A stretch of 64,000 bases of DNA, taken from contig NW_019091356.1 in the NCBI RefSeq assembly GCF_001949145.1, forward strand, positions 4,136,934 to 4,200,933, in the 5' to 3' direction. This stretch comes from Acanthaster planci. Taxonomy: Eukaryota. Position numbers and translations under genes: made by a program. A model generated the notes under the pieces. That model did no database searches. It was not told the origin of the DNA and saw only the letters and a program-made list of their open reading frames with translations. Shown piece after piece: positions 1 to 64,000 of this stretch; positions within the stretch are counted from its first letter, which is position 1; every line of letters begins with the position of its first letter.

Positions 1-858
1 CCAATGATTAACATCACTTTCCAAGCAGTGCCCACTTCCAAATATACATTTCCTTGAGTTCACAAGGACAAGTAAATCTTAACAGAGACACCAGAAGTTT
101 GTCCAACTTTCTTCTGTCATAATCCCGACATGAACTGATTGTTTTTCCAAGAGTAAAAAACATGCACTGCACGCGTGTTCAGCAAGACTTCACTTTTTAT
201 TTCGAGCAGACACTGGGAATATGGAACATAATATTTGCTGTTAACTGCTTGGAGAAAATAAGAAAATCTTCAAAGTTTGTGTGGCTGATGTTTCAACTGG
301 AGCAGACTTTTCCCCAGAGTGACAGGGGAACAATTACGTGCAAGGAATCACGGAACCACCGCGAGTCTCACGCAGGGTGAGAGGAAGTGGGATAGGAGGA
401 CCAGGCAGAAAAACGAGGGAAAGAACAGGATGGTGGGCCATGGGGAGTATGGTGGTGGCTGCGGTGGTGAGCGGATGAAGGAATGTGGAACCCATGGGTG
501 GTGATGGATCCCACCTATGGATATTGGAATGTTGATGGTGATGTACTGATGTTTGGATTTTCCTCCATCAGAAGCCATAGCATTGGACCAAGCAAACCTC
601 GCGATTACCATGGTTACCAGCTGGCACACTGTGCTTAGGTCCCAAAAAGTTCTAATTCTGATTGGATGCCTCTCAAAAAAAGGATCGGTTGGCCAGAAAG
701 ATAAGGGGGTACACTTTTTTCATTTATCAATTTTAACTTGATGAAAAATTTTTTCAGGGTTGTGCCAAAAAATTAGTGTCGATCAGGAAAAAGGGAGCAG
801 ACTTTTTTCTGGGCCTTATATTTACTAGGAGTCATTTTCAGCAGCAAGAATATCTGAC

Positions 859-2209
<1,351 letters not shown>

Positions 2210-3049
2210 TTACCGGCAAGGTTACATGTACAGCATTTGGTCGTGTGTTATGAATCAGGCTGAACAGCCCAGTGGGTTACCTTTAAGGAGAAGCAAATGT
2301 TGGCATGGAAACGAGTTAAAATGCAGAATCCATTTCATAGATTTGGGAGAATTTAAATTTAAATTGAGCTATTGAAACTGGCAGACTGTTTTCTCTTTTT
2401 CAGCTCAATTGCAGAATACCCCACCATCCTGCCCAATCAACCTGGTGGCCCCCTCCAAGTGCCACCCCCCCACTGAAAAAAAAAATTGGATGAATGGATA
2501 TTGAACAAAGCTAACAAAAACTAGCCACCCAAAAAACCACACCATTGAAAGCTGGTGCCCCCCATAAGATGCTGGTGCCCCCTCCCCCACTAGTAAATCC
2601 TAGCTATGCCACTGACATGACTGATCTGCCTGGGGAATACAAATATTGAGACATGTAAAGTTGGGGCCTAAAATAGATGGATATGGCCGGATACCAAATC
2701 CGAAATACACCCTACCCCCAGACATGCCAGAACTGTGGGGTCCGACGTCCACCCCCCTCCCCGGATAGGAGCGTGGGAGGAGCCGGAGCAGGGCGGACGT
2801 TGGACCCTGGCCCCGCAGGGTAAAAATACACCCAACATGCCCAAATTACAACTTGGGCAGTAACCAGTCGATATGGTCGAACCCCATCACTGAAGCCATG
2901 CGTTAGCTTATTTTCAGCAGGCTTTTCTGACATTGTTTAATTCTAAAGTTCTCACCGCATGAATGCATACACACTCACCGTGGTTTGATCCGTGCTACTG
3001 ACCGTAGTCTTTTTTTCTCGATGTCCAACCATCAAATCTTAGTACAACA

Positions 3050-3360
3050 GCAAAGTGAACCCACCCTCACGTGATTCAGTAATGCCACACGCAGGGACCG
3101 GATTCGTACTCACTGCACTAAAAATGGCCGACGTGGAGGAAAAAAAACATGTCGGGTTGCCAAAACTTACTTGGCTACGGCTACCAGTAGTCATGTGCAG
3201 GATCAGCGTCCATGTGACATGGATTTGTCACTCCTTAAAAACATGCATGTTTTTTTGGCCGGTTGTGGCTAGCTGGCTATACAGGAGTCACAGTGACGTC
3301 AGGATATTTGCATAATTACTTGCAAGACTAGTTGCCACAGCGCCCCGCTGCGACGCACAT
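3050..3360 (-). promoter_or_regulatory. Probable ARF promoter
   Basis: CpG-richer patch upstream of the 5'UTR donor at 2979; YY1-like AAAATGGCCG at 3121 and palindromic CRE TGACGTCA at 3294-3301. Confidence 0.45.
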
Positions 3361-5096
3361 TTTTCTGTTTTGTTAATAACTATAAATAAAAGTTTTAACA
3401 AATGAAAGCAGTTATGCACATCAACATTACGATGTATTTATTACAAAAATAAATTTCTTGATACAATCCCAAAATAATAAGAGCATTTACAAAAATTCCA
3501 AACAATTTTTTGATTGCAATTCACCAATACCATTACTGATTTCAAACTAACGTTTGGTTTAAACAATTGGTATACCTCAATAAAATTATAACCTTACAGC
3601 TGTTAAATCAGAGCATGTGTGCACATACCAATTACAGCTTTATTCTGTATGAATTAAACATCATAAAAAGCACCTGACATTGGAATTTTAATATTGCTGC
3701 ATAAATTTACAAACATGCAAATCTCACTTGATAATTTACTTGCCTGTAGGCCATTTGCCTATATTCTGCTTAATCAAAGTTGTTTATACATTTAATCATT
3801 CCAATCTTCTATGAACAAAGACATCAAATGACCTCCAAGACAGGATAGTTCTGAACAAGTTCAGGGACTAACTTATAAACCCCCAAAACGGATCATGAGA
3901 AACAGAGCAGAAAATTAGCTCACAGACTGATTGTCTTACACTACTAGCAACAGTGAAACTATCAAACAGAAAATCGACCACATTCTCAAATTCTACAAAT
4001 TTTGAAGACTGCAATTTCTGGCTAAGCTAACACGATATCACGCATATGCTGATAAATATTCAACTTGAAATTAGCATAATATGCCTAAAAATCCCCTGAG
4101 CATTATGAAAATTTAAATCAAAGGTATCTACAAAAACTCAAGGAATCAGGACATTGGGATTGCAACAACTGCATAACACAGTCCTATAACAATTGATTAA
4201 CTTTTAACTTAACTTAAATGTGATTAACGTTTTTAGGGGAACCTGAGAATCAAAATAGATGCAATGAAAGAAAAGTTCATTACAACTCAAATACCGTTTA
4301 TACTAATAAGTAATTTTACAATTTGTGATTAATTAAATTCAAATGATTGGGGAATTATTACTTAACAGTTAGAATCATCCTTGTTCCCACAGCTTTTGAG
4401 CAATGGACCCTCAATTACTCTGAATTTTGAACAGCAGAATGCCACAGACCTAAACCTGGGGAGAAGGTTGAAACCTGATTCGGGCTGCTCAACAACCACA
4501 TAATCATGGCAGCGATGTCAAAAGATACGACGACATTTGCATGCATTTCACATATTTCAATATGTCAGTTACAAAAAACAAACAGGCTTTAAATAAAAAA
4601 AGATTTGAGGAAAATTGGCACCTAGTAAAATCTGTTGTTTTTTCATTTCGCTCGGCTTCAGCTCATGAAATTGAAACGTCCCAATTTTACTTCGTGATGA
4701 TGTTCCCGCATCCCACAATTAGGTGCTCAATAGTTGTATAATACTAGAGATTCCATTCATGGTTTAGCCTTTTTTGAAATTGAAAGTGAAGTTACCTCTT
4801 CATTTTTAGATCTTGGGACTGGATACAGCAATGAAATGAAATTTCACAACAAAGTAGTACCTGTTTACTCTCGTGAATATTTTGGAATTTGTGACCAATC
4901 ATATATCTTAGCATTTTTAGCCCGATTTTGAATAATTATGTTGAAAGGGAGGAAATCATATAATATGGCCTTATAGTCCACAATTTTCAACCTGGTTTAC
5001 TGGAATACCATTTACTTCTGCCATGAAATCAATGAGAGACAACAAAGGATTCTGGCCTCTTTGAAATGATTTCAGCGTGAGATCTTTCCAGGCTTT

Positions 5097-8000
5097 TCAA
5101 GCTTCGGATTCATTTTCCGTAAGGCGAAGGACATCCGTCTCAGTTTGGCCGTTCTGGAGGCACACCGTCAACTTCTCCGGGTGGAAGAGGTGACCTCTGT
5201 CCTTGAAGGAGAAGACGCAGTAGAAAATGGCCCCGATGCAGATGAAGATGAAGGACAGGATGATGAGATATCCAAAGGTCTCTGGAGCAGGCAGGATGAT
5301 GACCAGGATGAAATGGAGCATATCCATGGAGCACTCCAAGGAGCGCTGCACCCCGTTGAAGACACCACGCTCATCCTCATGGACGTTCTCCTGGATGAGC
5401 TGCGTGGTCACCAGGTCAAACATCCACAGCCCTGAGGAGAGTCATATCACAGCTTGTAAAGATAACTTGACTTTTGCGGCATGTAGAAGGGGTGGTGGAC
5501 TTTGTCCAATGCAAGGTGCTAACTTTGTGCTTGTTTCCATGGAGTGTGAGGATAAATAATTATGCTGTCCAGTGACAACAGAGGCTTTGCGTGGTAGCCA
5601 TCTTGCAGGGCAGTTGTTTTGTTCAATGGGGAAACCACCTTTGTGCATACCCTGTGGAACAAAAGCGCTTGCCTGCAAGATAGCAGGCATGGAATCCCTC
5701 TATAGTGCAAAGAATGACTGCTGTTCAAAACCTCTTCAGTACCACAACTCAGTCCCAGGCTCGGGCATGTTTGGCTTATGCACACATGCTACAGGTTTAT
5801 GGACGGTAACAAGATTTAGTAGTTTTACACTCACATTATCGTTGATGTCTAATGTCTGACAGACAGTGAAGGATTTAGACTACCAATTGCCAGGTGTAAT
5901 GATCAAAATTGAATTCTTTCAATTTGATTTGTCCTTTTTTCCTTTTCATTTCATCTTAAGAGCCAATGATCTTTGCCTTACCTATTCTGGAAGTTACCAT
6001 TCCTGTGAAGAACAGGACTGCAGACAAGTAGCTTGAAGGCCTGTCCCTACCATCTGGTGTAGCCTGGGGTGTGTTGTCCATCATGACATTCTGTGTAGTG
6101 CTGTCCCCTGTGTCATTGCCGATGTTGCCCACAGCACTGACTATTCGCTGATCTCCCATGGCAGGTAAAAATGTGGGTGTGAAAATAAAAGGACTTTGGG
6201 TAGTAAAAACATCATCGGTAGGTCCAGCTGTTGGTGGATTGGATTGTCCTGAGAAGTAGTCAGGGTCGAAAGGACTGCCAGCAGCCCAGATGGAGAAGAC
6301 ACAGAGAGTCAGGCAGAGAATTTCTATAGAGAGAGAGTAGAGACCTGTTCGGGTCAGTCCAATCCTCTGCCGGAACCTTGGGAACAAAAACGTGCCCACA
6401 ATGCCTGCGATGGACCCCAGGCCTCGAATCACGCCCAGCATGACCTCGGACAGACCCACGGAGTAGCCGTAGCCATTGGTGATGGAATCGAACCCCATGA
6501 CCGTCATGTAGAGGAACGCTAGCCCCAATCCCGCCAGACAGACTTTGTAGGATTTGTAAATCAGCCAGCCCTGGTAGGTAGACACGAACCAGTTGGCCAC
6601 ACGCCGGAATATTCCAAACCTGGATGATGGCTGAGATGATTGCCCCTCAGTGTTAGTAGGTTGTGAATCAGACGATTCGTTCTCCAACCTTCTCCAATCC
6701 CCTGTTGCTTCATCAGGTCCTCCAGATTCAAAAGCTGCGAAGTGATGGGAAAAATATTTCAAAGCTGTGCTGACAAATTTGCATGAACCTGTCAAAGCGC
6801 AGAGCAAAAGATATCTCCTTAATACTCAGCTTACGCATCCCTTTTGATCTCTTTGGAGGCATTCCAACTTACCTACTTCCATCTGTCCAGCATCACTGAC
6901 TGTGGCATATGCTATAGGCTTGTCTTCAGATGCATCCTGCCTGCCTTCTTGTGGTTCTTCCAGTGTATGCTCTGTGGAGTACTTGGCCACTCCCTCCTCG
7001 TTAGTCTCAATGGAGGCCTCTGATGCAGTGGTCGCACTCTCTGGTTCTTTAGCTGTCTCTGAACGATCAGTGACAACAAAATGGCACATCTTAACGCTGA
7101 GATTGGCTGTGGCATTTGAGAGAATGGCTTTAATGAGATTAAACTCCGATGGTAGATTGGAAGAGTGGGCTACAAGGTTCATGCTGATCTCAGGTCAAGG
7201 TGGTGAAAGCAAGTAGATTACCACCACCACACTGATCTTTAGGTAATGCTACCCTGCCGTTGTAGCAAAAGTTATTAAAGAGGATGGTAGTAAAAACCAT
7301 TTTGAAATGAGGGGGTTGCTAGAGGGGTGTGATGGTGGTTAATCGTTTAAACACAAGACAACCAATTCAAGTGACTCAAATTGAAAAGCCAAGTCAAACC
7401 AGCAACTCACCTGTTTTATTTTTGCGGAACTTGATGGCAAGTCTAGGGACTCTCCTGTAGACCCGTACCAAGAGGTAGTACTCCAGCATGAGGGAACCAA
7501 GGTTCCAGGCCGCAATGAAGATCCCGGCTACCGTCATGGAGGCAAAAGTCATGATTTGTCCCACGAGAATTGGGGCCAGGATATTGACAGTCAAGTCAAT
7601 ACGACGAACAGTAGCATTCATTTCTGTGTGGTTGAAGGATGAGGCGAGGTTGGAGATAGCAACAAAGACGGAAAAGAGAAATAAAAGAACTGTTCACTTT
7701 TTTACTTTAACCCCTTGATGATGGGAAATTCTTTGTGAAAGCCGACTCCGAGAATTCCATCTTCGCTTGGCCACGAAGGCCAACTGCCAAATCACAAATT
7801 CTCGGTTTGTGGCCCTGCGTGCTCTGCACGCTTTGAATTACACGGTGAAAAGGCTGATTGTTTGGTGGCATGCGGCTCTACTCACCCTTCCACATTCCCG
7901 TGGCTTCTTTTCAAGGTGGGGACTATTGTGAAGCTGGTGATTATGATGCAAATTCGGTCTTATCATTTCTGGGCTACGCACAAAGACCAATTACCATACA

Positions 8001-10486
8001 TACAAGAGCCAGGGTCTGCCTTCTTTCACCAGGTTCACTTGAGCGTGGGCCGAGAAAAATAGCTGAAAAGCGGGCTGAGGATCTCAATTTTTACGGCGGC
8101 TATAGCCGCTTCCTGGCCCGAAGGGGTTAAGAATTACAAATGAATTACAAATGGAGGTGTTCATTAACCCTCCTTTGGTTTTACAGCACCAATGTGCACA
8201 AATGCCCACAGNNNNNNNNNNNNNNNNNNNNNNNNNNNNNNNNNNNNNNNNNNNNNNNNNNNNNNNNNNNNNNNNNNNNNNNNNNNNNNNNNNNNNNNNN
8301 NNNNNNNNNNNNNNNNNNNNNNNNNNNNNNNNNNNNNNNNNNNNNNNNNNNNNNNNNNNNNNNNNNNNNNNNNNNNNNNCAGCATAGGAGGGTTAAACAA
8401 CTTGAATGCCAGCAAATGAAAAGGTACGTCCATAAGCAAGCTAACAGGGATCAACAAGTTGCCTGCTCCACCTGGTACAACTTTCCTTTCAATTTGATAG
8501 ACAAAGTCAATACCTTTTATTAAATAGTCCAGGGATGCGTTTAGCTTGTTAAGTTGAGGAGATGTCAGAAATAATTTCATGGATGGCATTTTTAACCAAT
8601 TAAAGCTTAGGTAAAATTCAGTCAGAGTATGCTCTGAAGAATTCCTGAAAAAAGGTTTTAATTATTGATTTATGAGCCTGAAAAGTGTGAGTGTAGGACA
8701 CCTGCTAAGCATAATATACCCCAGCTGAGCTACAGGACTTTTGTTGGTTATCAGTGGGTCCTGAGGTTAGCAAGGTCATCTTACCTGCTAGCCGCTCGCT
8801 GTCATCACCAGCTAGAATAACTACCCAGTCCTTCTGGATGCAGATCTTCTCGGCCACGCTGGCCAGGTTAGCCACAACGCCCAGGACGATGATGATCACC
8901 TGACAGAAGAAGAATAGAGCGCCACTTCCGACTGCCAGGATGGCTGACTTGTAATGCAGCAGGAGCAGCAAGCAGACGGCGTTGATGATGACACCGGAGT
9001 TCTGGATCACTAGGCTCTTCCGGGCAGCTGCAATTCCAAATGAATATGGATTCCTAGTTTAATAGACAAATGTGAGTGCCTGAAGCTGGATTTGAAATCT
9101 TCCCCACTGTTTTTTTGTAGTGCAGCAGGAGAAGCAGGAAGATGGCATTGATGATGACACCTGAGTTCTGGATCACTAGGCTCTGCGAAGTAGTCATGAT
9201 TCAGATTGACAATAGACTCCTGTTGTGTACTGCAGCGGCTTGGTACACTTGGTTCAGCACAGCCTGGCTCACCACTGTTTGGCTTGACTAAGCTCAGCTT
9301 GGCATCACTTGACTCAGCTAAGTTCAGCTCAACCTGACATGACTTGACCTGACTTGAGTGGACTTCATTCCATTCAGTTCAATAGAATCATGTAAGATTT
9401 ACTTATTCATAAAAAAACATGAACGAAAGAGCTTACCGCTTAAACGAGGAGTTTTGTCCACCCATTGTCCCACAAGTGCACCGAACAGAAGGACTGATAC
9501 AGTCAAGGCAAAACCAAAGATGGCAGTAAGGCGAAGTGACTTCTCTTCAATTTCAACAAGGTACAGGGCAACAGCAAAAGTCCACATACGATCACCCTAC
9601 AGACACACATGAACACAATGCTGAGATGTTGCTTGACAGAAGAACGGAAATTTACTGTTGACCTCACAACCACTGACAAAGATCCCCAAAGAGTTTCTTC
9701 TGCTACCACTCTCCTTAAAACACAGCCAAAGAGAAGAACATTGCTGAATGAAAGGGAGCATGTTGTGGCAAAATCTAGCAAAACCGAGAGCACCTAAGAC
9801 AAATGTGGAAAAGAAAACTTCATGAAAAAAAAATTTGCTTAGTGAAGGCAAGCCATGTTCAACTCCCGCCTTCCCGCTTTGTCTGCATTAACATAAACAT
9901 GTAAGTATAAGATGAACAAAACTTACCCAAGCAGAGAAAAACTGACTGCAATAAATGAGAAATGCATTGGAGGTGATCCAAGCAGCAAATGTTCTGTAAC
10001 GACCTGAAACAAACCAAAATTCATGGAAAAATGCGAACCCAGAGGAAGGCAGAATTTTTGTGAAAAAGTGAAGCTAGAAATCACTACATGAAACTAAGGA
10101 TTATATTAAAGAGCTAAAAGGCTCAATACAATCACTGTGCTGCAGGCACACACTGTAATGGTGTATCAGAGTTCATGAATACTGTGCTATCACTTAACAT
10201 GAAGGGGTTAAATAGCGCCCTCAGTCGCTCATGCTCAGAGATAATAATCACCTTGCGGTTGGGAGGAGGCATCATTGTCATGATTGTCGGGTACTGCTAC
10301 AGTCGTATCGCCTCCAACATCACTGGATTGTCTCTCTTCGTCACCTTGGACACCTGCCCTTTCCATTCTGTCAGGCCCTTTCCCTTCCACTGCACGTAAG
10401 TTAATATCCTCTACCACTGCATGGTTTGGGGATGACGCTGCAGACTGAGCATCTTCCAACAATGCCTCGTTCTTCTGGTCAGCCAT
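5097..10486 (-). CDS. SLC40A1: Ferroportin (solute carrier family 40 member 1), 733 aa
   Basis: Exons 10486-10252, 10003-9927, 9596-9437, 9027-8785, 7623-7411, 7058-6873, 6734-5982, 5431-5097; all GT-AG, phases consistent, 2202 nt total. Motifs SAWGDRMWTFAV, IQKDWVV, MNATVRRIDL, FLYMTVMGFDSIT, RIGLWMFDL, ERGVFNGVQ, MDMLHF, PAPETFG. Confidence 0.96.
7711..8126. mobile_element. piggyBac-type non-autonomous element in ferroportin intron 4
   Basis: TTAA on both sides (7707-7710, 8127-8130) with termini CCCCTT...AAGGGG; no coding capacity; more CpG-rich than flanks. Confidence 0.7.
8212..8379. other. Assembly gap (168 N)
   Basis: Run of N within ferroportin intron 4. Confidence 1.
9114..9222 (-). 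repeat. Diverged tandem copy of the 5' part of ferroportin exon 4 and adjacent intron
   Basis: Reads SLVIQNSGVIINAIFLLLLLHYK versus SLVIQNSGVIINAVCLLLLLHYK in the true exon 166 bp away; acceptor AG lost. Confidence 0.85.
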
Positions 10487-11206
10487 CTGCAGCTCTAAGC
10501 TAAACATAAAATGACCAGTGGTGACAGAATGCACGGTTGCCAGGTCAAAATGGCTACAAATATAGTACTCATGCCACCTCAAGGCCTACTATTCTGCCAT
10601 GTCTGCTGGGAAAGAGTTCCATATCTTAACATCACTTATTAATTATTCACCCTATGCACAAACCCCATCATGCCCATGGTTTGTGCATAAGACTGGGTTT
10701 TAAAAATTCTGCGGCGTAGTACATGCATTACATGGTATTACCATGGTAACCAAAGTATTTTTTTCACTGCTAAATTTGACTTTCATTAGAAAATCTCAGC
10801 ATTTTTCTGATGGCTAATATTATAGGCCAAGGCCCTAATGAGTAACGTCCACTGGTCATGCCCACGTCCCTCGTTTGTCCACTAAATAATAGTAATAATA
10901 CTCAAGCCACTCTGAAAACCGATCGACTAAGTTAGGGACCAGGCGACAATACCGTGTATACGATCATGGAGGTGGTACGATCATGACGATACGGTCACGG
11001 ACGTTACTGCAAGGGAAAACATGTAATCTAGGCCTATTTTGATCCCTACCTCAAAGTCTATCCGGGGACAACTCCTTGTCTGCAGGCAATGCAGAATAAA
11101 GCAAAACCTACGTTTATTCAAAAATTCTTTGAAGTTAAAGTAGATCTGTTTGACCACGGTTTGACCATGGTTTGACCATCATTTGATCATGACTATGCGT
11201 GAATTA

Positions 11207-12453
11207 TGGTGTTCCATATGTGCCATCTAATCGCATTTTTCGACGGGCGTCGCATTTTTCGACGGGCGTCGCATTTTTCGACGGGCGTCGCATTTTTCGA
11301 CCGGCGTCGCATTTGTTAACTGGCGTCGCATTTTTCGCCCGGGCGTCGCATTTTTCATTACTTCATCAGAAAGACCTATGGAGGCCAGGATCTCGTCCAT
11401 CACTGGTACCGCCAGCTTATTATAAACACTGAAAAAAACAGTCTAATAAAGAATGGAGTTATCTGTTGTGGAGATTCTCACACGTTCCGGGCAACATCTG
11501 TCACAGAAAAAAAGAAATTAGACAGAAACGCATGTATATGTACGTGTAACCCCAGGGTCGATCAAGAACCAGCAGCTACATCGAAACAGCCTTTCAAACA
11601 GTGACACTTTTCAAACCAAAATTCACATGCAGTCCTCAAGACCTTGGGAAGTCATTTCGTTGAGTAATAAACAAGTCTCCCCCAACAAAGAAAGATAAAT
11701 GATCTCAAGCCCATGACCAGACGGCCTCCACCGGGGGAATGCCTGAACCACGGACCATTGCCTGAACAACTTCCAATGTGTGAAATACCTTTCTACTGTA
11801 ATGAAAAAAATAAGATCAGTCTTGGCTTCCTCTGGACAGATTTTAATGGTTCAAAAGGTGTTTTCGGAAAACTTTTCGAGATTTGTATTGCTGACAACTT
11901 CTTTTAATCAAGGAAAAGTAAAATTTCTCAAAGCTATGGTGCCTGACATTTCTTCGCCAAGAGTAGTTACATTTTAAATTATAGACTGTACTGCGATAAA
12001 CGCTCCCTCGGGAAGCATGTCTGCAAGATGGCAAATGCCATACCAACCAGAGTGAACAATAGGCCTACTATACTGGGTTTGATTTTTGTGGCAACTAGTA
12101 ATCATCAGTACGGGGACATTTTTTACTCAAAAAGCTTGCAGAAGTGAGAAACCAAATTGAGCGGGGTGAATTTCCACGAGTAATCGGGTTCATTAAAGGG
12201 TTGTTAACTTATTTACATACCGTTAATGGACGCATACATGCTAATTTAGCCGTTTCCATAACCATTAAAAATATGTACGCACACTTTTAGCATCCAAGTC
12301 AACAACGTCAGGTCCGGCTTGACCAAGGTTGACCATTGATGATTAATGGCTTATTCACATTGAAAGGCGACGCAAGTTGAAAAATGCGACGCCGGTTGAA
12401 AAATGCGACGCCGGTTGAAAAATGCGACTCGGGATGGCACACATGGAACACCA
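11207..12453. mobile_element. Foldback-like non-autonomous DNA transposon with subterminal ~19-bp tandem repeats
   Basis: Left TGGTGTTCCATATGTGCCATC then about six copies of CGCATTTTTCGACGGGCGT (11232-11355); right end is the reverse complement (AAAAATGCGACGCCGGTTG x~3-4 then GATGGCACACATGGAACACCA); TA on both flanks. Confidence 0.8.
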
Positions 12454-15174
12454 TAATGAGTACATAAATTCGAGCCTGACCTGAGATCACACCAAAGATC
12501 GTATAGCGCGGCGAACACACCGTGAACACGTGATCACATGCATCATATCGCACCATGGCCCCTACTCGACTTGGGTTCCGTCGGAGGCTTCGTTCCCAAA
12601 ACCAATCCCCGATTGTGGACCTGAAGCGTTTAAATTAAATTAGATTACTGTAATTTCTGGCTCTCTTGCATCTTATTTGATGTTTTGTGGCACTATTAAA
12701 CTAATTGCTGCGCTTACAGCTTCAACGTCAGCTAGTTAAAAAACAGTTGACCTTGAAGCCTCAGACGACGCCGAAGTTGAGTTTTGGAAAACGGCCCATG
12801 ATACGCACATTCAACTCTTTTTGCACGTACAACTTTCTGCGAGCTCATCATGGTGGCGCTGTCTGCGCGCCACACGGAGACGGGACGCGACACCGGGAAT
12901 CGATGGGGCGGGGCACGGATCTGGGTAGGAAGAGGGCTTGAAAATGACCAGCGTGTGTTCTATAAAAGACGGGGAATGCACTTTTCTAATTTTTGAAATT
13001 TCCTGCTCAAACAGTCGGACTAACTGGTGTGTGGGTAACATTACCAACTTCAGATAAACTAATACAACATAAATTGACCCACATTTCAACGCTACATGTA
13101 TTAAAAATGCATAAGAAAAAACAAGCAAAAAAATTACATAAATAAACTCCCCCAAACAAGAAAGTTTTCTTGGCTAAGATGTTTTAATTGTCGATGATAG
13201 AAATCTAGAGTCATACGATAGTTATTATCATCACCAACATTGTTATTTTGCATAATTTTGCCCTGTAAATTAACCCTACACCTGACCCAGTATACATAGC
13301 TGACAACCATATTTACTGAAGAAAGATCAGGTGTTTTTTAACTCATCAAAAATACCCATATCTAAAAAAAATTAACAAGCAAAAGATTTGGTCTTGTTAG
13401 AGAATTGAAATTATACATTAACAGAATAATCAGAAAATGGCTACTTGACAACTGTTACTTTTGATACCAACTCTAATGGTGTATGCTGGCAACTATCTCC
13501 TGCAAAGACAAATTTGGAGATAACAGCTAAAAATTTTACAACATGATGTGAAAAAATAATGTAGACTTCCGGCCTGCACCTTAAGTATTTTTGATGGCAT
13601 TGTAGAATAAATTCAACTTCCAGCTTATAACTGAAGAGCTTGGTTGATGAAGGGTGCTACCCAATTAAACTTTAGAGTATTTATAAAATTAAATCAAACA
13701 TCTTCCACAAGTTCTAGAAACTTTGTTACGATATCCAACTTTATCATTGTGTAAATTTGTCAGTAAAGGTCTGTATTTTGGTTTGCTGCAACTACTTTGT
13801 AGCCTAAGAATGGCATTTTATCTCCACGTGGCTAGAAGCTTTTGAAAAAGAAATAAATAAGGCAAACTCTGTATTTGGAGGTCAATTTTGGCCCAGTTAT
13901 GTTTCAAATCTGATAGGCAAGCTGTTATTGTGCATGCATAGAAATCATCCAGAAATTTCATGAGACCACAAATTGAAGATAGGACATTACGCACACAAAT
14001 CATAAATATAATACCACAGCAAATGGTCACGAGAATTCGACACATTGAGAAACTAGGAGATTCCTCCAACCTCATATTATCTACTTTTCTGCCACAGATT
14101 TACTCCTGAAATGAAGTCTACTTTGGTAAAATAACCAGACTGACATTACAACATTCTAGAAACGATTACATTTCTAAATGATTACAAAAAGACCACTGAC
14201 TACGACTTATAAATGCTTCTGTATGTGGCTTGGAAATGTTCATGTGGGGGAAACGTTTGCAAACATTTATCGAACAGTTTCACAGTTTCCCCAAAGAAGC
14301 TTCTGCCAAAAGTGAACATAGTTTCAACCTTTCAAATGGCTGTCTGTCATGTTTTGATTGCTGAAAACAAGATCCTCTGCATCTGTTGAAAAACAAGGAG
14401 TGTTCACTGCCTTACATGACCAGTAGTCTTTGATGAGCTTTCTGCAAATGCACGTCTTTAATTGGAGGCACTGGTCTCTACAGGTTGTCAATCTAAACTA
14501 CTGGCCACACATGTAGTTAGCTTTAGTATGAATCAACGGGCTGTGGCTGACAGAATCACATATGTTCATGGGAAACGGCTTCCATCGCAACCATAGGTGT
14601 ACGTGTAAGTCCTAGCCAAAGCAGAGTAATATTGACGTGGCCTTACTGAGGGAATTGAGAGAGCTTATAACCGTGACTGACCAAGGCCAATCAAATCAAT
14701 TGATGTTTACATTATTCATTGACCTTCACACACTATGTCGAATCCAAACGGACAATTTTAAAATGTTTCACAGCTCTGAGAAAAGCAAAACTTCAGTGTG
14801 AAAAAAAACCATTGGTGCATTCCACTTACTCTGAGTTTAATAATGCTCAGTGAGCAAAAGCGATTTTTTTTCTTTACAAAAATTCAAACTGATAAATCCT
14901 GTTCTGTTTTCTTGCATCTGAGGAATGCACTTTAGAACTTTCAAACCCCCAAAACATAAAAGTAAAATCAGCAGACAATTTTTTTCCGCCATTTCCCATA
15001 TGAAAATGCACTATATATACACAGGAAATGGAAAGCAAAGGTCAGTGAAAGTATGCTTTCCTTTCTTCCATTTCTCTTGTTTGGAAAAGTTGCACAGTTA
15101 GTTTATTTGTGTGTATTTTATAAGCTCTGGAAGAAAAGGATATCCGTGATATACGTCTTCTTCACAACTGGCAT

Positions 15175-18100
15175 TTAACTGCGGATGAAGGTCTTTCCAC
15201 TGTGGAATACAAGAGAGGAAAAACATAAGTGCAAAATGACGACAGTCGCTGACAATTTATCAGAGTTCTTTAATCTAAAATGCACTTGAGGGCAAAGAGG
15301 GGTATCAGAAAATACATCTTCTATTGATGCAAGGATAAGACATACGCAATGGATTCAGAATTTATTTTGTGACGATGAAGCTGGTAGAGAACTGTTCTTG
15401 CAAATGTTCAGGAATGAAAACTAAATCCCGTCTTTTCTTGGCTGTTTCAGCGTGGTCATGTGATTTCCCCCTGACCCAATGAGAATGCTCATTTGTGACA
15501 TCATAGTAGTACAATGTCTACCTTATTGTTTTCTTCTCCTTGTTGGAGTTCTCAGGCCGGGCCCTGTTGAGGACTTTCAGGAATTCTGCAGTGCGTGCTC
15601 GCATGCGAGTGTGGATGTAGGCCTGTTAGGAACAAGCACATTGGAAATTTGAGCATCGCAGCTTAACACACTGTCACATGGTGGACAATATTCGTCTAAC
15701 ATCTGCTATCATTTATATGCAAGCCATTGGGGGCGCTCTTTGCCAGATGTTACCTTGGAGCACTTGATGTGGTAGTGCAGGTAATCCCGGAAGAGATGGA
15801 TCAGATTGATGGTGTTGTCACGGGCCTTACGGTTAGTGTGACGGGGCTCCAAGACTGAGGAAAAGCAAAACAAATGGTTGATTTCATCACTTCAGTAGAC
15901 CGTTGGAAACAAACACAAACAGCTATGGAGCGCCCTCGTCCGTTATGCATGGAACTAATAACTCATCGCTCATTTCTGCACCCCAAGGAGGAAATCAGAG
16001 GTGAAAGTATTCCATCCATCTAAGAAAGCAAAGGTCCTCGGGGTTCTCTCTTCCTAAATCGTCTTTTGAAACTCTTTTCTTGAGAATTACGGCGGAACCA
16101 TTCACACAATAGTTTTTTGGGTGGTTTTTTTTTTATTCTGTCCAATTTCTTTCTCTATATGACCCTCAGGACTTACCAAACGTAATGTATCCGATATTGT
16201 CTCCTGTTGCCGCATCAGTGCCCTGCAGCTCCATAGGAGGTTCCTTGTGGCTGAAGAGGACCTGAGGGGCAGTCTGGCTCGCCCTTCGCCCCTCCTTGAA
16301 CTCCTGCAAGACAACAGACAAGGGTGGCTTATCAATGACCATGATCAGATTCGGCAATGGAAATCACTTTATCCGCCCGGAGTTTAAGTGCACCCTCACT
16401 GGCCAAAGAAAGACAGACTGGTACGAAGTTTTCCAACTGGGTTCTTGCAGGTGTTCAGTGTGCACGCAAAGACCACCCATTATCAGAATAAATCTGTTGT
16501 ACGTACTTAGCATGCCCACCATCCAATGCACATAACCTTGTGAGCCTATATGGTGAGTTTGTACCAAAGGTCTGTCAATTTCGTTTAAAACCTCACCCTC
16601 TTTTGTTTCCGGTCGGAGCGGATAATCTGAGGGAATTCCAAAAATCCAGGAGAAAATTCTTCTGTTTTTACCAGACACTGTAGGATCCATATTGGTCACA
16701 TAATATTCAAGAACATAGACAGCAAAGATAGGACCAGATCATTTCGTTGGTAGAGCACTGGAATGGTCTAATTTACAGCTCACAGATTCTAGTCTTATTT
16801 CACTCAACGTGTTTTGTTTACAAAAAGTTGACGAAAAGTGTGCTAGACATAATACATTTGATAGTGGAGACTTTCACTGACATTACAAGGCACCAGCCAA
16901 CCTGCATAAAGACTTTGCCAAAGATGACGTCATCGTCATCCTTGAACACAGTGCTAAAGACCACCGTGACACGATCCTTCTCAGCTGAAACGTACCTGGG
17001 GGATTAAAAAAAAAGAAGGAAAATCAAGTTGTAAGATGAGATGAATTACTTCAGGAAGCCATCTGTGCATCACTCAGCACAAATACAGATACTTTGAAAA
17101 GAACTGTCACGCAGTTGTTAATTTTACTCAATGGTTCTGCAGATTTCTGGAAAAAAATCAAAGTATGCTTTCGAAGTAGAAAGGATAAAGAAGACAAGGA
17201 AGGTGACCCACATAGTCTCGTCTTCACGGTAATGGATGACCGCCCGCTCTTGGCCTGTCTCCTCACGTTCCTGGAAGTCAAAGTACTTCTCAAAGACTGA
17301 GGCGAAGCAGTTGCGTTTGAGTAGAGCTCCCTTGGCAGCCTCTCCCGCAATGTCATTGGGAAGGTTCTCAAGATCATACAGGATGGAGACGTTGTAGCCT
17401 TCCTCAGTTTCAATGATGAGAGAGCCGTATTCTCGCTTCAGTAACTAGACAATTTGACACGTGGACAACTTGTTAGTTTGACTACAGCGAGTGAGATTTG
17501 GCAATATCACATTCATACAAAGATAAATGCATGCAAGGATTCAATGCTGACACGGTGGGAGGAGGGGAGGGGGTTGGAAGTAGCTTACCTCATCTGCTCC
17601 GTGTTTTTGGAGATCCTTGTAGAATTTGAGCGAAATGCTAACCCTCACTTTGGTCTTCTGTCCATCAGGGTTGGAAATGTGGTATGTTACACCATCGTAA
17701 TCTGTAAGAAAGATACAACAGCTTTTGGTAATCACTGTGCATTTCAACTTGAAAACGAACTTCCTTGTCAAATATGCAACCAAAAAAAAAAAAAATCAAA
17801 CACTGTTTGGCAACAGGGATGGATCTGATAATTAGCCAAGTCCAACTAGGCCTACCATGCCTATCATGACTAAGTTCTAACATATCTAATGGGTTTCTTC
17901 CTCCAGGAGACGCACCAACGTCCAATATTTGAAGACTCAGGCACAGTAAAATGAGAAGCAGTTTTGGAGGTGGGAGGAAAAACCCAAGGAATATTCTGGG
18001 TAAAACCCACCGAATCAGGCAGGGACTGAAAACCCAATCCACATGTGGACTGGGCCGTGAATCACGTAGGGATGTACACGGGGTGGAAGGTGAGGAAAGA

Positions 18101-18422
18101 ACCACTAGGTCTACGCCAACCTGATTCCCCGAGGTCGGATGTCTGACATGTTTATAAGCTGAACCAATGTGGCAAAGAGTTTTCTCATACCTGCAATAAC
18201 AATGTCTGTACTGTCGACTTTGTTCCTGTAAAAAAGGAAAGAAAATACAATTCCTTTTATTTCAATCTTCAATTTTATACAAATTATTTTAACGATGAAA
18301 ATTATTTTTATCACGAATTTGGTGCAGCTACCCCAGCGGAATACTTGCCCCGCCTTTGCCGCCTCAAATTTCGCTAATAATGTCTCCTCCAGTATTTTAT
18401 TCTTGATTTCCAGTAGAATCAT
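15175..18422 (-). CDS. ARPC2: Actin-related protein 2/3 complex subunit 2, 300 aa
   Basis: Exons 18422-18349, 18225-18191, 17701-17589, 17444-17212, 16995-16902, 16303-16177, 15854-15754, 15622-15522, 15199-15175; 903 nt. [109 protein letters not shown]. Confidence 0.98.
17890..18130 (-). mobile_element. Degenerate SINE (V/Meta-domain-like) in ARPC2 intron 2
   Basis: TTTGGAGGTGGGAGGAAAAACCCAAGGAATATTCTGGGTAAAACCCAC resembles the reverse complement of the GTGGGTTTCCTCCGGG...GGTTTCCTCCCAC central SINE motif; boundaries approximate. Confidence 0.5.
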
Positions 18423-18529
18423 CTTCGGTTCTTTTTCAAGGTCTAATCGACTCGGTGAATCTGGAAAATTTTTCACTTTTTTTCCGGCTTCAGTCTCAGA
18501 TTATCCAAACCAGATCCACTCCCCACAAC

Positions 18530-19700
18530 ACGACCACCGGAAGAGGAAATGATTTGACATGGACAAAAGGAACCGTATGGGGGCGCAACGTATTATTAGC
18601 GGTCTCGCGACGTCGGACATAAAACAGTAGCCGACTTTTAAGGGGCCGGGACACAATCGTTCTGCTGTCTATCTCCGTTACATCAGGAACAAATATTTAC
18701 TGTAGAAATCTATTTGGAAGACAGTTTGACCATGCCCCTCCTTCCTCCATGGTTTGACTACTCTGTTAGCACAATTCCGTATAGACCTAGTGTCAAAAAA
18801 AAAAAAAAATCAATAATGCCAAGCGTTACAATACAAGCCCCGCCCCAATTTTGAACGATCCATGCCCGGGCCTGGCCGTGACATACTTAAGTGCTACATT
18901 AACGTATACTGAACATGATAATAAATGAAGCTTATGCCACTGATCAAAGGTCATTCGATAAGTTATTAAAAAATAACCAAAGAACTGAATTCGAGTAGCT
19001 CCTACAGGTACTTGACAATCGATCAAGTGGCTTGTTAGTACAAAGGGGGCGTTTCCACGATGGTTATCATAAATAATGAGTAAATATATAGCTGGTGTTT
19101 TGAAATGAAGAATACACCAAAACTTTCCCTCTAAATTAACAAGGACTTTTAATTGCCTTGAACAGAAATCATCCATGCACACCGAGTACAGCCGCTAAGG
19201 CAATATGATGATGAAATTTCCGCTTTGTAACTTCGTCATGACAGTTCCCAACTTGAAAATCATGATGGCTGTACTGCGATTGTTGTACCGCCAATTTCCA
19301 CATTTCCTTTGAATACAGGCTAACCGTGTGCCTCGTTGCCAGTGCTTTGTACAGAAGTAAAATTAAAAGCTATATTCAGCATAGTACCAACAACGAACAC
19401 TCAATTCTGTCAGGGAGTTCAGTGTTGAGCACAATTCCATATCTTCCCCGTACTTCCCTGCAGTGGTGACGCAAAGTATACGCCCCCTGATTTTTTTTTT
19501 GCGGATCATTCGTGCCGTGGCTGCCAGTGCGCGGAGCGACCTTCGCCCCCTCTCGACCTGCAGATACTTTGCTTGTTACCAGTATATCCCGTGTGTTTAC
19601 GATAGTGAACAGAGTCAGAAACAGGGTTTCTGCTCGAGTCAACCCGGACGTGGTTTAGTCGATGAAGAAACCCCGAGTAATAACGGGTTTTGCAGTTTAA
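18530..19700. promoter_or_regulatory. Head-to-head promoter region between ARPC2 and SH3BP5-like
   Basis: Start codons at 18422 (-) and 19973 (+) diverge; CpG-rich patches near 18530-18660 and 19440-19700, including palindrome TCTCGCGAC/GA-like at 18603. Confidence 0.5.
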
Positions 19701-19972
19701 GGAGCTGTAGGCCTGATTCATCTTATTCTTAGCTGAGCCTGCAAGATTCCAAAGTATCGCTGCACCTAAAACTGTTCAGGAGTGAAGTTTGTCGTCCGAA
19801 GTCAGGACACTCAACTATCATGTGCACAGGAAGTTTTCAGCTTAACTTCACACCGAATTCACCAGTCGAGCAAGCGGCGAGCAAGTCAATTTGAAGAGAT
19901 TACTGTGAACTTTAGGCGTTTATGTAATAAAAAGCCGGCTCATTCTATACTTCACGTACGTTGAACGGAACG

Positions 19973-22900
19973 ATGGAGGAACCAGACCAAGGAGGTACCA
20001 GACTAGATCCTCGAATCAAGGTGAGTTTCAGTCATCACTGGATAATATTACAATAATATTCAGAGAGGTTTTTCTCCAACGAAATGGCTTGATAAAGCAT
20101 GGTTCGTCCTTGTTTTAATGGGTTGAGGACCGTTGTGTTCACAGTTCATGTGAAGTGCCTGATGAACAGCCAATCGAAGTTGGGGGAGGGGGCTGTCGTG
20201 TTGCCCCACCCCCGATGCTAAGAGTCATTATGTGTTCACTTCAGAAAACATAGGCCTATCATTTTCTTTGTGAAGACATAATGGATTCATACATGTAGAA
20301 TCGGGTTTTCATTCACGGTAGTTACTTATGCACAACTTGAAAAATTACTGCGTATGAAACTGATATCCATTTCATCATTTCAATGTTAAGATAATGTTTA
20401 GAGTGTAAGTAGGCCTACTATTTATAGACCCGGCCTATAGGCAGTGCGTCAGTTCAAAGGGCCCGTTCACTTAGATTTCTGGCATTTCGCTGTCGAGGGG
20501 AAAACTAAATTCACCGGCACCTTTGAACTTGAAAGAACAATCAGTCGTAAATCCTTACTGTGACACGCTGTGCGGCTTTGAATTATACGCAACACTGATA
20601 TAATATCCTAGTACGAGTACGAAGTAAGACTGACAATTTCATTGTTTTGCAAGCATTTAACACCCATGACAAGTGGCATCGGCTATATAATTAATCTGAA
20701 ACTTCGTCATATCCTGTCTCTTACTGTAGTGGAAAGACTCTTACGGAAATAGCCTGGGAAGTACCTCTGTAGTACGTACCACAACACGACCAGGCTATAT
20801 CTCTGTTATTATTTTCCCCGAAACAATAGCTGCTAATTTTATTCGGCAGCACTGCTGAAATGTATAGTTTCGGCAGCACTGCTGAAATGTATAGTTTTGG
20901 CAGCACTGCTGAAATGTATAGTTTTGGCAGCACTGCTGAAATGTATAGTTTTAACCTAACCCACACGTCAAACAAACAAAAACGACTCAGATCTCTGGAA
21001 ACTTATTCCAACTTGTTTGCAACCGTCCGAAATTCCAAACTGTATGCCACGTTACAGACTGCTACTTCTAAACTAATTGTTAACAAGTTCTTCCTTCCCC
21101 CCAAATATATTTTTTTGGTGAAGAATGTGCAACTCATTGTTCCCTTTGAAAATAATGGAACTTTATAAAGCATAGTTTTCACAAATCACAGTTTTCTCAC
21201 TTTTGAACTCGATATGTTATGCTGTGTTACTTCTGTCAATGCATTGGTACACACAACTCACGAGACCATTGACAGAGTAATGTGAAAATAATCTAGACGG
21301 TAATTTCCGATGCCATTCGGTGGTGTTTAGTTTCTGACAAGGTCAAAGTTACTACAGCCCAAGTAAAATATCCTGCATGCTTCACGGTGTGATATATGAT
21401 TGTGCCTGTGATGACTTTAGCACCGAAAACAATTAGCCAGATCGGTATTCGAATAGCGCCTGCCCAAATGAAGTGCGTCCAAGGTCATTCGGACGTGCGA
21501 GGTCTGCCCCATCAGCAAAGCCCTGCACAAGCCACTCGCGCGCATGCCTTGTTCCCGAATGACCTTGCTTTTGAAATACCAAAATTGGCTTACTGCCCTT
21601 TGCACGCCCAGCGCTCGTGCAAGCAAAGGAAATTGGGCAAATCGTGAACACTTGTATGTAGATAAATCTGAAGAGACGCCATTCCTTCTGGGTGCGCCAC
21701 CACACTCACGCACAGGTTTTATTTTGAGCGAATGAGCGCATTTTGACAAGTCATGACCAGATAGAAAGATAATAATAATTAAGCTATTCCTATCGGTCTG
21801 ACAGAAATTTAACGCGCGCGTGCCATCTGTATGTGAACAGGATGCCCCCCAGTAATGGCTTCTAACTCTGGTCGTCAGATTAGTCTATACTTCAGACCAT
21901 TTTTGCATGAGAAAGAATGAACTTCAAATGACAACCGAGTTTGAGAAATTGAAAATGGAAGAAACATGGAGACAAAGATATATCTGATTTGGATGAGGAC
22001 AGCATATTCATTGTAAACTTCATGCATGTGTTTATTTTTACATTTATGAAACCAGGGTGAACTAGACAAGCTGAACAGCACGTCGGAGGAAATCAATCGC
22101 TTGGAGAAAGAACTTGATGTGAGTTGATTGAGAACTTGGTACATCTTTCGTCCAGTATTCTGTCAAACTCTAAATTGGTGTGGTTAAAAAGAAATAGGGA
22201 GGGAAGTGGCCTGGATTTAATAGAACCTAGGTGCAAGTATATTGGTATAATTTGTATCCAATAGAAAGGGTCACTCTACAATTTCAGAAGCTGATATTTT
22301 GATAAGCGCGTTTCCTTCACGAATGCCACAGAATTGGCGATGAACATGGATAATATAACCAAGAAAACATAACAATCAACAATGGAAAGAACTGCAGGAA
22401 CATATCTATCTAATAGCGTAGGAGGGTTTTAAAAGCATCCCCAGTTTGCTCCGAATTACACTTTTGGTAAATCACGACCTGCTACAGACTAACTCGGCAA
22501 CCAGAACGTGCAAGTTCGGTATGGGGAGTGAGTCTATCACTCGATGTTGACGAACGATCGATGTGTTGCCTCCAAGTTTTTGCCTCTTTGGCGTTCCATA
22601 ATTTAAAAAGGAAAGGCCAATCGAGAACAATCTACACGTACGGCCGCGCAGCCTTGGGAAGACGTTATACTCGACTCCATGGACAGCGTGCGCGTTCCTA
22701 CAGGTTGCACTACACCAAATACGCGCCCCTAACAGTGCAAAAATCGGACCGAAATAGCGCCGCCTTCATTTTCGGCATGCACTGCTGGAACTCGAAGCCA
22801 CTGCGGTGACACCACGCCCACGTGCAGCTGGTGCGCACGCGTTACATCCTGTTCGACTAAGAAGATGTTGCAAAAGTGCGCGCCGGTACTCAAGTGTAAT

Positions 22901-25900
22901 GACTCATACTTTTACTCGGATTAATTTACGAGATTCTCCTTTGTGAATCCAGGATGCGAGGCAACAATTTCGCATCACTCTTACTGAGTCCTCCCATAAG
23001 CTGAACGACGCGGCCAAGCGATGCGGCAAGTCAGTCAAGAAAGCCAAGCCATACCACGAGGCTCGACTCAAGGCCAAGAGGGTAATGACGACTTGGTCAC
23101 ATTACACTCGCACTAACAATAAATTTAAAATTACAAAAAACTGCCGAGTTAATTTCAGATGGTGTAGAATCTCTATCGGGTGGATTATGCCTGCTGGTGC
23201 CTGAATGCATGTAGGCATTATGCTGGCAAAAACGCTCCAGGTCTATGAGGCGGATGTCAGAATCGTATTTGCTTTGGGGAAGGTTAATTTGCAAGTAGAC
23301 AGTTGAAGACCAGCTTTCCAAAAAGTTATAACAGTTGCAGCTGGAAAAAGTATGAGGTAACTTTTTGACCAGAAATTCTAAACACTTGTGAAGAGAAGTG
23401 CAAAGTTTGCCTATGAAGGCGTTGTGATTAGCATACGCACATCACACTGTTCGAATCTTTTATTAGCAAGTTTGTATACAGAGTCTTGTAACACTATCAT
23501 GGGAAGCCAGAATTCAAATACTTACCCATTATTTTCTGACACCAAGGCCCACGAGAAGGTGCAAGAGGCAGCGTACGCCTACCAGCGGGCCGTGGGGATG
23601 GTTAGGGCAGCGAAAGAAACCATCACTATTGCGGAGGAAACATCCATGCAAGGCAACAAGAAACGAGAATTTGATTCGGCGCTGCAGGAGATGTTGAACC
23701 ACGCTACGGTCAAGGTGAGCTAGCGCTGGGGTTTGAGAAGAGAGCGAAAATGACTGAATGATGCATAAGGAACGAGACGAACAGACCAGCTTGGTATTCC
23801 AACAGCGCATGCCCAAAATGAAACGCCTCGGAGGTCTGCCCTATCAGCGCAGCCCCGAACACAGATCCAAGGGCGTGCTTTGTTCCCAAGTGACATTGGG
23901 TATTTCTGACATCCTAAACTGGTTAATTGGTCTTGTTACTGCAGTTGAACATGGCTGAACAGGAGAAGGTGGGAGGTCAGAAGGAACACCAGCAATTATC
24001 CAAGGCCTACGTCAAATCTCTAGCTAAGGTTGAACAGCTCGCCAAGAAGTTACGGAAGAGCATCGCCAAATCAGCGTGAGTAGAGCTGGTGATGAAATCA
24101 GCATGTGAGACACGAGGTCTCCCGGGAACAAAAAAAGCAAAAGTACATTGTAAATTCAGAGACTGAATTGATTAATTATTGCCTTGATTGGATTGATTGA
24201 TGGAATTAATTACGAAATGATTTTTTGAGAAAATAGTTTCCAAAATTTCACGCCAATACCGAGAGAAAAATGGAACACGGTCACACAGAACAAAGAGAGG
24301 CTCATCCATTTATGTCTATCCTGATTGATGGTGGATGAAAATTAAATCAAGTAAACTGACGGACAGATACGCACAGCCTAACTGTACATTCTTCATTAAC
24401 GCGCTAGAGGTCTTTAATCTCTCCTGCAGAGCTTACTACGATCTCAGGGATGCCTTCTATTCCCGTCTAGAGAACCTCAAAGAGTCGGTAGAGAATCGCC
24501 AGAAGCTCTTGGCCAAGTGCAAGAAGCGGTATCGCGAGGCTCTCCGAAACCTGGAGAGGATCTCTGAAGACATCCACCACAGCAGGCAGCTGCAGATAGA
24601 GGCATCGCCGTCGCTGCAGGAGAGAAGCGCTGGGGTTGGAGCTGAGAGCGAGACGGAGCCTGGGAGAAACAGTGATGAAGAGGATGACCTATTCACCTCA
24701 ACAGAAGGTGAGGTTAGAATGGTGATAGTGAGGTGATGAGGATGTTGATTGTTGTCGTCATGAAGCTGACGCGGACGCGGGCGTTTAAATTCACTAGAGA
24801 TCTTGATGCTCTATGGGCAAAATTAAGAGTAGCATACATTCATCAACTTTCACAAATTAGCCTATCTAATTTAATTGCAAACAGGCGGCCAAGATGAACA
24901 TGGAGACCAAGAGCAAAATGTTCCAGTGCGTGGAGCCGAAGGAGGTGCTGGCACCTCTCGTCATTCCTCGTCGCATTCCTCCTCACCAGAAGACGGTGAT
25001 CCTCAGTCACCACTCCTTACTGAGCACGGTCTACCGACCCTTAGTCGCAAAATACAGCGAGAGGGATCGGACCCTGACTTCTATAAACCAAAATCAGCCA
25101 TAGCCAAACTGCCTGGAATTCTCCCAGAGGAGCAGGAGGTGATTGAAGCGACCTATCGAGGTTACAGGTCTTTCGATTCCGAATTGACCCAAGAGGAAGT
25201 CACTGCATTGCAGCAGACGTTGCCGTCCCAGGCCAGAGGCTCGGGGACCCCGGTCATCATGATCGACTCTCCCGAGGGGGTGACCGGCGAGCTTGAAGAC
25301 GAAGGCAGTGACGAGGATGAGCTGGAAATCTATGAGCCTGAGGAGATTGAGATGTCTGAGTTTGCCAACGAGGGCAGCATTGGGAGTGACGTCGGCGAAG
25401 GCGAAAACAGCGTGGAGATGAAAGCATTTGAGCAGGAAACTCAATTAAACGGTGAAGTAGACCAGACGTCTTTATCAGAGAGCAGTGAGGGCGACAGGGA
25501 TATGGAAGAAATCTTGTCAAAAGCCAATTTGCTTCAAGACGCAGCCGGCAATTCAGAACTGAGCAAGCCTGAAGTGTCTCTCAGCGACGACAGCCAACTA
25601 GAAGGAGTCGAGGATGGCCGAGAGGGCTCGGTGGAGGCTAGACCACGGAGCATGTCCTTTGGGTTTGAGAAGACATTGTTGGATGAAGACCATTTTGAGA
25701 AGCCAGACCTTCTGCCAAGTCCAATTCAGAAATTCCAGATGTCGGACCTAGACAGGCCGAGTTCGCCAGCGCTATTCCAGTATCGCGCCTTAGAACATAA
25801 ACAAGACGTACGTCAAGCAGACGACAACAGCGCCTTCACATACACGCCCGTTGTTTCCAATGACGACGCAGCAACAACCAATAACAATCAAGACGCCAAA

Positions 25901-25918
25901 AACGATGAAACTGACTGA
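19973..25918 (+). CDS. SH3BP5: SH3 domain-binding protein 5-like (Sab/parcas family Rab11 GEF), 616 aa
   Basis: Exons 19973-20020, 22056-22118, 22953-23081, 23547-23714, 23945-24075, 24430-24707, 24885-25918; 1851 nt in frame. LDPRIKGELDKLNSTSEEINRLEKELDDARQQFR, AKPYHEAR, RAAKETITIAE, FDSALQEMLNHATVK, YREALRNLERISEDIH match the SH3BP5 coiled-coil domain; long acidic C-terminal exon. Confidence 0.93.
20842..20949. repeat. 27-bp minisatellite x4
   Basis: TTYGGCAGCACTGCTGAAATGTATAGT repeated four times with no spacers, in SH3BP5 intron 1. Confidence 0.95.
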
Positions 25919-27768
25919 CCAATCAATGAAGAGATGCGACAGCGTGAAATCGTCCTATCCATAATTGTCGTGTTGATTTTGTCGCTTGTCTTCGTGAGTT
26001 TGCAAATCGTATTGACAGAGAGGCTCCGTTAAATCCATAGCAACTAATGACAACCAGTATTTCAAGAAGAAAAATAACTATATAAAAAGTTTGACAAAGC
26101 CGTAGAGAGGTGCAACACAATACAACATTCGCAAGCCAGAGGCCCTTGTACAACTTGAGGATTTATCTTTTTCGCTATACATGTAAGAACTACACAGTAT
26201 TCATTATGGTATACATGTACATAATTTACTTTTGAAATAACGGTACATGAAAATGTAATTCAGTCTGTCAGATGACACCAAATCAACATCATCCCTTCTA
26301 ACATGGCAAGACAAATATCGATGGTTTCAGTATTACTTTTGATTATAAAAAAATTACAAAAAATAAATCATTCGTGCACAGCAATGTATTAAAGAGCCCC
26401 CAAATAAGGGGACCTACCAACTCTTTGATCACTCTCTTACGGTTATTGGGGGGGGGAGAGAATATCTTCAACTGTTAGTCAGTACAAAGTTATCATTTAA
26501 AACGGGAACTGGGAACCATCTATAGTAGCTTTGGGTCCATTAACCACTGAGGTAGATGGAACATGATGTACCGTGTATTTTCAAGAACGCTACAATATAT
26601 ACGTCATCATTCCTGATAGCATTACAATCCAAGTCGACAAAATGACGACTAGGGATGCGAGTCATGGGTTGAGATAATAACAGGGCACACTTCCTAGATG
26701 CACCACCAACTCTAAAGTGGTCCGGCTGCAATCAATTTAAATATGTCAGAGGTTGGAAATTAATGAAAGCAAATTCAACAAGTCCAATCCCAGCAAAATG
26801 TATGGTGACTGCTCTTTGAAGTGATCAAAGAATTCAAACGTTTCCATTAATGTGCCCCAGGCTGCCATTAGAACAGATGGTCAACATTCTCACTAATGGA
26901 TGTGAAAGGTATCTTCATCATTTCTACAGAGCACAGAACACAAATGCCATTCCGATCCTACAAGCAACACCTGGTTTTCATTTTATAGTTTATCTCGAAA
27001 CGAATCAAGGTGGACATGGCTTGTCGAAATGAGCTTAAAAATATCTGATACAAAGTGCAAACTACAGTACCGTCTATTATTATGTAAAACATAGTCCTTA
27101 TTTATATGTCACATCAGAATAACTTCATTATTTCAGAAGTACATGTTTATTATTGTTAAAATACGTTTTGCTAATAATACCTATAATTAAAAGTAAACAT
27201 TTCATGAAGCATGAAAACTTTGCAGTTGACACGAAAGCTCTATCATAATCGTTTTGAATACCAAATGTGGCTACGCCGACCTCGGCATACCGCTGCTAAA
27301 AATCACAGATTAAAAATCTGATTTTAGTAACTACCGGGGTGTAATTTTAGAGGCATGGATCCAAGGGCTGAGGACTTGAGTTTGAGGGAGGTGCGGTGGG
27401 GGGGGGATATATACATTTAATGTAATCCCAAAATTTTTCTTATCTGTTCAGAGGTATCAACCATTTAGTGCAAACGAGGATGACACTCGCCACAAAAAAG
27501 CTCTTTAAAACGTGTTATGTGATAAGCATTACTAGAAATAAATCGCTGGTGTGCTACACCTCTGAGGTTTAAAGTCGAGAAACTTTTGTGAGTTGCCTGA
27601 CTACATGTTCATTGTACATATATGATACGTCTGTTATTCAGTGACAGCAAGAGGTGTGTTTTAAATCAGCCTCCTCTGATAAATGTTAACAAGAGTTTCG
27701 GCGTCATGAGTTTGTGAACAAGCTTGTACCTCCATACAAGAATGTAGGCATATTGCTCTAGCCGGTAA

Positions 27769-29321
27769 TCATTGATCAGGTACAATACTGAAATTGTCAC
27801 ATTCTTTGGGCCTCTCCAGCCAACGCCCTAGGCCCTCCGACAGAAATGTGGCTTTTAGGATCTTTTTACATTCTTGATAAGCCTCTGCTTTCTCCTTCAC
27901 CTCACGATAAGTGTTACCAACTTTGAAGTTCTGCTGAGGCTTTTCTTTGGAGACATTCCCTTTGCCCTGTTTGTCTTTTTTTGAGCTGCTACCTCTTTGG
28001 GGGGACTGCTTGATGGAACCTCCAGTGGTTTGACCCTTGCTAGAAGGAAACTTGTTCATAATGACCATGTAAGTAGAGAAGAGCTTCTCTTGGGAGACAC
28101 GAGATGAGCTGCCATCCTCTTTCAATCCTTTATCAGTTTTAATCACCTCGATATTATCCAAATCAATAATCCAGTTGATGCTGAAGTTTGGTGCTTTAGC
28201 AACCGGTGAGGCACCAAAGGGGCACTGGCTTGGTCTGCTGGTGCCCACCATCAGAGGTTTATTCAACTTGTAGCCTCTTGGTAAGTCTGGGAGGTCTGTG
28301 AGGCGCCCATACAGGGCTCTTGGGAGGTGATCAGGGTGGTACTGCATGCCCAAAACCACACTGGAGAGGTACACTGGTGCAATGAGGTGGCTCAAAAGTG
28401 CACCTTGAATTCCTAGGACATTCCAGCTGGCTACCTTGTCACTGCAAGTCATTGTAAAGAGGCGTTCAGGAGCTGCGGTGGCTTTGCCAGTTAGAGGAAT
28501 TGTGCTCTCTCCCTGCTTGATCTTGGCACGGAGGATGCCTCTAGCTCCTCTGCCAGGATGGACATCATTGTGTCCCATGTTGCGCTCCTCTTTGATGAAA
28601 CTTGAAGCATCTCCACAAGGGGGGCAGCTGATATACAGATGAAACCGGATTCCTTCCTTTAACTGCAGTATCCCACTGATGCCACCATCAAAGACGGATG
28701 ACCTGGGGTTCTTTTGGTACTCTAGGAGCTGTTCCATAAGGTACCTCTTCAGGCAGCGACGGGCAATGACCTCGGCATGACAATCATGAATGATTGTGCC
28801 TTTTGTGTGAGGCTCCTCGGCTAGAGGACACTTGGTTCCCGTTGCTAGGCAGACAACTTTCAAGCTTTCCACAGCTTCACCGTCTGACTGCACAATCCCG
28901 GCTAGCACCTTGTACTTCAGGTATCTATGCTGTCCATCATTGAGGGTAACCTCACGGAGCTTAGCCTCAATGAGGTTTTGGATGAGGTTGGCACAAATGA
29001 GAGCCTTCTGGGCAGACCAAGTAGAGTATAAAACACTCGGTGTTGGCCGAGTCCTGGCATATAGAAGCCCGTCATTATCAGGTGACTTGATGCCAAAAAC
29101 TGTAAGCAGAGCTTTCCGAGCGATTGCTTCTTTGGCTTCTTTTTTTTTCTTACCCTCTGCAGTGAAGATCTGCCCATCTAGCTGGATACTCATAACGTAA
29201 ACTGGCTCATGAGGTGGTCCACTCTTGTCGACCATGCTGAAGTCCAGTGGAGTGACAGTCATCTCATTTAGCATCTGGACTGGGTTCTTGTGAGAAGGTG
29301 GCTCAAATTCATCTTTTATAT
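27769..29321 (-). CDS. Single exon encoding one dsRBD plus an ADAR-type (ADAR2-like) adenosine deaminase domain; probable terminal exon of the upstream PACT/TRBP gene
   Basis: Acceptor ttctctttagttcctacag|AT at 29321, phase 1; (D)IKDEFEPPSHKNPVQMLNEM...GPPHEPVY...GKKKKEAKEAIARKALL is a dsRBD; deaminase motifs ATGTKC, HDCHAEVIARR (28771-28779), PPCGDA (28612-28620), TMTCSDKVASWNVLGIQGALLS (28435-28446), APNFSINW, YREVK..YQECK..GRWLERP. No stop for >500 codons; AATAAA on - strand at 27146-27151. Confidence 0.93.
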
Positions 29322-30366
29322 CTGTAGGAACTAAAGAGAATTCAACAAGGGACTCATAAAGAACGACAGATGGTTTTTCTTAGCCGTCTTAAAATTAATG
29401 ACTGCACAGTTAAACTGCGGGTCAGAAACAACTGCCAGTCAAAATGCTATTGAAATAGAAGTTTTGTGTTTGACCACGACACAAATACACAACCATACTA
29501 TTACACAAGCTAGGAAATATCAAGGTCTTTTTAATTCACTTGTTTGAATAATCTATAACATACTACTCAGCACGATCTAACAAGTTAGCTTCTTAAAAAG
29601 ACATATTTTTGACAGCATGCCTTAGAGGTTCAATAGATTTGCTCACTTGTCGGAATTCAATTTGCAAATATCTTTGTTGCTGCATCTCCCGCCCCTTAGA
29701 ATAAAAAATTGTTTTTGGAAATTTTTTTTAGTCTTCTTCAGACTGTAAAACAATGCATGCATGCATTGGTATTGAATTATCTACTGAACAGATGAAACAA
29801 GTTCATTTTAAAAAGTAAGGTTTTTAAAAAAGTAGTATCTACATCTATAAACAAAGGGGTTTTGACAACTGATATTCAAATTCTACAAACAACATACAGA
29901 TGACATATGAAATTGAAAAAAGAAGCCACTTTCTCTAACCCAAACAAGAAGAAATCCACATGAAAACAAAGGAGACAAAGACCAATCCATTGTCATTCAT
30001 TCATTCATTTCAGCAGCTGACAAAGCTTAAAATCTAGTCAAACCTCAAGGATGGAAGACCAAAGACAAACTGACTTGTCCAGCCAACCAGAACCTTGCAA
30101 ATCAGAGTTTACAGTTTTTATTTGATGAGGGTGTACTTTGTATACTTGCCAAAGATACACGATTGAAATAGAAAGCATGGAAAGGATCTCTCCAAACTAT
30201 ATGTACCTCAAAGAAGTTCTAAGGATGTATCTAGATAAAATTATGACATAAATAAAGAAACGCTGCAGCTATAATACAGGAAATGATCTGCATTATATCC
30301 ATGAATACGTTTAAAGAAGATGCTAATAGTTCGCATATTTGTAATTATAAATTCAAAGCTTAGTTA

Positions 30367-33300
30367 TCATGATTTACCGATGAGTGCATCGGGCGGTTTT
30401 TGAGCCATCATCTTAATGTAGTAGAGGGCATTACGAGCCGCGGTGGCATGAGCGCTGTCCAGCCTCTGACCAGTGCCATGACACACAGCCAGGGGCGATG
30501 TCTGTAATTCCACCAGGCACTGGTACTGATTGTTGGGGCCAGGTTCAGGGAGGTCAATGTATCTGGTTGCAAAGTTTTGTTCGACGGCTATCAATTGCAG
30601 TATCTGGCAGGATTGGGCATCTGCAAAGGCAGAAAGAGTTACTTAGAGAGCCAGTTTTGCTATAACTATTTTGACCAGCTACAAATGTTGACTGCTAGGC
30701 TTGCAGGTGGCACTTTTTCTGTCATTTTTGGTAACGATAAACATGTTTTTTAATTAATTCACATTTGGTTTAGGGTTTAATTGAACTATGGATAAAGATT
30801 AAACTTCTGAAGAAGTTAGCTGTTTACCCTTTTATTCCAAGAAAAGAGGGTAAGATTAGGGATACCTAAGTTAAGAGGAAGAAGTTGCAGTCAGTGTGTT
30901 TGTTTCTGTTTTCTAATGCAGATGATCAGCTTATAAAGCACAACCCACCAGAGTGACATCAGACTTGCAGAAATTTTTTTTGTGCAAAACATTTTGGCAA
31001 AGCTGTGCTAACAACGGTAAATTTACTTAATCCTGGGATAACACTTTCAAACAGTGAGTGTGAATCCTGCATGATGATGGAAATAGTTGTGCCCTTGAGC
31101 AAGGTACTTTACAATAATCATTTCTGACCACAGGGGAAAAAAGGTCCACTGTAGGTTGTTTTGGCTGTTCTGTTGGACTAGCTACAAATTTTAGTTTGAA
31201 GAAAAGTAATCAAGGCTGAAAGGCTGGGGCGGCAGAAAATAGCATGATCCATGGTCAAAGCGTTCAGCAAATTGATGGAAAATGAACCTGTTGGTATGAT
31301 GTTACATTTATCTTCACATGAGGGACAGCAGTGAGTGCATACATATAGATTTTTTTTTGCCCCATAAACCACTGGCCATGCTAAAATGAAGAATGAATGC
31401 TTAATACCACACAATGACGACACAGCAGACAAACACGACACAGGTAGCACTCGCTGGGTTTCTGCAATGCTTTTGAGCGTACTCTATACGTCACATCTAC
31501 ACATGTACACCAAAATGAAAGTGCAGACACAAATGACAAATGAATGGAATACTGGCAGGTGCATGGAGGTATCAGAGTGGTTCTGAAACTTAAAACGTCC
31601 CGGTTCTTTTGGAGGACCTCCATTGGAACTTTGCCTGTCCCTGCCAGAAACAAGTAGTTTTGTTGCATGTTTCCAGTTGGAATGAAGTGTCCTGGATTAG
31701 TATGTTATTCCATGTGAGGATAGTAGCTGTTCCATATCAAACCGAGCGGTACTCCAAGCTGGAAGGGAAAGGTCTCTGCCCAATTTCACAGAGCTGCTTC
31801 ACAGTATAGCAGAAAAGTTGTTCTTACTGTAGCAGAAATATTAGCTGGCCTCAAGCTCTATTTTATAGATGTGATTGGCAGACCTGCCAACCTCTTGAAT
31901 CACAAAACTGTATTCTGAAAATTCAAAAGTAGTATTTTTCATTAAAAAATTGTATTTTGCAAAAATGAGAAAAGGCCTATTCCTCCACGTGAGCGTTTTG
32001 ACCACTTGTCTGGATTGGGTCTAGTCCGGACAAGATTGCGGCAACACTTCTTAACGCAAAAAATAATCACATGAGAAATGCATTATCGAGGTTGAAGAGG
32101 GATATGGCCCTATTCCCCCTTTATTGATCACGTTTTCAAATTGTGAAATCTTGAAATGCACATCGCTAATCCAGGCTTTTGGAATTTCCTGGTGCTGAAT
32201 TGTCGCCTGCTCGCTGGCCGGCCGTAAAATGCCTCCCTCCTTTTTTCATTTCTGCAGATTTTTAACTTGAGGATCAGTCTTGTCAAAGATTGCATCCAAA
32301 TGGGACCCTCTTTAAACAATCCATACACAGGTGTTGTAATGGACACGTTGATGAGTCTATGTCCTAAAATTGTTTGAAATCTCATAAAAAACGATGCACA
32401 CGGAATCTGTAAAAGCTGTGCAATAATGTACAACACACTTTCCTTTTCCCCGCACCACTTGTCAGGCACGAGGCCTTCTATTGCGGTGAAAGCGGAAAAA
32501 TTAGTAACTTTATTTCAAGCCGCATATTTACGGAGGACGTGAAACGTGGGCTACATAAAATACTGGAGACTGTTTGTCACTACTTCCATTGACGCACAAG
32601 CAGCTTTAAAGAGTTCCACTAATGCAACATGAATATTGACATTTCATGGGCAGCCAATAACGTCGGATGATTACTGGATGCTGTTTACACATGAGGCTCG
32701 TACACGTGCATGCTTACCCTGTACTCACGTACATGTACATTGTACATGTGCAAACGTTCAAGGCTGTATATTTCTAGTATAATGTGCACTCGCAATCGTT
32801 GAACTACATTTTTTTTTCAGGCGTGTCAATATCGTCAAAACCCATATTTTATGGGGGAGAAAACGTACGATCGTATGTTCCAGAATTTCCCAGCTAAATC
32901 GTACCAGTTGGCAGGTCTGGCTTGTTGTTAACCAGTTGCACATGCATAGAGTTTTCTGTTGTTAAATGTACATCTTCTCTAGCTCAGTTAAGCAAATTTT
33001 CCTCTGAAGTTAGCATGCCTTTGGCTGTGCTTGCTGCTTACGTTCTCCATGTTCTATGCAAAGCCTCTGTGAGTGGAAAGCCAAGTGCTTAGCAATGCCA
33101 TGAAACTGGGCAATGGAGTTAGTGCAGGCACCTTAGGGATAAAGCCTGACAACTGCCAGAGCCTTCAATAGGAGCAGGGAAGCATTCTAAGTGAAACGTT
33201 GCAGGTGTTCAGAGTCATGAGATATTCCCTCAGAAGAAGTTTTCAGAAGAATAACCATCACATATCCTCATGATTATGGTTACGTAAGAAGAGAGAGGGA

Positions 33301-35685
33301 AGTTTCAAAAATAGGGTACCAACACAGAAGAGGTACAAGAGAAATGGGACCCACCTGGGAAGTTGAGAGGGTTGTTACGGAGTCTGTCGATGTTCTGTCC
33401 GACAGCGAACTGCAGCGAGCAGCCAGTTGCTTTGGCAGCTGGTGCATCTGCAGCCTGTTTCTTCTGTCGAATAAGGCAATACAATTTAAATTGTCATCAC
33501 TCACTATTTTTAAGGAAACTTTATTGTAATTTTTTTTGTGATCAGAGTAATTTTGGAGTAAGGCTGCACTAAGGAAAGAAAAGGAATTTAAGATTGCAAT
33601 TCAGAAGTTGAGTGAGAGGAAGAGAACTGAAGAGTGTGTTTCTGAGCAAGTAAGCACAGCTGGAGTGAGACTCAAATCAGGGATCAGGAATTAGGACATG
33701 AGTGGTTGTTAACCTTAAGTCCTCAATAACTTTGCTCACAATCTTCCTAAATCCTTCAAATTCTTCCAATGTGCATGGAATCGGTGACACAGTTTTTGTA
33801 CTTTCAAGGGCATCAAGCTCTATGCCCAGTAACAGAGGCTGGGCTCTACCTCCCTCAATATGGCAAAATCTGTTGAAACCTCTTGGTGGATTTTGGTGGA
33901 TCTGGTTGGGGCAGGTTAAAGGATTGCTGATGAACAACCTCAAACAGCTCACATGATCTTTGTCACGTGACCTGCCAAGAAGAAAAGACATGTCCAAGTG
34001 CCCGAAACTGGAGGTAAACATCAAGTCTGAACAATGCATCCTCATACACCAAGAATTGTAGCACTTGTACCTTGGACTTGGTGGTTCCGGGTTCGATTCC
34101 TGGGTCTGTATCTGGTGGCAAGGCTTTGATTTTTTCCAGCATAGCCTTGGCGGCTGTGCGCTTGGCAAGACGTTTACTTTTGTCTGTTCCTGTGGACACA
34201 GGGGCCAAGGAAAAAATTAGATTACAAACTATGAACGTGGAAGAGACTTTGAAACATCAGCAGGAAACTTGGCAAACGTTATCCAGTACCTTCATATCTA
34301 TAAACAGGATGTACAGTATAAGTCAACAACAAAATAGTCAACCTTGCTCTTTGAACTTTCCCACGGTGACTCCAATTACAAAGCTTCTGTCATGTGGGGG
34401 TCCTGTTTCTTCAATCTCATCATATTCCGGCCGCCTCCAACCGAGGAATGTGACTAGCTCTTGAAGCTGTCCCACAGGGTTGGGAGGATCAACCCTTGAT
34501 GCATGAACAGAAGGGAGGAAATAAAAATTTACAATTAGGAGAAATCAAGGTTTTTACTCACAAATGGTGTTCATCTCCAATAATTGAGAATACAGTGAAT
34601 ATTTAGGAGAAGTTACAAGACTGCAAAACAGATGTCCAGAGTTCTGTATTGACATAAGTAATTTTGCTTTAAACACCAAACAATACTATTTATCTTGTTT
34701 ATTATTAAATTCTTGATCATCAGAAAAAAATTAGGATATATTTTAACATGTAGATTGAATTGATGACTTTCATGCAGAGGGCATCCTGTCTGATGGACTC
34801 AGGAAGGTTCTTCAGCAAAAGTAAGGTAGGGACTAAGGAACACCATCCCACCAGTAACTGGGAAGCGAGGCTTAGAAGGGGTCTGGCGGGGGAGGGGGGC
34901 AAAAGACCTACGTTTCCGCTTTGACACTGTCTAGTTTGGGGATCTCCACTTCCCACTGTTGCAAGACGGCCTCAGCGGCGGCTTGCTTGGCGCTCTTCTT
35001 GCTCACTCCTTCTCCTGTGAAGGAAAAAGATGAGCGACAAACTCACATCAACGCTATCTCCACCGTCCATGAGGTAAACTTCAAAACATTGGAAAATTAA
35101 GATAAATATTTACTTTGTGATGTTTTGATAGCTACTTATATGAACTTTAAAATGAGAGACATTAAATACCTTTCCATCAAGTGTATGAACTGGATACTGG
35201 ACAAAATGGCAGAAAGATTTCTTGATACGAGGGGTACTTATTTTCCCCTAAATGTATCTATTAGCCATCTGAGAGCAATAACATGATCTAAAATGTTGAA
35301 TTTACCAAGGAAGATATTGAGGTACATGTACATGTAAGCCCTGTGCTTGCCGGCAGAAAATACTTGTGGAATTTTTCAGACCAGTCTCATAGGGTTGGTG
35401 CACAGGATGTCAAGTGGCGTTTGAACTTGGAATTCTTTCCAAACTGGCTTTCTCTCATTGCGTACCAGGAGTCAATGGACAGATGCAATGTTTAAACAAC
35501 TGGCAAGGTCCAACGTAGCTTGAGTTTGACCTACCTGTGCCTACTGTTTGTCCAGCTGTACAGTTGATGGTGAATTTAGGTTGGTGGGATAGGCCCTCCT
35601 GACTGATGGTGTTATAGATGGGTGTCATGCCCTGCCGAGCACAGTGCTCCTGCAGTATGCTGACTGCCGTCTTGCAGTTTGCCAT
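30367..35685 (-). CDS. TARBP2: PACT/TRBP family (PRKRA/TARBP2/loquacious-like) three-dsRBD protein, 295 aa in its short form
   Basis: Exons 35685-35535, 35014-34912, 34494-34343, 34189-34071, 33463-33355, 30620-30367; phases 1,2,1,0,1 all consistent. dsRBD1 KTAVSILQE..GLSHQPKF..SKKSAKQAAA; dsRBD2 NPVGQLQEL..GWRRPEY..GPPHDRSF..SKRLAKRTAA; type-B dsRBD3 YQCLVELQTSPLAVCHGTG..AHATAARNALYYIKMM. Likely co-orthologue of PRKRA and TARBP2. Non-coding exon donor at 36260, acceptor at 35721. Confidence 0.92.
31879..32919. mobile_element. Non-autonomous DNA transposon in PACT/TRBP intron 5
   Basis: Perfect 13-bp terminal inverted repeat CAGACCTGCCAAC...GTTGGCAGGTCTG; no clear TSD (GATTGG vs GCTTGT, 4/6). 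Confidence 0.7.
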
Positions 35686-35796
35686 CTTGAATGGGAGTCT
35701 GGTCAGAGGGGTGCGGAATGACTATGCATGAGAGGGCAGGATATGTTGAGAAATATTAATTACAATTCAAGAACTGTTTCACCATTGTCGGCATTT

Positions 35797-36115
35797 GGGG
35801 GGCCTAAGGCCTAAGTGGTTAGGGTTTGTAGTTTCCAATCATAGGGTCGGGGGTTCGCATCCAGCTGGTAGCAGCATGTTATGACCTTGGGCAAGTCACT
35901 TTACCTCTCTCCATTCAGGAGTAAATGGGTACCTGTGAGGGCAGACACGATAATGTTTAGCCGTTTGCGACGAAATGGCAGCATCAGGCTAATATACTCC
36001 CCAGAGAGCTGAGATGGTTTCAGGAATGTTCAGATGATGTGAGCCCAATGTGCAGGCATAATGATAATAAGCACGTGCAGACATTCCGTAATATGCGCTA
36101 TATACACGTAGTACT
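35797..36115 (+). mobile_element. tRNA-derived SINE
   Basis: A box-like GGCCTAAGTGGTTAGG, B box GGTTCGCATCC, CORE-like CCTTGGGCAAGTCACTTTACCTC, Nin-like CAGGAGTAAATGGGTACCTG, L2-like tail GCGCTATATA; lies in the 5'UTR intron of the dsRBD gene. Confidence 0.75.
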
Positions 36116-36329
36116 GTACTAGTGACTACCCACGTGATCAGGTCAGATGACAGATCCATGCATCCATCATGTCTACGCACGATGTGCATGTAATGATTGA
36201 CTTTTATCTTTAAAAAACGACAAAATTTTAACAAAAATAGTATTTTTGGCTTAACTTACCGTCCAGCTTCGTGACAATGTTGCTGGCAAGCAAGGAAATT
36301 CTTTCCTGGGCCTTAAATTCTGAATAAAA

Positions 36330-36560
36330 ATTACTCCTATTTTGTCAATGTCTCGACTTCGCCTTCGGTTTCTTATCTTACATCCGGTAACTTTATAAAG
36401 CGCCACCAAGAGACAAAACGCCGCCTTTTGGTGTCGACGCGCTGATTGGTTGATTACAATTTCTGTTTTTTCTCTCGTCTGCATCACATGGCATCAGCAG
36501 AAACCTTCATCACATTCACATGGGACGGGTAAATATGCTGCACATTTCCATGAACTTTTG
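36330..36560. promoter_or_regulatory. Probable bidirectional promoter for PACT/TRBP(-ADAR) and TACO1
   Basis: Between the - strand 5'UTR donor at 36260 and the + strand TACO1 acceptor at 37189; CpG-rich, CCAAT box CTGATTGG at 36442, ETS-like CATCCGG/ACTTCG motifs. Confidence 0.5.
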
Positions 36561-37209
36561 CTGTGAAATTTGTCTATCATGTCTCTAATTCTTTAGTTTG
36601 CAGCCAGTGACTGAGATAGCAGAATACCACAGTGTTATGTGAGTCGGCTTGAAATAATTGTCGGAAATTGTCATGGACGAAAGATCTGAGTTATTCCATA
36701 CATGGACATGATGGAGGTAGAAAAGACTCGATCTGGTTCTGTTTTCCTTCCTCCTTGACCAGACCCCTTCGTCATGGGTCTAGCACTGCTAGTAGTACTA
36801 GTATTACTAGGCTGGCCGCTGGGCTTCAATCCATTCATCCAGTACCAGTCCTCAAAAATATTGCACACATGGCTGATCGATTTTGCTTGCTCGGAGCGCG
36901 CGCAATCACGGACGTGACAGCTCTAGGCTAGGGCAGTTTTTAAATTTAAGTTCAGTGACAATGAAAGTACAAAGCGACTGTCCACTCAGAAAGCACAGGA
37001 ATATCTACCTGCTCTCCAGAATGGGGCACCATGCAAGCACACTTACTGTACAGTGTAGGCCTTTATGTAGTCGTCTAAGACTTTCAACATACATGACGGC
37101 GGCATTGACAGAAACTGACTCAATCATGTAGATTATAGTTTGCCCAATTGTAATGTTATCATCTTGCAAATTTGTACATTTACTTGCAGATTCCTTCAGC
37201 ACTGTGAAG

Positions 37210-40200
37210 ATGGCAGTCAGTATTTGGTTTTCCGCACCTAGCAAGGAACTTAAGCGACTTGTTCGTACATGCATTTACTTTACAACACAGAGTCGCAACC
37301 CCCAACATTTTAAACCATCCTACCTGCTTGATGAACTAGCTTCAAGAAGTAAATATATTGCAGTCAATTCTAAAATAGCTAATTCCACCCTAAATACCGA
37401 GCAGTGTGCTACAACGTCCAATCAAAGGGAATTGTCAAAGTGTAGAGAGCGACACCAAGGTAAAGCGAACATGAAATGGCCCAGTATGCTCTTCCACCAA
37501 AGAGGTTTGGACACTAGCATTGACTGTAGACTCCTCAGTGTTGGCCACCAACTTACATGTAGATGGCTGCCAGGCAGTGGAATTTCAACGCAACCAATGA
37601 GGCTCTTCCACGGGAGCAGCACCGTCTGGGCTGGGCATAACAAATGGTCCAAGGTGAAGCACATCAAGGGCCCTAAAGATGATCAAAGGAGTATTGTCTT
37701 CAACAAACTCATTCTGCAGATGAGGATTGCTATAAGAGGTATGTTTATTTATTATGCAAAGACACTTGTTTCATATGCTACTCATTGGCCTGTTTACTGT
37801 TAATATATGAACAGACTGTGTGAAGGAAGCAAAGGAAAAACCCACACGAAATCAAAACCCCAAAACTTAAAAACAAAAGACCAACATATTCTTGAGAGAA
37901 TTGAAGGAAAGGCAGCTTCCAGGACCTCCCAACAACGAGCCTACCCCAAACCCAGCCTCTTTACCCAGCCTTCCAAAGTGAAGGTCATCCAACTTCAAAC
38001 CAACCCACGCCAACCCAACCACCAATCCATCCCTACTTACAATGCTAACTGTTTGGAAATCCATCTAACTTACATTGATTTACCTTGTTTGTTTTCTTCA
38101 AGTCCTCAAAAATGTCAAATTATTTAATTTATATTTTTTTTGTCTCTTTAGAAAATGGACCAAATCCTGAATTGAATTCTGCTCTGGCAGGTTTAATATC
38201 CCAGGCCAAGTCAAAAGCTATGCCAAAGTCGACAATAGAAGGGGTTCTCAAAGCTCCTGTAAGTACAGTGCAAACGGCATGCATAAGAACATTAGAGCAT
38301 AACAACGTATTGAAGATTTGGAGTATTTCCCTAATTATGGTGTGTAGGAGAGCCGCCTAAATGGACAGGGACATTTTGCTTAAACATGCCTCTACAGACC
38401 TCACTGGCACTAGAAGTGGGGGGTTACTTGGGGGTAATAGCCCCCTACTTTTGGCAGGTCCTTTAGTGATCTGTGCCTGATGGTCTCACAAATGCCCCCC
38501 CCCACTTTGAAAACTGTTCTGCTGCTTCTGTCTACAGTATATGATGAAATTTAAGAAGCATCTGTCAACGCCTTTGTTTGCATTTTACTAGTGGCTAAAT
38601 AAACCGTCACTCAGTCAAAATGACTGAGAACCAGTCTCCATCAGTACACTTTGCCTTTCATTTTAGCTGGTAACCTACTTTAGTTGGACTAATATTTTCT
38701 CTGCTTAGCAGAATTCTGTGCCATGCAGCTCTATGAAATTGTGCAGTGTCCAAACTATTTGGTTAGGGCTTTACACATGGTCCTGTGTGAAGTGGCTGCA
38801 GCCAGCACCATGGAATCATGCGCAATGTCAAGCCATAGCCAAGTAATTCGGACACTGCCTTGGCTGCGGCCGATTCTGATCCTGTGTCCACTGTGTATGA
38901 AGGCTAAGAGTGCAGACACACAGCTGCTGTTGGAGGCACGAGGGCCAGGCCAGTCATGTCTTCTCATTGATGTCTTGACAGACAATGCCAGAAGGACGAG
39001 GAATGAGATACAACGAATCTTACAAAAGAATGGGTGAGGCCGATTTATCAGTCATAGACTTAGGGGTGAGATTTCTCAGCTTTTTTAGCTGATTTCAGCT
39101 TTTTTTGTTTTGGATTTTAGCTTTATTTCTTCACTGGCTATGTACAAAAGCAAAGGAGATTTTAAGAGTTCAGCTTCTTGATGCCTTTTCAGCTGTTTCA
39201 GCTATTTTTATCATTGGTCAATCTCATCCCTGTAGACTCTACACAGTAGCGTATCCAGTAGTGTGTTCCCCCCCCCACTCACCTTTCAGATAATTTTATT
39301 AAAAGGAATTGCTAGTTTGGGCATTTTAGAAAATAGTACTGCCCCCATTTTTTGGGGTATGGGTGAAGTTTTTTTGCTGAACCCCCCCTCACTAAAAATC
39401 TGAATTGCTACTGGTTTATTTTGCAGGAGTTGCATACTCTAAAATTGGACCCATCTTGCACCATTAGTTCTGTTAGTTATATCATGTAACGTGAAGTACC
39501 AAAAAATTGCTGATGGGTACATACCTGTAGAGATACATACTTCAAAAATCTGAATGTTTGTTGCTGCTATTGAAGCATTTTTCTGATCATTGTAGCCTGC
39601 CTCGCTGGGAGAATAAATCCAAAACAAGGACAATAACTTTGAAATAGATTCCAGTGTATAAATATTTGTGCATTGCTTTTATGTTTTCAAATCGTTCCAG
39701 AGGAGACTTTGGCACCAGTCTCTATGCCTTCACAAGGAAGGGCGTGGTCAAAGTGTTACCACAAATGGAAGGTCAGGAGAAACCGTTGACCCTTGACCTT
39801 GCTGAGGAGGTTGCCATCGAGGTCGGTGCCGAGGATGTGCAGGAGACAAGCAACGAGGACGACACTGCCCTGTTCATGGTGAGTGTGGTGAATATTTGTT
39901 CATGGATTTACCTGGCAGCCCCCCTGGATTTGAACCCAGGGGGGCTTGGGTTTTTGAGGCAAAATACAGGAATAGTAAAAGCAGCCGATGAATGGCAAGG
40001 GCTGCATAAAAATGCAGCAACCATGTGTTACCAGAGAGCGTGTGAGCGTAGAGTCAGATCCCCTCGCCAACTGTTTTTCTGCTCAAATGTTAAAGCCTAG
40101 AAGTGCTTATTTTCTGACTCTAACAAAATTGGGATGCTGCATCAATCTTGAATTTATTAAGTGTTGTCCAAGAACATGCACAATCCTACTAAATTTGGGG

Positions 40201-40637
40201 TTACATGCCCCTGTTAAGAAATTGATCTGTAGATCACTGACTCTACAGAATCAATAAGTTTTATAAAAGGAAAACAGTTGCCCTTTTTGGGGGGGAGGCT
40301 AACACCCCCTTTAATTCACTATTCAATTTGTGTTTTTGTGCTTATGTGTGTATTATTTTGTTTTACTGTTTTTCCTTTGTTTTTTTAATTTTGACATTAG
40401 TTTTTGTCTTTTATTTTGCTCATTCAGTTCATCTGTGATTTGGGGGATCTCCGAACAGTCCGCAACAATTTAGCTTCCTTAAATTATGCCGTAGAATCCT
40501 CTTCTTTTGAATACCTACCAGAAACCACGATAGCGTTAAATGATAAGAGCCTAGAGGACACATTTCTGCTGATTTCGCTCTTAAACGATAATCCAAATGT
40601 TGTAAGGGTATATGATAACGTGGAGAGTTCTGGCTGA
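37210..40637 (+). CDS. TACO1: Translational activator of cytochrome c oxidase 1 (YebC/PmpR family), up to 384 aa
   Basis: Exons 37210-37738, 38152-38258, 38903-39033, 39701-39878, 40428-40637 in frame; AGHNKWSKVKHIKGPKD, GPNPELNSAL, MPKSTIE, EARGPG..LIDVLTDNARRT, FTRKGVV, AIEVGAEDV, VVRVYDNVE. Start codon and exon 3 acceptor less certain. Confidence 0.93.
39061..39232. mobile_element. Small MITE with 6-bp target-site duplication in TACO1 intron 3
   Basis: Termini TAGGGGTGAGAT / CAGGGATGAGAT (reverse complement of right end), TAGACT on both flanks, internal TTTCAGCT repeats. Confidence 0.65.
39244..39413. mobile_element. Possible second small MITE adjacent to the first
   Basis: Termini CAGTAGCGTATCCAG and CTGAATTGCTACTG (imperfect inverted repeat) with internal C-runs; similar ends at ~2590-2614. 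Confidence 0.4.
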
Positions 40638-43118
40638 AAGGTTGAGGTGTTAAAACTTGGGCTACTGTTTTCAGTTGGGCTGATTTAGCTAGAATGACAT
40701 CAGTTGGGAGGGAAGGAATGTTACACGTGGGTAGGTAATGTAATGCGAAGAATAACACATCACAAAATCACCATAAATTTGATGACAAATTCTTCCATTA
40801 GAGCCTAGTGTTAGAGATGAATTTATTAGCAACAAATAGCAAATAGTTTGAGACAAATATGACAAGGAAAAAACAAACAAATCAATGGAGGTATACGTTT
40901 CACTGCCCAGAGTCGTGCCACCAAAGAATTATGTGGTCATTTTTGCTGAATGTCTAGTGTCCAGCTTCTCAAATCTGTACCCGTCATGCATACAGTCAGG
41001 AAAATGTCTACTGTATGGAGCTGAACTTTTTCAAGATGTACTTTATGTCGGGTAAGGGAAAAACCTGTCATGAAAAGATCTAAACTGTGGCGTGCATTTC
41101 TTTTGTCGGTTGTTTTTGCTCTCTTGCTTCTTTTAGAGTGGGACATGACAATTTGGATGTCTGTGCGAGCAAAAGTTTCTCTTTAATTGTGAAGAATGCA
41201 CCCCAAACGGAAGAAAATGGTTCTTTTCGAGCCCATGTTTTGATGCGTGACTGCACCTGCTTGAGTGTTGATTAGTAGGGATAAAATATTCAACGATGGC
41301 TGTTCATTGTCAATTGGGACAGTACTTCCAAATCATGTTTCTCAGAATTAGTTTAAGGTTAAATACAGGAGGCATGGACTGAAAATGATACTAAGCAAAA
41401 GCAGAAATATAGCTGTAACATGTAGCCGTTAGAATCGGCGTACTTGTATACCTGGCACCGCGTAGAATTTGTTTTGTCTTCCTTAATCTTTGTTTAATAT
41501 GAAGTACATTAATATGACAAAATGTTATAGAATAAAGAGTCGTAAATTCGAGCCTTTATCATGGTGCTGTTCATTCAGTCTAACTACAAAATGAATTTGG
41601 GTGCTACATTTTCCCCCAAACTCTGTAATTCAAGATAAATCTGAAAATCACAAATTTACTCCTATTTTAAGGCACTCCAATGATTTTTGGGGAAAAAAGA
41701 TCTAGCAAGAAAGATGATGACAGTTAAAAATCATTGTTACTTAAAGTTTCTGGGACAATTCTCTAAAATCTGGGATGTTCTTTTCGCATAACTGCCGAAA
41801 ATGTCTTGACTGATTTGTGACGTTGCCACGAAATCCTGACAAAATAGCTGGAAAATAAAATAAAATAAAATTTTTGTACCTTTTAGTTGTAGCGTTAATC
41901 CCAAGAGAAGGGATTTCGCTGTCCAATCCAATAAAACTGTATAAATATTTTATTCAGTGCCACTTTGTCCTTGTTTTGTATAAACGGGTCACATTTTCGT
42001 ATGTAGATAAGTCGCTTTGGCAAAAGGCACATTTACATTAAAGCGCGGTATATATGAATGTATTATACGATATATCACTGGCTTTTCTTGATTGTCTTTC
42101 GCGAAACACAATTTATACTTGGACGAAAATGCAAGAGCTTTTACGTACTCTCGAGACTACGATCCGGAAAGGGTGCATCGCAATGTACAAGCAAGTCATA
42201 ATTCCGTGAACTGCGTTGGAATAGCTTATCTTAAAATTTGAAATTTTTAAAAGAGTGACCAGAATAAACCTTGAAGTTCAGTAGACTACTGTCAAAGAGA
42301 TAATTTTAAAATTGCGTGAATGCGTTCATCACAATATACATACTTATGCATTTCAATTAACCCACAAGTCCACTTTTTCGAAGGCTTCTCTCAAGAGAAA
42401 CGATTTTTCATCTCTTCTTTTCAGTCGGCAAACTTTTACAACTCTTTTTTCATGTGTGAAATTACAAAATTGTATAAATCTACCCTACAAAACTGCTGAG
42501 GAAATATTAATAATTTGAAATGATCGTGTTAAATAGTATTTTTTTTCTTAAAGGATAATAAACATTAACATGTTTGATGGTCATGTCGAAATAAACAAAT
42601 CTTGTGCTGACAAGTTTGACAAAGTGAACAAATCTGCATATATACTGTTGTAGTGTCTCTTGAAATCATAAAAAAAAGATGTATGTGTAATGCATCGAAA
42701 CTTTCACCCTGCTGATATGTTTTCAAAAATAGCTTTTTTTTCTAGGGGTATGTCATGTTCGGAAAGTTTGCTTCTGTGGGATCCTCCACATAATGTATTA
42801 TTTATATATTTTCTTCTGCTATACACTATACATGTATGCCCAATATTTTGTCGCGTGTGGAAATAAAGTGAGAGTGATTGAATAGTGGATTATTCATTCC
42901 ATTTTATCATATTTTCTCCTTTGCAACTTCACTTAAACGTCATTTTGTATTAGTTTGGCTAATATATTCAATGTGGCTTAATTAATTTTGATGTTCAATT
43001 TAAAATTAATGGCAACAAATTCGAAACGTTTTTCCCACGACCGCTGTTTTAACTGCGCGAGTTTGGCGTAGTTAATATTGGGTGACATCACAATATCTTG
43101 AAAAAGCGTGGGTTTTAT

Positions 43119-46100
43119 CTAGATCGGTACGAACGATGGTGGCTGCTTTTCGTCCCGCTTAAGATCGTACATCTGGGGTTGTTGCTTCTTGTCACCGGAC
43201 CTCTCATCGTCGCCACCGTCAGAATCGGAGGAGTAGTCGTCATCTCCTTGGTAACCCTGCCCTTGCTCCTTCCTACCTCGGCTTCCTCTGGCAGCCACGT
43301 CCATGCTCTCCTCAAGGGCTAGAGAGGGAAAACTAAAACTGTCCTCAGGACTCAGCAGTGGCATGCTGTCTACACTCTCCCTCTTCAGGGCGTCCCAGAT
43401 GGACCTCTCGTACCTACTCTGGAGGCTTCTGCCGAGAAGCAGCTCTTCATCGCGAAGAAATTTGGCAACCTTATTCGGTTGGAGACTTCCACCCAAGGCT
43501 CCATGTTTGTACCAGTAGTCTGGTATGTATCCACCGAGCCTTCCGAACTCCATCTCGAATTCACCGAAGTAGGGTTCGAAGGGAAAGCCGTAGTACATCA
43601 ACTGGTCTGTGACGTCTTTCAATTTTCCCAACTCATGGAGAAGCTCCTCCATCCCGAGTCGTTCGCTCCGGACAATTTCGTTGAGGTAGGCGATCCTTTC
43701 CTTCAGCGATTTCCGTCTTTTCTGTCTGAAAATTGAAGAGGTAAAAGACAATGTTCCGGTGTTTTAAAGTGAGATTTGCACTACCTCAAAAATTCCCAGG
43801 ACCGAGAAATTTGCTTAACAACAAACTTTAGATATACACAAGCATGTTATGCGAGGAACTCGAGGCGAGGCAAATATCCTCTCAAATATCAATCAATCAG
43901 TTATTATTATTATTCGATGGGGTAATGCTTTACAAATTCCTTTCTATAATTTTAGAAACACATTGATACTGCTAATACAAGTCGTAAGTGCTAGATTTGT
44001 GATGAATATGCAGCTTTTTTCGTTGAAACGTTCAAGCAGAATATTCCACCGATTCAGGCTTGTGTGCTGTTACTTGTGCGCCAAGGACGAGGATATTAAA
44101 TCAGGATTTTGTCCGACTAACTTTTTGTTTGTACTAAGTATGCTTACCTGTAGAAAGATCCATTCAGCTTCATTTCCAGTCTGAGGTCCTCTGACAGGAG
44201 CCGGTGCTGATAATCCAGACTCTTTGTTTCTTCTTTCCACCCATGCGCTTTTTCTGTCAGCAGGGCTACCCTGGCTTGCAGCCTCCGTTTCAGGCGGTGG
44301 CTACCCCGGTACTTGGTCACCTCTCTGGCCACATTGTCTTTCATGACAGTCAGGAGCTTGAGAGCAGCCTGCTGGGTCTCCTTGCTCTCGATGAGCTCCT
44401 CCAACTTCTGGCAAAGCTTCTCCAGTTTTTTCTCCTGCCAGGAAAGCGGTCCGGACCCCCGCGACTCTTGTTCCTGGCGTTCCAAGTCATGCTCCAGGGT
44501 TAGAGTCTCCATGCTATCCTCTGTGCCCTGCATTGATACCAGGGCTTCTTTCGTATTGCGGGGAATGGGTTGCTCTTGATACTTTTCTTGGGCCGTTTTG
44601 GCGTTGGTTGATCTGGCTTGGGCAGGTGCTTTGGGCCTTACTTTGGCGTCGCCATCGTTGTGAATCGAAGGCATCTTGCCGTTTTCATTTTTAATCGGAG
44701 ACGTGCTTTCCTGGTTCTTATTGACATCTTGATCCCTCATTTTCTTGCCCCTTGGTTGAGGCTGTAGGTCTGGTAAACTAGCCCTTTTTGCAGCATCTTC
44801 TTCATCGGTTTGCCCTCCGCTGTTGTCCTCTGCTGCCTCGTCTTCACCATCTGCCTGGTATGTATGTTGTTGAGAGTCATTCCTTCTCTGTACCTCACCT
44901 CCTCGATTTCTAACTCTGGCCTTGTCTGTCGTGTTCTTGGTCATTTTGGATTCACTTGCCTGACTTTTTTGCGCCACCCCCACTTGATTTTCCCCTCCCG
45001 CAGTTTCAAAATCGTCTGATTTAGACTCGGCCTTAGCTTTTCTCAATTTTTGGTTGGTACTCCTTTTCAGAGGCGATCGATCGTTGGAATTATCGGGCTG
45101 CCTTTTTGCAAACGATTTGCCATTTTCGTGTTGGCCTTCTACGCCGGTTTCTCGTGTAGCCTCCGGCTTGGCATTTTTCTTGCTACCTCCTGATCTGTCT
45201 ACGGACTTAGACATGTTGCTTCTCCCATGATTTCCAGGTTCTAGTGCAGGTGCTGGTTTATTGACGTATGAGGTTCGCTCCTTGTCCATGTCTGCGAGAC
45301 TTTTTACCTTCTTTCGAACGTCAACGGGCTGTTTCGGCACTGGGTTGTTCTTGGCGACCTGTCGTGTGCTCTTTTGCGAAGCCTTGGACATTACCGATGG
45401 GGCATCCATCTCCGATGAAGATGACATCCCACTGTCGGATGCAGGGTTCCCGGCCAACTTTTGTCGAATGTGCTCGGCTTTGCACCACCAATCTCTAGCC
45501 AGATCCACCGACATTTCGCTCTTATTCAGCACGTCTGGAACCAACCTTAGAATGTTCTCGAATCGGTTGCAGTCCTTGAACTGACAAATGCGGTATGCCG
45601 ACGTTTCGTCGAATAGAGTCGGGTCGATTTCAGACTCTCCAAGAAGCTCCTCCCAGTTGTTGACATTCTCTTCCAGACTGTCCACATCAAGCGAGAGCTG
45701 TCGGCACAATTCCCCAACCTCCTTGATCAAGTCTGGTGACAGTCCTTGGCCTTGCCCCTTGACCAGACCCCCTGTCTTGACCTGCAGGTCTCGGAGACGT
45801 ATGAACGAGCTGTCATAAAAGAACTCATACAGCACAGTGTAGATTCTGTCTTTGAAGGTCCAAGCCAGTCGGCGTAGGTCCTCTATGTACTCGAAGAACA
45901 TCTTGAAGAACATCTTGCTTTTGTGCCTTTGAGGTGATGGTGGGATACTCTTTATGACGTCACGGAGGGCCCCGAGGGAATTCACGGTGAGGTTTTGTGG
46001 GATGACTGCCTGGAGGTGCCGGTAGAGTCGTTCGACAGAAAAGCTGTCAACTCGCCGCACTCCGGCTTTGAAGCTTAAGAGTTGCCTGTGCATGGCGTAG

Positions 46101-46129
46101 TTCTGTTTTGGCCTGCTTGCCCCTATCAT
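43119..46129 (-). CDS. Uncharacterised protein (~862 aa): helical N-terminal region, disordered middle, coiled coil, aromatic C-terminal region
   Basis: Exons 46129-44148 (donor AG|GTAAGC, phase 2) and 43725-43119 (acceptor ttttcag, phase 2) join in frame (..FYRQKRRKSLKERIAYL..). An in-frame acceptor at 46144 means upstream exons may exist. No family recognised. Confidence 0.85.
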
Positions 46130-48820
46130 TTCATCGGGATTAGTCTGCAGAGGAATTACGGATCGATAACAATTGGTCACTTAAATATCCCGAGCAATGA
46201 AACGTATTCCAAATACTTTGTAAAGTACAGCGTAGCAAAGCACATGACACGGCCTCCAGATTTACAACTCGATCTATGCCTCGGGATCAGGGTTCAAAAT
46301 TTCCAATGGGAAAACCAGGGCTGGATTTTACTAAATTACTGCTGATTGAAAAAAGCCTTGTATGCCCATCATATACAAGAGCACTAATAATACAAAGTTA
46401 TGTTTACAACGAGGGTACCATGTCTTTGTTTTTCTTTTTTATTACTGAACAATGCAAAGTACAAATTATAAAGAGGTAAAGTCCCAAGAACTTTGTTATA
46501 ACAGTGTTCCGCTGCATACGTAAGATGGAGTACTCAGTGTTGTGTTGGACTCGATTTGTATCCTGGCATTTCCGTTCAGAATTACGTCGGTTCTGGCTAT
46601 AGACCACCGTCATTGGGCAACCATCTCTTTTTCTGCCATTCAAAGCAATGTAACCAAATTGAGGGTACCCCCCAAAAATGTCCAATCCGGGCCCTATACA
46701 CACTCTAGACTCTTGTTACCTAACACATCCCCCCAGAAGTCTGTAAAGAATTCCTGAGATTCTGATCAAACAATGACCAACACAAAGGGGGTGGGATTCT
46801 CTCCGCCCCATATCTTGCATCATATGGACTGAGGCTGGAAGGAGAAATAGTCTGTTCCCATTTATAAATACGGTAAGTTGTATTACTACTGCCAGTGGAT
46901 ATACAGGGGTCAAGACAAACATGGCAGTATCATGATCAAGGTCCATAATCTAGTGACGTTTCACTGATCACTCCTGATGGCCTCCATAAATGCCGCTTAC
47001 ATTGTGTTAGGTTTGTGAGGGGCGACTGTCACAGAACAGTGGCTCTGCATAAAAACCGTCACAATGTTCGTTGCCATTAAAGGGGCCACTGCACTGAACT
47101 AGTGATGGTGTGACCATGGCCACCGGAATTGGCTATAGGATCACTATAGTGTGTGCCCCTGAGCAAGAAAATTTATTGCAGTTTCCAAAGTACAGCTGTT
47201 GGGATGGTCGTGAAGGAAAGTGGCTTAAATCTGGAGACTTGTTTCAGTATCTGAGTGCTGGTTCAATGTGTTGGATTATAGGATTGCATGTATTTTTTAA
47301 ATTTATGTTGTCAATGTGGTCAAACGCTACTGTTTGAACGAAGGCACATTTGTAGTTTATCTAGCAACACGAAGACAAACTTCTGTGTACCAGGTAATAA
47401 CATTGCGTGATAAAATGATACTTCAGAGTTTCATATTCATTTATTGTTACATATACATACTTTTATATCAAAATAACGTGACAGAAACTTGCATATTGCC
47501 TTCACCGTTTTTACCAGCTGAGTAACATGCGATGGAATTCCTCTGCAGTTCTGACTCATTTATCTCTACATTAGCTTGGCATTGGGAAAATGAGGCAGGT
47601 CGTTCAGCGAGGCCAAATGCGTAGTTGCCACTGCCACGTCTATTGTGACAAGATTATTTTCATGAAAAATTTAATACAGCGTCTAATTATCCTCACGAGC
47701 AATTTGCTGTTACCATGGTGATGCATCCAGCTTGTTTGTATGATTATGCATTTTTAACGGTTATGGCGTCCGTACTTGGATCGAGGACTAAGAATATTTT
47801 GTCAAAAGGAAATTATCAAATGACGAAACTGCTATACCAGTATCGAATGTGACTCATTATTTTTTTTAAATTTCTTTTGTACGTGACGGGAAAATCAACC
47901 AGATTTTGGCCATTTTAATGCTGGTATACTTACTTACTGGATGTTAAATATCTGCGAGAAGAGACCTTTTCCAAAGCAAATTTAACAGAACAGTTGCATT
48001 ATCCCTTTCTCTATTTTGAGATGTGCTTGTTCGGTCTTTTACTACCTAGTATAGGAATTGTCTGTATCCAAAATCGGTTATCTTTGCGATGTTTTTCGTT
48101 CTGCCATACCAAATATGGGATTAGTTATCGTGTTGACTGTTACGCTTCAGTGCTCTCAGCTTAATTTATCATTTCCTTGACATGACAAAAGTGTATTTTA
48201 CTACAGGAAACAGAACCCTGCTATTCGCGCCTTTACGAAGAGAGAGTGTCGTGTCAAGAGTTGGCCCTTTGAATCGGATTAGGGGAAAATAAACTCTTGG
48301 ACCGCATGTCTTGACCATTGGACGTTGCAATAAAATAATCTTGCACACTCGATGAAAATTATCGATAACAACTGCAGATAGTATCACGGAGCATGGCGAA
48401 AGACAGATACAGCTCTCTTATTAAACGTGCTCCGTGTGTTACAAATCAATAACTCGTCGTCCCATGCCATTGGATTGCCGACCATTGTCTTCGTTGTGTT
48501 ATTGGTATTAGCATTGGTTCAATAGCTGCACAGCCGAAATCATACATGATGTTGGTGTGTAATTACAATAATTCATTGTGGTATACTAAACCTTGAATTT
48601 ATCACAGTCCAATTTAAAAGTGTGGTTATTTTAGCTTAAATATTTTAGTTTAAACTTAGTAGAAGGGGGAAATTATCTGTATCTTCTAGACCACCTTCCT
48701 TTGTATTGGTCATTTGTTATTTAAATATCGTAAAGGCGACTCATCTGATGAACGTCCTTGCTAATATGAATAAACTGCTGCAGAAGCATTAAATATACCC
48801 CTCTTCCAAACTAGATTTAG

Positions 48821-48925
48821 AAAACAAACAAACAAACAAACAAACAAACAAACACCCCAACAAACAAACAAACAAACAAACAAACAAACAAACAAACACC
48901 CCCCCAAAAAAAAACAACAACAACT
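48821..48925. repeat. (AAAC)n microsatellite, interrupted
   Basis: Direct reading. Confidence 0.95.
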
Positions 48926-51900
48926 TGAGTTTAGATCTTCCCCAACCTCAACCCAAAGAGAATGGAGCTACAGAATCTACTAGAGACCTCGGGTCGAGAG
49001 TAGTGTTCTTCATCAACCCGACGAAAGGTTTTGATCAAGCGTTGCTCTTCTCTATGCAACATCAAACACTCTTATCTTGTAGCATGCTTGTCTTTGCGTT
49101 TGTGTGTTATGTTACGCTTAACTAGCCATGGATATTACCCGTCGAACCATAATTCATCACTGCCTACAGTTTACTGCCAAAATAATAATTTCTACACCCT
49201 AGCGTCGATGTGCTTCGTGTAATTATTCGTGTGCTATTTACACGTACCAACAGTGATCAAAATATTTTGCTTCCAACAGTACAGTGGAAGGGACGAATGT
49301 TTTTTTTTAAAGATCCTTTTAAGAAATTGTTTGCAAATATTTGCACAGTATTGTTTCATCTGAAATAGATCACAGCTAAATAATATTCGAACTGCGCACG
49401 CAATCACGAAAAACCTATGTTGATTTCTTAGTTGGGATTACTAACAAATAACAGGCAGGATAAATTTCACAAAATAAGGAATAACTCACGTAGTACGTGG
49501 CGAAGTAGCCATCCATGATGACGTCCTTCGTTTTGGAGATGTAAAAAATGCAGAAGGAGGTGGTTTAAGTTACCCAGCGGTAAGCTATCAGATAGGTGCG
49601 AACGCACTGTGGTTGATTTAATATCGCGCAACAAAGTGGCAATCGTCGACTGCCTCCCACACTATTTTAAGTCTCATCAGATGTTTGGATTGCCATGGCA
49701 ACTGCTCAGACAACAATGCAAACAATGGCAAGTCACCACCTGGTTGCCACGGTACGGGGATTTGTCTGGTGTTTCTTCTCTGTCGAGTTGGAAAGTGGGT
49801 GGTACCCTTTTGTAGCAAGATTATTTCTTGACCAAAATATAAACTCATTTTATAGGCTGTTGCCAATTCCTTAGACACTGATGCTTTTGTCCTGCCTGTC
49901 TGTCGATTTAACAGCGCCCCCTACCCTCTCTTTGTGTTTTTCAAAGGGATTCAAAACAAATTATAGGCCTATTACCTGCATAAACATCTAGTGACTGCGT
50001 GGATTCAAAGAGGGCGCTCATTACATGGAACTGCATATTGAGCGGCACCGTACCAGATAGCCGCCAGACTAGATATTCTCACGTTACTTATCAGTATGAA
50101 TGATAGTCCGAGAGTGAGCAAGTGTCACAGGTAATATCGTCATTTTATAACCTTACCCTGTTTTCAGGCCTTGTCTGTTGCCACGTTTTCTTTTTAATGC
50201 AGGCGAATCAGATAAAGCTGTCCTGGTTGATATGCTCAAATTAGAAGTACAGGAAAACTCAATTTTACGATGATACATGTACCGGACGACATTCGGAAAT
50301 CCAGTTCAGTGGCCGGTGAGTACATTTTTATCTAGAAAACGAATGTGGAAGTTGGTCTGGTTGCAGAGTTTCTAGGTTATCGTATTAAAGTGTTTGCAAA
50401 GAACAAGTCGATATTTGATGGAAGATTCACTCGTAAAAAGATTCACTTCCTTTTAAAAGAGGAAGAGATGCAGAAACCAATGCAGTGCACATCCTAAACC
50501 ATTCTCCTTAAAATAGGAAGAAGTCGAAAGTTATTAATTTAGTTGAGTATGGAATTCCCCATCGGAGGTGGTTCATGTTTTTCTCTCGGATTTCCTGTTG
50601 TTGCACAAAGCAACAGTATTCAGATGTTCTTCGACGTCTCCCATTGACACTGACAACATGCAGTGACCCTCCCAAATATTTACATGGTGATAAGTCATGG
50701 AACAAAGTTAAAAACCTGTACCTATCACCTGTGATGACGGGCAAACTCCTTGTCGTTAGAATATCGTCTATACCCCCAGCGTTTGTACTGCTCCGTCGTG
50801 AATTGCCTCACGATATCAGGTTTGTAGAACTGTCATTCCAGATTACTTTACTCGAATACTCTTTGCAATACTCTGCAACCCTTGTACTCCTTGACACGCT
50901 CTTGGATATGACACAGGGCTGTGGATAATTGTTCTCCAACATGTTCGCTCTGAGAAAAGGTGTGTGTACAGGATAAAAAAAAACCGTCATTATGTTGTGA
51001 GCGGAATGAATTTGGCCGGTCACCTGAGGCTAAGCTTGACGCTATCATGTTTGTAAAGATGTATGAACCAAAACCTCGATTGTTTCATCGTCGCAAAATC
51101 ACGTCAATATATATTGTTTATAAAATGTTTGGATGATTTTCATCTGCGTGGATGCCTCAAGATGTCGAACACCTAGCCAGATGCATGCCAACCCTGACGA
51201 ACCAGACCCCTGCGGAAAGACATTGGAATCCAATATATCAGGGCATCATGAATTGGCTGTATACATGAATTGAAGGCGGTCACAGTTTGCAAGCATTACA
51301 CATTACAGCTTTAGGTTTGTTCCAATCGAGAACGGATTCGTGAGAAGCCCTAGGCAGGTCACGCCCCGTCGTCAACCTGATGTTTGGTAATGTTGCACTA
51401 CATCGTGTATTTAAGGTACCATCGGAGTGGGAAAACGCTGAAATTTACATTAAAGTGGATTTTTTGGGGGTAGGGGTGTTAAAAAGTCAGTAAATTACAA
51501 AATGATAACAGAGTAGGCCTATATGCAGATATTGCAAGAGGTGCGTGTATGGTTTTCTGAACTTTTTTTCTCTTCAAAGGGCTACAGTGATTTGGGTCAA
51601 AATTCTGACAATATACCATTTCAATAAATTAATGTCATTGCACTCTGAAAACTTAAAGTGCAAGGACACACTTAGGAGTTACACTCTCAGGTATTGGGGA
51701 GAATGTCGTCGGCCAACCACATCTACGCTACTGACATGCAGCAGCCAATCGGTGTCCGCAACACAAGATTGCCACCTCGCGCAGAATATTTCTGTACACA
51801 ACACGGGCCAGTGCTGGGGACGCTGTCTACGCGTCCCAAACACGGTCGGCGTAGCCCGAGGCTGACTAGACTACAGCCAAATGCAGACGCGGGTGTGAAG

Positions 51901-52678
51901 AGACGTGAAGCGAGATGACTTGTCGCGCTTAAACCATGTCTGTGTCTGTCGTCGTATTGTGTGTTGAACGGGAAGGTGAGCTGATCATTCTGTCCTTTCT
52001 CGGCTAGAAAAAAATCTTTATGTCTCAGGAGCCGTGACTGTTAATTGAGAGAAGGCAAATTACATCTTTTGTTAAAAATCATGGGGGAGGGTGCTGTTGA
52101 TGGAATAAGACACGAACCACCAGTGAGGTTCGTGTCTACCTACCTCAGAGAATCCTTGTGTCACCAACGTATTGATTCTTTATCAAACTCGATCGTAAAA
52201 TATATATGTAGTCACATACTCCTTGAACTGCTCGGTAAGGACATCGTTGCTCTGGATGGAGAAGCTTTGGGTATTTAAACAAAATTGGCTGTCATTCAAG
52301 TTGATCAGTTCCTGAAAAATGGAAACAGCAGCAGCCTTAAGAGTAAGAATGGCTCAGAGAAAACACGTTGGTGAGGACAGAAGCAATTTTAGTAGAAATT
52401 GAGCGTCTTGGTCACCTTTAACATTGCAGGGAATGGCCTGCCTTTTTAGCGTCATAAACGTGAACTCAGTCAAAATATGAAGCTGTTCATTTTCTATAAG
52501 CAATGAAAAGCCCAATCCTGCATTCGACGACAATTATTAATTGGCTGATCTATGGAGAATGGAAAACAGGTGCCTGGTGAGTTATGCACTACTTTCTAGA
52601 ACCCGCTCAATTTACCGCCAGAGTTGGAACGCGCCTCGGTAAAAGATTATGCAGTCATGATTTCTAGTTGCGTGATTG

Positions 52679-53520
52679 TGGTTGGTTGGTTTATTTCAAT
52701 ACGTCACAATTAGAACATAAAGAAACAATGTTATTACAGAATGAATAGGAGATGATGAATGGCAGATGCCAGACAGAAAGCAAAGGCTTGTTCATGGCCT
52801 GCGTGGTTCCTTATTTGTCACAATAATATTCATATGCATCTGTAATTACAAGATGAAGGAGAGAGAGATAATTTAAGAAAGTAAAGATAACTGACGGTAC
52901 AGCTGAACGAGAGAATTAAGCAAAGATTTTGATTGTCATAACATCTCAGGAAGTGAACACAAATCTGAATATGACTGCTTCATTATTAATTAAAGATATA
53001 AAGATTGTTGTCAAATTTAATATTAGGATACCCAGATGATATTTGTATACGTTGAAAATTGATAGGGTGTTCAGCTTCTGGAATAGCGGTTCGGTATGGT
53101 CTCTAGGACCAGATTTTGTAATAACCTGCAGCGATTTTTTTTGTAACAGTAATCATTTATTCATAGAGGTTAACGGAGAGTCTCCCCAAACTAACAATCC
53201 GTACTGAGGACGGGCCAAAGCTAGGGTATTATAAATAGAAAGTAGTGCATTTGTTGGCAGTATGTACTTCAACTTGCGCAAAATCCCTAGTATACGTGAA
53301 ACTGACATGTGGATCTGCTGGTACTGCAGTTTCCAGTTAAGACCTTTATCAATAACACCAAGAAATTTGAAGGAACTTACTTGACTTATTTCTAAATTAT
53401 TAACGTATGCATCGACAGTACTATTCATATCGGTATCAGAGAACGGCATATAACACGTTTTTGTTTCATTGATAGAAAGCCGATTACTTTGGAACTAATA
53501 CGAAATGCGATGTAATTCTT
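52679..53520 (-). mobile_element. 5'-truncated, decayed LINE (CR1/L2/Crack-type ORF2 C-terminus and 3' tail)
   Basis: ISQVSSFKFLGV..LNWK..ILRKLKYILP..LLSIYNTL..YGLLVWG, in-frame stop, then LLLQKKSLQVIT..DHTEPLFQKLNTL; 3' end AAATAAA followed by (CCAA)n at 52679-52697. Confidence 0.85.
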
Positions 53521-55584
53521 TGTTTAAAGTATCGACTACTTTGTTTATGGTAGTGCGGTGTGGATGTGCCGCAATATCATACATTCTGGCAGGTGTTGTC
53601 TTGTTTGGGAATATTATAATGATTAACGGCTATCACTCTACCTGCAGAATTTCAAGTGGTCCTACAAAACCTTTACATGTAGCCTATTTCATTTCAGTAA
53701 AAATGCAAACTCCTTGTAGCTGTTTGAATAATAATGGTAATAATTATAATAATAATCCATGGAAAGTAAGTCTACGATTATGAAGTATTTGTATTGGTCT
53801 GATGGAATTCTCCTTCATTAATAGCGTATTTAGCTTTAGAATTCCAGACGTGTATTGTTTCGTAGCCTCGCCGTGTGCACGTAGTTTATCTCTAGAGCAT
53901 GCACGGGGACACGATTCCACTGTGCTTTGGTTTTATCTGGAGGCGGAGCCAATCGTAAGGAACTGTGGGTCGCAAATTTGTTGGAGTTTTGGGTTTTTTT
54001 CATACAAGGAGGCTCAAATGAGATTCTGAAGTGGAACGAAATGGCATCAGGTGTTAGTTGTGTTCCGCAATTTGCCTTTAAGGACAAAGGATATTAGTAT
54101 TTTCAGGAAATGCTGGAGTGTAGTCTGTAGATTTGGTGTCTTTTGAAAGTCACTTTGACCGTTGTTTGTGAATGTTTCAAACGGATGCCATGTGGGGGTT
54201 TGTTGTGATTACAGATTTTTTCATGAGGTACAGTGATCACTCTTGTCCACTTTAGAAAAAACCTTCGATCATTAAAAAAACCTTTTTCGGTGTGATCAGA
54301 GAAAACATATGGTCATGGTATTTATGAATACTATTTCTACTCTTTCTCATTATTACAATTTACAACCCCGCGAGATGATATAAATTTGACTTTTTTCATG
54401 CAACAGATGCATAAGAATAAATTTTTCTGGCAGAAAGTGATGCATGTCCATTGTTTGATCTCTTTACACCTTTGCAACAAATCCCTCAGTTTTGTTATCT
54501 CGTGGAGAGATTGCTACTTTTACAGAAACCTTTTACTGCTTGGTTTGAATTTCCCAGCGTGTAGCACAGCCGAATGTCGCTCGTTGGGTGCATATTCGAT
54601 GTCGCCGAGATACGTGGCGGGCACGGTCTTACGTCAGACGGGCCAAATACGCTTTTCACCGGCTTCTCAGCTCGCACCCTGCGCGGTGAATCTCGGACAT
54701 CCCCGCGTCTCATCCAGCGCTTATCTTTAATTAGTTGGTCTCGTTTACGTACAATGAATGCACCCGTGTACATGTATTATATCAAGACACGGTAACTTCA
54801 TTGCAGCATATGGTATTGTCCTATGTCCAGTTCTTTCAATAATATGTTAAATACCTTGTTTGGCTAGACAGGTTGTGAATTGGCTCATTACTCGTGGATA
54901 AAGGTACAAGCATTGGGTATATATAATTTCACAACGGCACGTACCATAATCATCATTCGTGCAGTTTAGTACTGTTGCGGCCGTAGATATAACATCAGTG
55001 GCAAATGTTTCTTTCCACTTTGGCATGTTAACCCCATATCAGTAATATTGACCACACATCGGCAAGAGGCCTCGTGGAACATGTCGTAGGTGGAACACGC
55101 TGAGCGATGCTATGCCCTTAAAGGTGTATCAAAGCTGTGCGTAGCGAACAATTACCGTGACATGTCATAGTATAATCTGAATCTCTAAGCTCTTGGCGTC
55201 CAAAGAGTGATTTTCGTAGCACTGGGATCTTTAAATTGGGTAAACTTTTCGATAATACTTTGATTATTAAATTTAAGATATGATAAACTATCTCTTTAGC
55301 TGTACTTGAAATCGAAAACAAAGCAAAACATGAACTTGTGTACGGTAATGACAATGAGCTTGTCTTTTTCCAGTTTTACCCGACAGGACGGAGATAATGC
55401 TACACCCTGACTTCACGTCAGCCATGTAGCACACAAGCGTAAATGCGGGTTTACGGGATATCACTGATGCAAACCCTAATATAATCCACCTTTGTTTACA
55501 TAAAATCTCAAACTCATTAGCTTCCCCTATGTTGGGTATATACATGAGTACTATCCCTTAATGGTGCTCTTGGCCCTCAATTTA

Positions 55585-55848
55585 CACTACCACACCAGTG
55601 TTAAGACTACACTTCGAAAAATGTGATTTTAAAATCAACACCTTTTAATGTTATCAAGTGACCACACCGTAAGATGTTACTTTAACACCGCTGGTGTTAC
55701 TTTGCACAACTATAAATGTTACAATGCACTGGAGCGTGTTAAAAGTAACTCTAAATAACACCAAAACTTCAACACTAGTGAAAAGTGTTTGTGTCGTCCT
55801 CTGATAACACCAGGGGTGTTAAATTTAACACCCCAATTTTTGCAGTGT
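55585..55848. repeat. Degenerate AACACC/GGTGTT-rich interspersed repeat, MITE-like
   Basis: Multiple AACACC and GGTGTT motifs in both orientations ending in TTTTTGCAGTGT; left terminus unclear. Confidence 0.4.
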
Positions 55849-58800
55849 GCGAAACCCCATTATCAACTACAGATGTGGAAATTCAGAAGTAGAGTTGTTC
55901 CTTACTGCTGTTGTATTAGTAGTCAATGACTTTTGGTACGGTCAGTAACATGCATCCATAGTGACCTTGTTCTTACTAATTACAATACTTTTCGTGGTAG
56001 AATTGATCTTGCGTGGAGAAAATGGTACATTAGGCCTATTTGCTGATTTAAGTATCATCGCCTTGCTTCTCGAGCATGTCCTGGAAATTAGGAGTGGACA
56101 TCTGTCCCGTTTTCGTTGCGAGGAAGAGCAGTTTAGAATTGAATTAGCTTCAGTGTTTTGTGCAGAATGCAAATATGAAAGGCTACGTTTATTATAAATG
56201 ATGGCCGCTGGTTACCAAGCAATTGACTTGGGATCAAGACTTGTTTATATCACACCGATGGTGGATAGAAAGAGAAGAGTCCTTGATCGAGACGAAATTA
56301 TAAAGTTCTTAGATGTGTTCCTTGTTTTATCAATGTTGAGTCAGTGTACGTAGACATTCAGCGAGGCTGAGAGCATCTTCCCTACCGGCCGTATAAACAT
56401 GTATCGCGATGTGTCGTTTGTCTCAGGTTGCTGTGCCTTTTCTAGTGTTCGGTTAAAGAACTCTAGCTATTTATCTTTTTATCGCCCACAAGCACTCTTA
56501 CCCTTTCTGAAGTCGCGCGTGCAAAAGCCCATTAACCTGAAAGTTTCGATACTTGGAGTGCTTCACGCGTGACCCCAGAGTCCTTCACAACATCAAAGTC
56601 AAGAACTTTGTCAGCAAGGCGTCGAAAGTTCGCACGACCGCAAAAAGTCTGTTGCCGCTGCTCTGTGTGCAAAATGCCCTCAAATCAACACTTAATAGGT
56701 CCAGGTAACTGAAAATCCGGCGTCAGTCTCACGTAGGCCAGCCTAAACCAGCACTATCTCTCCATCGGATGGCTCTAATGGTAAACAATCTTCGGCTGCA
56801 TCTCCCATTTTCTTGAGTCAACAGGGAAGTGTGTGAATTGTGTTATGCGAGAGTTTGGAGTGATTTGCTCCGCGCGGAAGGCAACGCTGCCTTATCGAGC
56901 TGCCGTGTTGACCGGGAACTGTGCCCGCGATGGAACCTCTCGACATGACGGAGGTCGTTACACGAAACGCAATCCTCGCTGATTTGCTCAATTTGCGCCG
57001 GGTTTGAGCGGGACCTTTCCTCTCTCGTGTCCCCAATCAAATGCCGCTTAACACTGAAGCCAAAATTGTGGACTTGACGAACTGGGGGATTTGCAAGCTT
57101 GACCCATCTTTTCGGAATGCAGACTCAATAGCTTTAGCTGCCGAATCACAGCACGTCTGGTTGAGTGCAAACCACTCTCATAATTGTACAAATCCAGGAC
57201 ACTGCTTCCTGTCCACTTTATCTTGGCAAGTCAAGGACCGTTATTTAAATAGTAATTAAGCTTGTGCTTTATTCTTGAAGTATTGATGTCCACACCATTG
57301 TTTTGTGTCTAACATCTTTGGCACAAAATGCAGCTTACCATATCTGTATATATATAATTATTCTAGGCGAAGTTTATGATGGTAAGTGTTCTCAGGAAAT
57401 CTCTAACCCCTTCCTATTATCGTTTCAGCATTAACTGACCGATATACAGTATGTGATCTTTGACTCCTGCATATCATTAAGAGCACCCTCTTTAACTCAT
57501 GAAGCGTTTTAGGTTCCAGTCATGGGTTATCAAGAAGTGCTATCCTAATAATATGTTGACAGAGGCTGCTGTTGATGTCATGTCACGGCCAGCCTTGCCT
57601 CGGTCAGCCGTGAAAGTCTCATTTGTACAATGCAACACTGACTCCGAGGTGTGACATTTCTCCACTCACCACCGATTTCACACCATATTTCACTCAGAAA
57701 ATATTACATTACTTGCATCGGTAATAGGATGCATGTTAGTTGCGCATGTCTTTCATAAGGTAATATTCAGCCTTAAAGAACATATAAGCAGAAAGACCAA
57801 ATGCTTGAACGAGCAAATATCGAGCGCATTAGAACTGACCGACCCGTGATATATGAGCCCCACATACACTTGACTTCAGTGGTCTTAGATCTGGATAAGA
57901 AATCAAGAAATATTGAAACCATAATATCTTTAGGCCTGATGAGAACTGGAGCCACATTAATCATGGCTGATAATCGAGCTTCGTGGTACAAAATAATTAA
58001 TCATCACTTGGAAGTTCCAGTGTTCTCACTGACTTGTCGTGTTATGCATTGAGGTGAAGGATTGTTCGTGGCAACACTTAACTTGACATTCTCAAGGACG
58101 CGTGTTTTTCATATTTATATCTTTTCCAACTTAAAGGAGTAGATCTGCAAAGAAGAAGTTACTCTATTAACGGAAATAGTTAAGCCAAAATGTTTCGAAG
58201 TCTGTGTTTTTATTCGTATTCTTAAGCTTAATCAGTTTTCGTTGATACGCTGTGTGATCTTAAACCCGTCAATTAGAATGCATTGGCGTCGATGCTTCGC
58301 CATTGTTCCTGTTGTTTCCTTCAACTGCTTGATTATAAAGCATCCTCTAATAACGTATATCGACTAATTCGATCTGGAAGTGTTGATGAGTGCGGCTTAC
58401 AAGCTCAGATTACTCCCCCGTCGAATTTCGTCAGTCGGTGACAGACTCTCGAGTTCGAGGTCCCAGAACTGTAGCCACAGCACGCAGGGGTCCTTCGAAG
58501 TCTATTTTTGAGAGCTTTGATTGATTGGGAGATGATGTTCAGATTAAACAAGCCCGGCCACGGTTAATTTTTGGCTCACATCGAATGGGATACGCGTTTC
58601 GTATCTGGCTAAATAACTCTGATAATACCAACCTCCTACGGATACATTTTTAAGACGAAGGTAGAGAGGGAGAACATTAGAGGTGAACACATGTGAAATG
58701 TAAAATAAAACGAGCACATTTCATTAGCATTTCAATCCATGCACCACTTGACTGCATTTACCAAGCTACTTCAGCCAACACCATCGACTAAATTGCGGCG

Positions 58801-61800
58801 CTAGCCCTGCCACATGCTAGAATTGGCCCCTTTTGAAAGCACTCCAACTGTCCCACGTTTATTTCCCTTCTTTGCTTGGCTCCTTCCCGGTACTTGTTGA
58901 GGTAGTACCTCACACTGTCCTCTTGCCTGGATAAACCACCCTCTAAGAAGCCTTTCCAGTGGCCTCTCGAGTGCCCCTTGAGTGCCAGAACAGGACCTCC
59001 GGATGTTATGCGTGAATTTTTTGACGAGAGCTGACTAATTACTGAGGCTCACGGCGGTTCCCCCCCCCCCCGTTATAGGTGGAGATTCTGTCACCTTCAA
59101 GACTAGGGTCATGGATTCGACCGCAACGTTCATAAGCGCGCAGGATTGTGAAGAGCACTGTAATGAGCCCGGTGATGTCCGGATTTCTTTTAAAGGAGTT
59201 GTTAATTGATCGTATTCGAACCCTACCCTGTTGATTTCCAAGTTGTTTCTTGTTTTTGTGAATTTTAGTAATTACAGTGATATCAGACGCGAGAAAATGG
59301 TCGATAGCGTTTGAGATGCGAGGAATTCATGAGGAGTACTGTTTTGGTGCACTGAAAAAACGTCTATTGCAAATAGCAAACACCTCGTTAGCCTGCGCGT
59401 ACTGTAATGAACCACTCGTCCAGTACAGATTCCACGTTTCACTGCTGTTTTTGAAGTGTGATTTCGGTGGCTGTGACAATGACTTCAGTGACACCAAACA
59501 TCAAAATGGTTATGGTGTACGACGATAACCTGCTGGAAGAGCAAAGGTATGAAAAAAGCATTAGGGAAAGTAAGAATGATTTCAGTGTTCCAAGGAGGAT
59601 TTCTGATCTTCACGACGACTGAACTTGCAGCAGCGGTGACTTCATTAATGACGATTAAGGATGTTTACATGCGTTTTTGTCACTCTTAATTACTGATGCA
59701 ATTTCCGCTAGGAAACTTTTTGGAGAACGATATTTATTCGTGCAAACTTCAAACAACACAATAAGATCATTTAACCAATTTGTATTTCTTGCTCAGGTGC
59801 TTGGTAACTCCGTGTACATGTACTCTTAAGGAGAGAGGGAGGAAAACGTTCAATTTTTTGCTTAATTAAAAAGAATCACTCAAGGGGAGAGGACGAGAGC
59901 GAGAAGGCGCTCGCAGTCATCCCGGGGTGGGACCTCTTCGGCAACCTGTCTATTGCCTGAAGTGTTCCAATGCTCCCCCCGGAGCCATCATTGTTAGCTT
60001 TGGTCGTCGTCATAAATGCTAATGCGAGAGAGCCTTTATTAGCGGGATCAGCTGAGCGTTGTCAAAGTCTAATGCATCTTTCTAAACTATCTTTGACCAT
60101 TTCCTGTTGATTAATTAGTGTCTTTCTAGCATTCTGATCCTTCATTAGTGCTCTGAGAGATTGTGCCACTCAATTTCGCTTCACAGAGTATGAGCCATTC
60201 TTGTACTTTGTATGGTGTACTTTATATCGCCTCTGTAGTCTGCCCTGCGTCACATTAACTTCAAAAATCGCCATATTAATGGCCGTAAGAAGTCACTTTA
60301 TTTTGCATGACAGTACATTTTTCAAAACAACATTGCTCCTTTGATAAAGTTGAAAAAATTATTATCTCATTGTGATAAAATAGTAGATTTATTGTATAAA
60401 ACTATACTAAACTATACTAAAACGCTAACCCAAGAGCTTTGTAGCATAATTTGTTTTATACGTTTACTTTCCAGATCAAGAAAAGTGTTTTAGATGAAGA
60501 ACGACGAAACCTTTTCGAGACGTGAATTTCTGAGATTTATGGGTTTACATCTTCGTCATCGAGAGGAGTGTTTTGGAGGGAAAGTGCATGCTGACGGGCA
60601 CTGGACACAGTTTATCACCACACCGCAGGGAGAACAACTCGACTGATTCATCGTAAGTTATCCATCTTCCTACTTTGCACATTATTCCTGAGCAGGGGGC
60701 TGCAGGTAGACCATTGATATGATCGTGAACCAGTGCTGTTACTGTAAAATCCCCGAAGGGCAAGACAGGTTTATACTCGCAAGCTCCCCACGAAACATGG
60801 ATACATCATCGGGCGCAGATACGCGGGGAAATGCTGGCATTGCAACGACGGCACGGAAGATTGATATCTTTCTGTTACAAACTGACGTAAATACTGTTGT
60901 GTCGTCCCGCGGCCTCTGCTGCTTTCGAGATCCTTTCAAACCAAATTGTTATCCATTATGTGCAGCGGATGTTTAAGGCGCCCTCCCGGGGAAAGGATGT
61001 TTAATGCGCACCAAGAGTGGACGTTTCACTACTTTCTGTGCGTATTGCAGGCTTCCTCGAGGATGGGCTCAGCCCGTTTGTCGCTGAAACATTGGGAAGG
61101 AGGCAAGAAGGAAAGGTTGCTTAGTAGCAACAGCGGCATTGTGGCGCTTGTAAGCATCCGTAGCATCATGGCGCTCCATGCAGACAGCCTCATTTCTTTC
61201 AACAGTTTCAATGTCATGCCGTGCACCCTGAAAATGAGCGAATGGCACTTAAACCTACATTGTGAACACTTGCTATGCACTCTACCAGTGTACTTTCACC
61301 TTTGCGTGTCAGTACATGGCAGCGCTGTCCCGTGGCGTAGCGAGTCAAAAATAATGCCATTTGCGAATTAGAAACTGTGATGTTTGGAGAAAACGCAGTT
61401 CAAGTCCAACGCAAATTGAAGACCTTGACTTTCAAAGTTATGAGCTACCATACTGAAATTCCATCCCCACCAAGGAGGGATCCGTTTGAAAATTGACACT
61501 AATGTAGGATGTTATCGTTCAAATCGATCCGGATGAGACAGTTAGGGAATTGGACGGAATATGAACTGCCGATCCTGCTTTAATTCGACAGTTGGTTCTT
61601 CCCTGTGGGGGATCATGTTTTATTTGTCTATAAGGTCTCCTATCCCATTGATGACACGACACCCCCATAATTCAGATAGTGAGCAATTAGGCTGTCAACT
61701 TGAAGGAATGGAGCCACTTCTGTATTAATCTATTAAGAAGAACCTGATTCACAAGTATAGATCCAATGGGCCATGGGGTCCAGTTGAATCGTGGGACTGA

Positions 61801-64000
61801 AGACGTAGCGAGAGAGGCAGAGAGAGAGAGAGAAAGCACTGTGACATTAATGAATGATGTTTGCAACGGGTTCGTGATTTCGGGGTTGTTTTGGTTGTGA
61901 ACGAAGACGTTGAGGTTATAACCTCAGCCTTACTCCAAGTGTTTCTGTATGGCACATTAACCCAAATTGTCTACACTCTACGGTTTGCCAAAGGGACCTC
62001 ACAGAAAATATCGAGAGGCACATATTGGGAAGTGGCTTTGTTTAAAAAAACTGATCAAGGTGTTATCCCAAACTGCCTTAGCCTTGTACTTGAGCGAATT
62101 TGATTACTGACGTAACTGCTCTGACTGTTAATAACAATTCCAGGTACCTCTGTATACAAATTTAGCTAGAAAAGATTTATCTTTCTGGAAAGTGCATCTA
62201 CGTTTATCCACCATTTATAACCTGTAGAAAGAAGACCACCCTTTGCCTTTAGCTCGTTACGCCTTATCATGTTAAGGGAGCCATAAATAGCATTCAGTTC
62301 TACCCCTTGTCGCTTATCAACGTTTTTTGCCCATCGTCCCACCAACAAGCATCCGAGGTTCCCTTTTATAAAGTCAGTTTACCCAGACCTGTGCTCGTAG
62401 GAGAGCTGACGTTCCGTTGTAATGAAATGTTGACGGTAGATTATCTGCGAGATCATCAGATTTGGCAAGAGATGGCGTGGATGCTGTTTCATTAAAAGCG
62501 CGCAACGCGCGCAACGTAGAGAGGACTGATTCTTTGGAGCTTTTTGGGTCGGCAGCTTGCCGCATCATTAATATTACAGGCACAAGTGATTTAGCGATAG
62601 CATCTTGACATTTGGCCTAATTTGTGGACGAAATAATTTACAGGTAAAAAATGCATTTTATCTTGTCTTTACGATTTTACAGTTAATTTGTGCCACTATT
62701 AACTAAGGCAATCCTGCTAATATACATGTTCATGCCCGAAATATCTTGTTATAAATATGTCTCAGGGCATATTTTGATCCGTTACACCAACTACAAGTGA
62801 ATATTCAGGACCTTTCAGGTATTACTGAACGACATTCATCAGCGCGCACAAACCGGCTATATGGCAAAAACATTTTCCAAGATTACAGATGAATGCTGAC
62901 ACGCACCACATATCCTGTGCGTGACGGACACGCCCAACTAATGGTGCAATCCGTCTAATCCAAGACGTTTAATTAGACGAAGACAGGAGACAATAAACAT
63001 CCTTGAACCATGAAGGTTGGAACAAGATGTGATTTATCTTTGGAAATAACATTTACTTGTTAGCTGTTCTGCCCTAATCGGCTGAGTATTGCATCATTGA
63101 TTATGAAATCTGGAACACGCGTGGGCGACGTAATTCAACCAAACAATGAAAAAATAAAGGACTACGTGTAGGGAATTTTAAAGATCACATAACACCTATT
63201 GAAGAAGCTAATTAGAAAAATTGCCAAAGTGAAAGTCTCAATCTATCGAAATGATAAATCAAAATCTGAACTGCAATATTGTAATCAAGAGCGTACGACT
63301 CTGACATTAATTTCAGACATTATAAAATCGCAGTCACGAAGGCTATTCGGAACAGTGCTTAGTAATATATCAAATGATTACTAGATATTGAAACATTCAA
63401 AACGCTTTTAAGAATTTTTTTTTTTAAGTTGTCACGACATTACCGTGCAGACTTTCAGAAACGCAAATGATTGGTGTACAGCGTCTGTTACCTGTGCCAT
63501 GTGTTTTAGCTATCTGGCTGCCCGTCAAGAAAGATCAGCACAAAGAACACATCACTTCAAAATGTACAATTAATTTCCAATGACATTTTAAAATTTGTTT
63601 CGCTTGAGATGCACTGTCGAGTGCGGATGGTGATATGGACAGGTTTGAAATGGTGCATCCTTTGGGGGCATTCGTGCATATCTGTCACACATTTGACAAA
63701 TTTAGCAGGCATGTACATTGACACTCACGGTAATGTATTAAAATAGGTTATAGACAAAACATGTTCAAAAGGTAAGCCATCATTGTCATATAACATTCGC
63801 AGGTCCAAAATAATTTGTCACACTATTGAGCTGAAATTATTCAGGACATTGAATAACACAGGACAAACGTAGAACAAAGGTGAAGAAGGACTAACCATGT
63901 TGTTGTACATTAATGTTGGATTACAGGGTAATGACTAGTACCAGGAAATTCAATATGCTAGACATAAAAACAGATTACATGAAAGCGGGTTATTATACAA

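Follow-up and report, generated by a model that had tools for sequence, protein, structure and literature searches.

A TRBP-ADAR fusion gene modelled in sea stars and brittle stars, with an ADAR2-type deaminase as its candidate alternative last exon

On the minus strand of the 64,000-nucleotide stretch of Acanthaster planci DNA analysed here (the window), seven exons with GT/AG ends join into a reading frame of 2430 nt and 809 aa with a single stop, in which a TRBP/PACT-like protein runs on into an ADAR deaminase (Table 1). The donors of exon 5 (33355) and exon 6 (30378) and the acceptor at 29321 are all phase 1. An earlier note, made from the letters alone, had proposed this join of dsRBD1-2-3-4 and deaminase across a 1056-nt intron; its coordinates and phases were reproduced, the product is identical to RefSeq XP_022085279.1, which is labelled only 'ADAR-like', and the 728-aa form that it predicted from skipping of exon 6 (dsRBD3) is in frame as a sequence join. 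A second acceptor, at 29330 and 9 nt upstream of 29321, gives the RefSeq 812-aa isoform, and the same junction site occurs in other species. Left unspliced, exon 6 closes a 295-aa frame ending in LIGKS, as claimed, although RNA stops near the expected 3' end, the AATAAA at 30117, in one of four runs, the other three running past it.

Table 1. Features of the TRBP-ADAR locus (positions in the window)
Feature	Position	Strand	Content and evidence
Coding exon 1	35535..35685	-	Start ATG and bulk of dsRBD1 (type A); exon 1-2 junction in 4/4 RNA runs
Exon 2	34912..35014	-	End of dsRBD1 and linker; reading-frame join, RNA junctions
Exon 3	34343..34494	-	Bulk of dsRBD2 (type A); reading-frame join, RNA junctions
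Exon 4	34071..34189	-	End of dsRBD2 and linker; reading-frame join, RNA junctions
Exon 5	33355..33463	-	Linker and helix preceding dsRBD3; phase-1 donor, could skip exon 6
Exon 6	30378..30620	-	Type-B dsRBD3 (PACT/TRBP/Loqs kind), ending at internal phase-1 donor TCG/GTAAAT; exon 5-6 junction in 4/4 runs
Donor read-through	30367..30377	-	Final codons and stop of 295-aa plain TRBP
Short-form 3' UTR	29630..30366	-	Within the 1056-nt fusion intron; contains AATAAA 30122-30117
Acceptor pair	29321..29332	-	Pair of phase-1 acceptors separated by 9 nt, opening the exon at 29330 or 29321
Last exon	27769..29330	-	Intronless; dsRBD4, deaminase domain and stop; Pfam dsrm E 1e-8, A_deamin E 1.9e-82
dsRBD4	29092..29295	-	aa 302-369, type A, resembles ADAR2 dsRBD2; RNA-contact positions N, E, H, K
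Zinc-site span	28444..28779	-	H474, E476, C528, C585 = ADAR2 H394, E396, C451, C516
Shortened segment in place of ADAR dimerisation helix	28465..28497	-	Lacks W502/D503/G504; 7 residues shorter
Basic disordered insert	27934..28044	-	aa 719-755; occurs in sea-star proteins
AATAAA	27146..27151	-	Candidate poly(A) signal of fused form; neighbour's UTR likely overlaps RNA there

The same architecture is modelled in Patiria, Asterias rubens, A. amurensis and the brittle star Amphiura, so that the linkage in related genomes which the earlier note proposed to check is modelled in five asterozoan species. The lineages of sea stars and brittle stars parted roughly 480 million years ago. Every fused record is a computed gene model, and in that of Amphiura the junction resembles read-in intron sequence. 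Fusion models that contain dsRBD3 (D3) occur in all five species; models that skip it occur in Patiria and both Asterias (three of the five) and in none of the three Acanthaster cluster members examined. Stand-alone TRBP proteins of 304-318 aa are present in the urchins Diadema and Lytechinus, the sea cucumber Apostichopus and the crinoids Anneissia and Antedon, and a normal ADAR2 gene (P0085) exists in Acanthaster apart from the fusion. The homologue search brought up no full-length sea-star TRBP that stands alone, so the RefSeq name likely conceals the TRBP gene of sea stars.

A domain-architecture search for TRBP-type D3 together with a deaminase found six matches among the 266 deaminase proteins compared, all six of them asterozoan; since the homologue searches scored only word-sharing candidates (17 of 1120 and 11 of 2944), the lack of fusions outside Asterozoa falls short of proof. 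A metagenome scan returned 80 loci, none with a TRBP D3; a single one, L001, matches the fusion clearly better by score. It is an independent contig of brittle-star type whose intronless deaminase exon follows a phase-1 acceptor at the matching position and whose 1065 upstream bases contain no TRBP exon. P0152, close by identity, was set aside: it is a repetitive ordinary ADAR2 model. The identical RefSeq model, the five-species architecture, the conserved L001 acceptor and expression of the deaminase exon support a fusion gene conserved in asterozoans, and we regard its gene structure as very probable. We found no description of a TRBP-ADAR fusion in the papers searched, and Acanthaster is absent from the text and supplements of Zhang 2023. 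The view that such a fusion is undescribed held for the papers searched, but automatic annotation already contained the architecture, disguised by its name.

Where did the deaminase come from? Two trees were built from hand-picked rows of the 266 deaminases, none of these rows being ADAD or labelled ADAR3: a quick tree of 47 rows and a careful tree of 22 rows without ADAR1. The fusion deaminases fall into a single clade, which the split from ADAR1 (support 100) places on the side of ADAR2, their placement within ADAR2 being uncertain and subject to a long-branch warning; a sister relationship to sea-star ADAR2 is neither rejected nor established (p-AU 0.257, 22-row tree). Their stem branch is long, at 1.07-1.9 changes per site, and the trees mark the deaminase as a fast-evolving ADAR2-side copy. 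The last exon is intronless here and in L001, but an unbroken single match is also seen at some other invertebrate ADAR loci (L007), so the absence of introns is no proof of retroposition. By domain count (one dsRBD and a deaminase-like domain) the last exon alone would match ADAD (PMC4323055); ADADs, however, lack the catalytic set, which the starfish deaminase keeps, and its nearest relative in all searches is ADAR2. A parallel in design is TRIM5-CypA (TRIMCyp), in which a copy inserted behind a host gene is alternatively spliced on as a new C terminus (PMC2279257). The macaque TRIMCyp is 5-10 million years old, whereas the starfish fusion involves other genes and spans sea stars and brittle stars, and for the starfish exon retroposition would be the probable rather than the observed route.

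The deaminase was compared with ADAR2 across seven fusion sequences, four from sea stars and three of brittle-star type, in the numbering of the 701-aa colugo ADAR2 (P0021). It shares with ADAR2 (ADARB1) a dsRBD2-like domain and a deaminase (37-39% identical), the zinc site, the flipping glutamate, most IP6 residues and the predicted fold (TM up to 0.84 by target length, in a model of low confidence, pLDDT <50, at aa 529-584, the RNA-binding and flipping loops). It differs in lacking the N terminus and dsRBD1, in a deleted dimerisation helix, in the replacement of R455, H460, R522, R590 and G593, and in being encoded by a single exon. The zinc and catalytic residues H394, E396, C451 and C516 are intact in all seven sequences, as are K376, R474, R477, R481, K483, R510, K519 and, in the flipping loop, G487, E488 and T490; position 489 is S in the four sea-star sequences and G in the three others. 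In Acanthaster 12 of 15 IP6-coordinating positions are retained, with N391H, R522S and K629Q altered.

R455, H460, R590, G593, S495, N391 and R522, contacts of RNA or IP6, are altered or missing in 7/7 sequences, and the first four, all replaced, belong to the face of ADAR2 that receives the dimer helix (PMC7641318). The dimer segment is 16 aa long in 13/13 fusion records and 21-32 aa in 206 of the 209 other measurable ADARs, and the core of helix 501-509 (W502/D503) is absent from 13/13 and present in 204/209 (266 deaminases counted, 44 of them not measurable). A common 7-residue deletion destroys the ADAR dimerisation helix in the fusion deaminases.

Does such an enzyme edit? We predict that the fusion protein is probably a catalytically active dsRNA adenosine deaminase. 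It might instead be made yet edit weakly or not at all, binding and shielding dsRNA or competing with TRBP and ADAR2 in the manner of ADR-1, ADAR3 and ADAD. The altered contacts and the deleted helix favour this, as do K629Q in Acanthaster, G489S in sea stars and the long stem branch, and in human ADAR2 the mutation D503A lowers the rate at one site about 1000-fold and G593A strongly reduces activity (PMC7641318). The four catalytic residues, however, are invariant together with E488, T490, K376, R481, K483, R510 and K519, core identity is 57-82%, and H-E-C-C is found in none of the six ADAD rows with all four positions scored (Zhang 2023 table S2-1). R455 is also missing from ADAR1-like proteins, and dimer-helix mutants of ADAR2 are tolerated at some sites (PMC7641318). 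On balance we regard a weak or silent editor as improbable, though the strongest of the alternatives.

We propose that an ADAR2 copy lacking its 5' part, probably a retrocopy, inserted downstream of TRBP in the asterozoan ancestor and was joined through a donor inside the last TRBP exon. Its likely use is as an alternative last exon, which would give the locus two products, plain TRBP and a TRBP-ADAR chimera. Why could the dimer helix be lost? Human ADAR2 needs the dsRBD of a second monomer, which in the chimera dsRBD1-2 of TRBP would supply in cis, leaving the helix free to be lost; the chimera would thus be positioned by its TRBP domains rather than by the ADAR's own dimer helix. Taken whole, with a captured intronless ADAR2-type exon making a TRBP-positioned editor, we give this reading a probability of about 0.48.

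The TRBP half has two type-A dsRBDs with RNA-binding motifs present and shares with TRBP (TARBP2), PACT (PRKRA) and Loquacious-PB a type-B dsRBD3 bearing the homodimer/Dicer surface residues, and it is 46-53% identical to stand-alone echinoderm TRBP. The best PDB matches of the exon 6 domain are the D3 of PACT, Loqs and TRBP (E 6e-17 to 9e-14). By the Dicer contacts given in PMC5716075, it retains the equivalents of PACT L273, V283, H285 and Y305, with T282 changed to A and Q304 to Y; across four genera L, V and Y are kept in 4/4 and H in 3/4. A complex prediction for two dsRBD3 copies (aa 1-75 of exon 6), made without an alignment, scored 0.11 against a mark of 0.32, which speaks neither for nor against. 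Known members of the TRBP/PACT/Loqs family stop just after dsRBD3, as does the 295-aa form, for which UTR is covered, whereas the alternative donor in starfish would add a fourth dsRBD and the deaminase.

In the chimera dsRBD3 would act as a tether to Dicer or to another TRBP molecule, one or the other and not both since they use the same surface, and would favour the editing of cytoplasmic duplexes in the Dicer pathway; the form that skips dsRBD3 would edit without a tether. We advance Dicer-linked targeting as a tentative proposal. The idea of the earlier note that editing could be delivered to Dicer substrates or dsRNA sensors is likewise tentative, and the note did not take in that the deaminase has lost the dimer helix and several RNA and IP6 contacts. 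The chimera could also be an active editor that merely borrows the TRBP promoter and dsRBD1-2 as generic RNA-binding arms, with Dicer irrelevant and the dsRBD3-skipped form, perhaps nuclear, doing the work. Skipped isoforms are modelled in three of the five species, of the TRBP domains D3 has diverged most (49-71% against 67-92%), and the basic insert at aa 719-755, possibly a nuclear signal, could replace the lost N-terminal signal of ADAR2. Yet fusions with D3 are modelled in every one of the five species, the three Acanthaster members include no skipped form, and the D3 interface residues are kept, even if selection on the short form by itself would preserve them; we judge generic arms a distinctly minor possibility.

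RNA editing competes with RNA interference for the same duplexes, and the mammalian link between ADAR1, PACT and Dicer is one between separate proteins only; a human ADAR1-Dicer complex was reportedly described by Ota in 2013. The functional ADAR link to Dicer and PKR cofactors, which includes cooperation of PACT and ADAR1 against PKR (PMC11971382), is common ground, but there it joins separate proteins and involves ADAR1, whereas the starfish protein would be one chain and is ADAR2-type. A natural covalent fusion across two echinoderm classes would make the editing-Dicer link testable by isoform, and a natural ADAR without the helix thought necessary for dimer-dependent editing would test whether extra dsRBDs in cis can replace a second monomer, which bears on compact editors and site-directed RNA editing. 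In its boldest form, that throughout sea-star and brittle-star history a cofactor of Dicer has been equipped with an active A-to-I editor, a splice-switched, Dicer-tethered, dimer-helix-free ADAR2 that edits the precursors of microRNAs and siRNAs on their arrival at Dicer, the proposal is rather unlikely.

RNA reads came from four of nine listed raw-read runs (18-24% of each read) over 26500-35860, a region that leaves out the putative 5' UTR exon, with junctions listed from three reads in a run. All five TRBP junctions (exons 1-6) were confirmed, and the deaminase exon is transcribed in 4/4 runs (mean depth 0.6-3.6). The junctions that the earlier note put forward, 30378->29321 (or 29330) and 33355->29321, were not listed in these runs at that threshold, at a depth too low to decide (the expected probability of missing the fusion junction in all four, a product of per-run values, is about 0.25-0.55), so the splice is not directly observed. 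Of the two 3' ends that it set apart, that of the short form is seen as a separate UTR, which reaches about 29630 in three of four runs and ends near the AATAAA at 30117 in one, while the fused end near 27130 is blurred by a likely overlap with a neighbour's UTR. Depth is 2.4-9.8 at 29943-30255 and 0.02-0.45 at 29317-29629. That annotation merged two adjacent genes, or that rare read-through joins them to a deaminase with its own promoter and first exon, would suit the unlisted junction, the purely computed records and the imperfect-looking Amphiura junction, but is very unlikely: the last exon has its first in-frame ATG (29274) inside the dsRBD and none before it, which had already been taken to make a stand-alone deaminase gene unlikely, RNA depth is close to zero along the 300 bases that lead up to that exon, the phase-1 acceptor is conserved in L001, and the acceptors 9 nt apart and the exon skips recur across five genomes in isoform models of a kind normally built from transcript evidence.

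The window is animal DNA, and seven minus-strand exons with GT/AG ends join into 2430 nt encoding 809 aa, shortened to 728 aa without exon 6 and to 295 aa when the exon-6 donor is read through unspliced. Exon 6 matches Staufen_C, its best PDB matches being domain 3 of PACT, Loqs and TRBP, and the last exon carries one dsRBD (E 1e-8) and a complete A_deamin domain (E 1.9e-82). Everything described in an earlier note, made from sequence alone, lies where that note put it, and its author knew of no described PACT/TRBP-ADAR fusion; our full-text literature search, which covered openly searchable papers, likewise returned no description of such a fusion or of sea-star ADARs, nor any paper on RNA editing and ADAR2 in Acanthaster planci. 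A metazoan survey sampled no asterozoan, supplements included (PMC9989829), and PACT and ADAR1 have been linked against PKR as separate proteins (PMC11971382); supplements to echinoderm genome papers may list the gene by its ADAR name. The chimeric gene is real, ancient and apparently undescribed, yet automatic annotation already includes it with a name that misleads, all fused models being called 'double-stranded RNA-specific editase 1-like'.

The top match of the last exon is an 809-aa Acanthaster planci RefSeq protein, 100% identical and the same as the exon join; a second isoform of 812 aa uses an acceptor at 29330, 9 nt upstream. Fused models also exist for Patiria (814 and 733 aa) and for two Asterias species, A. 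rubens and A. amurensis (798 and 719 aa), the shorter ones lacking dsRBD3, and for Amphiura (840 aa, a record weakened by a junction resembling read-in intron sequence). Among proteins of 444-1416 aa, the TRBP part had 11 matches, six fused asterozoan and five Staufen-like; among the 17 shorter matches, TRBP standing alone came from urchins (two genera), crinoids (two) and a sea cucumber, and those close to the sea-star gene were exon-sized fragments only. A TRBP-type D3 is present in 6 of 266 collected deaminase proteins, every one asterozoan, a range that is a lower bound because homologue searches were word-limited. Acanthaster separately has an ordinary ADAR2 (P0085, 38% identical). One of 80 metagenome loci (L001) holds a brittle-star-type version as a single unbroken exon, preceded by a phase-1 acceptor that is rich in pyrimidines and falls at the same D-P-T site, with no TRBP exon within 1065 upstream bases; similar read-in leaders open gene calls P0006 and P0009.

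Where did the deaminase come from? A quick tree (47 rows, with a long-branch warning) groups the fusion deaminases as one clade that joins the ADAR2 side by a long stem, sea stars separate from brittle stars, and a careful tree (22 rows) does not fix their placement, a sister relationship to sea-star ADAR2 not being rejected (p-AU 0.257). ADAD shares the one-dsRBD layout (PMC4323055) but lacks the catalytic set in all six fully scored rows of the Zhang 2023 table (two more are fragments), whereas the fusion keeps it. An intronless piece beginning just before dsRBD2, the last exon suggests a 5'-truncated retrocopy, a tentative origin since unbroken loci occur among other ADARs as well; TRIM5-CypA provides a retrocopy precedent for a captured last exon (PMC2279257).

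In ADAR2 numbering (ruler P0021, a 701-aa colugo ADAR2; residue roles from PMC11120146), all seven fusion sequences keep H394, E396, C451, C516, K376, R474, R477, R481, K483, G487, E488, T490, R510, K519 and D695, and the Acanthaster protein retains 12 of 15 IP6 positions. N391, R455, H460, S495, R522, R590 and G593 are altered or absent in all seven, the mapping of 590-593 being less certain beside an insertion. A 7-residue deletion in the dimerisation helix removes W502, D503 and G504; the segment is 16 residues long in all 13 fusion records, versus 21-32 in 206 of 209 other measurable ADARs. This helix contacts R455, H460, R590 and G593 on a second monomer, whose dsRBD then engages RNA, and D503A slows editing ~1000-fold at one site with little effect at others (PMC7641318). 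Both faces of the interface are lost together here while catalytic residues are invariant. An AlphaFold model (71 rows; pLDDT 75, pTM 0.55) has four dsRBDs and an ADAR fold, with aa 529-584 uncertain. Close to the C-terminal end of the deaminase, sea stars also have a basic insert of low complexity, a possible nuclear signal of which brittle-star-type sequences have almost nothing. Three unrelated ADAR-like proteins (P0194, P0276, P0285) likewise have the dimer helix replaced by a short segment (12-14 aa).

We propose, with a probability of about 0.48, as the likeliest reading, that the locus would yield TRBP in its plain form as well as a chimera whose TRBP RNA-binding domains substitute for ADAR's second monomer and whose D3 attaches the predicted editor to Dicer or to short TRBP. 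The lost interface would also suit a regulator with weak or dead editing, which we consider unlikely beside the invariant catalytic residues. Across fusions, dsRBD1 and 2 are 67-92% conserved and dsRBD3 49-71%, as might suit an editor independent of Dicer with borrowed dsRBDs; D3 nevertheless retains equivalents of PACT L273, V283, H285 and Y305, a surface serving homodimers and Dicer (PMC5716075), and we think such independence somewhat less likely still. D3 is described as a tether delivering dsRBD1-2 to Dicer's substrate (PMC7384945).

For RNA, 18-24% of each of four raw-read runs from three studies (four of nine listed) was mapped to 26500-35860; the libraries appear unstranded. All five TRBP junctions were present in every run (1-19 reads each). 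The short-form UTR has a depth of 2.4-9.8 at 29943-30255 and reaches ~29630 in three runs, dropping near AATAAA 30117 in the fourth (X14); depth is 0.02-0.45 at 29317-29629, and the deaminase exon averages 3.6, 1.7, 0.6 and 3.4 over five bins. At this sampling and a 3-read threshold no junction into the deaminase exon was listed; the expectation was ~1.2-2.4 reads across it in each run, and the computed chance of a blank in all four is ~0.25 with one acceptor or ~0.55 with two. The reads thus show expression of both ends but not the splice proposed in the earlier note. Merged neighbours could leave the same blank, but are very improbable beside the fused models of several asterozoan genera.

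SH3BP5 converges on the locus. RNA downstream of it (depth up to ~40 in X14) is probably its 3' UTR, which may overlap the fusion 3' UTR in antisense, the libraries looking unstranded. TACO1/YebC lies head to head with the fusion gene, whose putative 5' UTR exon is ~1 kb away from it, and a common promoter is possible.

Features of the locus and its surroundings
Feature	Coordinates	Strand	Remark
Ferroportin and ARPC2 (p34-Arc) exons	5100-10600 and 17100-18300	-	usable synteny markers
SH3BP5 gene	23382-25918	+	
RNA downstream of SH3BP5	26500-27440		
Basic low-complexity insert	27934-28044	-	
Short intronic repeats	35369-35416, 33828-33859, 33000-33050, 31790-32320		attract numerous RNA reads that match in part but stem from other genomic sites
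Donor of putative 5' UTR exon	36260/36259		G|GTAAGT
TACO1/YebC gene	37132-40100	+	
Long open reading frames (678 and 214 aa)	44144-46180 and 43119-43763	-	no Pfam match
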